Source: Macrostomum lignano
Lineage: Eukaryota
Direction of reading: 5' to 3'
Length of the DNA: 64,000 nucleotides
NCBI GenBank assembly: GCA_002269645.1
Contig: NIVC01000011.1
Coordinates: 1 to 64,000, forward strand
This document shows positions 1-64,000 of this stretch, in pieces; within the stretch, counting starts at the first letter, position 1, and each line of letters opens with the position of its first letter. A program made the translations under genes and the position numbers. The notes under the pieces are model-generated. The model searched no databases. It was not told the DNA's origin and was given only the letters and a program-made list of their open reading frames with translations.

Positions 1-14
1 AAATTTCAGTCAAG
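1..14 (+). CDS. 3' end of an upstream exon of the RNF213-like gene (gene starts before the window)
   Basis: CAAG|GTGAGT donor at 15. Read in phase 1 (AAT TTC AGT CAA G) it joins the exon starting at 131 in an open frame. Confidence 0.4.
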
Positions 15-130
15 GTGAGTTTTAATCTATTGTGCTATACGTTATGCGTGATATGTGTTATATCTAATGTGTAGGTAAACTGTAAATGCATTCATGTTAA
101 ATACAATGCGTATTGTGTTCAATTAAGCAG

Positions 131-338
131 TGGGCAGAATACATCGGTTCATAGTCGTGTCGCAGAATGCAGTAGTACATTTTATTGAAGACCCTCTGGG
201 TGATGCACACAATGCACCCTTATATGTCGCTTGCCTTTGAAGTTTTTAAGTAAAAGGATTGTTTCAATTTTCACTTTCGATCTTTCCACAACCGCTAAGC
301 ATATTGACCAATTAGTATCTCATAGCTTTACTCAAAAG
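131..338 (+). CDS. Probable small exon of the RNF213-like gene, with a frame break near 237
   Basis: AAGCAG acceptor at 129-130 and AAAAG|GTTACC donor at 339. Reads VGRIHRFIVVSQNAVVHFIEDPLGDAHNAPLYVACL, then LKFLSKRIVSIFTFDLSTTAKHIDQLV in the -1 frame. The phase of the junction to 618 is unresolved. Confidence 0.35.
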
Positions 339-617
339 GTTACCTCAGGTTTTTGCTACGTACATGTACAAGGTTATTGTGAAATTTTTACCAGATGAGT
401 GATATAATTTTAGCATCCCAGTGTAGTTATGATATGATAATTTATATAACCACACTAAATAAAAAGCTACGTGTAAGTGCGTTGTACATTGTACCATGTA
501 TCGATATGAATCAAATGTAGTTTCCGACCATTAAACATTAATTTTGTATACTTTTTGCGTTGGTCTCTATGAATAATACGAACTACATGTACTCCTTCAA
601 CGCATTCATAATTTTAG

Positions 618-3600
618 GCCATTCTTCAAAATACTGTTCAAAGCTCTCGAGAGTTTAGTGCTGGACGTGAAAAAGGACCAACAGTCTCCGTGTAGCATGC
701 TAAGCGAAATGCTACAATGAAGCATGTCTGGGGCTGGCTTCTCAATAAAAATTGTCCTGAAGACTTAAAATCCAGCGCCCGAGACAATTCTAAAGCTACG
801 ATCGAAGGAATTGTGGACTTGAATAACCATTCGTGACCAAAAATTTCAGTTTGAAAGAATTTCATGAACTGGAATGCGTTTTTGATCGCTTGGAAGGCGA
901 TGCATATGGCTTGCTTGATGACCTAATATGTGCTTTTGGTCGGAATGTTGATGTCAAGACAGCCGACTCAATCAAAAGAGCTAGAGGGACTGTAGATTCT
1001 TGGAATGCAAATCTAAACGAAGTGGAAATTTTGCTTCACTTCTTGTCCCAAATATCCGAGTCGAACAGTGGCCTGAACATCACGGTTATCGATGTCGAGC
1101 CCAGGAAAAGAAAGTTTGAAGAACTAAGAGACAATTGTGACGATAAACTATGTGCAATGGAAAAAGAAGCTCCTTTTACAAGGGTATTTTGTGTGAGATC
1201 AATAGAAAATATGGTGCGCGCAAAGACGCTTATACAGTCGTGTATTTTTAGAAGCACATTTCTAGAAGCCAATGCAGGCCTAAGCAGCGCAAAAGAAGCG
1301 CCACTCAAGCACATGTCTCTTAGCTGCACTGAAATTTTGGAGAAGCACTTGCCGCAGGCTGTGAAATCTTACGCAAAATTTTGGACATTGCTTTATCACC
1401 GTAATTCAAAGGTCGAGCAAATTGAAAGACACATTCAAGAGGGTGAAATTGACTTTGAATTAGAAATTCAAACTGCCGAGAAATTTTTAAGTACCAAAGT
1501 GGCCCACCATTGCGAAGCAAACTCGAGATACTTAGAAGTGTTAAAGAGAGATCTGGCTGGACAAGATGCCTTGAGACTCTGCACTTTTTTGCCCACAAAT
1601 TTCTCGAGAAAGACACCAGTACAAAACTGAATAAACGAACCGACGGCTGCGAGTTCTGCCGGACTGTGAGCAGACCGCAGAGGGACAAGGAAAGCAACGC
1701 AATGGTAATTTTTTTGCAACAGAAAGATCCCACACTTGGAGATTACATCGAACTGTTCTACAACGACCTTGCAACAATTAGAAATATCAATCCAAACATT
1801 TGGCGTATTCTGGAAAAATTGAAAGACTGCAAGGATGTTGTTCAATTTCTATATGAACAGAAAAATTCTGATCTACAGCAGCTGCTAGACAACACAGATG
1901 ACAGTGCAACTAATGACATGAGCCCGTCTGTAATAAATTCGCTTATTTCGCTACAGAACGCATTGAAACACTTTCTGCTGAATCTAACAAATCTCCCTTG
2001 TGCACGCAGTTTACTGGAGTCTTTGGAGCAGTCAATCACCTATCATAGCTCATCATCAGAAGAGCCGCGACTTGACTCGTGCGCTAAGACTCTCATCGAT
2101 CGCATTGATGAGTGTCAAAGCAACATAAATTCAATTAAAAAGCTGCACGCAAGTCTTGGATCTCGAGGAACTACGTCTAAAAAGCTTGCAAAAGAATTTG
2201 CGGAGCAGGTTGACACCGCCGAATTTGGAATTGAAATTGACGATTGTGGTAATGTGAAATGCTGGTTCGTACACTCTGACAACATGGACCTCACTCTAAC
2301 TGAATTGATCGAGCATCGGTCAAGAATACTTTTGTCGAAAAATACTCATCAAAATTCAGGTAATTCCAACCTAGAAAATGATGCTCTGCAAAGCTTTGTA
2401 ACTCTAATTGACTTGCTGGAGTCTGCCTTAGAAACTCTGCAAAGACTCGTACAATCGGGTCATCCGCTATTCGAAGAAGTCACGATCCGTAAAAAAACTA
2501 GCCAGCTAGCTGAATACGGTACTTTGCTAAACTCAACGGAAAGCTCTTGGGAGACCTTGCTTTCATCGCTGAGGGATGAACATCCAATTGCAAACTATGT
2601 TCTTGGTCCTAGCCTTGTGCAGTTGCTTCTGTATTTCTTCAGTCATCACGATATCCAGAGAGTGAAAAGCATTCTTTACTACATGAGAATTGATAAAAAT
2701 TCCATTCAATCAATCAGCTTAGGAAAGAATACGGAATACGACAGACTACGTGGCCTAGGTTCTCTAGACGACCAGAACGCATGTCTAACTGGAATGCTGA
2801 AACAAATGTTTTTAAAACTTGAGAAGATGAAAAAGATAAAACCGCGAAATTTAGAGCATCTCAGTAATTTAGGAAATAAAGATATGTGCATTCCAGCTGG
2901 GAAACTTGTGATCTACAAAATGCAACCCTCAGATAAGGATTTGCTCAATACATTTCTACATGTTTGCATTAGCAGCCAAAAAGAAGCGCCTTGGATCAGC
3001 GAAATTGTCTTCTGCTCTCAGCAAACAACTTCTGAGGAAGTTGTCCTTGCCGTCAAGAGGGCTCCCGAAATTCCAGAGAGGGCCATTTTCATTCTGGACG
3101 CGCAGAACCTAAAACAGAATGTGCTGTACGCCCTTGTTTCTGAACTCAGTGAACAGACATTTTGCAAAAACAAAGGACGCGTATCCATTTTTTGCCGCGC
3201 GGCAGATTCGCATCTTCTGTTTACTGCTTTTGGCAACTGTGTCGTTAAGCCTATAGCGCCTGCTAATGAAAAACTTAACCGATTGGTTAAAGAATGCTTC
3301 AATGACGTCTTCTTCTGCTCATCTGATCGACCATCTGTTGGAAAGTCGGAAAAAATCGTGGCGCATTTGTTTAGAAGCCAAGACCGACAAGTTCAAATCC
3401 ATGTTAGCGGATCCATCGACAAGGATGCACTGATCAAGAAACTTATCTCGATCGGGGCTATGGACAGCAGTGTAATCCACTTTGATATTGGAGTTATACA
3501 GAATCCAGAGTACTTAGAAGCTATTCTTTTTGAAATGTCCCTTTGCAACGCTATTTCTACGCCGCAATGCGTTGTTGCTTTTAGGCCGCGCAAAATTTAT

Positions 3601-6600
3601 CTGGAAATAGCGAATACTTCAAGTGACGAGCTCTTTGACGGATTTTCCATTTTCTCTCGACTTTCAGACTCCAAGTGCGCTTGGGAAAATGTGCAGAATA
3701 TTGTCGTATCCATCGAGCCAATGTCGCATATCCAAGTTGTGTGCAAGTACCTGAAGCTTGCCAACGAAAACAAAATAGATGTACTTGAAATAAGTCCGGT
3801 TGAGGTTATCACTCGACAGAAATGCGTTAAACTTCTGATTGACTTTTTCAGCAGACCTCTCGACGACGGAACAAAACCCATCGATTTCGTTTCGTTTCTA
3901 GGGCTTGAGATTTGCATTAGAATCCTCGGTGAGCAACTGAAAAGATTCACGTCAAGCCCTTACTTTAGTTTGAGAGGCATTCGTCTTATTGGAAAAACAG
4001 GAATGCGAAGCAAAATGGTAAATCTGATAATGCAATCCACGCTTCAACTGTCGCTCAAGTCTGTGTCTTCAATTAGGGCCCAGCAAACCGAGAGCCGAGA
4101 GCGCGGCAATGAACGGGAGAAATCTAGCTTAGCAGGACTGATCTGCTGGGAGCAGTTTGCATACGTATTTCCTGTCTTCATGAACCAGGACACATCAACT
4201 GTGGAGCTAATTTTCCAAAATCATTCCGATGTAAAGCCGGAAATTATGGAACTGTTTGAGAGTGCCTCGTCAAAACAGCTTGTTGAATTTAAGCACATGG
4301 CAGAGACTACTCTGCAAGAGAAGTTGGTAAGAATTGTGGCCGATTTACCGAGGGCTGGCACGCACGATACTCGTAGCATGCCTAAAAGCTATGTGTTGAC
4401 TGCGGACAACTTTTTGAAAATGATTCTAATTAATCTTCGCCTCGATGCCGATGTACCAGTGGTACTCATTGGAGAAACAGGATGCGGAAAAACCAGTCTC
4501 GTTCGCTATTTGGCTGCTGCTAAAAACTGCCAATTACGTGTGATGAACTTCCATGCTGGCATTACGGAAGCTGAAGTCAATGAGTTCATATCGAAGGCAG
4601 AAAAAGTGGCTTATAGTCTCACAAAACAGTTTGCTGAATCCTTAAACCGTGAAGGCACCGTTTTAGTGTTTTTAGATGAGGTAAACACTTGCGAGCATCT
4701 TGGATTACTCAAAGAAGTTGTCTGCCACAAGAAGCTTCAAAGTCGTCAGCTTCCCAGCAATCTGAGGTTTATTGTGGCTTGCAATCCGTACATCCTTCGA
4801 AAATGTACCGTCCAGTCGGCTGGATTTGAGATCAGAGAGCTCGACGATAAAATGGCAGGATTAGTGTATCGAGTAAACCCGCTGCCAGAATCTATGCTGG
4901 AATTAGTGTGGGACTTCGGCCGCCTGACTGAGAATGATGAGCTGGTTTATATTCGCAGAATGATAGGTGAACTATTCAGCAAAGCTTCAAAAGCTCAAAT
5001 CGACAACATAGTTGCTTCACTTTCAGAGGCACAGAAATTTATTCGGAGTCTAGATGACGTTGAGTTTACAGTCAGTTTGAGGGATATCCGGCGCTTTTGT
5101 GAATTTTTTAATTTTTTTACCAATTACTTTAGTCGAAAAGAGCTCATCGATAAAGCCAGCCAACAATCGTATGGCTCAACTCAACGCGCATGGCTTTTTG
5201 GCCTTTACATCTGCTATTACGTTAGACTCATGGATTCCACGATGCGAAAACGCTTTCTCAGCATTCTTGAGCAATATACGGAATTGACGACCAAAGAAAT
5301 GATTGAAATCTTTGAAAAGGAAGAGCTCGATTTACTCAACAGAATGACGATTCCAAGCAAGACAGCTAAGAATCTTGCTCTTCGAGAGAACGTCTTTGTT
5401 ATATTCAGCTGCATATATTGTCAGATTCCTGTTTTTCTTATCGGCAAGCCTGGTTGCTCAAAGTCACTGGCAATGAACATTGTGCGCAGCAATCTTAGAG
5501 GTGAAGATTCCGTCAATGAACTGTTCCGACAGTTCCCTCCATTGAGATTCTTTAGCTACCAGGGCTCCGAAACCAGCACTTCCGATGGCATCATCAAAGT
5601 GTTTAAAAAAGCAGAGAAAAGCAAAATGGAAGGCAAATCTAAGTTTAACCCCGTCGTGTTAATCGACGAAATTGGTTTAGCAGAAAAATCGAGATTCAAT
5701 CCGCTGAAGGTTCTGCATGGCTTACTGGAGCCGGAGTATTCTTTGAACTGTAGAAGCAAAGTATCCGTCGTCGGCGTATCAAACTGGGCTCTTGATCCAG
5801 CTAAAATGAACCGAGCTATTTATATATCACGCCCAGAAATGAATGAGGAAGAGCTATTCAGTACTGGACAGGCAATATGCTCAGAAAGCAGCAAAAAAAC
5901 TTTGAAATCCATTGACGATAAGGTCCTTAGAAAAATTGCCACCGCGTCGTATCGACACTTTAAAGACCAATCGCCAGAAAATTTTCACGGCTTGCGTGAC
6001 TATTATTATCTTCTAAAATATATCTGCGATAAAGTCCAAAATTCCAAGGCTGTTCCTGACGCCATACAAGAAGGCATATTGCGTAATTTCAATGGTCACT
6101 CGTTTTTGTTAAAATCTGTTCTGAAAGAATTCGCGGCCGTTTTCCCCGAGTGGAAATCGGTTAATAATCGATCTTCGAGTAAAACTGAGTCCAAAATGGA
6201 GCAGTTAATATCGCAAAATTTGTCGGATCCGAAAGCACGGCATTTGATGCTGGTGTGCGACGGTGAATTCTGCCTTGATCTGCTGTGCAAAATACTGCGT
6301 CGTTCAAAGAGAAACTTTAGAATAATCCATGGCAGCTTGTACGAAAGGGACCAGTTTTCCGATGAATTTTCTTGCAGAAAGCTCAACGAAGTAATGTCCT
6401 GCATGGAAGAGGGCACCACGCTGATCCTTAAAGATTTCGATTTGATTTATGGCAGCTTGTACGACATGCTCAATCAAAACTATTCCGAGTATGCTGGGCG
6501 CAAATATTGTCGAGTTGCGATGGGAATTCAGGCCAATCAGAATTGCGCCGTTCACGAGAATTTTAGATGCATTGTTCTGGTTGAGAAAGCCCGCGTGAGC

Positions 6601-9600
6601 CAGTTGGATCCACCTTTTCTGAACAGGTTTGAGAAACAGTTGCTTTGCTTTCAAGAGAAACTCAAATCTATGGATCTCATTGATGCTAAAGAAAAAATAG
6701 AAAATCTATTACAGAGCTTTTGTGTCGTAAGCACTCCATCTTTGTCATTGAAAGTCAAGCTGGTAGACACAATTCAAGGTTTTGATAAGCACCTTGTTCC
6801 TTCTTATCTGTTTGAAAGCTTACGTAATTCAAGCAGTCATCGCAGCAAAGCAGAGCGTGACATAATATACCTAATGTCCAAGCATATGTTTCCAGATGCT
6901 GTTCTTCGAGTGTCCTATACAGAACAAGGAGAAACCGCTCAGAATCAGGAGTTTCAGCAGCATTACTTTAGCCACTGCCTATTTAAAGACCTTGACGAAG
7001 CACTCAGAATGGCCATGAAAGAAGTATCTGAACCAGTAAAACGATTGTATATTTATACGCGGTTTTCGCTTTATCGATCGATTCAAAAGCTGCATGACTT
7101 TGAAAATTTTGAAGTCACTGAGCAACGACTAATTGATTTTCGCCAAGAAAGCGACCTTCTCGGCTCTCTAAAAACGTTTCTTAAAAGAGACAAAGAAGGC
7201 ATTCTTCTTATTAGAACAAAGCCTTCGCTCGATGCCCGTCATATTTTGCACGCACGATGTCTGATTGATGGTCTATGCGACGGTCACGATTTTCAAATTC
7301 GTTCTGAAAAGGTGATTGTATTTATTGTACACTTGCAGCAAGAGGACTTAGAAAGTGGCGTGTGCTCCTCGTGGAAATGGAACCCATTGATGTCCTCGTG
7401 GTCGTTGTACTGTGTGGAGGAACTAAATTCGAATGCTACATTAGACTTAAAGTCTTTAGTCGATTTAACTGATTCATCGAAGATTCTTGACCCGAATGAG
7501 ACCTTCTTGCAATTGGTTCACAGAGAAGCAGTGCCGAAGTCTCTGTCTGAAGCTTTGCGCAGTTCTGATTTGTACCAGAGAGTTTCAGATGCTCTTCGAG
7601 ATGATTCAAGTTTAAAATCCACATTGATAAGCTTTATTACTAACAAGTACATAAAACCAGCTCTTTCTGAGAAAAGTATATTCAGTCAGGAGAATTGGAT
7701 TAACAGACAGTCACTTGAAACAGTACAGCTGGCGAACTTTGCTTCCTTCTCAGACTTTGTCGTGCAAAAATTGAAGCAAAAGTACAGGTATAATCTTACT
7801 GAGATTCTAAAACTGATGGAGGAGTTCGGCCTCCTAGCTTTTATTGAGTCTCCAAGTGATATTACAATCAAAGCTTTACCGCTGGTACTCGAGAAAATCT
7901 TGTCAGATCCACACTTTGAAAGAATATCAAGAGTTCAGTGCATTCGGAAGCTGACTTATCCTATCAGTCCATTCCTGTTTGATTTCGCTTGCCAGATATT
8001 CCAAAATAAATCCGATGACAGGGAAAGTTTTCTAAAAGAATTCTCAAGTATACTCGGCAGGGTATTTACAACTGAAGCAATGTCCCCCGACAGTGATGTT
8101 TATAAAGACTTTATCTGCCTGCTCTCGTACCATTTCTGCTCTGTCGACCGAACCGACAGCCTTCTGAAGATAATGAGCAAGCAAATTGATCAGTGCAACA
8201 GTATAGACGAAGCAGTATTTACAATTTTTTCTGTTTCTCGTAAATACCAAGAAAGTTTTTCTGACCTGATTAACGTAAACCATCACGTGCAGACCATTGC
8301 AGCTGAGCAAGCGAGTGAGATAGCTCTGCAAGTTTCTTCAAGTATTCATGCTGACTTGGAATCCTCAGACGCCAGCAACGATTGCGTTTTGGAAGCTTTG
8401 AATTCCATGCTCTGTTTGTTGATACCAGAAAAAGCAACTTACTCACATTTGCAGATAACAAGCATTTCTGATTGGCTGCGTGTTACCACTAGCTGCCTCG
8501 GCACGCTCAGGTCAAGGACAAACAATGCTCTTAGCTGCGTCCCTCAACTAGAAGCGCTGTTCAGGTTCTTCAGCATGTTTGCTTGTTCAGAAAATGATAA
8601 AGCGATATGGCAGGAGATCGAAAGAAGCGAGATTGAACTTCCTGATGCAATGAATAAAAGTACGCCGGCGGAACTACTTCGTCTTTGGCGAGGTATCTCA
8701 ACTAGTGCACTGAGGAACTCTGGCGATGAGAATAAGGCATTTCTTTCAATGGAGGTGTCGTTTTACCACTCTCTTCTTTCAATGGAAAGTATTGACGAGG
8801 CCCTGTTAGAGGAAATAATTCGAAAGATTTCCAAAGGATGCCTGCCCATGTGCTTCGTTGCAATACCGTGGGAAAAGATGATCCAATCACGCAAAGATCT
8901 TCTGGAGCTGTTTGAAAATATTGTAGAATCTGCACCAAAGAAGACTATTAATGGAATTAAGTTCACCCTCCTCGAAAGCTTTCCAGACTCGCAAACAGAT
9001 GAAACCGCAAGAGATATTATTGACTTTATGGATGACATCAGTCCCAAAATTGACTGCTTAGCGAAAATGGATTTCGAAGAACTTATTGGCATGAAAGACA
9101 CGCTGAAATTGTTTCAATTGTCAGTTCAAAAATCGAGCCTACTTTTTAACGACTTCGATTGCTTTGGAGTAAACCAGGAAGAGATTTTGATACGATTGAA
9201 CAAATTGGCCAGGGCGAACTCGCGTCACCCAGTGTGGATCGCCTTTCTTCGCACCTTAAGAACGCGCTACACACTTGAGGAAGTTGAACGGATTTTGAAA
9301 TTCGACAGTGTAGTGTCAAATTTGAACTGCCTTAGAAGAGATTTGATTCTCAGTTTCGGCCAAGAAGCAGCATTTATCGCTAACTACTCTCTTCGATATC
9401 CATTCGTTGTGTGGATCGATGCAGATTTTTGCTGCAACGTGATAAATTGCCTAACCCGTGCTGTGGAAAATTCAGATAATCGAGGTGTCAGACAGCTTGT
9501 TCAAAATATTTCCGAAGAACGATCCGAAGCGCAGAGGTGTCTCAGGACGGCGGAATTCATGGGAGCTTATGTCGAACTTGTTGGGCTTTTAAGGACGAAT

Positions 9601-11532
9601 AGAAATCTTCGAAGCTCTGAGGTACAGTTAAAGAGAGCAATTGTGTACTACTTCGAAATAAATTTTCAAAGGAGTCAAATAATACAGCTACTGTGCGGAA
9701 ATCGTGACAGCTTGGTCCAATGCTTGAACTCAACTCCCCAATGCACTAGTGAAAATGTTTGCCTGATTACATTGTATCAGACATGCCTGCTTCAGCTGCT
9801 GGCTAGTAATGTCCCGTTCTGTGAAGGGAGTGTTATCGACAGAATTAACCGAATGCTACTGGAATGTGACGATGGATTCGAAAAGATATTTGACATTTGT
9901 GAGAATGAACGCAACGTGGCAATGGTACGACGTTGTTCATTGTGCAACTGCGTCTGTGTGTTTCAAAGCTGTCCCGACGATATTAGCTTGACGTATCCGT
10001 GCCAGTACTGTGACTCGGATTGGACCAGTGACCTGCGAGAGGAAATCATTGACCTGCCGAACAAATGTTTGACTCAAAATTTGCATTCGATACTCAAATT
10101 TTTGAGTTGCCTTTTTGCAACAGCCTTAATTGACTCTGAAAACCCAGGGTCCGTCAAGGCAGGAATAGCATCGTCCTTCAACTTGGAGAAGCAATTTGAC
10201 AGTTTGCGCAAATGTCTTAGTCTCTCGTGGGAAGAGACTACTTGGCTAATGCATGCCATCTTGACCGGAGAAAGTGACTCCGAGCGACCGTTTTTTAACC
10301 AATCACCGGAACTTCTATTGAAACTTGTTTCAACATACGTTATGCAAAGACGCGCTAGTGTTCAGAAGTTCAAACGGAAACGTCTGGATGAAAGAGCGAG
10401 CAAATTTGATGAGCAAAGCAAAAATTCATTTGCATATGCGCGTCTAATTGATTCTATTGATGAATCGGAATTCGGCGAGGAGACATCCACTCTACTGCCA
10501 CCGACAGGTGTAAACGAAGTAATGTTGCTATTTGATTGCGAAATTCTCTCTGCTCAGCCTGATCAGCAGCCCCACTGTCTAGGCTGGCGTCGGCTAGCCG
10601 GTTTATTGTTGGAAAATGCAACCGTCTTTGACCGAATGCTACATGCAAGTCATCTCATCCGTTATCATCAGCTGTTGATTGCTTCGCTTGACATAGTGCA
10701 CAGCGTCACAGTAAAGGAAATAATAAAAAATGTTGAGGAAAAGAGAAAACTGCTGAATGCTGCCCAAGCTGCATGGAACGTTCTCAGTTGTGATGGAAGT
10801 AATGCATTGTGTCCTTATACGATTGACCAACGAGCAAGTCTCGGCCTTTTAACAGAATCATCTGAGGCGCTGCGTCTTGTTCAAGCAGCTGTCAAAGACG
10901 TGAACCGTGTTCTAACGGCAGCCGCACTCCTTCGCCTTCGGGATGGTATCCCGGTAGAACTTGCGGTTAGCGATGGTGGCTTGCAAGTTGCTTGCATGAT
11001 GGGCGAGGCGAATGTCATTACCCGGCCAGACGACATCCCAGCGTGCTCCCAGGAGGAGCTGAACGATTTAACGCGTCTTGCTTGCCAGCGCGTGTCCCCA
11101 GCTTTCGATACCGAAACAGACTGGGACCTGCTGACTTCGTTGATATCGCGAAAACTTTTTGCAGCAGGACGAGCTCATTTCGGCCGGGCTGACCCATGGG
11201 TACCAACAATGGAGCCGTCAAGCGGGATAGAATCAGCATCATCTGGGTCTCTAGATGAAGCAACGATCGATGACCTCGTGACCAACTTTAAGGCTGTTGT
11301 AACACCAGCGCCATTGACTGAAGCCAATGTTGCCGAAGTCGAAAGAAACTGTCGCGAAGATGCCGGACACGCGTCGCGGGTGGTGGAGCTCTGCTGTACT
11401 GCCCTGCGATTTGTGCGACGTCGACTCGAGATTTCGGCAGGGGAATCAACTGAAAACCTCGGCCTTGCAGAATACCTCTCTTGTATTGGAGTCGTGGGCA
11501 CCGAAATTCTGGCAGATGTGAAGTTGAATCAG
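618..11532 (+). CDS. RNF213: Giant exon of an RNF213/mysterin-like AAA+ ATPase (ORFs 833..1630 and 1510..11553 plus upstream pieces, split by apparent -1 frame breaks)
   Basis: TTTTAG acceptor at 616-617 and CAG|GTGATT donor at 11533. Motifs match RNF213 in order: SDRPSVGKS (~3322-3348); VPVVLIGETGCGKT (Walker A 4471-4494); VFLDE (Walker B, DE at 4675-4680); IPVFLIGKPGCSKS (5443-5466); VVLIDEIGLAEKSRFNPLKVLHGLLE; GVSNWALDPAKMNRA; FHGLRDYY; YDMLNQNY; LNRFEKQ; and the post-RZ helix LRKCLSLSWEETTWLMHAIL. Confidence 0.93.
9934..10011 (+). other. Degenerate RZ-finger-like Cys cluster in the RNF213-like protein
   Basis: CSLCNCVCVFQSCPDDISLTYPCQYC lies at the RZ position, just before the conserved helix LHSILKFLSCLF...LSWEETTWLMHAIL. 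It lacks the His residues and GG of CPNGH..C...CxxC...GGxxH. Confidence 0.6.
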
Positions 11533-11696
11533 GTGATTTTTTATTTACTGTAACTTATAAGCATTTCATTAGTAATACACTTATGAGTTATAATCAATAA
11601 CACTTACTCGTATATGCCCCTATGTAATAATTCATTCATCCGATTTATAAAACTCGACTCTAGTCTGAATTTATTGGGCAAAACCTTGCTTATCAT

Positions 11697-11944
11697 CAGT
11701 GGCGGATCTAGAGTTTCATTTTGGGGGGGGGGTCCAAGTTTGGGGCGCCAACACGAGTGTAAGGGGCGCCAATCTTAAAGCTAGGGGGAGCAAAAAATGC
11801 GTGTTGGGGGCGAAAAATCAAGCTTAGGGGCGCAAAAAAGGCGTTTGGGGGCGAAAAATCAAATTTAGGTTAGGCTTTTGGGGGGTGCAATATGTTTGGT
11901 CAAGCTATTTTTGGGAGGGCGCCCCCCCCCTTAATCCGACCCTG
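11697..11944. mobile_element. hAT-type MITE (248 bp) in an RNF213-like intron
   Basis: 8-bp TSD CTTATCAT at 11689-11696 and 11945-11952. Imperfect TIRs CAGTGGCGGATCT / CAGGGTCGGATTA (rc). Confidence 0.85.
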
Positions 11945-11984
11945 CTTATCATCTAGGCTTAGAATGCGCCTAACAAAATAATCA

Positions 11985-12420
11985 GATCTTTGAGCTCTGC
12001 TCTAGAAACAATTTTTACGCTATTCTGTTCTTATCTGCTTCTGTTGGGGTCTTATTTCTCCGTTAGTTTAATTATAGAGCTAGCTTGTCCATTCACTAGT
12101 AGCTATAGGAGCTACATATAATAGATTAAGTACCAGTAGTGCCAGAAGAACCTGGTAGAATTTTCCTCTCTAATATATCGAGCACATATGTTCGAGAAAA
12201 TCCTGCACAATAGACAGTTGGTCCAACTGCATTTAGTCTCCTTGCACATTGTCTTCAGTTCTTGTTTGTGTCCACCTTACTATAGTTCGAGCCAGCATTT
12301 CTCAGCATGCAGGACTTGGGGAGTTGTTAGACCGTCTTTGAACCAGTACATCAAATGTATTGTATCGTACAAGTATAGGTCTATTGTAATATGTGTTCTA
12401 AAGGTGGCATTCTTATTTTA
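11985..12420 (-). mobile_element. Decayed dispersed repeat, probably a LINE (L1/Tx1-like) ORF2 relic; homologous to 35790-36210
   Basis: Colinear similarity to 35790-36210 (e.g. GCTTGTCCATT.ACTAGT, GAACC.TG..GAATTTT, GTGTCCA..TTACTA). The minus strand reads ARYIREENSTRFF, like the LINE RSR.xW..xGEKxTKFF motif. Confidence 0.45.
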
Positions 12421-12701
12421 ATCCCTCTTGAGAATAGTTCATTAAAAAAATCAATAACTAGGCCCAACGGGTGCGTATTCTTAATATGTATTCTGTTGAG
12501 TTTTGTTAACGTGCCCCCTATAGTTATTTCAATTTAAAGTTGTTCAGTTCTTGTACATAACTCATTCGACTGTAAAACGAGTATAACTTGTTATATTTAC
12601 ACGACGAATATAAAACATTGTTTGGAACAGCCCTAACAAGCAATTAGTTTATGAATAAATAAATCGAAGCCTTGAAAAATTGTTTTTTGTACAATTTTCA
12701 G

Positions 12702-13082
12702 ACACTGTCGCTTCTAGAGGAAGCTGAGCAGACTATTTTTGCCCAATCGCGAGTGAAAATTCGCGAGGCCCTAGTTAGCAACTCACCCAGCAGCTATAGT
12801 CCATTTGCTTCGAGCGACTCAAACGACAGTACAGCCGCGGTTAACAAAGCGCAACGTTTGCTAAACGGTCTGCCAGAAGATCAACTTCCGACTGTGCTGC
12901 GCAATCTTCGAAGTGCTTGCGTTCGTCGCCTTCTGCAAGGCGGATCGAGGCAACAAAAGCAAGGCAAGCCTCTGCATCTGCCGGCCCGTCTAAAACGGCT
13001 TGAGGCGGGTCCAACAAGTGAAGCCGGTGTGGAACTGTCAGACTTGGAGCTGTTTGAGCTGAGTGATTTGATGCATCAGCAG
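12702..13082 (+). CDS. RNF213: RNF213-like penultimate exon (C-terminal domain)
   Basis: TTTTCAG acceptor and CAGCAG|GTGAGT donor, 381 nt, phase 0-0. Spliced it reads ...VKLNQ|TLSLLEEAEQ..., resembling the RNF213 C-terminal L.H.IALW..L segment. Confidence 0.8.
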
Positions 13083-13182
13083 GTGAGTCTTGGTTTGTTT
13101 ACTGTTGATGATATCGCTTCCTGTTAAGTCTAGTTTACCCACTAATTTTCAAAAAAACGAATTAACTTATTTTTAATTTTAG

Positions 13183-13239
13183 GAAGCCGCCAAAACATCA
13201 CGAAAGAAGAAGTACAGCAAACTATTAAGTCGCTATTGA
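13183..13239 (+). CDS. RNF213: Probable terminal exon of the RNF213-like gene (EAAKTSRKKKYSKLLSRY*)
   Basis: TTTTTAATTTTAG acceptor after a 100-nt intron; the phase-0 reading ends at TGA 13237-13239. Confidence 0.5.
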   Translation, partial: EAAKTSRKKKYSKLLSRY

Positions 13240-15338
13240 TGCGCCAATTTAAGAAAATTGCTTTGAACTGGTGGATTAAAAGCCTGTTGGTTTTTTTTCG
13301 AAAGTCCATCGCTACATGCAGGGTACATACATCACCTTTACTATATGCATTGCTTCTGTTGCGTGTAAAATCCCACCAATAAGTCACCAAGTTGTTCTAG
13401 GGCTAAAGTTCTGTCCCCTGAATTATACCACTAAATGCCACCAAGTTGTCACAGGTGTGATTTTACTTAATTGGTCTATCTCTAAAATTCTACTAAACTA
13501 TTACAGGCCTCCTCGTTCAGCCTAATTAATTCGTACTATTAGTCACTAAGCTAGAACTCTTGGAAATTTCGTAATTCACTCGATTTCTTAAAAATCTAGT
13601 GGTAGCGATTAGTGCCCGAGCGTTATGGACACTGTACTTAAGTCCTAAACTAAGTCCGAAAGTATTGCGCATTATTCGGGGATCAAGGGTTTTCCAGCAT
13701 CAGCTTCTAAGCTTCCTAATGCCTACTATCAATAGCCTACACGGTTTTAATACTCCTATTCTGGGTCTCCACGACCTCAATTTGCCCTATTCTTACAAAG
13801 AACTAAGTCTTTAACAACAGTCTGCTTTAAATTTTCTTTGAACTTATAGTCAATTTAAGCGGATTTTAAGCTCAAGCAAAAGTTGGTATTCTCGTATTTT
13901 CGTTTTAAGTTGGCCGTATTTATAGTAATTTTGGAGAATGGGGAATTAATGATCTAGATACTCGTATAATTGACAAACAATTGGATTTCAAACAAAAAAG
14001 ATAAAACTAAAACAAACTAATTATTTGATTGGCCGGGATATAAAACGCAAAGTTAACTACTAATCAGCCCCACATCAATTAGATCAAAGCAGCTTTATAC
14101 TTTTGGCAAATTGAAATCCATCTTCAGACGCACAGCGAGTTTCCTAAAGCTAATTTTGTAAAAATGATTCGCAAATACATTGTTATGATCGAGGGTGAGG
14201 TGTACAAATGCATGTAGTATTTGTCTCGTAGAGTGTCTTTATCGTTATTTTCGTCAGTTCCCACAGTTCCTATAATACTCTCGTAGTTACCCAAACTTAA
14301 ACAGTCATAGCTTGAGCCATTTTTTAAATTGTCATACCTCCTGGATTCGCGATTATTTTTTTATGGTACTCGTACTATATACTGTTGCGATACCGTCTAG
14401 GTGTGTTTTTATTAAAGTTGTTTTATTTTCAAGTTAAAATGTTTTATTCTGTTTACTCCACGGCTGTGTTTTTCTGAGTGTATTTTTTTTAATTTAAAAC
14501 ATTAGCTAGTTCTAGATTTTTCACTAATTTTCTAATTTATCTCACTCTCACCTACTCGTAGCTAATAACACAGACCCAAAAAAATTTGGTTATTCCAGTT
14601 TAATAGAAGATACGAGTAAGGGAGTAATTGCTTAAATGATGATAGGAATAGGGGTTTGCTGCTAATTTGTAACTCCAATGTACGATTTTAATACATGTAC
14701 GTGTGTTTATTTGATGGCCGTGTGAACGATCGGCGTATCTAGCATCCAGGTCGTCGGCTTAGATTGCTGAGGTGGCTTTTCACATCCAAATCAATATTTT
14801 ATACTGCACAGCCAAACACGATTGCATAATTTTGCTTTTTTTACACTTGATCGGTTATTCTTATCCAATCTACAAGCCTAGAAATATTATAAATGTCTGC
14901 AAGATTTTCTGTCATCAGCCTCTCCACGCACTAATTTTATTTCTAAAACAGCCTACAAAATGGACCCAAAAACTATGGCTCGTGAACTCGCGGCTTTAAG
15001 AAATTATTTTCATATTAATACTAATTCATAAATGATGATATTCACTCAAAACGCACGTACCGCGTGCACTGACTATAATGACTTGAATTATTTTCAATGG
15101 CTGCATACAGTAATAAATCGGGAAAAATTGCTTACAAATTTTAAAAAATGACTCACAAATAACCACCCCAGTAACACAACCATGTGCATCGTCCCCTTTC
15201 TTAGCCAATCAGAGCGCGACACTGAGATTACTACACTGGGGGTTGCGTACCAGTGCAGATAGAGTTTGAGGACTTAAAACCATGCGCTTCATCCAATGTA
15301 TGTACCTTTGTTGACAGCTGTTATGGAGTCAATAACTT

Positions 15339-15526
15339 TCTTCAGGGCGACAAAAATGGTACCTGCGGCTCTAAAATGAGTGCCTGCTGCGCTAAAATGG
15401 TGTCTGCGGCGCTAACCTGAGGGCCTGCGGTGCCAAAATGGTGCCTGCGGCGCTAAATGAGTGGCTGCGGCGCTAAGTGGGGGACATGTCCCCCCTGCCC
15501 CCCCCCCCTCGGTGGCGACGCCCTTG
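15339..15526. mobile_element. Partial copy of the CAGGGGCGTCGCCA-terminated hAT-like MITE family
   Basis: Ends in GGTGGCGACGCCCTTG preceded by GGGACATGTCCCCC. Contains GCGGCGCTAAAATGAGTGCC units as in 30123-31637. No second TIR or TSD found. Confidence 0.65.
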
Positions 15527-16092
15527 CACTTACATGTATAGCTGCAGGTTTTTGACATGTAGATTTGATAGAGCTTGTCCTCAAAAAGCTGCGGCAAGCT
15601 TTACCGTTTACCACACAGTCATGCACTTATGTACGGGGTTTAATGCCACCCCAGGGACAACTAAAACCCTTGCTTGCTTGCTGTGCTTGCACAACAACAC
15701 CCAGCTAGACTCATTTATTTCTGCTTAGTCTTCTTGTAATATTTTATATGTGCTATCCTGATTCATGGCGTGTCAGCATTGCGAACTCCGGGGCAAGGGT
15801 TGCATCTACATGGAATCAGCTGTTCCAATTAAATATCCAAACATGTAGTAAAGTAATGTACATATGTTTCCAGTTTAGACGTTGGACAGGACCAGTACGT
15901 AGCTTGACAGCAATTTATTTAGTTATTCAGCAACAAGTTTCAGTAGCCGAGACACTAAAAAAGAAACTGCATGATGGTCATTTATATGACAATAAACAAT
16001 CTCTATAGCTATCAGCCTACGTACTCTGCAAAACCACTAGGAGTCTATAAGTACCTAGAGCTAGGTCCTTAATCGTTACATACATGTATACA

Positions 16093-18483
16093 CAGGGACG
16101 TCGCCATGGATTTTATGGTGTAGTGGAGATGGACAAAACTGATGGGTTTCGACCTTCCGGCCCCCTTGTTAGGGAAGCCTTCGGGCCTCAGGTCTCAGAA
16201 ATAAATCAATTAGAGTCCTGGCCCCCCACTCCTGTCAAATGGTCAGCCCAATGGTAGCTTGATCGTGCGGCGAGCAGTCTAGGTCCTATAGCTAAGAGAG
16301 GGACAGCGAGAGACGAGCAGGGAGAACTTTGAAAGTAGAAATTAGCTAATCCGCAGCTAAGCTAACTCGCTGCCACCAGCCCGTGCACCCTGGCTCACCA
16401 CACCGGGACTCTCGAAATCGGGCTTCCGACTAGAAGGGGCTTTGCACTTACCTGCCAACTAGTGTCTTTTTGCTGTCTATCTCGAAGTCATAGCCGATGA
16501 TAAGGGACACTGCTGGGACTAGATCGCATTGGCCATGCAGGTACAGAGGGGACTTGTGCAGGGGATTCTTGCAGTGGCGAGACTATGGGGTAGCTACATG
16601 TACTATTACATTGCTAAATACGAAGAATTGTACTTTTGGCCTTCAACGCGCCAACTAGCCTCTCATAGCGCTGATGATAGACTAACTCGAACTTCAGAGA
16701 CCGCATGATTCATTACCCGAGCCGCTTGGCGAACCTAGAGTGCACAGAGTACATCTCTGGCGCCGATTTTGCACTATTGGCAATTTTGCTCACTGATTTG
16801 ATAGATTAATCGACTGAGAACTGCCTTGCCATTGGTCCACTGTAACCGGCGCCTACTAGCTTAGCTACTCATCTGAGCCATCGGCGAACAAAGAAATAAA
16901 CCGATAAAAATAACTGTCAGATTTAACCTTCTCCTTAGATCACTTCACACTTCAGATTGAATTGGAGTTTAGACTACTGGCAGTATTATTGAATGACTTC
17001 TGCCTCAGCAACAGCACTCTGAACAAAGTGAGCGAAAGTGTGCGCCTAATTCAGCTACTGAAACAGGGGACAGATAAGGGATCACCCAATCAAGCAAGTC
17101 CAGGTAGCCTCTCACCCAACCAATCAGAAACTCAACAGCCGGAGACCAGGAAATCCACAGTGACCGAATCGGCTTGATGCTTCGCAGCTGTAGACTCGGG
17201 ATGATGCTGACACAATCTTCGCTGATAGCTAGCAGGTGATGATCTTAACTTTGATGTTCGCTGCTGATGACCGGGGGACTCGTCCTTGATGATGAGGGGG
17301 GAAGTCGCAATCCGGGGTATCAATAAACGACGGTCGGGCTCCGGGAACCAGAAATGTCGGGAAGGTTCCTCCGCGGGAGAGCCGGTTGATGTTCGAGCGG
17401 GCCAAAAACACCGGTTTAAATAGCCGCCAACTGGACCACAGTTTGTTATAATGGAACACGTCGATTCTGATTGGCTGAGCCGTTTTGTTAAAATGAATGC
17501 CGAATTTTCTGATTGGCTAAGCTTGTTGCTACCCAGAATCACGTGACCGGGAGATCCTATCAGTTCCCACAGGGTTGTAAAAAGATGACAGGTGCGGTCA
17601 TAAATCAACCAAAATCGCAACAAAATGATTTATGACTTTTCGGGTAGGATTGACAGAAATTAATGAAAAAATATACATTAGAAAGCTCTTATTAAATAGA
17701 AAGTGAAGATAATGAAGAGAAATCGCTAATCGCTAATCCCAAGGTACTTTTAGGGGTAAAACGCATAGCTGTCAAAGCTGTCACACGCTTGAGTGAACAC
17801 GAACAATAGGCTCTGACCTCATAAATCTTGATGGCCTGTCAAAATGATGAGAAAAAAGCTACCGCCCGCATCCTCTCAGACCATCTGGCGCCCGCCTCAA
17901 CACTGAGTGAGGCGCAGGTGGCTGTCAGACCAGCTTCGAAAGCGATGATTTATGACCCAAAAAGCTGCGCCTATGTTATTATGACTACTAGTATGACCAG
18001 ACATTATATCTAGTATAGATTCTATGACAATTCGCAGAAAAAGGATAAAAATGCCCATAGCCTGCTTTTAGTAGGCTAGTAAGTTTAGAGCCCATGTGCT
18101 AGCGCGGGATTTGGAAAAAAGTGCGTCTTCATCAAAACCAAGAATTCTGCTGAACATGTACATAATTAAGTTGATCGACTAAATTCCTACGTGTAAATAT
18201 CGTTTTTTTCGAATCGGTGTTGTCAGCAATTATTTCAGTGCTGCAGACACCATTTTAAATGTGGCGTCACAGGCACTCATTTCAGCGCGCAGGCATTACT
18301 TCAGCGCATCTTTAGTCGCCCTGAAGCAAAATGATTTAATTTCAAATCAGCTATAGTACGTAGCTAGGTCAACAAATTAAGGTGGGGCGGGGGGAACAAG
18401 CATTAATTGGCATGTCCCCCGGCCATAGCTTTTATACTGGGGGGACATGTCTTACCCTGCCCGCCCCCGGTGGCAACGCCCTG
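16093..18483 (-). mobile_element. 2.4-kb non-autonomous hAT-like element of the same family as 30123-31637, with different interior cargo
   Basis: Left end CAGGGACGTCGCCATGGATTTT is the rc of the right end of 30123-31637. Right end GACATGTC...CCCCGGTGGCAACGCCCTG is the rc of its left end. The rc minisatellite unit CAGGCACTCATTTCAGCGC occurs at ~18270. Flanks TGTATACA / TGTAAAACA form only a degenerate TSD. Confidence 0.6.
17400..17545 (-). promoter_or_regulatory. Pol II promoter-like module (E-box, two CCAAT boxes, TATA-like box) facing the minus direction
   Basis: CACGTG at 17540-17545. CTGATTGGCT twice (ATTGG at 17470 and 17512, 42 bp apart). Minus-strand GGCTATTTAAA at 17415-17425. Confidence 0.35.
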
Positions 18484-19973
18484 TGTAAAACACGTTTAAT
18501 AATACTATTAGAATCTAGAATGAGTTTTTTACAATCTAAAATAATGTGTGCATTATGTAGTAATTAAGTGATGTACATAACCAGTTGCTGCATTCAACAC
18601 TAAAATATCTCTAGTTCTATAATTTTTTTTACATCAGATTCCGCTTGATTCTCAACCTAAAACGATAATCAATGGATAACTTTAATTTTTTGTGTTATAT
18701 TTTCGGGAGATCATGTTACAATAACTATATATATACCGACTTTGAAAACGAACGTATTTATAAATGCAGAAAAAATACACTTAAAGCTGTTGAATAAAAC
18801 TTCACGTTTTTTAGTAGTTAAGTTTTAGTAAACATTACTGTTTTCAAACAATTTTGACTTTACGATTTGTCTTACTGCGTTTGATTACACTATCACCGAA
18901 AGGCACATTTTTGACTGTAATTTTTAGTGAAATATTTAATTAATGCCTAAGAACTAATTTTCGTTATCATAATATATCTACCTAACGACAAACCATTTTT
19001 GATATATGGGATGATTTACAAGTATTTACAAGCATATTGCAGGTTAGGAACTTAGATTTAATGTTGCAAGCTCATTAGCTCAGTATACATTTAAGTCTAA
19101 TATATTCCCAGCTATTGCACTTTTTACACTGCAACATTATCTTTCACTAGACCTATATTCAATTAAGTTCATTTAACAGTTACAGCATATTCGTTTTTTT
19201 AGACTTTTGTAAAGAGTTTCACTGTTTCAGAGGTTGGGATAAGGCCTAGGCCTAGTGCCTAGAAAAATTGAACAAGTTAGGCCTATTCAGTTATTCTATT
19301 GAATTTGGATCAATATAAATTATAGGCCTATTTAAGCAGGACAAGTCATTTAGCCTAGGTGCCTCAGGCTAGAGTAGGCCTAAGAAGAACGATTCCTTAA
19401 ATTAGAAGGCCACATGATCTATGCCAAGGGCTATTGTATTGCCCCAACCTGTTTAGGATATCCTGCTATGTGCTTACCAGGGTCTGTTTAGGCAGGGTCA
19501 AGCCTGTGCTTGAACCTGTCAATATGTAGACTGCCTGCTATGCAATGCTGGGGTGCCCAAAACTACCAACAGAGCAGACTTCGTTTGCTCTTAGGCTTTG
19601 TGATTCCATTTGTCTTGCTCTAACTGTGACCTTTGCTTGTAGGGCTAGGGCTATATATTTTATTGTAATAATTTTTTGTTTGATTAGAAAATTGCATGGG
19701 AACTTTTGCAATTGGCTATTAATGGAATGGCAAGCATATAGGGCAATCCATTATATGACTATTTCCCCCACAAATTAAAAATCAAATGAAAAATCTTGAA
19801 TAATCTATCTTTTACCCTAAAATAAAAGTCACTTATTATAAAATGAAATTATTTAAACACAATACTATTTATTCTTAATTTAGATTTGTATAATATAATA
19901 ACTAGGCCTTCAGCTTATATTTTTTAATTAATTGACTAGGCTAGTTTTGTATCTAATTGACTAGTCCTAGGCT

Positions 19974-21051
19974 GGTTATTGGTAAGTCGGTGACAAAACA
20001 TTTTGGTGACAAGTTTGGAAACTTTGGTGACAACCTCAGTCAAATCAGTGACACCATCAAAAATTGTTTATGTAATTTAGAGATTTACTCTATATGTATT
20101 AATTGCTCTTTCTTTATAATTATTATTGCAGTTTATTTTGTTTTTCTTCTTTAAGTCAATTGCATTGATCGATTTTTTACTATGTATAATATAGCCAAAT
20201 TTACTAATTGAGTAATTACTGAGTCATTATGCGCAGCCTGATACATATTGTAGTCATCATCCTGTTGAACCTGGCGATCATCACCCTGCTATTTGTAGTC
20301 ATCATCCAGCCGCTGTACATGTACATCAGGATGGGAGCACTCTAAGCAGTGCCAAGGAAAAGTTCCTAGTTTTTTAAGCAGAAGTATGTCCTTGCATTCA
20401 TGCCTGTTCCACAGACTCTATGCTGCCAGCGGTGGCAGCTATCACAAAAGTAGGCTATGTTGAAGAAGGCAAACCTTCCTACAACTCAAGTATAAATCCA
20501 TGACAAGTCTAAATATGCAAATAAAACAGTTGTTCTTTTATATTTATCAGCAATTAATTACTCACTGCCCTGTATCTCTCCCCTGAGTCCCCAGTTAGCA
20601 GAAAAACTAAACAGTTATTGAGTATGTACTTTCTATGTATGCATGCACACTTGTCATATAAACTAGATCAGCTCTTATATTTTATTCATTGTGTAAGTGC
20701 TTTGCAATTTAAATGAGACAAACAACCAGACTAATATCCAAGTAGCCAGAAGAGCTACCTGCATAAGGACAGGGTACACTATTCAGTATATTGTACATAG
20801 TCAAAAATTGATCGATGCAATTGACTTTTAAGAAGAAAAACAAATAAACTGCAAAATATGACTTTAAAGGAAAAGCAATGCATGTCAGCAAAAAATGATG
20901 ATAAAAATTGCATTTGCTCAATAAATCTCTAAATTACATAAACAATTTATAGCAGTATCACCGATTCGACTGAGGTTGTCACCGAAGTTTCCAAACTTGT
21001 CACCAAAATGGTTGTCACCAAAATGTCTTGTCACCAACTTGACCAGTAACC
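19974..21051. mobile_element. Non-autonomous DNA transposon (GG termini, ~85-bp TIRs with GGTGACAA subrepeats; MULE- or Merlin-like)
   Basis: 8-bp TSD CCTAGGCT at 19966-19973 and 21052-21059. 19974-20056 is an inverted repeat of ~20960-21051. Confidence 0.85.
20331..20501 (-). pseudogene. Frameshifted PHD-finger coding relic inside the 19974-21051 element
   Basis: Minus strand reads MDLYLSCRKVCLLQHSLL / CDSCHRWQHRVCGTGMNARTYFCLKTRNF / WHCLECSH across two frame changes, giving a CxxC-x4-H-xx-C ... WxCxxC PHD signature. Confidence 0.6.
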
Positions 21052-21192
21052 CCTAGGCTTAGTCAATGACTGTAAATGAACTTTAATTCAAACCCACTTT
21101 ATTTATTAATGCTTGTTATCTATTGGAAAAAGATATTTGGAAGCATCATTTTGAGGCAAACATGTTTGGAAACCGGGCTTGTCTATTAGATC

Positions 21193-21480
21193 CATACATG
21201 CGCAACAGTCGGCCGAGTCGGCCGATCCGGCCGACCGATTTGGCGGCCAACCAAGGAAGTCGCAAAAATGCCGACCCGAAAAAACAGAGTAGTAGTACTA
21301 AGTAGCTGACGAGGCTTTATAATACAGTCATAGTTACTCCTGCCGTTTACCCAAAGTTGCGTTAATTTTGCTTTCGGGTTTTTTTTACATGTAAGTCGCA
21401 TTTTTGGCCAAAAACTACGTCGCATTTTTGTTAAAACTAAGTCGCACGGCCGACCGAATTTTGGAGGTTGCGCATGTATG
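21193..21480. mobile_element. MITE (288 bp), hAT- or P-like
   Basis: Perfect 14-bp TIR CATACATGCGCAAC / GTTGCGCATGTATG. 8-bp TSD ATTAGATC at 21185-21192 and 21481-21488. Confidence 0.9.
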
Positions 21481-22448
21481 ATTAGATCTAGGACTATTAA
21501 CCTATACTAGACCCATAAAAATGAGTACGCTTAGCAGTTGGTTCCCAATTAAAGATTTGGTAGAAAAAGCCTCTTAAATTGTATTTTAGTCTAGCTTTCT
21601 TTGAAGGCAAATCCTAGCCTGCTAGGTGGCTTTTTTATTAGCTTATTGATCTTAACTTTAGCCCTTATTATCTTAACTATAATGCATATGTGATATCAGA
21701 AATATTTGTTTTTGAGTTCCTACTTTTAGGAATCTTTAAAACTAGCAACATTCATTCTTTTCTAAAAAACTTCTACTTTTCTATATTTTATACTTATTGG
21801 TTATCTATCCAATCAATGGCTTTAATGCTCCTTAAACTTACAAGTCTTAAGTTATTTAGTGACCTAAATATAGTTCTAAATTCTATATCTAAACTCTGAC
21901 TAAAAACTTCTAAATCTGAAAATTCCTATAGCCATATCTGTAGCTATGGTTAAACTCTAATCAAAATAAAAAATCAATAGTTAATTATTATTTATTTATT
22001 TATAACCATCCTAGCCTTTTATATTTCATAAGTTAGTTTTCATATATATTTTAAAAGTATCTTAAACTTATAAGTTATTTTCTAGAAATAATTAACTATT
22101 AATTGACATTTTAATGTTTAATATAAACTAAACTATATATCCCAAAATTAAGTTTATTTATTTATTGTCAAAATACCAAAACATAAAAAAGTCCTTTTAA
22201 GTTTTTCGGTTTTGCTGAAATGACTCAGCCATGTCTACTCTAAGCCTAAGCAAAAAGCTAATTTTTTTGAAGATTTTTATATTTACTTTTTTAGGCCCTA
22301 TACATATCAATATTTTATATAAAAAAGTGTAAAACCTATTCCTTTTATCTAAAGAGCAAAGTTCTATTATAGCTATAAATATGGCTGTAGAAAATTATTT
22401 ACATGTAAAATTGTAGCCTAAAATATAAAATAAATATATGCATTACTA

Positions 22449-22679
22449 TTATCTAGATAATTTTTTATATTTGCTGCTAAACAAACTGCAAGTGTTTATG
22501 CTTCCTAATACCAGTGGAGCAAGTGAAGCAATTTCTGCTGGTGTGTAGTTAGGCATGGCAAAGAGCCACCACTCAACTGGATTTCTTGGCCATGACTCTA
22601 CTGATGAAAGTGAGTGAATTGAGTCTTTTTGATCTGGTTTACATTTAAATGGAGTGCTTTTTACCATAGTTTGTTTCAA
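22449..22679 (-). pseudogene. hAT transposase C-terminal dimerisation-domain relic
   Basis: RNPVEWWLFAMPNYTPAEIASLAPLVLGSINTCSLFS resembles the hAT motif dPleWW...yPeLa.lA..lLsip.ss..sERxFS. Confidence 0.5.
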
Positions 22680-22870
22680 AGTGTTTGTAGATTTTAATAT
22701 ACTGTTTTTGTGTTAATGTTTGTTTTTGTGCTGTTTTTCAACTTTAAAATTTCACCAATTTCAAATCAATTAACAGTGTCGGATGCTTGCACATTGAGTT
22801 ACAGTCAAATCAACCATAATCAGCCTCTCTCCATTACTGAAAACTCAATCAGCTTCAATAAGATTTCGCG

Positions 22871-24040
22871 TGTGACACTCAAAACTCAACCACACCAGTG
22901 TCAGTGATTCAAAACTCAACCACACCAGTGTCAGTGATTCAAAACTCAACCACAATCAGCTTCAGTGTGTGACACTCAAAACTCAACCACAATCAGCTTC
23001 AGTGTGTGACACTCAAAACTCAGCCACAAAAAGCCTTAGTGACACTCAAAACTCAACCACAATAAGCCTGAGTGACACTCAAAACTCAACCACAATCAGC
23101 TTCAGTGTGTGACACTCAAAACTCAACCACACCAGTGTCAGTGATTCAAAACTCAACCACAATCAGCTTCAGTGTGTGACACTCAAAACTCAGCCACAAT
23201 AAGTCTGAGTGACACTCAAAACTCAACCACAATAAGCCTGAGTGACACTCAAAACTGAACCACAATCAGCCTCAGTGTGATTCAAAACTCAACCACACCA
23301 GTGTCAGTGATTCAAAACTCAACCACAATCAGCTTCAGTGTGTGACACTCAAAACTCAACCACAATCAGCTTCAGTGTGTGACACTCAAAACTCAGCCAC
23401 AAAAAGCCTTAGTGACACTCAAAACTCAACCACAATAAGCCTGAGTGACACTCAAAACTCAACCACAATCAGCTTCAGTGTGTGACACTCAAAACTCAAC
23501 CACACCAGTGTCAGTGATTCAAAACTCAACCACAATCAGCTTCAGTGTGTGACACTCAAAACTCAGCCACAATAAGTCTGAGTGACACTCAAAACTCAAC
23601 CACAATAAGCCTGAGTGACACTCAAAACTCAACCACAATCAGCCTCAGTGTGATTCAAAACTCAACCACAATCAGCCTCAGTGTGTGACACTCAAAACTC
23701 AACCACAATCAGCCTCAGTGTGTGACACTCAAAACTCAACCGCAATCAGCCTCAGTGTGTAACACTCAAAACTTAACCACAATCAGCCTCAGTGTGTAAC
23801 ACTCAAAACTCAACCACAATCAGCCTCAGTGTGTGACACTCAAAACTCAACCACAATCAGCCTCAGTGTGTGACACTCAAAACTCAACCACAATCAGCCT
23901 CAGTGTGTGACACTCAAAACTCAACCACAATCAGCCTCAGTGTGACTCAAAACTGAACCACAATCAGCCTCAGTGTGATTCAAAACTCAACCACAATCAG
24001 CCTCAGTGTGATTCAAAACTCAACCACAATCAGCCTCAGT
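22871..24040. repeat. Minisatellite, 31-33-bp unit
   Basis: Unit GTGACACTCAAAACTCAACCACAATCAGCCTCAGTGT with variant blocks. Confidence 0.95.
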
Positions 24041-27000
24041 CTGGGTCTAAACTTAACTTGAACTAAGCAAACTGTTTCTATTCATTGCAAGAGACTGCTG
24101 AGTAAGATGATTGCCCAGCAGTATATATGAACGTCTTTTTCACCTCGCATATAAAGATTTTTTCCTTGATTACCTTCGCTACGTGGCTGACTGATTGTAT
24201 CAAAAATCACGTGAATTTTTTCTTACTGCGCTGCAAAATTCGCTGTAAGCAAACGCTGGGTAGATCTATGCTAGACCTATACTAGAATTCAGTTAAACAA
24301 ATTATGAATATTGAATTTGCAATTTTTGGCTTAGGATATTCACCCCTCCCGTTTCGTGATTGATTTGTAAACAATTTTGTTGTTAGGGTAGCGTTAAGTT
24401 TTAACGTGCATTATTTTGTCCATTAAGCATGTACAATGTAGCTAAAGTTTAAGCGTTCACGATCTTCATTCGCTGTGAAGATCTCCAGGAGTAATTTGAT
24501 CTTCAGGACTGGTTAAAATAGAGTGCTGGTGACAGATGTTAAGGAATTGTAGTAATAAATTATATTTAAAATCTGTGGACGACCTTGGCCTAGGGAAACA
24601 GAAACGAAGCTGACCGCAAGTCGCTTTTTCCTCATAGGCTATCTAGAAAAGAACGTGCTTTCGTGGTCATTCAGGGGGGGGGAGATAAGAAAGTTAAAAG
24701 GCTTTCAGTTTCGCATCGGATTAATGTTTTTCTTAACCTATCACGCGTTCCAGTCGATAAAAAGTAGCTTTGTATATTAGGAGTCTCGTATACGATGTAG
24801 CGAGATTCTTCGTTTCGGCTAGGTGTATATTAGTCAGTCGATGGTCATGCATAAGATGGTGCGTGCCAAATTAACTTGCACTATTTTAATTGATTCTTCT
24901 TGTCTTGCACAGCTACGAGTATTAGACCTTACAGAATAGCCAAGTATAAACTAAGGTTTGCAAATGCACAGACAAAACTGGGTTTGTCCCCAAGTCCAAA
25001 TTCAGAATGCCAAATTGAAAGTCAGGATGCCAGCTGGAGGTAATATTGACAAAAAGATTAAAAATCAAATAAAATCGCTATTTGCCCATCACCCGTTATG
25101 AGACAGAGACAACCGTGATATGCCATGCTATTAACTTTCCAAAAGTCTCTTTGAACTTCTGTAACTTCTTGTCGCGTTGGTTAATATTAATCCTATGCCT
25201 TGATGTCGAATTGCAGAAATGAAAGTCGTTAATTCTGTTAAAATATCTTTATAGTTATTATACGAACTATTCTAAATGATAAATATTCGAGTTTTCTTGC
25301 AACTAAAATCGATGATAGTATAGCTAGCAAGTGCGACAGGCGCATTAATTCTTAATGATTTTGTTGGAAGCTCTCTTGGGAACGTTGTGTTGTGCTTCTG
25401 GGTAGCGTAAAAAAGTATCAACATATATGACATTGCCATGCCTGTATTACATGTGTACATATGAAATGCAGTGCAATTCGTGTGTAGTGAAACTTCCTCC
25501 TCACTCCGAGTGATACTACGACTGTATATGCGTGTGTAGAATGTCGCGGGAAAAATGTCAATTTTTGTGTCGATCTTGACAGGGCGAGAAGGACTCGGAG
25601 GCTATAGAGTTACTTTGATATTATTGCTACAAGCATGCCTAACTCTAAATGCGGAAAGATCATATGCTCGGTCGAATGTTGTCCAAGTGTTGTTTAGCTA
25701 TATTTAAATGAAATAGCCTACATGATTTTGGGGGCATTCGAAAGCGGCAACTGTCTTCTTTAAAACATCACCAACTTCAGAAGATTTACCCTCGGTGATT
25801 CAAGAGATGTGGACAGTAAATAAAAGAAATAGGTCAATCATAGAGTTACACAAGCTATACAAACCGCTAAAAGTGACGTTCAGCTTCAATGATATTCAAT
25901 CTTTGTCCTTATATCTTTGACATTCCATGGAAAACTGTATCTAAAGGAGAATACATGCTTGAGATAAGATATGCTAAAATGTGCATGCGCCTGCACATAA
26001 CAATACATCTGTCTTACAGCTTTATATGCAGGCCTCTGTCTTAACCTGTGACAGATGGGTGCATCTTTATTATTAACTTAATTAGTGACCATAAAATCCA
26101 AGTTTTATTCCCTATCATTTAGTATGCTAGCGTTAATAAAGCTATTTAGATCACGAAATGCATATCGCCAGCTTGACAGTGATGGCTTCCATAAAGAGCC
26201 AGTGCAGGCACTTCTACTAATTATAATATGTACTATACATGTACATTGTAACCTCTTCAAATTGCTTTCTGTTGTCTATGGCTTTCTATGGTTTGTCTGT
26301 GTAAAATCTGCTGCTTATGGCCACGCACCAATTTGAATAAAAAACCAAAGACTTAAAGGACTAAGTTAAATGGGACCATAAACTAGGGGCAGCAGTTGTC
26401 TTGAGTTGTCTTGAGCCACTCTGGATTAAGTCAACTGCTCCTAAGCTCAAACTGAAATCAAAAATCAAATCAAAAAGTATAACAAATCTATTGTTCTACC
26501 AGTGCTAAGTTAGTTATGTATGGACTTCTACCTTAACATTGGTTTCTATCGGTTCATTTCCTTTGTTCTATACATATATATTAAGCCTATCTTCTCGTGT
26601 TTCAATTAGACATTCTAATTAGTTTTTCTTACCTACAGTACAGCCATTTAGCCTAGAAATAATTATATAAACTATGTAGATACTAGAATCGCATTATTGC
26701 GAGGTAAAAAACTCGCCACGCTTCCTTAGACTGTATAATTAATCTTAGCACGGGGCAGGCGCTATTAGCATTGGCGCAGGGTCTGGTAAAAAAAGCGCTG
26801 TTTTGCGCGCTTGTACCTGTTTTTTTGTCGCCAACCGAAATGCAAGACCTTAAAGAGCTAGTACTTGTGCATAGCTAAGATGAAAATTTACAAAGTAAAC
26901 TAATATATTAATATAGACGGTTTTTTCTCTAAAACTGAAAAATTCTCAGAATTTACATTCCGACACCAAGTTGACTACTTTTGTTCCACTGGATAGTAGC

Positions 27001-27251
27001 ATAGGTTGAATCGATTTTTTGAACTACTGTATTATGATAAAACTGCATTAATGAATCAATTTAGTAAGTAACGAGGCCAACTCCTTCGGAGAAGAAAGGG
27101 GAAGAACTCCCATCACCGGAATTCCATTCCCTGAACTCCATCAGCCTAATCCCATTTTCCAACAGCTCTCCGCAAAATAGAAATCCTCTCCGTGAAACTG
27201 GACTCAATCGAAATTTCTCCGTCAAACAGAACTCAGCTCTCAGAATTCATT

Positions 27252-27274
27252 GGTTAGGGTTAGGGTTAGGGTTA
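27252..27274 (+). repeat. Short interstitial (TTAGGG)n tract
   Basis: GGTTAGGGTTAGGGTTAGGGTTAG. Confidence 0.8.
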
Positions 27275-27499
27275 GAGCTACACACAGCTGCGTGTTGAAG
27301 GGGGCCGGTAAAAAAACATTTTTTTCTCATTCAGTCAATATCATGGTCTCAGTTAGAGTTAACAAAAAGATTGCGCAATCTAATTCAACCCTCCAATACA
27401 CAGCGACCGATCCCCTTCCAATACGCAGTGGCAATTAAAAGTTGAACTGATATCTTTCCCTTATGCAGAAAAGCATGCTTTCGAATCCTCATATTTTGA

Positions 27500-27854
27500 A
27501 TTTCGAATTATTTATAGCTCGTAGCAAAAGCTCAAGAAGTTGAAGCTTAGTCTATGGCCATAGACATATTATTATTTCTCAAGTGCTCACTGCGAGAAAT
27601 ATTTATTTATAGCTCATAGCATCCAAGCTACAATAAGTTGAAGTTTAGTCTATGGCCATAGACATATTGAGCTCTCACTGCGAGAAAAATACACTAATTA
27701 GATAGGGAAAGTACAGTTTTTTGAATATTTAATCCCCTTAGCAATGAGCTAGAGCTCATTAAAATAGCCTAAAGCCTGCTCCGGAAAATTTGCAGTTTTC
27801 CCATATAAGTTTCGACGCTGACTTGCCAGAATTGTAGGAGTTCACTTGCAACAT

Positions 27855-27897
<43 letters not shown>

Positions 27898-27925
27898 TCG
27901 CACCAGTTTTAGTATTATGGGAGAT
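27500..27925 (+). mobile_element. Helitron/Helentron-derived (HINE/Lep1-like) non-autonomous element
   Basis: TAAAATAGCCTA...(CAGA)n at 27856-27893...CATCGC...TTTTAGTATTATGGGAGAT 3' layout resembles Lep1/HINE elements. Internal ~95-bp duplication carries the palindrome GTCTATGGCCATAGAC. Confidence 0.35.
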
Positions 27926-28059
27926 TTGCAAGTTCATAAACAATAAGTATTATCGCGCCCTATTGACTATCGACTTAAATAAATTTTTAATAGGTAGTTA
28001 AAGCGCGGTTTAAAGTCTCAATTGTAATTAAAAGAGTAAAAAATCAGTAGTTGACGGGG

Positions 28060-28790
28060 TAATTTGGGAGTTAAAGTGAAGGGTCAAATGGGAGTTGAAG
28101 TGAGGGGTCAAATGGGAGTTAAGGAGATGTGTCAAATGGGAGTTGAAGAGTGGGGTCAAATGGGAGTTGAAGAGTGGGGTCAAATGGGAGTTGAAGAGTG
28201 GGGTCAAATGAAAGTTGAAGAGTGGGGTCAAATGGGAGTTAGGGAGATGTGTCAAATGGGAGTTGAAGAGTGAGGTCAAATGGGAGTTAAGGAGATGTGT
28301 CAAATGGGAGTTGAAAAGTGGGGTCAAATGGGAGTTAGGGAGATGTGTCAAATGGGAGTTGAAGAGTGAGGTCAAATGGGAGTTAAGGAGATGTGTCAAA
28401 TGGGAGTTGAAGAGTGGGGTCAAATGGGAGTTAAGGAGATGTGTCAAATGGGAGTTGAAAAGTGGGGTCAAATGGGAGTTAAGGAGATGTGTCAAATGGG
28501 AGTTGAAGAGTGGGGTCAAATGGGAGTTAAGGAGATGTGTCAAATGGGAGTTGAAGTGAGGGGTCAAATGGGAGTTGAAGAGTGGGGTCAAATGGGAGTT
28601 TAAGTGAGGGGTCAAATGAGAGTTGAAGAGTGGGGTCAAATGGGAGTTTAAATGAGGGGTCAAATGGGAGTTAAGGGGATGTGTCAAATTGGAGTTGAAG
28701 TGAGGGGTCAAATGGGAGTTGAAGGAAGGAGTCAAGTGGGGTTTAACAGAGGGGTCAAATGTGAGTTGAAGAGAGTCAAATGAGAGTTAG
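28060..28790. repeat. Minisatellite, 24-bp unit
   Basis: TGGGAGTTGAAGAGTGGGGTCAAA and variants; explains the overlapping repetitive ORFs. Confidence 0.95.
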
Positions 28791-29662
28791 GGGGGGGGGT
28801 CACAGTTAAAGAGGGGTCGAATAAGGAAATTCTTGGGAACTTAATTTGATAAAAATTTAATGGCTCTATAAAAGTTTAGTTGTAACGCAACAATTCATTC
28901 AGATAAAAATAAAACAGAAGTTGATTGCAGTTTAAACCACTGAAATATTTAAAGAATATGGATATGAAATTTAATCCTACCAGATGCTCAAGCACTGCTT
29001 TCAGTACTGTATTCCTGTTATATACGCAATTTATACATATAGTGTATGCTGGGCTTGAAGCAAACTTGCACCGTGTAGGCGGGCATTGGGTTGGCTGGTC
29101 TGAGTACATTGGACCATGGCTTCCCCACCGCTAATCATGTCGTCCAGAGCCTGTCTTTCTCACTATGCTCATCTGCTAGCGATTGCCCTTCGTGTTGCTC
29201 TCTTTCTCTCTCTCCACTCCCGCTCTTGCACTCTTGGCCTATAAGCTCTGTCTCTCTCCACTCTCCCTTCTCTCTCCCCCTCGCCCTGTTTCCCAAACTC
29301 ACTCCAGGCGTACACGGAAAGTCCTTTCCCAGGGAAGTATATTTTTGAAATCGTGTGGGCAATTCCTTCTGATATTGTTGGGCTGGTAGATAGAGGATTA
29401 GGAAAATCTCTTAACTATTTAATTTATCTGAGTTTTTATTTAGCTATCTTATCTCTTACGCGGTATAATAAACTAAATGTACACTGGTCGTTCTCTTTAA
29501 ATACTCGAATACTCGGTTATGTAGCAGTACTGTCAAACCACTTGTATTTGTAAAGAACATTAAGCTCCTTGTCTCAACAATATTCTTGAAGCGATTATTT
29601 AAAGCATGCTAACTAACAGAGTCAGCTCAGTAGGTTAATATTGATTGCGAACCCAACTGGTC

Positions 29663-29726
29663 ATGCTGACCTTTCTTAATTTGGCCCAGTTTCTGTTGCC
29701 ATCCGCTCTGCAAGCTGGTCTGGAGG
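29663..29726 (+). CDS. Candidate first coding exon of dystrophin (MLTFLNLAQFLLPSALQAGLE)
   Basis: ATG at 29663, open to GAGG|GTGAGT in phase 1, which matches the phase-1 start of the 62-bp exon at 31997. Confidence 0.35.
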
Positions 29727-30122
29727 GTGAGTTCCTAACGACAGCAATGATAATATCTATAAACTTGTGAAATATCGAATTTTTGTTTCAGTTTTTTATT
29801 AGCCATTTTTAATTATATTTTCCAAATTCGTTTTACGAGCTAAAACATTAGATCTAGGCGTATATTGTTTGTTAATATAGGATTATTAGATATGATTTAT
29901 TAAAATCTGACTAGCTCCTACGAGTACAGATCAAGTATAGCATGCCATGTAGTGTTTTTTAATATAATTTTTTTCACGCCTAACTAGACATGGCTTTCGA
30001 ATCTATCAATCAGTTTTGCTGAATAATAGAAGTGTCATCAAGCAACGCTTTACTCGCATTTAGCGCAAACTTATTTACTTTTTTCAATTAGTGTGCGTTT
30101 GAACGTGTTTAAATGCGCGATT

Positions 30123-31637
30123 GAGGCGCGTCGCCACCGGGGAGACAGGGGGAACATGTCCCCCCCCAGTAAAAGCTTTCGGGGGGGACATGCCAATGCT
30201 TTGTCCCCCCCACCCCACTTTGTGACCCGTTATAGTAATCAAAAATGTTTCTTCAGGCGCCAAAATATAGCGCTTTCGGCGCCAAAATAAGTGCCTTCGG
30301 CGCCGAAATGAGTGCCTGCCGCGCCAAAATGAGTGCCTGTGGCGCCAAAATGAGTGCCATGAGTGCCTGCGGCGCTAAAATGAGTGCCTTCGGCGCCAAA
30401 ATGAGTGCCTGCGGCGCTAAAATGAGTGCCTGCGGCGCCAAAATGAGTGCCATGAGTGCCTGCGGCGCTAAAATGAGTGCCTTCGGCGCCAAAATGAGTG
30501 CCTGCCGCGCCAAAATGAGTGCCTGTGGCGCCAAAATAAGTGCCTTCGGCGCCAAAGTAAGTGCCTGCGGCGGTAAAATAAGTGCCTGCGGCGGTAAAAT
30601 AAGTGCCTGCGGCGCCAAAATGAGTGCCATGAGTGCCTGAGGCGCTAAAATAAGTGCCTTCGGCGCCAAAATGAGTGCCTGCCGCGCCAAAATGAGTGCC
30701 TGTGGCGCCAAAATGAATGCCATGAGTGCCTGCGGCGCTAAAATGAGTGCCTGCGGCGCCAAAATGAGTGCCATGAGTGCCTGCGGCGCTAAAATGAGTG
30801 CCTTCGGCGCCAAAATGAGTGCCTGCCGCGCCAAAATGAGTGCCTGTGGCGCCAAAATAAGTGCCTTCGGCGCCAAAGTAAGTGCCTGCGGCGGTAAAAT
30901 AAGTGCCTGCGGCGCCAAAGTAAGTGCCTGCGGCGGTAAAATAAGTGCCTGCGGCGGTAAAATAAGTGCCTGCGGCGCCAAAATGAGTGCCTGCGGCGCT
31001 AAAAGAGTGCTTGCGGCGCCAAAATGAGTGCCTGCGGCGCTAAAATGAGTGCCTGCGGCGCCAAAATGAATGCCATGAGTGCCTGCGGCGCTAAAATGAG
31101 TGCCTGCGGCGCCAAAATGAGTGCCATGAGTGCCTGCGGCGCTAAAATGAGTGCCTTCGGCGCCAAAATGAGTGCCTGCCGCGCCAAAATGAGTGCCTGT
31201 GGCGCCAAAATAAGTGCCTTCGGCGCCAAAGTAAGTGCCTGCGGCGGTAAAATAAGTGCCTGCGGCGCCAAAGTAAGTGCCTGCGGCGGTAAAATAAGTG
31301 CCTGCGGCGGTAAAATAAGTGCCTGCGGCGCCAAAATGAGTGCCTGCGGCGCTAAAAGAGTGCTTGCGGCGCCAAAATGAGTGCCTGCGGCGCTAAAATG
31401 AGTGCCTGCGGCGCCAAAATGAATGCCATGAGTGCCTGCGGCGCTAAAATGAGTGCCTGCGGCGCCAAAATGAATGCCATGAGTGCCTGCGGCGCTAAAA
31501 GGAGTGCCTGCGGCGCCAAAATGATTGGTGACACCACGATTCTCAAAATAATGGAAATGTAGGAATTTAGCCATGTATGTTGAATTCTTGGCTTTGTCCC
31601 CCCCCCCCCCTCAATAAAATCCATGGCGACGCCCCTG
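30123..31637 (+). mobile_element. hAT-like MITE with an internal 21-bp minisatellite expansion (~30255-31525)
   Basis: 8-bp TSD GCGCGATT at 30115-30122 and 31638-31645. TIRs GAGGCGCGTCGCCAC / CAGGGGCGTCGCCAT (rc). Unit TGAGTGCCTGCGGCGCCAAAA. Confidence 0.9.
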
Positions 31638-31996
31638 GCGCGATTGATATTAATTTTGATGTGCAGGAATAAGTATTCGAAATATCATCAGTTGAATATG
31701 AAGAGGAAATATCAATTTTATTCAACTGCCTCTGTCTTTCTGCTTGCTTTGTCCTCTGGCGACACTCTTGAAATTTTACTGATCCAATCATAGAAGTCAA
31801 GACGTGTTATTAAATAAATGATGAATCAGGCGTTTCTAGTGGTTTTTTTTACCATCTATTTTTGTGCAATCAGCGATTTGCTATTTTTTTACTCAAGCTG
31901 CGAGCTATTTGTGTCGTGCTTTATGAATCTAGTGTTTCAAAAATTCAATTAATTTAAGTCTCTAATATCGAAAAAAAATTTTAAAACCCATTTCAG

Positions 31997-32058
31997 AGCA
32001 GAGCATGGAGACGCAAAAGAAGGTGCTTACCAGATGGATTAATTATCAATTGACGAAG
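31997..32058 (+). CDS. DMD: Dystrophin exon, start of CH1 (EQSMETQKKVLTRWINYQLTK)
   Basis: TTTCAG acceptor, AAG|GTGAGA donor, 62 nt, phase 1-0. Matches EDVQKKTFTKWVNAQFSK. Confidence 0.85.
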
Positions 32059-32124
32059 GTGAGACAATAAACAATTTTGAAACTTCTGAAGTGTGAAGGC
32101 GCTTTGCTTACGAGTTGAACAGCT

Positions 32125-32356
32125 AGTTAGTCAGTCAGTTATTTAGTTAGTTTCTTAGTCAGTCAGTCAGTCAGTCAGTTAGTCAGTTAGTTAGTTAGTC
32201 AGTTAGTTAGTGAGTTAGTTAGTTAGTTAGTTAGTTAGTCATTTAGTTAGTTAGTGAGTTAGTTAGTCAGTTAGTCAGTTAGTTAGTTAGTCAGTTATTC
32301 ATTTAGTTAGTTAGTGAGTTAGTTAGTTAGTTAGTCAGTTAGTTAGTTAGTTAGTG

Positions 32357-32419
<63 letters not shown>

Positions 32420-32460
32420 CAGTTAGTCATTTAGTTAGTTAGTGAGTTAGTTAGTTAGTC

Positions 32461-32499
<39 letters not shown>

Positions 32500-32533
32500 C
32501 AATTAGTTAGTAGTTAGTTAGTTGGTTAGTCAA

Positions 32534-32610
<77 letters not shown>

Positions 32611-32653
32611 CAATTAGTTAGTTAGTCAGTTAGTTAGTTAGTTGGTTAGTCAA

Positions 32654-32714
<61 letters not shown>

Positions 32715-32761
32715 CAATTAGTTAGTTAGTCAGTTAGTTAGTTAGTTAGTTAGTTAGTCAA

Positions 32762-32800
<39 letters not shown>

Positions 32801-32815
32801 TTCAGTCAGTCAGTT
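32125..32815. repeat. (GTTA)n microsatellite
   Basis: Long, imperfect GTTA/GTCA array. Confidence 0.95.
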
Positions 32816-32858
32816 GGTGAGTCAGTTATTCTCATTTCACTCACTGATGCAATTGCAG

Positions 32859-33399
32859 GGATTCGAAGACCCAGACAGCCGACTCCAAGTGGCGGACCTG
32901 TACACCGACCTCCGAGACGGCACAAAACTTTTCTGTTTAGTTTGCTACCTGACCGCTAATCCCATACCGGAAGCTGGTCGGGTAGCTTCATCAACCGAAT
33001 CAGATGCTCGCCGCCTAATCGAGCGCAGCAAACAGCTGGTGCAGGATAATTTCCGAGTCGATCTGAGTAGGCTGGACACTGACCAGGTGGTGCAGGGCAG
33101 GCCGAAGGCTACTCTAGGCCTGGTGTGGACTGTGCTGCAAGCTTGGTACAGCGACGACTCTGAGAGCTCCCTATTGGAGTGGTGCCAAGAGCGCTGCAGA
33201 GGCTACGCTGGGGTGCACATCGCCAACCTGACTGTCAGCTGGAAGGATGGACTCGGATTTCTAGCCATCCTGCACTCGGCACGGTCCCATCTGCTTGCAT
33301 TCAATGAGCGATTGAAGAAGCCGCCTGCGGATAACTTGGCTTTGGCTTTTCATTTGGCTAAAACTGAGTTCGGGGTGCCCACTCTGCTGGATGTTGATG
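32859..33399 (+). CDS. DMD: Dystrophin exon, CH1-CH2 actin-binding domain
   Basis: VADLYTDLRDGTKL, KATLGLVWTVL, LLEWCQ, IANLTVSWKDGLGFLAILH, DNLALAFHLAKTEFGVPTLLD. 541 nt, phase 0-1, GATG|GTGAGT donor. Confidence 0.92.
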
Positions 33400-33554
33400 G
33401 TGAGTGTGCCAAGAATCTTAGGATTGTACAAGTAGGATTACACTTGAACATAAAAGTTCATCGCACGGGTCTTGACCTTGACCGCTTGACCTTAAATATC
33501 CTCCAATGAATAGTTGCTAGGCTATTTATCTCAAAGATCTAAGCTCTGGTGTAA

Positions 33555-33790
33555 CTTAAATAACCCAAAACTCTTTCTATTCTTGAAAAATGACCTTAAT
33601 TAACCCCAAACTGTTTCTATTTTTGACAGAATTTGACCTTAATTAACCCCAAACTGTTTCTATTTTTGACAGAATTTGACCTTAATTAACCCCAAACTGT
33701 TTCTATTCTTGCCAGAAGTTGACCTTAATAAACCCCAAACTGTTTCTATTTTTGACAGAATTTGACCTTCAATAAACCCAACTTGTTCTA
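33555..33790. repeat. Minisatellite, 43-bp unit
   Basis: TGACCTTAATTAACCCCAAACTGTTTCTATTTTTGACAGAATT, with starts at 33591 and 33634. Confidence 0.85.
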
Positions 33791-34040
33791 AACTGTTTTA
33801 TATCACGGACACTAGTTTCTTTCTTACCTTAAATAACCAAAAAATGTTTGACAGAGTCGAAAACTCCTCTATTCTACGGATCTATAATTTCAATTGACCT
33901 TAAATGAACCCAAAAAAGTTCATCTAGAAGATTTTTAGACTCCCTTTAATAAACGTACAATGTGCTACGAAATCTGTGTAAAATTGTCCAAAAAATTAAT
34001 AAATCTAAAGTATCGTTTCCCTTATCCCTTTTCCCGCCAG

Positions 34041-34234
34041 ATCTCCTGCTGTCGCCAACGCCTGACAAAAAATCAGTGTCAGTCTACCTGCTGCTGGTGC
34101 GCGAGAATGTCTTCGCCAGCGAGAACCAGTCCCCGCCGGAGTCGCCGCTGCCGGCCGATGCTGGCGGCACCGCCGCGGCTGCCGCTGCTGGGGACCACCT
34201 GGAAAAACCAGCCGAAGAGGCTCCCAAGTCAATG
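34041..34234 (+). CDS. DMD: Dystrophin exon, end of CH2 plus hinge
   Basis: DLLLSPTPDKKSVSVYL (cf. PDKKSILMY). Phase 1-0, ATG|GTAAGT donor. Confidence 0.9.
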
Positions 34235-34269
34235 GTAAGTCTTGTACTTTTTGACTGTCCGTGACCATT

Positions 34270-35344
34270 GTCTGTTTATCTGTTTATTTGTCTGCCTGTC
34301 TGTCTGCCCGTCTGTCTGTCTTTCTCTCTGTCCGTCTGTCTTTTTGTCTGTCTGTCTTTTTGTCTGTCTGTCTGTCTGTCTTTTTGACTGTCTGTCTGTC
34401 TGTCTTTTTGTCTGTCTGTCTTTTTGTCTGTCTGTCTTTCTGTCTGCCTGTCTGTCTGTCTTTTTGTCTGTCTGACTGTCTGTCTGTGTCTGTCTGTCTG
34501 ACTGTCTGTCTGTGTCTGTCTGTCTGACTGTCTGTCTGTCTGTCTTTTTGTCTGTCTGTCTTTCTGTCTTTTTGTCTGTCTGTCTGTCTGTCTGTCTGCC
34601 TGCCTATCTGACTGCCTGTCTATCTGTCTGTCTGTCTTTTTGTCTGTCTGACTGTCTGTCTGTGTCTGTCTGTCTGTGTCTGTCTGTCTGACTGTCTGTC
34701 TGTGTCTGTCTGTCTGTGTCTGTCTGTCTGACTGTCTGTCTGTGTCTGTCTGTCTGTGTCTGTCTGTCTGACTGTCTGTCTGTGTCTGTCTGTCTGACTG
34801 TCTGTCTGTCTGTCTGTCTGTCTTTTTGTCTGTCTGACTGTCTGTCTGTGTCTGTCTGTCTGTGTCTGTCTGTCTGACTGTCTGTCTGTGTCTGTCTGTC
34901 TGTGTCTGTCTGTCTGACTGTCTGTCTGTGTCTGTCTGTCTGACTGTCTGTCTGTGTCTGTCTGTCTGTGTCTGTCTGTCTGACTGTCTGTCTGTCTGTC
35001 TGTCTGTCTTTTTGTCTGTCTGACTGTCTGTCTGTGTCTGTCTGTCTGTGTCTGTCTGTCTGACTGTCTGTCTGTGTCTGTCTGTCTGTGTCTGTCTGTC
35101 TGACTGTCTGTCTGTGTCTGTCTGTCTGTGTCTGTCTGTCTGACTGTCTGTCTGTGTCTGTCTGTCTGACTGTCTGTCTGTCTGTCTGTCTGTCTTTTTG
35201 TCTGTCTGACTGTCTGTCTGTGTCTGTCTGTCTGTGTCTGTCTGTCTGACTGTCTGTCTGTGTCTGTCTGTCTGACTGTCTGTCTGTGTCTGTCTGTCTG
35301 ACTGTCTGTCTGTCTGTCTTTTTGTCTGTCTGTCTTTCTGTCTT

Positions 35345-35383
<39 letters not shown>

Positions 35384-35462
35384 GCCTGCCTATCTGACTG
35401 CCTGTCTATCTGTCTGTCTGTCTGTCTGTCCGTCTGTCTGTCCGTCTGTCTGTCCGTCTGTC
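34270..35462. repeat. (TCTG)n microsatellite
   Basis: 1.2-kb imperfect TCTG array; explains the QTDR/SVCL ORFs. Confidence 0.95.
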
Positions 35463-35789
35463 TTAATGTCTGTCTTTCCTTCTCAGTGTCTCCCTGTCTT
35501 CTTATGGTTATGCCAGATTTTAAATGCATTTGTACCTGCCATTATGCAGTATCTAATAAATACAACTCGTATCGTTGTCTGTTTCTCGCTATACACGAAT
35601 ACCTGAAGAAGAGATAACGAAAAACTTGTTTTTTTTGCCTCCACTTCCTGTCATGCATATTTTCTATTGTTGGAAGTGGCCTCAGCAATTTTTTGGACTA
35701 GAAGAACTCTCCATTCTAGCCGGAATTAATTGGGAAAACCTTTTCAATTGTTTAAATCTAGGCTTAAAGGACAACACGCTGAATAGTTA

Positions 35790-36210
35790 GATCTTTGAGC
35801 TGTGCTCTGGAAAAAAATAGTTTTTACGTTTTCCTTTTCCTGTTTGTTTGCTTTCTGTCAACTGGGGCTTGTTTTTTTCTATTAGCTTTATTATAGCGCT
35901 TGTCCATTTACTAGTATAGGAACTAGGCTCTTCAATTAAATAGCGTCATGAGAACCTTGTGGAATTTTTGTTCTCTCGAATGTGTCGAGCGTGTCAAGAA
36001 GTGCAGGCATGCACTTCCCTCGCATAGTCTCTGCAGTTCATGTTTGATTAAAAAGGCGTGCCTGTCTGATAGTGTCCATTTTACTAGTTCGGGCTAGCAT
36101 TCTGAAGCATGACTTGAATGCTTATTAGACTTTACTTCCACAATTTACCAGATAGTAATTCATAATTCTTTCGAATGCTATCTATTGCAATAGTAAGTGT
36201 TCTAAGGATT
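35790..36210 (-). mobile_element. Second copy of the decayed LINE-like dispersed repeat (cf. 11985-12420)
   Basis: Colinear sequence similarity; the minus strand reads ARHIRENKNSTRF. Confidence 0.45.
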
Positions 36211-36499
36211 GCGATTGGTTCAAACGTGATTTATTATGTATGTTATAAGGTGACACTTGTTAACACTTGTGAATAAGAGCTTGGTGGAGCCCCTGAGCGG
36301 TAGCGGTCGATGCTAGTTCTCGGAATACATGCACTTTAGCGATGGGCAGATTGGATGATATTGCTATGATATTTGTTCTCTTCCTCTGTCGTCATTTCTT
36401 TCTATCCTCTTTGTCTTTTCTTTTTTGACCTCCGTGTCTCCGCTCTCTTCCCCTTTTCGCTCTCTTCCTCCCTGGATCCGCTCTCTACCTACCTATCTC

Positions 36500-37230
36500 C
36501 GCTTTCTCCCTCCCTCTCCCGCTCTCTCCCTCTCCGCTCTCTCCCTCTCCGCTCTCCGCTCTCTCCCTCTCCGCTCTCTCCCTCTCCGCTCTCTCCCTCT
36601 CCGCTCTCTCTCTCTCCGTTCTCTTTTCCGCTCTCTCCCTCTCCGTTCTCTCCCTCTCCGCTCTCTTTTCCGCTCTCTCCCTCTCCGCTCTCTCCCTCTC
36701 CGCTCTCTCCCTCTCCGCTCTCTCCCTCTCCGCTCTCTCCCTCTCCGCTCTCTTTCCCTCTCCGCTCTCTCCCTCTCCGCTCTCTTTTCCGCTCTCTCCC
36801 TCTCCGCTCTCTCCCTCTTCGCTCTCTTTCCCTCTCCGCTCTCTCCCTCTTCACTCTCTCCCTCTCCGCTCTCTCCCTCTCTGCTCTCTCCCTCTCCGCT
36901 CTCTTTCCCTCTCCGCTCTCTCCCTCTCCGCTCTCTTTCCCTCTCCGCTCTCTCCCTCTCCGCTCTCTTTCCCTCTCCGCTCTCTCCCTCTCCGCTCTCT
37001 TTTCCGCTCTCTCCCTCTCCGCTCTCTCCCTCTTCGCTCTCTTTCCCTCTCTGCTCTCTCCCTCTCCGCTCTCTCCCTCTTCGCTCTCTCCCTCTTCACT
37101 CTCTCCCTCTCCGCTCTCTCCCTCTCTGCTCTCTCCCTCTCCGCTCTCTTTCCCGCTCTCTCCCTCTCCGCTCTCTTTCCCGCTCTCTCCCCCTCCGCTC
37201 TCTTTCCCGCTCTCTCCCTCTCTTCCATGT
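36500..37230. repeat. Pyrimidine-rich minisatellite, 15-bp unit
   Basis: CTCTCTCCCTCTCCG repeats. Confidence 0.95.
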
Positions 37231-37736
37231 CTTCCTCCCTCGTCTTCTCTCTCTTCTCCACCCTCTCCCTCTTTGTCCTCAGCTATCCCCTTTCTCTCCC
37301 CGTTACCTAACTCGTATGTAAATTTACTTTAAAAACTCGGATGCTTTATTCATTTTTAGCTGCATATATAAATATTCGCCTAAATTTTGAAGATCGTCAA
37401 AAGTGTAAAAAAAACCTTCTTGCCCGTTTTTTATAAAGTTACGAAGCCTATTAATTTTTTCTGCTCCAGCGAAGAAAAATTGCTGTAGATTTTTCTGGTC
37501 AAAGCTTCCTGCCTTAGCTAAAGAGAAAAATTTTAGTTCTTGTTTGCTCTTCCTGTTTGCTTGAACAACATGTTAGTTTAAGTTAGTTGGGGCCTGCCTG
37601 TACTGGTAACTACTCACTTTCATCTTCTACGTACTCTTCCTTCGTAGGAGTCTCTTCTTTTTTCATGTTGTCGCTCAGCACTTCATAAATTATGCTAATG
37701 AGTGTGCGAATGCGTGTGGAAACGAGTTGAAGAATT

Positions 37737-37802
37737 CTCTCTCTCTCTCTCTGAAGAAAATTTGATTGTTAGCTAGTCAGGCGCAACACACACACACACA
37801 CA

Positions 37803-37853
<51 letters not shown>
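37737..37853. repeat. (CT)n/(CA)n microsatellites
   Basis: Direct reading. Confidence 0.9.
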
Positions 37854-37855
<2 letters not shown>

Positions 37856-38547
37856 GTCTGCTGTCTGAATTCATTATCGCCTTTCTTAGCAAACACTCAT
37901 CATCTTTCGGGTTTTTTGTAGAATAAAACAGCTATTTTGCTTTACTAAAATGACAAGAACCTCCTACATGTAGGTTTGTCTTATATTAGTTATAAGACTT
38001 GAATCGTACCTAAGTATATATTGAATATTTTCAATGGCTTTCGTGAAAATTTCTGTAGAAATTCTATTGACAGAACTAGAGAAATCTACGTTGTGTGTAT
38101 GCAGTATTAAGCTTCTGTTTTCATGCAACGATGAGGCTATGATGGCGGTCATAAATCATAAAGGTTGTTTCGGCTTGCGTTGTTCTAGCCTATTATAGAC
38201 TGACAAATTAACTAGGGTTTGGCCATAAGCATGCGCGTGCTGCTAACTAAAGATAGAATGAATGGGGGCGGTGAGGGTTACACATGTATAATTCAATGAT
38301 AGCAAGCTTTTGGGCTCGTATGTCTACGATTATTATTAATGTGTTTTCGGCTTTTATCCTTTCCAGTTGTATGTCGATTTATTTATGGAGATTATAAAAA
38401 ATTGTGATATTAGCTATGCTTTGTTTATAATAATAAGATATATGAGTAAAAAGTTTCGGTGCATTGTTAAGCAGTAGTTCCAGGCTAATCTGTGCTAAAT
38501 AAATTTTATGCATTAGTCGTTATTCGTCAACTAGTTGTTTTTGAATT

Positions 38548-39098
38548 TCAAAGAAAAAATCCGGAATTTGAATCATCAGCTTCTAAATTAGCGCCACCGA
38601 CCACTTGATGATGCGTTGACGGCTGTTTGGCTGCCTGTTGCAGCATCAGCCGTGTGCTAGCCTGCCTTGATAGACACCTGTAGCCGAACGAGTCATTAAC
38701 CATGCCTAGATTGACTCGTTTACGGAATCGAACGCTACACACAGCCAGAGTGATTGTAGCCGTTGCCAATGACAACAATAGAGCAGCTGTGCCGCTAGTT
38801 AGTGTCCAAAACAATGGTGAACTCATGCAGACACTGTGCTCATTAGCTTTAAATCTCATAGTTGTCAAGGTATTCTTGTCTGTTTTCTTGCTAACCGCCT
38901 CGGTCTCTGTCGATGGTACACCGTTGCTATTGTCCGCAGTTAGGCAGCCACTACTGTTGCCATATTTGCTAGTTGGTCGAAGCTGTCGTTTGCACAGAAT
39001 GCTGCTCACTCCGAATAGGCAGCTGCCTGCGGCACCACCCGGTTCGGTCCAGTATAGCACAGTTTGTAAAGCGTCTCTTTGACTGGTGCCGCTTTTAC
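38548..39098 (-). CDS. Nested gene, exon 2: end of CTLD-like domain, Ser/Thr stalk, transmembrane helix, cytosolic tail
   Basis: Minus-strand CATACAG acceptor (plus CT at 39099-39100), phase 1. YWTEPGGAAGSCLFGVSSILCKR, then TM LFWTLTSGTAALLLSLATATITLAVCSV followed by RFRKR. Stop TGA at 38548-38550. Confidence 0.7.
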
Positions 39099-39247
39099 CT
39101 GTATGGTTGCATAATTAATGAGTATTAATTTGTGTTGTGCATGTTGGCATATTGAATCGAATTTTCTAACAAAACTGACATTTGGGAAGGGTCTTCAATT
39201 GTGTAGGATAAGCTAATAAAAAAAATTATAGTTCATATTAGACGAGT

Positions 39248-39542
39248 GGGCGTAGTCTTAGTGGTCTAAGGTGGCGCTCTGATGTCCCAGCGCCCAGGCT
39301 CGATTCCAAGTGCAGTCACATTAACTTGGGGCTAAATTGGAATCTCGGCTTGGCTCTGCTCGTGCAATTAACGCCCAGCTTGAGGGCCAACCCCCCCCCC
39401 CCCCAACCCCCAAGGCACAGTGAAGTGTACATGCCTTAACTATAAGTAAAGTTAGGGCCGCTGTACACTTCTGTGTGAGTGTGTGCCTGTGCGTATGACT
39501 GCGTACGTATCCGCACGCTTGTGTGCCTGCTCAGGGGAGTCG
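39248..39542 (+). mobile_element. tRNA-derived SINE, family A, copy 1
   Basis: A box TAGTCTTAGTGG, B box GGCTCGATTCC. The body is shared with the minus-strand copies at 47852 and 49356. Confidence 0.85.
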
Positions 39543-40550
39543 GCGGAATGGGCAGTAATGCCTCTCGCCGGTTATGTGACAATGTCGCTTAAAGTGCGCC
39601 AGGGTGCACGCAGCACGCCTGCCACTAAAAAATATTGGGTTAGACGAAGTGACGAAGACAAGAACAGTAGAGCGTGGAGAATAACGAGCACAAAGAATAA
39701 CTGTCTATTTCGTAAATTGATCGAGATTGGTGCTTGACTTTCGGCAATAGATGAAAAGCAAAAAAAGTCATCTTACTTGATATGCTTTATGCCTGCGTGT
39801 GCCAAATCGAATGTTTGTATAGTGTTTCTTTGTATCAACCAATTAATCTATTAATCAAATGGAAACTACAAAAGTTCTTCATTTGGCTATGCCAGCTTTC
39901 AAAAGCTTTTCAAAGATTGATTCTGTCGGTCTAAGTTATACAACTCTTTAGTTAGCTAAGTTCCACTTTTCTACACAACTGAGAGGGGGTAGGCGGGTTC
40001 AGAATAAGCAAGTTTCACTCGCTGACCCATTGATCAATCGAGGTTTAATTTCGTTATGAAACTCTCTTGGGGGGCGGAGGCTGTGGCTGGATGGAGTTTG
40101 CTTTAGTTTGAGTGCTGGATGCTCTCTTTTTATGCACATTTAGTTTGCATATAGGAGTATATAGTTGCATATAAAACGTGGCTTGTATGCGCAGTACTTA
40201 CTAGAGGCACTAGCTACAGTGTTTTCTTTCAAACGGGACTATTAATTAATTAGAAATTTGCCGTCTTCAGCTGCTAGTAGCTGGGGCGTAGTTTCAAGGT
40301 TCATGTATGTACTTAGCTGTCTGCGCAGTTAATTAATAAGGCCTGATTTAATTACGCCTAAAATTCAGTTCATTATGCGAGCTAGCATAAATTAATTCCT
40401 AATTTGTTAGCTTTGTACCGCTTACGTAAAGTAAAGGTTTTGGACCCCAAAATCAATTTTCAATCCCCTGAAGCTGATTAGACTACGTTTTTTAATAGGC
40501 GCTGAATATTACTAGAAGTAGCCAAAAAAGCCTGTTAAAACGTTATTTAC

Positions 40551-40887
40551 CGCTTTGCCGACGCAATGGAAAGCACAACACTTCGCCGCGTTCGATCTCC
40601 GGATAGTCAGTTGTCATTTAAATCTTGCTGCCCAAATAGAATGATATATTATAGGGGAGCTGTTTCCAAACATAGCGTACTTCGGTTGCGTCAACAGGCA
40701 TTAAGCTTTGACTGCGACAAAACTCATCTGAAGCTTTCTGCGAATTGGCTGGTTGATTTTGAAACAGTCGGAATTGAGTATTTGGTAGAGCCGGGTTTAG
40801 CAGTCCTACAAATGAACTATCAGCTAATACAATCGTCGGAATGTTGGTTAACAACAGTGCTTGGAGAATTGTAAATATGGTCTTCAT
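40551..40887 (-). CDS. Nested gene, exon 1: signal peptide plus C-type-lectin-like domain, with an in-frame TAA at 40618-40620
   Basis: ATG at 40887. Hydrophobic N-terminus MKTIFTILQALLLTNIPTIVLA. FRLFQ...ASDEFCRSQSLMPVDATEVRYVWKQL...FYLG follows the CTLD pattern. The frame continues past TAA (MTTDYPEIERGEVLCFPLRRQS) to AGCG|GTAAAT, a phase-1 donor matching exon 2. Confidence 0.7.
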
Positions 40888-41319
40888 ACTGAATTACGTT
40901 GGTTAGCGGGTTACCAATAGATTCTGCGACTGAAGGAACGCGATTTTTATAGTTTTATTGTCGCTTGTAAAGTTGAAATTTGATCTGAATTCGATCGTGA
41001 TGTTTAGCATTTTATTTTACCCTGTAGACTTGGTCATATCAGCTAATGCTTAAATTTGTCTTCCTGTAGCTAGGAGATCTGCTCTATGCAGTGCAGCAAC
41101 AAAATTGTAAGGCAGGAAATTATATGTTTTATATCGCCCATGAAAGTGTTAGTGCAACATTCACGCGTTTCTCTTTGTATAGGTGAAAAGCTAGCTCGGT
41201 GTTAAGTTTCTTTAGTTTTATTTTTTGAAATTTTTGTGGTATTATGCTGACACTAATTTTAAACATTACCTCTGTGTTACCTCTACAGTTAGTCCTTTTG
41301 TACAGCGCGCAATCCTCTA

Positions 41320-42790
41320 TAGTCCCTTCGTAGGTTGTGCAACCCCTGCAGATTTTTTGTAGGATGTGCAACACCATACAATCCTTTTGTAGGATATAAA
41401 ACACCATACAATCCTTTTATAGAATGTACAACACCACACAATCCTTTTATAGAATGTACAACACCATACAATCCATTCGTAGCATGTGCAACACCATACA
41501 ATCCATTCGTAGGATGTGCAACACCATACAATCCATTCGTAGCATGTACAACACCATACAATCCTTTTGTAGGATATAAAACACCATACAATCCTTTTAT
41601 AGAATGTACAACACCACACAATCCTTTTATAGAATGTACAACACCATACAATCCATTCGTAGCATGTGCAACACCATACAATCCATTCGTAGGATGTGCA
41701 ACACCATACAATCCATTCGTAGCATGTACAACACCATACAATCCTTTTGTAGGATGTGCAACACCATACAATCCTTTTGTAGGATATACAACACCATACA
41801 ATCCTTTTGTAGGATATACAACACCATGCAATCCTTTTGTAGGATATACAACACCATGTAATCCTTTTGTAGGATATACAACACCATACAATCCATTCGT
41901 AGGATATACAACACCATGCAATCCTTTTGTAGGATATACAACACCATACAATCCATTCGTAGGATGTGCAACACCATACAATCCATACGTAGGATGTGCA
42001 ACACCATACAATCCATTCGTAGCATGTACAACACCATACAATCCATTCGTAGGATATACAACACCATACAATCCATTCGTAGCATGTGCAACACCATACA
42101 ATCCATTCGTAGGATGTGCAACACCATACAATCCATTCGTAGCATGTACAACACCATACAATCCATTCGTAGCATGTACAACACCATACAATCCTTTTGT
42201 AGGATATACAACACCATACAATCCATTCGTAGCATGTACAACACCATACAATCCATTCGTAGGATATACAACACCATACAATCCATTCGTAGCATGTGCA
42301 ACACCATACAATCCATTCGTAGGATGTGCAACACCATACAATCCTTTTGTAGGATATACGACACCATACAATCCTTTTGTAGGATATACGACACCATACA
42401 ATCCTTTTGTAGGATATACGACACCATACAATCCATTCGTAGCATGTGCAACACCATACAATCCATTCGTAGGATGTGCAACACCATACAATCCATTCGT
42501 AGGATGTGCAACACCATACAATCCTTTTGTAGGATATACGACACCATACAATCCTTTTGTAGGATATACGACACCATACAATCCTTTTGTAGGATGTACA
42601 ACACCATACAATCCATTCGTAGGATATACAACACCATACAATCCATTCGTAGGATGTACAACACCATACAATCCATTCGTAGGATATACAACACCATACA
42701 ATCCATTCGTAGCATGTGCAACACCATACAATCCGTTCGAAGCATGTGCAACACCATACAATCCTTTCTTAAGATGTGAAACACCGTAAA
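41320..42790. repeat. Minisatellite, 30-bp unit
   Basis: ACACCATACAATCCATTCGTAGGATGTGCA with variants. Unit length is a multiple of 3, which explains the long ORFs on both strands. Confidence 0.95.
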
Positions 42791-42976
42791 ATATTTTCGT
42801 AGGATTTGCTATCCCACAGGTCTTTCAATACACTTTGGTATACTCAGCAGCAGGGTAGCTTAATCTCTTCTGTATCATCTCTGTCTTCTTATCTGTAGTC
42901 TTTGATTTTCAATATTCGTCTGCTTAATACATATTCACGCATACTAATTTGTCTTTTTTTTCTTTTCTTTAAACAG

Positions 42977-43795
42977 CAACAGCAACAGCAACAATTGCCA
43001 CTATTGCGCGACTATCAACACTCGCTGGAGCGTTGCCTCGAATGGCTATTCGACGCCGAAGATCTTGTCGCCTCGGCTGCTGACGAGCAAGACGACGACA
43101 ACGACGACGTTGTTGACAACGACGAACTGAACTCGAATCAGCAGCAGCCAGCTGATAGGGTAGCGGAGCCCGTGTCCGAATCCGAGTTGAGCACAGTTCG
43201 CGAAGCTCGCCGGCAGTATCGCGATCACGAAGCAATTGCAGATCAGCTGACTGAGAATCAGGAGGACGTCAGGTGCGTCTTGGAACTGGCTGATGCACTG
43301 CTCACCTCCGGAGAGCTGAGCGGTCCGGCTAGGAAAGAGATTCAGTCGCAGGTGCAGCTGCTCCAGACCCGATGGGACGCGCTCAGACAAGCTGCTGTTG
43401 CTAAAGAGGCTCGACTAAGAAAGCGTCTGGCCGCGCTTCAAGAGCGGGATATTCGACGGCTAAGCAGATTTCTGCACTGGGCTGAGGGCCGCATCGAGCA
43501 GGAGACCGTGGGCGGCGTCGGTCCATTTGTAGAAGACATCAAGCGGCAGTTGAGATCGCATCGCGAGTTTCAAGACTACTTGGAGATGCAGGAAGCTCTG
43601 GTAGCGTCAGTGCAGGACGCTCTGGTATTGGACGCCGATGCTAACGGCGAGAGTGGAACGGAAACCCGAATCGAAGGCCTGGCTGCTAGATGGACAGACA
43701 CCATGGCTTATAATTCTGAGCGATTCTCAGATCTGCAATCGGCCTTGCTGGCTTGGAGACAATTTGAAGAGGATGAAAGCTTGCTTAGAGATGTG
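42977..43795 (+). CDS. DMD: Dystrophin exon, spectrin repeats 1-2
   Basis: LRDYQHSLERCLEWLFDAED (cf. LDRYQTALEEVLSWLLSAED), IQSQVQLLQTRWDALR. 819 nt, phase 0-0. Confidence 0.92.
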
Positions 43796-44776
43796 GTGAG
43801 TTGTGACGTTTTTGTAGTTAATGATTTTGCATTTTTTAAATTTCTATTGTCTGATTTTCTGCAAGAAAGGATGCAATTTTAAAGCAGGAAATTCTCCATC
43901 CATAGCATAGTCGGCATAGTGGACAATTTATTTACTAGATAAATGTTCTCAGTTTTGATCTTGTTTCTTTAGTTTTAGTTACATTATATTAAAGAGACAG
44001 TCAAACCATAGACTATAGACATAGCTGTTGTCTATGGTACTCGAGCGATATTCTTCCAAGGACTACAGAAGAACGGGAGAAGAACGGTTTTGCTTTTCGC
44101 CGAAAAAATACGCTACAGTGATAGGAAGTTTTCATTTTTTCAGCACAAAAACTCTTGTTACCATCCACAGGAGGCAGACTCAATATTCATCTTTTGATAT
44201 GTTGTGCCTTTCTTTATAACTCTAAAAAAAGGATTCTATGTTAATTTTGTATTCTACGTGCATTCCCTGTACCTAAAAATCTTTAAAATGCATGGCACAG
44301 TTCGACTATTTGGTTTTATGAATCTGTTTTATTATCTTTGTTACACATATTGTTACACAATCAGCTAAGAATGACAATATAGATTCATAAAACCAATGAG
44401 TCAAGCCATGCCATTTTAATGGCGTTTAGGCACAGGACATGTGCAATCGTATGTAGAATAAAATTTAACATAGAATCCTAGTTTTCTGAACGATAAACTT
44501 TATGAATATCAATAAAGCTATATGACAGGCACAACATATCTCCGTAGTGTACTTTTTCGGCGAAAACCAGCCTCATTAACATTTTCTAAGAAACAGTTCT
44601 TTGTATTATTAATTGTTGATCACGGTGTCGCAATAAAAATCAGGAAAACAATGCTGTCCAAATAACAAAACAAACAATGCCTGTCTTAGCGTCAGTAGAC
44701 TTGGTTGCTCATCTGAATACTTGCTAACTAATTAGTGACAGTAGTAACATAAATTAACAACCCTTCCCCGTCGCAG

Positions 44777-45052
44777 GTGTTCTCATCGGATACCCAAGAA
44801 GCGAAGGTGAAATCACTATCTAGCTGCGTGCGCAAGCTGGAGACCACAGCCGAAGAAGTGACGTCAGCCTGTCACGACAATCCGAAATGTGCGGAAGCGC
44901 TGCGTCAAAAATTAGCCAAATGGAAGGCTGGCGATTTTGGCGATTTAAAACCGGCGATGCCGATTTCGGCTGGCGGAGGCGGCAGCGGCGGCGACTCTGC
45001 TGGCGAGGACAAAGACCTTGGGGATAGCGAAGTGGACGATTTGAACTATAAG
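44777..45052 (+). CDS. DMD: Dystrophin exon (spectrin repeat/hinge)
   Basis: CCCCGTCGCAG acceptor, AAG|GTTGGT donor, 276 nt, phase 0-0. Confidence 0.75.
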
Positions 45053-45571
45053 GTTGGTTGGAAAAGAATATACGTTTTTTGGTGATAACCTTCAAGCTCT
45101 GTTATCGAAGTTGAAATCAATGGCTTGATTACAATCATATAGTATGGTAACTGTACGGTGCTTTTTAGCCTGGCTATCCAATAAATTCATCAATTCCCGC
45201 TTTGTTTTTTGTTAGAAAACATGAAATAGTCTATGGTACTCGCACTGGGTAGCCCCAAAACCAACTCTCCTCACTCTCAAAGTGTAGCTCTGACAAAAAT
45301 GTCTATGGTAAACTATCGAAGCTTTAAGAGCATTCAATTGAAGACACGGCCAATCTTATTCAACCCATGCTTCGACGATTGTCTATGGCCGAAACCGTGT
45401 ATGAGGAGAGCAGTTGCATGAATTCGGGCTTTAATTTGGGTATTTTGCGACGCATGTCTAAGCCTTAGCGTCTATGGGCTCGTGACTGGCTATGGTTGTC
45501 ACAGCGATATAGTCTATGGGCCAAACTGCGGCTCCTATAACAATGCAATATTGTCTTTCTCAACCAAACAG

Positions 45572-46120
45572 GTTCGCAGTCTGCTAGACTGGTTCGATCG
45601 CATTGAATCAATGCTAGAATTGACATCGCTAACACACAGCGCTCGTAGCAGCCTAATGGAAGCCAGTCGGCGTAGCCTTCATCAACAGCAGTCTCAGCAG
45701 GACTCAGCATCCGCTGCAGCTAGCGGCGATGCTGCCGAGAAACTATCAGCCGATCAGCATCGCCTACTCCTAGACGATATTCGCGACGAATTAAACACCT
45801 GGGAGCTTCGTCTGGTTGCTGTCAGGCAGCTGGGCGATTCCTGCATATCGCAGGGTCGCGTGCCAGCCGAAAGCGCTTTGGAAATTCAGGAACTGTTAGA
45901 AGAGATTGAGCAGCGTTGGACAGAGCTGAGCGCTGTGTGGCAAGACTGTCAGCGGCGGGCCGCGGTGGCCGATCGAGTCAGAGGATTCTACGAGTGCCTT
46001 ACCCAGCTGAGGCTGGCGTTGAACCGTCAGCGGGACTTCCTGCAGAGCGCGGCCGGGCAGAGAGGCGGTCAGCTGGCGCCGCTGGCCGAGGCGGCTGCAG
46101 AGAGGCTGGCAGAGATGAAG
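45572..46120 (+). CDS. DMD: Dystrophin exon (spectrin repeats)
   Basis: VRSLLDWFDRIESML...IEQRWTELSAVW. 549 nt, phase 0-0. Confidence 0.85.
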
Positions 46121-46246
46121 GTCAGTCAGTGTCAGGCAGCTGTTGTATTTTTAGCTGTAGATCTATGAAAAATCCCTCTAAGAGATGAGGGGGTTAGTCG
46201 GAGCCGCTGTGCACCTTGTGTGAGCGTGTGTATGTATGAGTGCCTA

Positions 46247-46480
46247 GGGGGGGTTTTAGCCTAGTGGTCAGAGCGTCGGACTCATGACTTGAAGGTCAGG
46301 GGTTCGATTCCCGATCCCACTTGGAACAGTCTGTGTCATTGAGCAAGACATTTAACTCTGCATTGCTTTCAGTTTACCCAGCTGTAAAATGGATGCCAGC
46401 ACTAGCTAGCTGGGGAGTAATTGAGGGTGTGTGTGGTGACCCCCCAGTCCTTCGACTGAGATGTCAGTTGCACATCTCGC
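46247..46480 (+). mobile_element. tRNA(Met-like)-derived SINE with a CORE/MIR-like central domain
   Basis: TAGCCTAGTGG A box, GACTCATGA anticodon loop, GGTTCGATTCCC B box. Then GTGTCATTGAGCAAGACATTTAACTC...CAGTTTACCCAGCTGTAAAATGG, resembling the MIR core GTGACCTTGGGCAAGTCACTTAACC...CAGTTTCCTCATCTGTAAAATGG. Confidence 0.8.
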
Positions 46481-46535
46481 CATTTGGGGCAGTTGTAATC
46501 ACTAATAACTATCATATTATTAATATCAATTTCAG

Positions 46536-47138
46536 GAACTGGATCCTCAGCATCGAGACTTGGCCACTCGCCTATCTGAACTGCAGTGCAGCTTAGGCTC
46601 CAGTGCATCTTCAGCTACTAGGGAGGCTACTACTACTACTACTAATAACAACGGCGCTAGTAGTAACGTTGGCGAGCAAGCCTCGAGAACTCAGCAGCTA
46701 GTAGAGCGAGACTATGCCGAGTTCAGCGCCGATTGGCTGGCCACCTTCGACGCGCTGGCTGAGCTGCACAAGCGGGCGAGTCGGGAACAGCGCGACCCCC
46801 TGTGGCGCCTGATCGGCGAGACCGAGGCCTGGTGCGACGAAGTTGCTCAACTGCTTCGCCGGCCAATCGCCGTCGCCTCCGATGAGGACAATGACGGCAA
46901 CGAAGAAGGCGGCGGCCTGACGGAGCGGCACCGACACTTGACTAGCCTGGTGGCTTTGCTGCAACGGCGAGGCGGCGAGAGCCTCACACGGCTGGAAGGT
47001 CTGGCAGCGGACCCCAGCCAGCCAGACAGGCAGACAGCTGCCGGGGCGCTCATCCGGCGCTTGTCGGATTTGGCTAGCAGAGCGGAGAGTCGGGCCAAGT
47101 TTGTCGGCGATCTGGTGGCTAAGAGGGCGAAGATTTGC
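46536..47138 (+). CDS. DMD: Dystrophin exon (spectrin repeats)
   Basis: ELDPQHRDLATRL...LIGETEAWCDEV. 603 nt, phase 0-0, TGC|GTGAGT donor. Confidence 0.82.
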
Positions 47139-47851
47139 GTGAGTTTACTGGCTGCTATGGTTTTATATAGACAGGCCTGTGTGTACCCTGGTGCACTTTA
47201 AGCATTCTAATTAAATTAATTGAGATTGAGAAATGGGCAAGGGTTGCTTGCTGATGACTAACATGGCCTGATTTTGCAGGATAATCTATCAAGAGATAAG
47301 AGAAGATAAGAATTCAATCGATAGTTTAATCTTACAATTATAGTAAACTCAGTGCGCAAAGAAATTGGGTAATAAAGTAGCTATAAAATGGTATTATTTT
47401 TTATCTACAAGTACATACAGCCGACGGGGTCAATCGACTCTTCAGCGTGCAGGAATGACTTTATTGAACACGATAATGTAGGTAATTATGTTAGGAATAC
47501 ATTTAAGCCAGTAAGGGCTTCATATACTAATAAGAAAGTGAACTGACTTCATAAGAATGGGGCAAGGGTTGCTGATTTTGACCATGGTTGATATTGATAA
47601 CGGGATTGAAGTCAAGAGATAACAGAAGATAAGCAGAATCAATCAATCGATAATTTAATTGTAATATCAAGATAAAGAAACTGTAAAAAACTGAGTTTAA
47701 ATTGATTGATCTGATAGCTAATTAGCGCCCCTTTGACCTCGCAATGTGAAACTGAAAGTATAAAAACCATAAGATTATTCACGGCCTTGTGTACGTACAA
47801 ATTTCTTATCTATATAGCTCGTAAAGGGGTCGATCGGCTATGTTACACAAT

Positions 47852-48110
47852 CGACTCCCCTGAGCAGGCACACAAGCGCGCGGATACGTACGCAGTCATA
47901 CGCACAGGCACACACTCACACAGGAGTGTACAGCGGCCCTAACTTTATTTATCGTTAGGCATGTACACTTCACTGTGCCTTGGGGGTTGTTCCTCAGGCT
48001 GGGCGTTAATTGCACAAGCAGAGCCAAGCCGAGATTCCAATTTAGCCTCAGATTAATGTGACTGCACTTGGAATCGAGCCTGGGTAGGGTTAGACCACCA
48101 GAATACGCCC
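47852..48110 (-). mobile_element. tRNA-derived SINE, family A, copy 2
   Basis: Reverse complement of 39248-39542, with a shortened tRNA head. Confidence 0.85.
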
Positions 48111-48239
48111 CCTGTTTTATAGGGACACAAATGCTTAATTTGAAAATTATCTAAGTTTAATATCATTAGATAGGTTGCTTGCTTCTATGTCGAGAAGATG
48201 TTTGATATAAAGTGTATATCAATGCATTGCGATGTGGGT

Positions 48240-48445
48240 ATTTTAATGCATTTCGATAGGGATATTTCAATGCATTAGGATAGGGGTATTTCAATGCATG
48301 AGAATAGGGGTATTTCAATGCATTAGAATAGGGGTATTTCAATGCATTAGGATAGGCGTATTTCAATGCATTAGGATAGGGGGTATTTCAATGCATTAGG
48401 ATAGGGGTATTTCAATGCATTATGATAGGGGTATTTCAATGCATG
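48240..48445. repeat. Minisatellite, 24-bp unit
   Basis: AGGATAGGGGTATTTCAATGCATT. Confidence 0.9.
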
Positions 48446-48489
48446 AGAACTTGATTCTGAGCATCCCGCAAAACCAACTCACAATTCAG

Positions 48490-48801
48490 TCGCAACTACA
48501 AGAGCTCGAGAACTGGTCCATGGACATGAGCGAATTCGCCAACACTCTGGCTTTGGTTCGCGTCGAATCTCGCGCCGATTTGAAATCTCAACTAGCCGAA
48601 TTAGACGGCGCCATTGCCGACGTGCTGGCGCTGGCGCCAAAAGCTAGCGCTGTTCGCGATTTAGTCGGCGAGCTGGCCGCCTATTGCGAAGAGAATTATC
48701 GGGCGGCGCTTAGCGCCAGGTCCGAATCGGTTGCTAACGGATTGGCGCCGGTGCAGCAGCGGTTGGAAGCGCAACGAGCAGAGCTGTGCGCCAGACTCGA
48801 G
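48490..48801 (+). CDS. DMD: Dystrophin exon (spectrin repeat)
   Basis: SQLQELENWSMDM. 312 nt, phase 0-0, GAG|GTAAAG donor. Confidence 0.8.
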
Positions 48802-48999
48802 GTAAAGAATCTTTTTTGAGTTCAATTTTTGCTGCAAAATGTTTTTGTTGCTACTTGTGAGTAGGCTGGTCTCTGTAGTATTTCTCAATCACTGTTATTT
48901 GTCTGCTGATACCGATTCTTTGGATCTCTGAACGCTTGTGTGCGCGCTATGGTTTGGACAATGGCCTGGGATGGTATCTCCGCATCCTGCTTTGTCTCC

Positions 49000-49330
49000 G
49001 ATCTTTATTCCCCTCTCCATCTCTCCCCTCTCTCCCTCTCCCTCTCTTCTCCCCCCTCTTCTTCTCCCTCTCTACTTCTACCTCTCCCCTTCTCCCTCTC
49101 CTCCCCCTCTCTCCTATCTCTCCTCTTACCCCTCCTACTATCCATCTCTCCCCTTCCCCTCTCCTTTTCACCCTCTGTCCTCCTCCCCTCTCCATCTCCT
49201 CTCTCCTTCTCCCCCCCCCCTTTTCCTCTGTCTCTCTCCTTCTCCCCCTCCCCCCTTTTCCTCTGTCTCTCTACTTCTCTTCTTTTTTCCCTCTCTCCAT
49301 CTCCTCTCTCCTCTCCCTCCTCTCCTCCTC
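49000..49330. repeat. CT-rich low-complexity tract
   Basis: Polypyrimidine composition. Confidence 0.85.
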
Positions 49331-49355
49331 CCATATCTGTAAACTGTTATATACT

Positions 49356-49500
49356 CTTCACTGTGCCTTAAGGGGTCGGCCCTCAAAGGCGTTAACTACA
49401 CGAGCAGAGCCAAGCCGAGGTTCCAATTTAACCCCGAAATTAATGTGACTGCAGTTGGAATCGAGCCTGTGCCGATGTGCTAACACTCGTACACCACCCC
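49356..49500 (-). mobile_element. tRNA-derived SINE, family A, copy 3 (5' half)
   Basis: Shares CTTCACTGTGCCTT...GAGCAGAGCCAAGCCGAG...TAATGTGACTGCA.TTGGAATCGAGCCT with the other copies. Confidence 0.8.
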
Positions 49501-49521
49501 AAAATCGCAACCGCACCGCAG

Positions 49522-49899
49522 AACTTCGCCGCCCTGCAATCAGTGGAAGCCTGGTGCGACTCCAGCGAATCTCGCCTCTCTGCGGCTGCCGCGGCCGCCG
49601 ACTCCGCTTCTTCACAGCAGCAGCAGCAGCAGCAGCAGCAGGCAAAGCCGCGCTCAGTCAGCACCAGCGACTTGTCAAACAGCGGACAGCTAGCAGCTGA
49701 ACTGTCCGAAACTGGCCGAAGCCATCTGGCCAATTACGGTGATAAAATGCCGGACAGTTTGAAAGCTCGCGTACAATCGATTATTGACCAGGCAGGCCAG
49801 CTGGCCTCTAGACGGAGAGCTAACATGCTCACCGCTGTGCACAGCTTTCACAGCCTGCTCAAACTGGAGAAGGACTGGATTCGCAAGGCTAATAAACAG
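49522..49899 (+). CDS. DMD: Dystrophin exon (spectrin repeat, poly-Q insert)
   Basis: NFAALQSVEAWCDSSE. 378 nt, phase 0-0. Confidence 0.8.
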
Positions 49900-50278
49900 G
49901 TTGGTTTTGCTTTGCTGGATTGAACTCATTCGGTTAGGGGTGGGTTGGGCATTTCAATTAAAATGGTAACTAATTCTTAAACCTGTGCGTATTGATATGG
50001 CTAGGCCAGGGGTCCGGCACCCGAAGGATCCGGCCTTCGGGTGCTTTGAAACTTCAAAATAGCAATTCGGCCTGTATAAGGATTTCTCTTCTCTAATTTC
50101 CTCCTCTCCCCTCTCCCCTTCTCTCCTCTTCTCCCCACTCCCCTCTCCTAGTTCATGCCTTCTCTCCTTTCGTCTCATCTCTTCTTTCTCCCTCACCTAT
50201 TGTTTCTTAAATCAGTTCTCTTTTTCTCTCTTCGTGTCCTCTCTCTCCACCTCTTCTGGCCCGCACAGTCATGCGAGC

Positions 50279-50886
50279 GGGGGGGGGCATCACAACTCCG
50301 AAAAATCACAACTCCGAAAAATCACAACTCCGAAAAGCGCTTTCCATCATAAACCCGAAATATCACAAACCTGAAATATCATAAACCCGAAATATCACAA
50401 ACCTGAAATATCATAAACCCGAAATATCATAGACCCGAAATATCATAAACCCGAAATATCATAAACGCGAAATATCATAAACCCGAAATATCATAAACCC
50501 GAAATATCATAAACCCGAAATATCATAAACCCGAAATATCATAAACCCGAAATATCATAAACCCGAAATATCATAAACCTGAAATATCATAAACCCGAAA
50601 TATCATAAACCCGAAATATCATAAACCCGAAATATCATAAACCCGAAATATCATAAACCCGAAATATCATAAACCCGAAAAATCACAACTCCGAAAAACA
50701 AAATATCAACACACATCATAAACCCGAAAAATCACAAACCCGAAATATCATAACTTTGAGAGTTCTAGCAATTTCCAACACTATTTTGTTTTTTCGGAGT
50801 TATGATATTTCTGGTTTGTGATATTTCGGGTTTGTGATGGGAAGTGCTTTCGGAGTTGTGATTTTTCGGGTTTATGATGGCGACCC
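50279..50886. mobile_element. Foldback-type MITE (GG termini, ~70-bp TIRs) with an internal 19-bp tandem array
   Basis: 8-bp TSD ATGCGAGC at 50271-50278 and 50887-50894. Unit AAACCCGAAATATCATA(A) is repeated inside and inverted at the right end. Confidence 0.88.
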
Positions 50887-51096
50887 ATGCGAGCTTTTTA
50901 GACGCAACCTCAGTGATTCAGAGTCGCAGACAATATAAAACGCCTCAAATTGACTCTTTTAAATGCGACTCTTCACAGCCACGAAAGTCAAAATGCCGCC
51001 GCTCTATACCCAGCGCGGCAAATTGATTAATAAAATCTGCATCTCAGACTTTCTAAATTAACTCCGTGTTTCATTGATTCTTTTTCACTTGTCCAG

Positions 51097-51444
51097 GTGG
51101 ACAGTTCAATGAGCCGCGAACACCTGGACGCCGAAGACTACTGCACAGATCTGGAACGACTCGAAGCGGTTAATACGTCATACGAAGATGAAGCGAGCAG
51201 TTCTCGTCGCGAGCAGCTCCGTTCTCTGGCTGAATCGCTGAACAGCGTCAATGAGGAAGCATCAGCGTCTGTTGCTGCGGCCAAAGCCGCTGCAGATTCT
51301 GCTGCAGCTGCCGAAGAAGAGCCACCTGAGGATGATGCTAATGATGATGACGTCGAATTAAAAGCTAAAAAAGCTGTAGAGTCGTTTGAAGATTATACTA
51401 GAGAGTTGAACTCGGCTAAGCAGAGGGTGGAGGATAGGATGGAG
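51097..51444 (+). CDS. DMD: Dystrophin exon
   Basis: CTTGTCCAG acceptor, GAG|GTGAGT donor, 348 nt, phase 0-0. Confidence 0.78.
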
Positions 51445-51529
51445 GTGAGTCTTTTTTATTGCTGTTTTAGTTAGCAGAATGTTTTTTAACTAGTATTTGT
51501 AAAAATCACCGTTCTATACCCGTGAAAAT

Positions 51530-51900
51530 CGATCTCCAATCTCCTTTGAGAGTCGCCCTCCAATCTCCTTTGAGAATCACCCTCCAATCTCCTTTGAGAA
51601 TCGCCCTCCAATCTCCTTTGAGAATCACCCTCCAATCTCCTTTGAAAATCGCCCTACAATCTCCTTTGAGAATCGCCCTCCAATGTCCTTTGAGAATCGC
51701 CCTCCAATCTCCTTTGAGAATCGCCCTCCAATCTCCTTTGAGAATCGCCCTCCAATCTCCTTTGAGAATCGCCCTCCAATGTCCTTTGAGAATCGCCCTC
51801 CAATCTCCTTTGAGAATCGCCCTCCAATCTCCTTTGAGAATCGCCCTCCAATCTCCTTTGGGAATCGCCCTCTAATCTCCTTTAAGAGTCGCCCTTTGAT
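51530..51900. repeat. Minisatellite, 24-bp unit
   Basis: GAGAATCGCCCTCCAATCTCCTTT. Confidence 0.95.
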
Positions 51901-52101
51901 CTCCTTTTTTAGGAATCAGCCTCTAATCCCCTTGATAATCGCCCCTTAATCCCCTTGGGAATTTCCCTCCAATCCTCTCTAAGAATCTGTCTGAAACTAC
52001 ACGATAAGCGTCGTAAATACTTGCATATAAAATAATATTCTAACCCCGCAAACCTATAAAGAACCAGTGGACATAATGTTTTTATTCTCGATCTCCACTA
52101 G

Positions 52102-52310
52102 GTCCTGAGCTCGAGTCTGGACAGCATCCAAGACCTGGAGCGTCGCACCAATGCCATGCAAGAATGGCTGCCAGTAGCTGAAGACTTCATGACCAACAAA
52201 ATGGAAGCGGAACTGCTGGCAGCGGACTGTCCCGACGAGGCTGAGAGACTCCGGGCAGAGATTGATCAGCACAGAGAGACTTTGAATAAACTGGATGAGA
52301 CTTACGATAG
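52102..52310 (+). CDS. DMD: Dystrophin exon (not in the plus-strand ORF track)
   Basis: VLSSSLDSIQDLERRTNAMQEWLPVAEDFM...ETYD. 209 nt, phase 0-2, AG|GTAAGA donor. Confidence 0.8.
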
Positions 52311-52359
52311 GTAAGACCTTATTTTGTGGTTTTGAGGTGTTTTGATAATTGATCAATTA

Positions 52360-52950
52360 AAATGGGTGAGATTTTGGATAATCATCATTGTAAACTGGGT
52401 GAGATTTTGGATAGTCATCAATTAAAACAAAACTGTGAGATGTGAGATTTTGAATAGTCATTAATTTAAACTGGGTGAGATTTTGGATAGTCATCATTGT
52501 AAACTGGGTGAGATTTTGGATAATCATCAATACAAACTGGGTGAGATTTTGGATAATCACTAATTTAAGTGCATGAAATTTTGGATAATCATCAATTTAA
52601 ACTGGGTGAGATTTTGGATAATCATCAATTTAAACTGGGTGAGATTTAGAATAATCACTAATTTAAAGTGCATGAAATTTTGGATAATCATCAATTTAAA
52701 CTGGGTGAAATTTCGGATAATCATCATTTTGAAATGAATGAGATTTTGGATAATCATCAATTGTAAAATAGTTGAGATTTTGGATGATAATCAATTAAAA
52801 CAAAACTATGTGAGATTTTGAATAGTCATTAATTTAAAGTGGGTGAGATTTTAGATAATCATCAATTGTAAAATAGTTAAGATTTTTTACAATTAATCAC
52901 TGATTTAGAGTGCATGAAATTTTGGATAATCATCAATTTAAACTGGGTGA
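52360..52950. repeat. Degenerate ~32-bp minisatellite
   Basis: TTGGATAATCATCAATTTAAACTGGGTGAGATT. Confidence 0.9.
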
Positions 52951-52989
52951 GATTTCTAATAATGATATAAATCCCGTTGTATCCCCCAG

Positions 52990-53227
52990 ACACATGTCAT
53001 CTGGCAACAAAGACGCCGCTCTCCGCCTTGAGGGCGTTCGCGACCATCTCCGAGCGAGTTTCGACTACGTGGCCAAACTGTTCAACAGATTTCAGCGGCC
53101 GGCGGACTTCGAGCCAAAATTGGATCGGGTTCGGCGCGAGCTGGAGAGTCTGAATGATCGGCTGCATTTGCTGGATTTGCTGTCTATTGAGCCGGAGGAT
53201 GTGCAGAGGACTAAGGAATTTGCCGAG
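52990..53227 (+). CDS. DMD: Dystrophin exon
   Basis: Phase 2-0, 238 nt. RFQRPADFEPKLDRVRREL. Confidence 0.82.
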
Positions 53228-53284
53228 GTTAGTCCCCGACTTTTAATCGGGATCTTTTGATAGCGCAGTATCGGCAATATTTTG

Positions 53285-54480
53285 TGATCTTTATTCTAGA
53301 GATGAGATTTTGAAGTTTTCTTATTCTAGGGGTGAGATTTTGTATTGATTTTATCATCCTTGGGGTGAGATTTTGTATTTTCGTTTTTCTAGGGTTGAGA
53401 TTTTTATATTTTGTTATTCTAGGGTCGAGATTTTGAGGTTTTGTTATTCTGGGGGTGAGATTTCGATATTTCATTGTTATATGGGTGAGATTTTGTAGTT
53501 TTGTCATTCTTGGGGTGAGATTTTTTAGTTTCGTTATCCTAGGGGTGAGATTTTGTAGTTTCTTTATTCTAGGGATGAAATTTTGATGTTTCGTTATTCT
53601 AGGGGTAATATTTTGTAGTTTTGTTATTCTAGGGGTAATATTTTGTAGTTTTGTTATTCTATGGGAAATATTTTGTAGTTTCTTTATTCTATGGGAAATA
53701 TTTTGTAGTTTTGTTATTCTATGGGAAATATTTTGTAGTTTTGTTATTCTATGGGAAATATTTTGTAGTTTTGTTATTCTAGGGGTAATATTTTGTAGTT
53801 TTGTTATTCTAGGGGTAATATTTTGTAGTTTTGTTATTCTAGGGGTGAGATTTTGATATTTCGTTGTTCTAGAGGTGAGATTTTGTAGTTTTTTTAATAT
53901 AGGGGTGAGATTTTGTAGTTTTGTTGTTCTAGGGGTGAGATTTTGTAGTTTCGTTTCTTTATTCTAGGGATGACATTTTGATGTTTCGTTATTTTTGGGG
54001 TGAGATTTTTTAGTTTCGTTCTTCTAGGGGTGAGATTTTGTAGTTTATGTATTCTAGGGGTGAGATTTTGTAGTTTCTTTATTCTAGGGGTGAGATTTTG
54101 TAGTTTCTTTATTCTAGGGATGAAATTTTGATGTTTCGTTATTCTAGGGGTAATATTTTGTAGTTTTGTTATTCTAGGGGTAATATTTTGTAGTTTTGTT
54201 ATTCTAGGGGTAATATTTTGTAGTTTTGTTATTCTAGGGGTAATATTTTGTAGTTTTGTTATTCTAGGGGTAATATTTTGTAGTTTTGTTATTCTAGGGG
54301 TAATATTTTGTAGTTTTGTTATTCTAGGGATGACATTTTGATGTTTCGTTATTTTTGGGGTGAGATTTTGTAGTTTCGTTCTTCTAGGGGTGAGATTTTG
54401 TAGTTTCTTTATTCTAGGGGTAAGATTTTTTAGTTTCGTTCTTCTAGGGGTGAGATTTTGTAGTTTGGTTATTCTATAAG
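53285..54480. repeat. Minisatellite, ~30-bp unit
   Basis: TATTCTAGGGGTGAGATTTTGTAGTTTTGT. Confidence 0.95.
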
Positions 54481-54771
54481 TGAAATTTTTATTTTTCGGT
54501 CTTTTTTCTTGTGGGATTTTGATGTTTAATGATTTTTTCTGGGTGAGGTTTGTTAGTTTAAAAGTACATTAAAAAGTACATTTACCGAAGATTAATACTC
54601 ACCTCAGCTCCAGATGTTAATGTTGATATAAAATTTAAACATCCAGACCTCTTGACTAATCTATGAAATATTGATTAAACTCTAGCTAAGCATAATGGCA
54701 GTCGCCACTCACTGTACGTGAATTATTAAATTTCAACTGTCAATCACAAATGAATTTAATCGATTCCACAG

Positions 54772-54927
54772 AGTGTGTCCGCCCAGCTCAGCGAGCTGCA
54801 GCCCGATCTGCAATACGTTGTGGCCACTGGCAAACAATTGGTTGAGCAGAAGCAGGTCGACTTTCCTAAGCGGTTATTGGCTGAATTAGGACGTTTAGAA
54901 GGCCTGTTTGATCGACTGTCGGAGCAG
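54772..54927 (+). CDS. DMD: Dystrophin exon equivalent to human DMD exon 33
   Basis: SVSAQLSELQPDLQYVVATGKQLVEQKQVDFPKRL aligns without gaps to [34 protein letters not shown]. 156 nt, phase 0-0. Confidence 0.92.
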
Positions 54928-56159
54928 GTGAGTTTCATTTTTTATTTTGATTTAAAACTCATTTCTTTACTTATAGTAGCTTGAATCATGGAAAATTTCT
55001 TTATGCAACATTTTTTATTTTTTGCATGCTTTTAACCTACTTTAAGTAGTTTGATTCAAAACGTAAATGTTGTTTAAAAAAATACAATTTGAATTAAAGA
55101 TTGAAGCGCACGTTAAACTGGTAAGTTTCTTATATTTCACAAGAACAATTATTTTCTTTCTAGGAAAATTTTGTTTTTCGCATTTATTTTCGTCAATTAT
55201 TCCTGAAGTATTAAAATACTGAGATCTTATTTATGAGAAATGATATACAAAAGCACTGTACACTCTACATCTCTTTCCTCAACCCTTCGTCGGTGATGAT
55301 TAGCTGGGATTTTAGTACCCCCTGTCCAGTTTTTTCTGACAACCAGATTTTATAATACAACAGGGATTCGACTGTGACGTGCGCCGTTCTGAAACATTTT
55401 TTCTGGTTGGATGCAGCCAATCCCCTCTCGTAACCTCTCTTCTCCTCTCTTCATTTCCTTTACAAAAATTGCTTCGCCTCCCCCACCACACCACCCTGCT
55501 CGAGGCCGGCTGAAGCCAATGGGGATTTAAGTACTAATCCCTTGCGCGTATATAAAATCTTTATCTATATCTCTGTACAAGCGCTAGTCACCTCTCATCT
55601 GCTGTCTCATTTTATCTAAATCATACGACGTTCGTTTTCGAATCTTTAAAAGAACAACAACGATAGTAGTTTCAACTATTGAAGTTATTTATTAATTTAG
55701 GTAAGTCTATAAGCTTATAAATACGCTATTTTCCTAAATCTTTCTCTTTTATCTAAAACAAAATATGTAGCGAGGCACTAAGTAGGTGACGAGGAATCTC
55801 TATAAAACAGAGTTAATATTTACTCCCGCCGTATACCCTAGTTTTACAAGCTGAAGGGCCAAGTTAAACATTTAATAAACTTTTAATTGGCAGTAAGTAT
55901 GTCTGCCAACTTTATTTGGTTGCGCTAATTATATGATAATTAGCTAGGCATAACCTACTGCGTTATTATCTTCCCGAGCATTGAATTGTATTCTCAGATA
56001 CTCCTACAGGGGCTTCTATGCAAGTAGGAGTAGGACTCCTACATGCATTTTGTGCAGCTTGCAAGGGTTCCTTAATATGTTCTATTTCAAGCTATATGTG
56101 ACTTTTCTGGGCATATTATCAAATATTGTAGAATATTAGTAGTCGTAGTAGTCGTAGTA

Positions 56160-56525
56160 GTAGCATTAGTGTGGCATTAGCATTATTATTAGTGTGGCAT
56201 TAGCATTATTATTAGTGTGGCATTAGCATTATTATTAGTGTGGCATTAGCATTATTATTAGTGTGGCATTAGCATTATTATTAGTATGGCATTAGCAGTA
56301 TTATTAGTGTGGCATTAGCATTATTATTAGTATGGCATTAGCAGTATTATTAGTATGGCATTAGCAGTATTATTAGTGTGGTATTAGCAGTAGTATTAGT
56401 GTGGCATTAGCAGTAGTATTAGTGTGGCATTAGCAGTAGTATTAGTTTGGCATTAGCAGTATTATTAGTATGGCATTAGCAGTATTATTAGTATGGCATT
56501 AGCAGTATTATTAGTATGGCAGTAT
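56160..56525. repeat. Minisatellite, 23-bp unit
   Basis: CATTAGCATTATTATTAGTGTGG. Confidence 0.95.
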
Positions 56526-57214
56526 TCGTCAAGTTAAAAGTGCATAGTCAAAAAAGGTCTGCTTGTGCGCATATATAATTATTCTCTACTGTACCTCTTT
56601 CGAGCCACATCAAACAGGTTCCCATTCTATAGATATTAATGGAGTTGGACAGTTGAGACCGAGCTTAACAGATTAATTAGAAAGCTAATGGCAGATAAAA
56701 GTAAATTTTCTTTTTGCTTAATCTGCCTGTTTTATTCCTGATAAATTACAGTACTTTTAGAAAGCGACTGGAGTTGAAACTGACAATATAATATACTTAC
56801 TATGGCTTAGCTACTTGTTAAAAAATGCAAATTTAAAAGTACATATTCGACAGCAAAAACTATCGCTGCATTGAAGTTATCCAGTTGATTGACATGCCGT
56901 CAACGGGCGGGGTAGTCAATGTGTTTAGAAGTGAAATTCCGTGTATTCATCTATTTCTAGCCCCTGGCCATTACATTGCTGCTGCACCCATTGTTCAGTT
57001 CAATTTTAACCGGACATGTCTTTCTGCACACAGGTTTTTTTCTTTGACAACTTCCTTTTTAAAAATATGAAATGCAGAAATGTTTATTTTGTCTCTTTGT
57101 GAACCGTTTTTCCTGTTCTGTTAGTAATGATTCCGATGGCTCTTGTGGTTTTTTGTTACCCTGCTAATGTTATTAGACTGCTGTCTGTCTGGTTACTGAT
57201 TTGGAAGATGCTAA

Positions 57215-57269
57215 TGATGTCTGCCTGTGTGTCTGTCTGTCTTTCTATCTGTCTGTGTGTCTGTCTGTG

Positions 57270-57340
<71 letters not shown>

Positions 57341-57353
57341 GTGTCTGTCTGTG

Positions 57354-57424
<71 letters not shown>

Positions 57425-57435
57425 GTGTCTGTCTG

Positions 57436-57482
<47 letters not shown>

Positions 57483-57490
57483 GTGTGTGT
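57215..57490. repeat. (TCTG)n microsatellite
   Basis: Direct reading. Confidence 0.95.
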
Positions 57491-57673
57491 CCAAACGCTT
57501 ACACATTCGCACTATAGGTTTAACTGTCGCTGTATTTAAATTTTTTAAAACAGTCAAATAATGCTGTTTCTTTCTTTTAAGTTCTATTGAAATAGTAACA
57601 ATGCACTTGATTAGGGCCTGGCAAACTTTTACAGCCGATAATGACAATAAATTGCTAAAAACAAAACCTACAG

Positions 57674-58315
57674 GTGCAGCCGGCTCTTGATAAGCTTGCC
57701 AAGGCGCTGCCTCTAGTAGAATCGCTTGACGCTGAACTGCAACAATTGCGCTCTTGGCTAGAAGCAGCTGATGAATTTCTGCAACAGCCAGCAAAAGAAG
57801 CTGAAGAAGACAATGGCAGTAGTGCTCAGACTTGTCGCGATTTGAAGCATCGTCTTGACAATCTTTCCAATCAAATTATTCCGGCTATTCTACAGCGGGT
57901 GGAGGCTCTGGGCGACCTGACGGAAGACCTGCCGCCAGTTACTGACGCATTCGACGATATCGAGCAGTTAATAGTGCAATTCGAGACTAAGAAATTTGCT
58001 ATTGAAACTCGAATGTCAGATCTGGATTTCGATATGGAACAGCAGCAGCAGCAGCAGCAGCAACAACAGAAATTGCACGAACGCAAAGAATCCGAGGCAA
58101 CGTCTGCCGATGTTGAAGATGTTCCAGTTGACGAAGTTGCTAGCGGTCTGCTGGATGATGAAGCTCTGGCTGGCCCAGCCTCTGCTGCGATGCTCAAACT
58201 GGACGATATCGGCGGCAGGATTAGCGAAATCGAAGCCCTCGTTGAGGAGCTGCTGGCTGCTAGAGAGGCTGAGTCGGGCCGTGCTGCTGCACTGGTTGAC
58301 CCGGCAGTGATTTCT
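57674..58315 (+). CDS. DMD: Dystrophin exon (spectrin repeat, poly-Q); the gene continues beyond the window
   Basis: VQPALDKLAKALPL...LQQLRSWLEAAD (cf. VTERKQQLEKCLKL...LTEWLAATD). 642 nt, phase 0-0, TCT|GTGAGT donor. Confidence 0.85.
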
Positions 58316-58364
58316 GTGAGTCTGCTTTGAATTTGCTGCTCTTTTCTGCTCCAGCATTCATCTT

Positions 58365-59180
58365 GTCACTCTAGTCTAATCATTATTGTCACTCTAGTCT
58401 AGTCATCATTGTCACTCTTGTCTAATAAGCATTTTCACTCTTGTCTAATCATCATCATTGTCACTCTTGTCTAATCATCATTGTCACTCTTGTCTAATCA
58501 TCATTGTCACTCTAATCTAATCATCATTGTCCCTCTAGTCTAATCATCATTGTCACTCTAGTCTAATCACTATTGTCACTCTAGTCTAATCATCATTGTT
58601 AATCTAGTCTAATCATCATTGTCACTCTAGTCTAATCACTATTGTCACTCTAGTCTAATCATCATTGTCACTCTAGTCCAATCATCATTGTCACTCTAGT
58701 CCAATCATCATTGTCACTCTAGTCTTATTATTATTTTCGCTCTAGTCTAATCACCATTATCTCTCTAGTCTAATCATCATTGTTAATCTAGTCTAATCAT
58801 CATTGTCACTCTAGTCTAATCATCATTGTTAATCTAGTCTAATCATCATTGTCAATCTAGTCTAATCATCATTGTTAATCTAGTCTACTCATCATTGTTA
58901 ATCTAGTCTACTCATCATTGTTAATCTAGTCTAATCATCATTGTCACTCTAGTCTACTTTTAATTGTCACTCTAGTCTACTCATCGTTGTTAATCTAGTC
59001 TACTCATCATTGTCACTCTATTCTACCCATCATTGTTAGTTTAGTATTATCATCATTTTAACTCTAGTCTAATAATTGTCACTTCAGTCTACTCATCACT
59101 GTCACACTAGTCTACTTTTCATTGTCACTCTAGTCTACTCATTGATTTCATTCTGGTATACTCAACCTTTGTCACTCTAG
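58365..59180. repeat. Minisatellite, 23-bp unit
   Basis: TGTCACTCTAGTCTAATCATCAT, with starts at 58505, 58528 and 58551. Confidence 0.95.
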
Positions 59181-60134
59181 AGCTGCCATATCTTGTCAAG
59201 TTTTGTCTAGTAACCTGGTCGATCTAGTGTGCTCTAACTATCTTCTAAATGTAGGCTACTCACCCAACCTTGTCACTCAATGTTTAAAATAACAGAAACA
59301 ATGCAAACTTTACATCTTGGAATATATCAGAAAGTTAAAATATGCAGTTTGTTTGTATTTGCATTTTACACTACTTGTTTTTTGCTATTATAAGTAGTAT
59401 AAAATATTTTTTCTGGGAAAGTTTTCGTAAAACGAGTAGTTATACTTGAACGTTCATAAGAAGAATATGAAAGAAAAAAAAAACAAAAAAAATAATTACG
59501 TAAATGCAAATTTCCGAACAAATGAATTAGAATCGATGCCCGGAAATAATGCAGCTTAAAAATTCCCAAATCTGTCGCCGTGTTGACTTCATTCCCACCG
59601 TGAAATCTGGTTTTAATTTCGGAAAAAATCTCCTAGCTTCGAACTTTTTTGCGTCGGAAACCAGATGATATGAATTATTAAAATTCGTTTTATTGAAATG
59701 CTCCGGAGTGTGCGGTCAGGGATCTGGTTCCAATGCTTGAATGGCTCCTACATACTTGTGTATATAAGCTAAGTGCTTTTTTATATAACAAGCACGTAGC
59801 CTTGTGGTTTACTTGTGTTCCAATGCCTTTCATCCATTAGCTAATTCTATTCTAGAACAGATAGGAAGTCAATTCTGACAATGGCTTTCAATAGTTATAG
59901 TAGCTTAAGTCACTTCAATATTATGCATAAGCGTGTTAGTTTGGCTTTTTTGATTGACAAGTTGGTGGATGAAGACTTCTGAAGCCGTGCATTTATAGCA
60001 CGCGCGCACATCAAATTTAGCCCGTTTTAGCTGAGGCGCGAGTCAGAAAAAAGTGCGCGTCAGGGTTGCGCTCATCGAATTTGCCGATCAAACGTGCATC
60101 AAAATTAAGACACACCGAAATGAGCGCGTGTTAG

Positions 60135-61225
60135 CAAAACGCGAAGTAGCATAAGCGCGCATTAGCATAAGCGCGCATTAGCATAAGCGCAAAGTAGCAT
60201 AAGCGCAAAGTAGCATAAGCGCAAAGTAGCATAAGCGCAAAGTAGCATAAGCGCAAAGTAGCATAAGCGCGCATTAACAAAAACGCGTAGCATAAGCGTG
60301 CATTAGCATAAACGCGCAGAAGAATAAGCGCAAAGTAGCATAAGCGCGCATTAACAAAAACGCGTAGCATAAGCGCGCATAAGCATAAACGCGTAGAAGC
60401 ATAAGTGCGCATTAGCATAAGCGCAAAGTAGCATAAGCGCAAAGTAGCATAAGCGCGCATTAACAAAAACGCGTAGCATAAGCGCGCATAAGCATAAACG
60501 CGTAGAAGCATAAGTGCGCATTAGCATAAGCGCAAAGTAGCATAAGCGCAAAGTAGCATAAGCGCGCATTAACAAAAACGCGTAGCATAAGCGCGCATAA
60601 GCATAAACGCGTAGAAGCATAAGTGCGCATTAGCATAAGCGCAAAGTAGCATAAGCGCAAAGTAGCATAAGCGCGCATTAACGAAAACGCGTAGCATAAG
60701 CGTGCATTAGCATAAACGCGCAGAAGCATAAGCGCAAAGTAGCATAAGCGCGCATTAACAAAAACGCGTAGTATAAGCGCGCATTAGCATAAACGCGTAG
60801 AAGCATAGGCGCGCATTAGCATAAGCGCAAAGTAGCATAAGCGCGCATTAGCATAAGCGCAAAGTAGCATAAGCGCGCATTAACAAAAACGCGTAGCATA
60901 AGCGCGCATTAGCATAAACGCGCAGAAGCATAGGTGCGCATTAGCATAAGCGCAAAGTAGCATAAGCGCGCATTAGCATAAGCGCAAAGTAGCATAAGCG
61001 CGCATTAACAAAAACGCGTAGCATAAGCGTGCATTAGCATAAACGCGCAGAAGCATAAGCGCAAAGTAGCATAAGCGCGCATTAGCATAAACGCGCAGAA
61101 GCATAAGCGCGCATTAGCATAAGTGCGCAGTAGCATAAGCGCGCATTAACATAAGTGCGCATTAGCATAAATGCGCAGTATCATAATCGCGAACTGGCAT
61201 AAGCGCGCATTAGCATAAGTCCGCA
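60135..61225. repeat. 16-bp-subunit satellite with a ~109-bp higher-order repeat
   Basis: AGCATAAGCGCAAAGT / AGCATAAGCGCGCATT subunits. Near-identical ORFs are offset by 109 bp (60351/60460). Confidence 0.92.
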
Positions 61226-62029
61226 CTAGTATAGCTGCACGCCAAGATAAGCACAAACTGCAATGATTTCGCGTCGAAAGAGGCTCTCATAGGCAAAAAT
61301 GTGCATCTGCGATTTGTTTTCAACGAGAACTCGATAGATTGAACTCAATGCCTTCGATAAAAGCATTAAGTGCGCAGAATCACGCGAGCATCAGTCAGTC
61401 TTATTTTGATTTGGATTTATCAAAGAATTTCTGCTCGTAGCTGCATTGGTATATTGTGAAAAGAGTGGAATGTATTGATAACTGAGAACCTGGATAGATG
61501 GCCGGACGGATAAATGGACCCGCAAGGCAAATCAATCAGTTGGGCTAAACCTGTAGCTGAGACCGAGACTGGCCTTTGCTTCGCTCACTTTCTCCCTCTC
61601 TCTCTTATCTGTGATAAGCCTTGTTTTTGGTTGCTTCAGCTTGTGTAGTACTGTAATATAGTAAAGTAGTATATTTGTGCTGAGCTATATTAGTTGCTGG
61701 CTCATTTCATCAGCTCACACTATGCTGTAAGCGTGTAGTGTGCGAGTGTGTATATGCACTGATCAGCTTAGCCTTAATCCCTCTTTACCTAGTACGTGGT
61801 TCTCTTGTTTCTTGAAGGATAGATACTCTCACAACCTTAAATGCCCGCCTTCGTATCCATTAAGCACGCTTGCTTCTAGAGTCGTACTTGTTAATCTGTT
61901 CGTTATACTATGTGTATTATTATTTACAAGGAGACTAAAAAAATATAATATTGACACGCGGTCGACTGGAACATAGACGCTGATGTTATGAGCAGGAGAA
62001 ATCAAGAACAATATGTATAGATAAGTGAC

Positions 62030-62640
62030 AATAAAGGATAATGTGACATTGAGATAAATGACAAGGATAATGTGACATTGAGACAAGGGACAATAAAGGA
62101 TAATGTGACATTGGGACAAATGACAAGGATAATGTGACATTGAGACAAATGACAAGGATAATGTGACATTGAGACAAATGACAAGGATAATGTGACATTG
62201 AGACAAGGGACAATAAAGGATTATGTGACATTGAGACAAATGACAAGGGTGATGTGACATTGAGACAAGGGGCAATAAAGGATTATGTGACATTGAGACA
62301 AATGACAAGGGTGATGTGACATTGAGACAAGGGGCAATAAAGGATAATGTGACATTGAGACAAATGACAAGGATAATGTGACTTTAAGACAAGGGACAAT
62401 AAAGGATAATGCGACATTGAGACAAATGACAAGGATAATGTGACATTGAGACAAGGGACAATAAAGGATAATGTGACATTGAGACAAATGACAAGGATAA
62501 TGTTACATTGAGACAAGTGTCAATAAAGGATAATGTGACATTAAGGCAACGGACAATAAAGGGTAATGTGACATATTAATACAAAGTACAATAAAGGATG
62601 ATGTAACTTTAAAACAATGTACAAGAAATGATAGTGACAT
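62030..62640. repeat. Minisatellite with alternating 29- and 33-bp units
   Basis: GATAATGTGACATTGAGACAAATGACAAG and GATAATGTGACATTGAGACAAGGGACAATAAAG. Confidence 0.92.
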
Positions 62641-63049
62641 AATAACAAGGGACAACAAAGGATGTAACTTAAAGTGACGGGACAATAGGGGATACAAAGT
62701 GATTGATTCTCAGGAAAAATGAGCAAGAAATGGTTGTCAAGAATCGGCAGAGACATTTAAGACTTCAGGCATATATGCTAGTAGCTACGGTATGAAGAAA
62801 ACCCAAGCAAAAATACTGCTAACACAAAGAATACGAAATTTACGCAAAATCCGAGAAATAATTACAAAAGCGAGAGCTGGTGCGCGAAAATATAATCGAT
62901 AGTTCAAGGCAACGGGAAAGGCGGAACCCCCTGTTATGGAGTAAAAACGAAGTTTTTCATATACATACAGCTGTATAATAAAAAAAAACAAAACTCCCTC
63001 GTCCTGTGACTTGAGGAAGGCCCAGCCAGTGCTGAATAGAAAAAAAAGT

Positions 63050-63250
63050 TGATTGATGATTGGCCAAGTGTGAGATGCTTCCAAAGCAGCCTCGTTCTCT
63101 CATCCTCCTACCCTGCCATCCATCCCGTCCGCAATTGGCAGCCAGAGGCATCTATAAATAGTAGAGTTCAAGTGCGATGCATAGAGCTGACAGTTGCGAG
63201 TTAAAAAGGAGCCGAGTAGTTCCTCCTGAGATATTCTGCCAGTTGATTAT
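63050..63250 (+). promoter_or_regulatory. Candidate internal promoter: MEF2/TATA composite with E-boxes
   Basis: CTATAAATAG at 63152-63161. ATTGG at 63059. CAATTG at 63132, CAGTTG at 63191 and 63240. Confidence 0.3.
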
Positions 63251-63519
63251 TTCGAGTATTCAGATAGTTTCCTGCAGAGCGCATGCAGAGAGTTCGCGTA
63301 AAATTATAGTTAATATGTTTACTAATAAGTTTTCGTCATTTCTAACGTCGAAAATTACTCATTTCAATGGGGTGAGCTTAATTTTTACTGATTCTATGCC
63401 CTAAATAAGGGACTACTGAACGATTATACTGGTTAGTTGTCGGGATTAGTATTAGTGTAATTATCACAAAGTGCAATTCACTTCAAATCAGTCATCACAT
63501 GCATTCATCTATTAGTTCA

Positions 63520-63592
63520 TTAAACCACTATCTATCTGTCTATCTATCTATCTTTATCGTTCTATCTATATATCTATCTATCTTTATCTATC

Positions 63593-63646
<54 letters not shown>

Positions 63647-63674
63647 ATCGTTCTATCTATATATCTATCTATCT

Positions 63675-63714
<40 letters not shown>

Positions 63715-63721
63715 ATCTATC

Positions 63722-63765
<44 letters not shown>

Positions 63766-63820
63766 GTCTATCTATCTATCTTTATCGTTCTATCTATATA
63801 TCTATCTATCTTTATCTATC

Positions 63821-63870
<50 letters not shown>

Positions 63871-63898
63871 ATCGTTCTATCTATATATCTATCTATCT

Positions 63899-63938
<40 letters not shown>

Positions 63939-64000
63939 ATCTATCATCTATCTATCTATCTATCTATCTATCTTTATCGTTCTATCTATATATCTATCTA
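63520..64000. repeat. (TCTA)n microsatellite
   Basis: Direct reading; runs to the window end. Confidence 0.95.

Follow-up and report, generated by a model that had tools for sequence, protein, structure and literature searches.

Mammalian RNF213 (mysterin; 6tax, 7oik, 8s24) is the described protein with which we compare the gene reported here. It combines an N-terminal arm carrying a carbohydrate-binding CBM20 domain, a dynein-like AAA core, a RING, and a zinc finger of the RZ type that is followed by a C-terminal domain. The RZ finger, known from ZNFX1 and RNF213 (PF20173), holds a single zinc ion and consists of two knuckles that are separated by ~18 residues and whose connecting loop carries a Cys (PMC11549300, PMC12075652). 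In the human protein the zinc ligands are C4505, H4509, C4525 and C4528, the nucleophile is C4516 and the general base is H4537 (PMC11549300, PMC12075652). In mouse RNF213, mutating the general-base His to Ala reduces activity without abolishing it, and autoubiquitylation persists when the nucleophile Cys is changed to Ser (PMC12075652).

The window, a 64,000-nucleotide stretch of the Macrostomum lignano genome, contains most of a giant RNF213-family gene, namely the portion that encodes the ~3,700 C-terminal residues of the protein. The product shares with RNF213 the AAA core (~900 residues, ~31-35% identity), including intact Walker A/B pairs in both AAA3 and AAA4 and a P-loop in AAA2, as well as, where the RZ would lie, a putative zinc finger and, after it, a probably homologous C-terminal domain. 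It differs in that the RING, the G-E-C-G loop and the GG-x-x-His are absent, a Cys stands in for the ligand His, and aa ~2270-2800, the E3 module, cannot be aligned with canonical RNF213; the part that would correspond to the CBM20-bearing N-arm lies outside the window. The gene belongs to a known family, though as a divergent member, and is no new kind of system. Judging from its sequence, the product is probably an RNF213-family AAA+ protein with an intact motor, no RING and a relic RZ, whose ligase chemistry has been weakened or lost.

Gene structure and AAA motor

All features described here lie on the forward strand. An open reading frame of 3347 codons runs without interruption from 1510 to 11553, and the ORF list, homology and splice sites read from the sequence together define a giant coding exon at 850..11532, bordered by a 3′ splice site (...tttcag) at 849 and, on the other side, by the GT of a 5′ splice site at 11533. 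While the earlier note placed the start of the gene at 1510, homologous coding sequence is already present from ~850 in another frame: frame 2 at nt 833-1465 matches aa 973-1207 of the M. lignano protein BOX15_Mlig008706g1 (P0001; E 1e-23), and the match in frame 1 extends from 1516 onward. A single frame change, near 1497..1506, interrupts the giant exon. In the M. lignano homolog the two flanking segments adjoin each other, and its ORF runs uninterrupted across the equivalent site. The frame change reflects an indel in the assembly or else a mutation that disables the gene. The N-terminal arm would be encoded upstream of the window, the direction in which P0001 extends ~970 residues further.

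Two small exons complete the 3′ end. The penultimate exon (12702..13082, 127 aa) is in phase with the giant exon, with splice sites ...ttttcag/ACA and CAG/gtgagt read directly, and its product 'LLEEAEQTIFAQ...LRSACVRRLL' is similar to M. lignano 'LLEAAEQEQFSVIFA...LKSACVRLLM'. The last exon (13183..13239), entered through the splice site ...ttttag/GAA, encodes 18 aa and a TGA stop at 13237-13239, so that the end of the gene given in the earlier note, 13239, is indeed the stop codon. The terminal residues KKKYSKLLSRY, directly before the stop, are similar to the M. lignano termini QRKFQKLLNRM (likewise before a stop) and 'QKYSKILRRMGR'.

Searching the whole ORF returned 66 family homologs. The AAA core segment, aa 957-1839 (4378..7026), matches mouse and human RNF213 with an E-value of 1e-117 in a phmmer search against PDB sequences (6tay, 7oik, 8s24 and others), and within it Pfam recognizes AAA_5, AAA and AAA_7, the only families matched being AAA families. 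In AAA3, the Walker A motif GETGCGKT (aa 988-995, 4471-4494) and the Walker B motif VFLDE (4666-4680), together spanning 4471..4680, align to GETGCGKT and LFFDE of mouse RNF213. In AAA4 (5443..5670), GKPGCSKS (aa 1312-1319, 5443-5466) and VLIDE (5656-5670) align to mouse GKPGSSKS and VVVLDE. Further upstream, SVGKS (aa 609-613, 3334..3348) is assigned as the Walker A of AAA2, based on a G-x-GK[ST] column that is found family-wide and that 21 aligned homologs, fish rnf213-alpha included, preserve here. The identification of a giant AAA+ protein of the RNF213 family, with two intact catalytic cassettes and an upstream P-loop, therefore stands, the four Walker motifs of AAA3 and AAA4 aligning to their RNF213 counterparts and the motifs lying where they had been reported.

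Beyond the motor the protein is far more divergent. While aa 1707-2253 align to the family (Prob 99.5%), aa ~2270-2570 found no alignment partner in the family comparison, and the flatworm profile gave no direct match to RNF213 PDB sequences. Homology appears to resume toward the C-terminus, where a domain at 10180..11358 corresponds to the post-RZ region of RZ-bearing members (hhalign local, Prob 88%, E 3e-6) and is colinear with the finger. An AlphaFold2 model of aa 2150-3341 reached a pLDDT of only 37.5. Identity to the M. lignano protein P0070 is 23-30% in the C-terminal 1,500 residues compared with ~50% in the motor, so that this region has evolved about twice as fast.

One explanation for this divergence is that the gene copy was recently disabled or is decaying, with the frame change at ~1500 truncating translation and the fast C-terminal half reflecting relaxed constraint. 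We consider this unlikely. The low C-terminal identity agrees with it, as does the one frame change between segments that adjoin each other in M. lignano. In addition, one M. lignano locus is missing ~1,076 residues of the C-terminal half, including the whole finger region, which makes this region appear dispensable or unstable in the lineage. However, 3347 stop-free codons follow the frame change and ~216 precede it at ~42% G+C, lengths that an old pseudogene could not have kept. None of the Walker motifs is damaged, nor is either of the two downstream splice junctions, and a one-base assembly error accounts for the frame change equally well.

Family placement and absence of the RING

The best relatives of the window protein are other M. 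lignano proteins, at 47-49% identity. A HMMER search with the C-terminal 1198 aa against 1.84 billion representatives recovered only two clusters, both from M. lignano. The M. lignano relatives, all hypothetical proteins, comprise PAA90242.1 (P0067) with its cluster members P0069/P0070, the cluster P0068/P0071/P0072, and P0001; they share the architecture, a four-Cys finger, its loop length and a similar C-terminal end. Their overall identity to the window protein is 33-49%, falling to 23-30% in the C-terminal half. In a neighbor-joining tree of the AAA3-4 core, the flatworm clade has 100% bootstrap support, and the window gene groups with ENA3/4, Mytilus, moss and Rhizophagus sequences at 93%. 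Canonical metazoan RNF213 forms a separate clade at 100%, which leaves the window gene outside it. Orthology to canonical metazoan RNF213 was accordingly rejected.

No RING was found by a Pfam search of the protein (E<=1), nor by a C3HC4/C3H2C3 regular expression applied to the spliced protein and to the window in all six frames; nor do the two small 3′ exons, which end at 13239, carry one. Homologs from vertebrates, Haliotis and Oscarella served as positive controls, and the same expression detects their RINGs. The missing RING described in the earlier note is thereby borne out, and neither a cryptic RING nor a complete RZ with a catalytic His came to light. The RING is an insertion within the E3 module that is present in some lineages of the family only. 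It occurs in none of the sampled members of the subfamily to which the window gene belongs, so that lacking a RING is normal there. Hence the proposal of a paralog that has lost ligase parts holds as far as membership of the RNF213 family is concerned, but not in the sense that a RING was shed from canonical RNF213, given a RING-less subfamily with 93% support.

Within this subfamily, the RING-less 'RZ-type domain-containing' proteins of Rhizophagus clarus (P0005) and Physcomitrium patens (P0006) align with the window protein through AAA1-AAA2 (q35-1853). Their second zinc ligand is a Cys, as in the window protein (C-x-C in Rhizophagus, H-x-C in moss), in contrast to the C-x3-H of canonical RNF213. 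Both pass the Pfam RZ threshold and have the full V-G-E-C-G/T ... C-x2-C-G-x-x-I-G-G-S-S-H/Y, whereas the window protein does neither. Across the family the RZ occurs in canonical, C-x-C, degenerate and lost states. Decay or loss recurs in the window gene's subfamily: the finger is completely lost in Rhizophagus P0007/P0009 and Mytilus P0015, and the nearest outgroups P0003 (C-x2-C ... Ser ... C-x2-C) and P0004 carry intermediate degenerate fingers. Because the subfamily is RING-less and its RZ decays repeatedly, a RING-less protein with an altered RZ is less surprising than it would otherwise be.

A cysteine cluster at the RZ position

The putative relic RZ finger lies at aa 2809-2834 (9934..10011) and reads CSLCNCVCVFQSC-x9-CQYC, an assignment that draws on hhalign, a MAFFT alignment and conservation in M. 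lignano. It contains seven Cys and is the sole such cluster in the protein. When the protein was shuffled 2000 times, a 26-residue segment with at least seven Cys arose 8 times, making chance unlikely. C2809 and C2812 form the first knuckle and C2831 and C2834 the second, in the pattern C-x2-C ... x18 ... C-x2-C; these four are kept in M. lignano P0070 and P0072, where the loop has equal length. C2814 and C2816 are additional to the knuckles and to C2821. As the earlier note had reported, the cluster has no His and no Gly-Gly: a zinc-ligand His is missing, and the residues after C2834, DSDWTSDLREE, leave the column of the general-base His (human H4537) unfilled. Compared with PF20173, the window finger has the two knuckles ~18 residues apart and a Cys in the loop, but not the Y-x-C-P-N-G-H or Y-x-C-x-C-G start, the G-[ED]-C-G loop or the I-G-G-x-x-H tail.

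Pfam PF20173 matched nothing in this finger at E<=10, nor in the M. lignano fingers, while the C-x-C finger of P0008, used as a control, was recognized at 2e-15. RZ HMMs built for this analysis gave no significant match either. Profile-profile alignments, on the other hand, reach the RZ columns: hhalign global alignment places the finger there against RZ-bearers (Prob 95.8%, E 3e-9) and against the nearest subfamily (Prob 98.8%, E 9e-16), and a local alignment with the nearest subfamily spans the finger (Prob 97%, E 1.1e-10), pairing both knuckles with those of P0003, P0004, P0005 and P0006. An unsupervised MAFFT alignment puts C2809 and C2812, C2821, and C2831 and C2834 on ligand, nucleophile and ligand columns respectively, so the cluster is not displaced from the RZ region. 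The sub-alignment of the finger alone has an E-value of 0.027; as the finger by itself is not statistically recognizable, RZ homology rests on colinearity in the longer alignments and on spacing. A structure model of the finger, whose input alignment included RZ fingers, is of intermediate confidence (pLDDT 61) and has no significant structural match.

That no profile recognizes the cluster alone would also be expected of an unrelated, lineage-specific zinc knuckle that appeared after the true RZ was deleted, as it was in Rhizophagus P0007/P0009 and Mytilus P0015. Complete RZ loss is known in the same subfamily, and C-x2-C ... C-x2-C motifs are common. We nevertheless regard such an origin as very unlikely: the cluster falls within a single significant local profile-profile alignment, the x18 loop fits the x17 of the family, and the degenerate fingers of P0003 and P0004 provide intermediates.

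With the cluster read as a relic RZ, C2809, C2812, C2831 and C2834 occupy the columns of the human ligands C4505, H4509, C4525 and C4528. The second ligand column thus holds a Cys instead of His, as in C-x-C variants. The all-Cys zinc site had been proposed to be new, but C-x-C in place of C-x3-H is what members from fungi, plants and protists commonly have, and the Pfam RZ model recognizes it. Four Cys crowd the N-terminal knuckle, making the zinc-ligand assignment ambiguous. An alternative knuckle, C2812/C2814, would put C2821 two residues off the nucleophile position.

Predicted function

Three alignment approaches place Cys2821 on the nucleophile column (human C4516). In the M. lignano paralogs this column holds Asn; they also differ in a C-x-C first knuckle where the window protein has C-x2-C. 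The finger may be a working, rewired RZ in which an E2 passes ubiquitin, or a ubiquitin-like protein, to Cys2821, and the base is supplied by another residue or by the substrate. If so, the protein would be a RING-less, His-less transthiolating E3 driven by an AAA core. Besides the position of Cys2821, found by both hhalign and MAFFT, the spacing fits: 8 residues separate the second ligand from Cys2821, and 9, in place of 8, precede C-x2-C. Several Pfam-recognized RZ members also lack the tail His (e.g. IGGSSY, IGGEKG), and the base and nucleophile mutants of mouse RNF213 keep some activity (PMC12075652). Yet both M. lignano paralog groups, the sole known relatives, have Asn at this position, and the G-E-C-G loop and I-G-G tail, universal in recognized RZ fingers, are missing, as is a match to the Pfam RZ model. 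With three Cys in 16 loop residues, one may also have landed on the nucleophile column by chance. We therefore find a rewired ligase possible but doubtful.

The missing GG-x-x-His fits the suggestion that ligase chemistry was lost or rewired, but Cys2821 on the nucleophile column, together with the partial activity of the mouse mutants (PMC12075652), speaks against taking it as outright lost. A role as a pathogen or lipid sensor, also suggested in the earlier note, is speculative. For the reading that we favor, an intact motor joined to a relic RZ, the following mechanism can be proposed. The motor would bind and hydrolyze ATP as in RNF213, and the finger, as a structural zinc ribbon, would hold a single zinc ion. 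The Asn that the M. lignano paralogs have in place of the nucleophile suggests that E2-to-E3 transthiolation has been lost in them; in the window copy, with Cys2821 present and its His partner absent, it would at best be weakened. The main role of the protein would then be that of an ATP-driven scaffold or remodeler, possibly, by analogy with RNF213, in cell-autonomous defence.

Gene model and family assignment

The gene at 1510-13239 carries an uninterrupted frame of 3347 codons (1510..11553, + strand) in DNA of about 42% G+C, and a frame of this length without a stop is not due to chance. AAA-type ATPase, around aa 983-1062 (numbered from the 1510 reading frame), is the only Pfam domain found in its product, and in a sequence search of all PDB chains the sole matches were the RNF213 chains of mouse and human, which align to aa 957-1839 at E 1e-117. 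In the PDB-chain alignment, GETGCGKT of AAA3 pairs with the RNF213 GETGCGKT and VFLDE with LFFDE, while GKPGCSKS of AAA4 pairs with GKPGSSKS and VLIDE with VVVLDE. The upstream SVGKS (aa 609-613) falls on a G-x-GK[ST] column kept in 21 aligned relatives, fish rnf213-alpha included, and is thus the Walker A of the preceding AAA unit. The nucleotide positions given for these motifs in the earlier note agree with the sequence, and the intact motor it described holds at the level of sequence motifs. The protein is an RNF213-family AAA+ protein with its catalytic motifs intact, which is predicted to bind and hydrolyse ATP as RNF213 does; the gene belongs to a known family, as a divergent member, and is not a new system. 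To our knowledge, RNF213 is the sole ubiquitin ligase known to unite a dynein-like AAA ring with an RZ-finger active site.

Of the gene boundaries proposed earlier, the end at 13239 stands and the start at 1510 does not. Nucleotides 833-1465, in a frame other than the 1510 frame, match aa 973-1207 of the M. lignano relative P0001 (BOX15_Mlig008706g1) at E 1e-23, and the main frame matches the M. lignano homolog from nt 1516, so the gene must start upstream of 1510. The pieces on either side of 1497-1506 are contiguous in the M. lignano homolog, with no space for an intron, and a single frame change therefore lies near this point, which reflects an indel in the assembly or a disabling mutation. 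The giant exon is probably opened by a tttcag acceptor at 849 and closes at CAG/GT (11532/11533), ahead of the in-frame stop; two further exons (12702-13082 and 13183-13239, both +) are in phase and resemble M. lignano C-termini. No upstream exons were found in nt 1-849 using M. lignano N-terminal sequence as the query, and the N-terminal arm, which spans about 970 residues in P0001, must lie upstream, beyond the window. Nucleotides 1-20 (aaatttcag/TCAAG/gtgagt) resemble an acceptor, a 5-nt micro-exon and a donor, a pattern that could be chance or the upstream intron-exon structure of the RNF213-like gene.

Absence of the RING domain

The absence of a RING, as first read from the sequence, is borne out. 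No Pfam RING family was found in the protein at E<=1, a RING regular expression, which picks up the RINGs of the positive controls (the homologs of beaver, quail, tilapia, Oscarella and Haliotis), matches neither the spliced protein nor any of the frames across the 64 kb window, and the two small 3′ exons (12702-13082, 13183-13239) hold no RING. When the RING insertion site was sought in the window protein by hhalign around a possible 'LW...FFMELVS'-like anchor, no alignment was significant (E 0.07-0.14). The family alignment shows the RING as a discrete insertion, carried by vertebrates, a tunicate, Haliotis, Oscarella and the amoeba Willaertia and missing from Capitella, Stylophora, Rotaria, Rhizophagus, Physcomitrium and many environmental sequences. 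RING absence is thus the common state outside vertebrates. The protein of the heterolobosean amoeba Willaertia magna (P0040) combines a RING-like insertion with a canonical C-P-N-N-H RZ finger and clusters with the metazoan RNF213 clade at 95% bootstrap, which suggests that the RING-plus-RZ architecture predates animals or was transferred.

Three M. lignano fragments, P0068, P0070 and P0071 (UniRef A0A1I8GWW4, A0A1I8GKW9 and A0A1I8G7Z0), are named 'RING-type domain-containing protein' or 'RING-type E3 ubiquitin transferase listerin' in UniProt. The hidden RING suggested by these names was rejected, as Pfam finds no RING in P0068, P0070 or the cluster-mates P0069 and P0072 (P0071 was outside the scan); the names look like automatic over-annotation.

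A four-cysteine finger at the RZ position

The sole Cys-rich stretch of the protein is aa 2809-2834 (C-SL-C-N-C-V-C-VFQS-C-PDDISLTYP-C-QY-C; nt 9934-10011), and its density of 7 Cys in 26 residues was reached in 8 of 2000 shuffles of the protein. The finger site reads R-R-C-S-L-C-x16-Y-P-C-Q-Y-C-D-S-D-W here, R-T-C-S-C-x16-Y-P-C-Q-F-C-Q-S-E-W in the M. lignano relative P0072, and R-H-C-T-C-x18-Y-H-C-A-F-C-E-S in the relatives P0067 (PAA90242.1), P0069 and P0070; four Cys and the loop length are thus conserved at a background identity of about 27%. At the level of sequence, the finger at the RZ position is conserved in its four Cys and lacks the catalytic tail, and it would hold one structural zinc ion. 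The surrounding region is extremely divergent: when the last 1,200 residues were compared by HMMER with 1.84 billion representative proteins, only two clusters were returned, both from M. lignano. Homolog searches through a word index gave no matches for the C-terminal 1507 aa alone or for a four-sequence C-terminal alignment, which reflects a limit of the index and not absence, since the searches also missed the M. lignano proteins caught by the HMMER scan.

Pfam PF20173 gave nothing on the finger at E<=10 (a C-x-C type control scores 2e-15), and RZ HMMs built from 13 canonical and 41 diverse fingers had no significant match in the protein or the six-frame translations. The 41-finger model located the correct site in P0072 at E ~0.1-0.2, and its sole envelope in the window protein was aa 2786-2834; on its own, the finger is not recognisable as RZ. 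Longer profile-profile alignments place it on the RZ columns, at the RZ position assigned in the earlier note. The flatworm clade matches 20 RZ-bearing relatives over the domain following the finger (Prob 88%, E 3e-6), with the finger itself a colinear, weak match to the RZ columns, and in the global alignment (Prob 95.8%, E 3e-9) it falls on the RZ finger. Against a profile of the nearest subfamily (environmental P0003, P0004, Mytilus P0015, Physcomitrium and three Rhizophagus proteins), one local alignment covers the finger at Prob 97% and E 1.1e-10 and the global alignment reaches Prob 98.8% and E 9e-16, both knuckles pairing with those of the family. An unsupervised MAFFT alignment of 29 finger segments agrees with this register.

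The flatworm C-terminal profile had no RNF213 match among PDB sequences. The structure models are uninformative on RZ identity. An AlphaFold2 model of aa 2150-3341 from four sequences was unusable (pLDDT 37.5). A model of the 82-residue finger, biased by the alignment of 27 fingers from which it was made, had a pLDDT of 61 and showed short strands on either side of the knuckles; in Foldseek it matched nothing in the PDB below E 0.2, the weak top matches being MCM N-terminal domains and ribosomal proteins, with RNF213 not among the matches.

Predicted ligase chemistry

In human RNF213, C4505, H4509, C4525 and C4528 bind zinc, C4516 is the nucleophile and H4537 the general base (PMC11549300); the mouse equivalents have also been described (PMC12075652). 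In the RZ register, C2809 and C2812 would be ligands 1 and 2, and C2831 and C2834 ligands 3 and 4, although the register may shift by two residues, as the first knuckle has four Cys. C2821 falls on the nucleophile column, 8 residues past ligand 2 as in the family and 9, not 8, ahead of the C-x2-C. The I-G-G-x-x-His tail is missing, and in the M. lignano paralogs the nucleophile column is Asn. From these residues, transthiolation would be lost in the Asn-bearing paralogs and weakened or lost in the window protein. Residual activity via Cys2821 is conceivable because mouse RNF213 retains reduced activity when the general-base His is changed to Ala, and still autoubiquitylates when Cys is changed to Ser (PMC12075652); we nevertheless consider it unlikely. 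A stronger version, in which Cys2821 is the working nucleophile of an all-Cys, His-less and GG-less RZ variant in a RING-less, ATP-gated transthiolating E3, strikes us as rather improbable. If true, it would be a catalytic arrangement not yet described, and the Asn-bearing paralogs would be its natural dead counterparts, an enzyme/pseudoenzyme pair in one lineage. A pathogen-sensing role might be proposed by analogy only.

Family states and phylogeny

Four RZ states were observed in the family. The canonical clade carries C-P-N-G-H ... G-E-C-G ... C-x2-C ... G-G-x-x-H, and fungi, moss and protist-like sequences carry a C-x-C form that is otherwise complete. Degenerate fingers without the nucleophile Cys occur in P0003, P0010 and P0029; the finger is lost in P0007 and P0009 of Rhizophagus, P0014 and Mytilus P0015. 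P0003, read by eye in the alignment, apparently has Ser at the nucleophile position. Oscarella lobularis P0029, which keeps its RING, has 'NSSSA' in place of G-E-C-G. Rhizophagus has a third paralog with a complete finger beside the two without one, and the mussel protein also has none. Across the family, the RZ nucleophile has thus been lost repeatedly.

Neighbour-joining on the AAA3-4 core gave 100% bootstrap both to the canonical metazoan clade and to the window protein with M. lignano, and 93% to the flatworm clade with P0003, P0004, Mytilus, Physcomitrium and Rhizophagus. BLAST alignments to this flatworm-containing subfamily extend through AAA1-AAA2 but are confined to AAA3-5 for canonical RNF213, and no RING was found among the sampled members of the subfamily. 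Subfamily placement and RING-less members together indicate that the gene is not a canonical RNF213 shorn of its RING. The description in the earlier note was accurate, then, while its evolutionary framing needs correcting: the protein belongs to a separate subfamily, and the all-Cys ligand set that it had proposed as a new site is the subfamily's normal state. Literature searches on RNF213 in flatworms and other invertebrates turned up no account of such variants.

Identity to the full-length M. lignano P0070 is 50-53% over the AAA core and 23-30% over the last 1,500 residues, and the putative ligase half may be under relaxed constraint or evolving rapidly. In one M. lignano locus about 1,076 residues are missing in frame, the finger region included. 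At this P0001 locus (L001 23746-25591, NIVC01001505.1), the sequence jumps in frame from window-equivalent aa ~2123 to ~3200 and is followed by a (TGTC)n microsatellite, translated as 'CLSV' repeats; the gap is either a real internal deletion in the paralog or due to collapse of the assembly. This gene and its relatives show that strong constraint acts on the motor outside vertebrates, where most members have no RING and the RZ finger decays repeatedly, being intact in moss and one Rhizophagus protein, carrying Ser or Asn at the nucleophile in others, and deleted in the mussel and two Rhizophagus proteins. This combination favours a function of the AAA scaffold that is independent of ligase activity, for the testing of which the family supplies natural 'catalytic-dead' variants.

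Other features of the window

A second multi-exon gene (32814-58330, +) encodes a calponin-homology domain at 32814-33506 (+; Pfam CH E 2.5e-19) and spectrin repeats at 42902-43879 (E 9e-13) and, weakly, 45482-46165 (both +), and is a nesprin-, dystrophin- or spectraplakin-like protein gene. Its introns are full of tandem repeats. Dense mini- and microsatellites occupy 22872-24040, 28065-28789, 30256-31524, 34269-35475, 36496-37222, 41359-42805, 53291-54476 and 60123-61219, with 37-bp, 24-bp, 21/42-bp, (TGTC)n, 15-bp CT-rich and 30-bp (x48) units among others in the window, and because of these repeats several frames of each strand carry long ORFs that are spurious.

Follow-up and report, generated by a model that had tools for sequence, protein, structure and literature searches.

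The window analysed here (64,000 nt, positions 1 to 64,000 of the Macrostomum lignano contig NIVC01000011.1) contains a two-exon gene on the minus strand, and its whole transcription unit is located inside a single 8.7-kb intron of a dystrophin-like gene that runs on the opposite strand. Coding exon 1 (40887-40551, 337 nt) comprises codons 1-112 and the first base of codon 113, and coding exon 2 (39098-38548, 551 nt) comprises codons 113-295 and the TGA stop codon at 38550-38548. Both are joined in phase across an intron of 1452 nt (39099-40550, minus strand) with the donor G/GTAAAT (GT at 40550-40549) and the acceptor CATACAG/GT (AG at 39100-39099; slashes mark boundaries), yielding a coding sequence of 888 nt (295 codons and TGA). 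An in-frame TAA is positioned 12 nt 5′ of the ATG of exon 1 (40887). Further upstream, a possible TATA box (TATAAAAA, 40944-40951, minus strand, 57-64 nt 5′ of the ATG) is identical in the paralogous copy described below, and a possible polyadenylation signal (AATAAA, 38378-38383, minus strand) follows 165 nt 3′ of the stop codon. An earlier note on this DNA had spliced two minus-strand open reading frames at 40550 and 39099 into an open frame of ~295 codons. The junction and its phase were found as described, but the frame is not open, as codon 90 is a TAA (40618-40620, minus strand), which is directly adjoined by an ATG (40617-40615). This TAA falls between the first and the second of the cysteines cited in the note, and with it three ORF pieces exist at this locus and not two.

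The host gene is transcribed from the plus strand. Upstream of the intron at 34235-42976, the exon at 34041-34234 encodes a Pro/Ala-rich hinge behind the last part of the second CH domain and is followed at 34235 by a GTAAGT donor, and behind a polypyrimidine-CAG acceptor the exon at 42977-43795 encodes poly-Q and then spectrin repeats with a match to dystrophin residues 370-570 (7.3e-26). Apart from this, the latter exon matched only isolated repeat-1 chains of utrophin and dystrophin at E<=0.01. The CH domain was recognised by Pfam (CH, 2.5e-19), and its best match in the PDB was the utrophin actin-binding domain (1.4e-24), with alpha-actinin and beta-spectrin scoring almost equally. The host match covers the CH domains and the spectrin repeats, the 3′ part of the host, where the C-terminal WW, EF-hand and ZZ domains of a dystrophin would be expected, being located outside both the window and the paralogous locus, and these tandem CH and spectrin-repeat matches to utrophin and dystrophin support the earlier view of a dystrophin-like host that carries the gene antisense in this intron. 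Genes nested antisense in the introns of large host genes are common in animal genomes, and the arrangement at this locus is of the same type, with nothing unusual about it.

The paralog search that had been suggested led to a second copy, ~95% identical to the window gene, on the GenBank contig NIVC01001022.1, in a locus whose collinearity with the window extends over >20 kb (86-97% identity). There, the gene is likewise nested antisense, inside a large CH/spectrin-repeat gene of 4076 aa. This copy carries GAA (Glu) at codon 90, and its whole 295-codon frame is open, the upstream ATG included. The gene that had been called unannotated is, in its paralogous form, already in GenBank as the hypothetical protein PAA73244.1 (BOX15_Mlig032967g1, Mlig032967.g1; UniRef A0A267FJ53), which is 98% identical to the window protein and uses the same splice junction (RRQSG/KSG) and the same stop codon. 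Besides Glu versus stop at codon 90, the two copies differ in five amino acids, four of which are at residues 182-198. Stranded RNA-seq was the basis of the GenBank annotation of this assembly, from which weaker antisense transcripts had been removed (PMC5730564). For most loci, M. lignano possesses ~three paralogous subgenome copies (PMC10733133). Mlig032967 did not occur in the full texts and the supplements of M. lignano expression papers that were searched.

PAA73244.1 was the sole homolog among 5.8 billion clusters, and an exhaustive HMMER search of 1.84 billion representatives with a profile of 233 positions, from which the N-terminal 62 residues were left out, returned nothing beyond it. 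A search of the PDB sequences gave only a chance match to the transmembrane helix (E=1.3). The two-exon gene is found only in M. lignano, already known as an orphan hypothetical protein, and is a real but ordinary flatworm-specific gene. Of the divergent, lineage-specific receptor or adhesion protein proposed before, the lineage specificity agrees with these searches, but a 295-residue product from the window copy does not agree with the premature stop.

The length of an ORF, taken alone, is weak evidence for a gene. Between the coding sequences of the window and the paralog, 21 differences were counted (15 synonymous, 5 non-synonymous, 1 nonsense), distributed over exon 1 (8, 1 and 1, respectively) and exon 2 (7 synonymous and 4 non-synonymous, the latter all in the interval 182-198 mentioned above). 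This corresponds to a pS of 0.073 and a pN of 0.0074, and the resulting pN/pS of 0.10 in the frame of the gene (Fisher p=1e-6) rests on two sequences, so that selection is not assignable to either lineage. For the joined coding sequence, the other two sense frames yielded pN/pS values of 2.7 and 1.9. Divergence from the paralog amounted to 4.6% in the intron and ~5% in the flanks; at the rate of the intron, ~31 non-synonymous changes would be expected, compared with the 5 observed. Moreover, 14 of the 21 differences were at third codon positions (p=0.002). One antisense frame also gives a 15:5 ratio and was ruled out as coding solely by its 13 stops. From the low pN/pS next to this intron divergence, we infer that the frame is protein-coding and under purifying selection. 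A fortuitous ORF within a non-coding antisense transcript of the dystrophin-like gene, with the public protein model as an artefact of automatic ORF calling, would fit the failure to find homologs outside the species, the unrecognised domain, the structure predictions of low confidence (see below) and the many spurious long ORFs elsewhere in the repeat-rich window. Nevertheless, we regard this explanation as very improbable, since the deficit of non-synonymous changes is seen in exactly the frame of the gene, and since these 295 codons continue in phase across the splice junction, with no interruption of the frame in the paralog.

The public model PAA73244.1 starts at Met63 (MPVD...), a start that would drop the signal peptide and the first cysteine, whereas in the DNA of that copy the region encoding the signal peptide is open and conserved. 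Between the two copies, codons 1-62 contain 5 synonymous versus 1 non-synonymous change (p=0.003). As these codons are open and evolve like coding sequence, the public model probably lacks 62 N-terminal codons, including the signal peptide. The start at Met63 also suggests that the mature mRNA may begin 3′ of the ATG at 40887, and, together with the TAA ATG arrangement in the window, it might, though improbably, reflect real signal-less isoforms that arise via spliced-leader trans-splicing or reinitiation.

In a Kyte-Doolittle analysis, two stretches of the 295-residue protein stood out as hydrophobic, residues ~3-22 and 208-235, and no others. The N-terminal one peaks at residues 11-21 and belongs to a signal-peptide-like segment (codons 1-22, MKTIFTILQALLLTNIPTIVLA/DS, 40822-40887, minus strand) with V-L-A at positions -3 to -1, so that the putative cleavage site VLA/DS fits the -3/-1 rule. 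The second one is a predicted transmembrane helix (codons 208-235, LFWTLTSGTAALLLSLATATITLAVCSV, 38731-38814, minus strand), which reaches up to 2.09 in a 19-residue window at residues 217-228, does not differ between the two copies at the protein level (codon 215 carries a synonymous change), and is directly followed by RFRKR (residues 236-240, 38730-38716, minus strand). The tail contains YRCL (codons 252-255, 38671-38682, minus strand), a putative YxxΦ-type motif 17 residues past the helix. Signal peptide, transmembrane helix with RFRKR stop-transfer and the YRCL (YxxL) in the tail had all been pointed out in the note; RFRKR and YRCL are present, and hydropathy supports the signal peptide and the helix; the Ser/Thr stalk described alongside them proved to be a modest enrichment (29% versus 20% overall). 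With an N-terminal hydrophobic segment, one helix and RFRKR, the protein looks like a type I single-pass membrane protein, as judged by hydropathy and simple rules.

In its intact form, as in the paralog, the gene would encode a type I membrane protein of 295 residues. A cleavable signal peptide of ~22 residues would precede an ectodomain of ~185 residues, which has six cysteines and two N-glycosylation sequons that may be glycosylated, and whose membrane-proximal end would be Ser/Thr-rich and less constrained. Behind the single transmembrane helix, presumably anchored by RFRKR, a 60-residue cytoplasmic tail would carry the YxxΦ (YRCL) as a putative sorting motif, a motif type to which clathrin adaptors bind. 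Endolyn/CD164 and proteins with LAMP-type sorting tails are examples of small type I membrane glycoproteins that combine a Ser/Thr-rich stalk with a YxxΦ tail. They have the same layout of signal peptide, glycosylatable ectodomain, helix, basic stop-transfer and short tail with a Tyr motif, which suggests how the protein encoded here may traffic. However, a sequence relationship was not detected and the YRCL is located away from the extreme C-terminus, leaving a functional analogy only. As the most likely working model, we consider a cell-surface glycoprotein that cycles via endocytosis and binds a ligand through a fold not yet recognisable.

For the ectodomain, a compact C-type-lectin-like domain (CTLD) with four cysteines in canonical order had been claimed. 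These cysteines, FCRS (C57), VLCFP (C105), GSCLF (C139) and ILCKR (C148), are indeed present, but the ectodomain has six in total (57, 105, 139, 148, 164 and 203). In CTLDs, four conserved cysteines form the disulfides C1-C4 and C2-C3. The order found here is compatible with a CTLD and the spacing C3-C4 (8) is typical, but C2-C3 (33, compared with the usual 10-15) is long and C1-C2 (47) is short. A highly divergent compact CTLD that lacks the long loop and the Ca2+/sugar motifs, and whose role as a receptor or in adhesion would not involve sugar binding, could account for the canonical C1-C4 order of four of the six cysteines and for their CTLD-like local contexts. The usual CTLD motif is C3-x7-C4-E/K, and the spacing of 8 between C139 and C148, followed by K/R, resembles it. 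The single best local alignment of hhalign sets SDEFCRSQS--LMPVDATEVRYVWKQL on the alpha1/beta1'/alpha2 region of DC-SIGN, and a low-confidence AlphaFold2 model would place a helix over the first cysteine.

The profile searches argue against this assignment. Pfam returned zero families at E<=10, Lectin_C and Xlink included, for the joined peptide and for each exon. With an HMM derived from 10 PDB-validated CTLDs, the ectodomain reached a score of -0.8 bits, not above the median of 2000 shuffled sequences, 979 of which scored as high or higher, and with a Link-module HMM the ectodomain ranked 339 of 2000 shuffles. From hhalign, a probability of 0.11% (E=0.53) was obtained, and the alignment extended over just 25 columns. 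The AlphaFold2 models, with mean pLDDT values of 27 (full protein) and 40 (ectodomain), were too poor to judge, and hence to exclude, the double-loop alpha/beta fold of a CTLD; a Foldseek search of the PDB with this unreliable ectodomain model gave nothing below E=6 and no CTLD among the 9 matches listed, and no CTLD was matched in the PDB sequences either. The motifs WIGL (beta2) and WxWxDG are absent from the translation, which has only FYLG at residues 83-86, and two further cysteines are unaccounted for. None of EPN, QPD and WND is found in the translation, in agreement with the note, and with them the combination for Ca2+-dependent sugar binding (EPN or QPD plus WND) is missing. Compared with the compact CTLD forms (Link module, TSG-6/CD44), the ectodomain is likewise an extracellular Cys-containing domain of similar size, has four cysteines that can be threaded as C1-C4 and shows a short local resemblance over the alpha1-alpha2 segment, but its profile, sequence and fold matches are not significant, its Cys spacing is atypical with two extra Cys, and WIGL, WxWxDG, EPN and WND are missing. 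Taken together, a divergent CTLD appears improbable, and as no test supports it, the C-type-lectin label should not be passed on.

Because of the stop at codon 90, the window copy as written cannot make the 295-residue receptor. The stop is situated 67 nt 5′ of the only exon junction, which makes it most likely that the window copy is redundant and was disabled very recently. It could give rise to no more than a secreted fragment of 89 residues; alternatively, the mRNA might be removed by nonsense-mediated decay, or a signal-less product might be restarted at the ATG right after the stop. Another explanation is that the TAA stems from an error in assembly or sequencing or represents a segregating allele, in which case the window copy would function as well as the paralog. 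TAA and GAA differ in one base only, the frame is otherwise intact and indel-free, and the assembly of this neopolyploid genome has been described as error-prone (PMC10733133). We consider this explanation unlikely, since with ~5% divergence from the paralog at neutral sites a real substitution at codon 90 is unremarkable, since the early loss of one of ~three redundant copies is expected, and since in a protein database look-up neither a gene product of the window copy nor its 89-residue ORF product is on record. In long-read assemblies, residual errors are mostly indels rather than substitutions, which likewise argues against an error. Small introns that would bypass the TAA (donors 40680/40671, acceptors 40628/40597) were inspected by eye and run into a stop or have no plausible acceptor, and the paralog needs none. 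An alternative genetic code with TAA as a sense codon was also rejected, as translation with the standard code is normal for a 3347-codon ORF and for the host exons.

The interpretation of a two-exon M. lignano gene whose intact paralog encodes a type I membrane protein and whose copy in the window is probably disabled appears to us a good deal more credible than not. That the ectodomain is instead a new, extremely divergent member of the compact CTLD/Link group that arose or diverged within Macrostomum, combined with a window copy that is one of three left by the recent duplication of the genome and is caught just as gene loss begins, with one nonsense change in a frame that is otherwise perfectly constrained, seems quite improbable. 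The locus has little relevance outside flatworm genomics, and the useful outcomes are mostly corrections. The disabled copy in the window would illustrate, on a small scale but concretely, how genes begin to be lost among the ~three-fold redundant subgenomes of a recent polyploid. Should orthologs of other Macrostomum species reveal a recognisable fold in the future, the gene could add to the examples of fast-evolving flatworm surface proteins.

The intron of the gene also harbours a dispersed repeat of ~250-350 bp (39276-39632), which is outside the gene product and for which tRNA and Rfam scans of the window gave no match. More copies of this repeat are located in the window at 47852-48084 and 49372-49472, and four are present in the paralogous locus.

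The observation of an earlier note, which had described an unannotated C-type-lectin-like membrane receptor gene lying antisense in a dystrophin intron, is largely right apart from an overlooked stop codon, but the gene is already public as a hypothetical protein, its C-type-lectin reading is unsupported and its interest is low. Exon 1 (40887-40551, minus strand, 337 nt) starts at an ATG at 40887, with an in-frame TAA 12 nt upstream, and ends at the donor G/GTAAAT at 40550; exon 2 (39098-38548, minus strand, 551 nt) follows the acceptor CATACAG/ at 39099 and terminates with a TGA at 38550-38548. In the translation of the window's minus strand, the exons join in phase into 295 codons containing all of the motifs that had been quoted. 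The proposed frame thus holds in its splicing and length, but it is not open in the window: codon 90 is TAA (40620-40618), directly followed by an ATG, and the VLCFP cysteine consequently lies within a 22-codon piece past a stop.

When the joined peptide was searched against 5.8 billion protein clusters, the sole match was PAA73244.1 ('hypothetical protein BOX15_Mlig032967g1', from the flatworm Macrostomum lignano), a 233-residue protein with 98% identity, the identical splice junction (RRQSG/KSGTSQ), a first residue corresponding to Met63 of the joined frame and Glu at the position of the window's stop. This model belongs to L001, a locus on contig NIVC01001022.1 of the same assembly (GCA_002269645.1), where the nested gene lies inside a 4076-residue gene of the opposite strand, the upstream ATG is present and all 295 codons are open. 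Window and L001 are collinear over >20 kb at 86-97% identity, which makes L001 a paralog of the region, distinct from the window sequence itself. The M. lignano genome became polyploid recently and contains most loci in about three paralogous versions, with a mean SNP difference of ~2% (PMC10733133). Given this three-fold redundancy, the simplest reading is that one copy, the window's, lost its function very recently; that the codon-90 TAA, at which the public protein has Glu, is instead an assembly error or an allele appears unlikely. A transcript of the window copy would give an 89-residue secreted fragment and, judged from the position of the stop 67 nt upstream of the sole exon junction, might be degraded by nonsense-mediated decay; reinitiation at the adjoining ATG might, speculatively, yield a product without the signal peptide.

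The GenBank annotation of the assembly was derived from stranded RNA-seq with StringTie/TACO and a de novo transcriptome, dropped antisense transcripts expressed at least five-fold below the opposite strand, and took its ORFs from TransDecoder (PMC5730564). Because weak antisense transcripts were removed from this stranded dataset, the existence of PAA73244.1 is indirect evidence for a minus-strand spliced transcript, at least at the paralogous copy. No expression data turned up in the literature for the gene's identifier. In an older model of a different assembly (UniRef A0A1I8JHV7, 2521 aa), the nested gene's coding sequence is joined to an antisense translation of dystrophin exons and to reverse-transcriptase-like sequence; this model, named 'Peptidase A1 domain-containing protein', is a chimeric annotation artefact.

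The host intron, 34235-42976, had been placed correctly, with a GTAAGT donor at 34235 and a polypyrimidine-CAG acceptor. On the plus strand, an exon with tandem CH domains (Pfam 2.5e-19) ends at 33400, a short exon (34041-34234) carries the end of the CH2 domain and a Pro/Ala hinge, and the next exon spans 42977-43795. The best PDB match of the CH exon was the utrophin actin-binding region (1.4e-24), followed closely by alpha-actinin, beta-spectrin and dystrophin; exon 42977-43795 matched dystrophin residues 370-570 (7.3e-26), and its other matches at E<=0.01 were only utrophin and dystrophin repeat 1. Because of these matches, the host is, as judged from its N-terminal exons, dystrophin/utrophin-like, the C-terminal WW/EF/ZZ region lying outside the sequence covered. 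Against the protein database, the host exons 32814-34234 or 42977-43795 had a 297-residue ENA protein (35% identity) as sole match; the 4076-aa host protein of L001 is a gene call on record, yet it is absent from those matches.

Comparison of the two copies shows that the nested gene is a real gene, antisense within the dystrophin-like intron. Their coding sequences differ at 21 positions (15 synonymous, 5 non-synonymous and 1 nonsense), which by the Nei-Gojobori method gives, for two copies, pS = 0.073, pN = 0.0074 and a ratio of 0.10 (Fisher p = 1e-6), compared with ratios of 2.7 and 1.9 in the remaining two sense frames. Copy-to-copy divergence is 4.6% in the intron and about 5% in the flanks; the intron's rate predicts about 31 non-synonymous changes, and 5 are observed. 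Four of these five fall at residues 182-198, the membrane-proximal stretch, and no amino-acid change separates the copies in the cysteine-bearing ectodomain, the helix or the tail. Third codon positions hold 14 of the 21 differences (p = 0.002). One antisense frame of the joined CDS (opposite strand, offset 1) mimics the ratio because third positions coincide, with the same 15:5 split and a pN/pS of 0.11; only its 13 stops tell the coding strand, which calls for caution with pN/pS on nested antisense genes.

Ahead of the public start, 62 codons (window 40887-40702; L001 9815-10000) are open in L001 DNA and carry 5 synonymous versus 1 non-synonymous difference (p = 0.003). They too evolved as coding, and PAA73244.1 is therefore probably 5'-truncated, without its signal peptide. 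Trans-splicing might determine where the nested gene's mRNA begins: the M. lignano spliced leader has ATG as its last three bases, and YTNCAG is the preferred acceptor (PMC8629364). Acceptor-like minus-strand sequences are CTTCAG (40935-40930), which precedes the ATG at 40887, and TCGCAG (40718-40713), just before Met63, which departs from YTNCAG at its second position.

The hydropathy of the joined protein has exactly two hydrophobic segments, residues ~3-22 and 208-235. The first ends V-L-A/D-S (A-L-A in the paralog), fitting a signal-peptidase site, and RFRKR comes after the second. Hydropathy and sequence rules thus back the proposed signal peptide and transmembrane helix, and the product is probably a type I membrane protein whose ectodomain spans ~185 residues and has six cysteines (57, 105, 139, 148, 164, 203) and two sequons (N80, N160). 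The Ser/Thr stalk is present as a stretch before the membrane, but its enrichment is only modest (29%). In the 60-residue tail, YRCL was found as described, at 252-255, 17 residues from the helix, and, as a putative adaptor-binding site, matches the pattern YxxΦ. An ITAM was ruled out, there being just one YxxL, as was a consensus ITIM, given Phe at -2.

Every test of the claimed C-type-lectin-like domain (CTLD) was negative or uninformative. Pfam at E<=10 returned no family for the joined peptide or either exon, and a PDB sequence search with the peptide returned nothing relevant. A CTLD profile was built from ten members checked against PDB entries (DC-SIGN, MBP-A, E-selectin, CD69, tetranectin, lithostathine, NKG2D, ASGR1, SP-D and LOX-1), and TSG-6 and CD44 served for a Link-module profile (the CD44 sequence was confirmed in PDB; TSG-6 was not among the matches listed). 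Run in HMMER without any filters, the CTLD profile gave the ectodomain -0.8 bits, a score equalled or exceeded by 979 of 2000 shuffles, and the Link profile gave it -0.4 bits (rank 339 of 2000). hhalign (probability 0.11%, E = 0.53) aligned only 25 residues, SDEFCRSQS--LMPVDATEVRYVWKQL, onto the alpha1-alpha2 region; this is the resemblance noticed earlier, and it is not above chance. AlphaFold2, run from the two available sequences, gave models too poor to speak for or against the fold (mean pLDDT 27 over the full protein, 40 over the ectodomain), and Foldseek of this pLDDT-40 model against PDB gave nothing below E = 6 and no CTLD. The order of the cysteines and the C3-C4 distance would fit a compact CTLD; against it stand a C2-C3 spacing of 33 residues, the lack of WIGL and WxWxDG, and two left-over cysteines. 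A CTLD is quite improbable. Searched exhaustively with HMMER, 1.84 billion representative proteins yielded the known paralog only, and tblastn found no further copies in the window or L001. The gene is taxonomically restricted (orphan) as far as these databases reach, other Macrostomum transcriptomes perhaps not being included.

A dispersed ~250-350 bp repeat with a G-run of variable length sits within the intron of both copies of the nested gene and also in further introns of the host (window 39276-39632, 47852-48084 and 49372-49472; L001 1168-1300, 2464-2714, 9029-9353 and 11090-11509); tRNA and Rfam matches were sought and none found, and the element is possibly SINE- or MITE-like. The same host intron holds a 30-nt minisatellite (41359-42805, 48 copies, 91% match) that gives rise, on either strand and in several frames, to spurious ORFs 385-490 codons long. 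Dense simple repeats surround the host 5' exons (30256-31524, 32124-32828, 34269-35475 and 36458-37256), comprising a 21/42-nt minisatellite, (TAGT)n of ~176 copies and CT-rich 15-nt repeats, and (TGTC)n of ~315 copies begins 35 nt past the host donor; all produce long false ORFs. Adjoining the dystrophin-like gene, the plus-strand ORF 1510-11553, 3347 codons uninterrupted with a dynein-related AAA ATPase domain (AAA_5, AAA, AAA_7) at residues ~956-1065, looks like a giant intronless ATPase gene. ORF 833-1630 overlaps it in another frame, which suggests an upstream exon or a frameshift.
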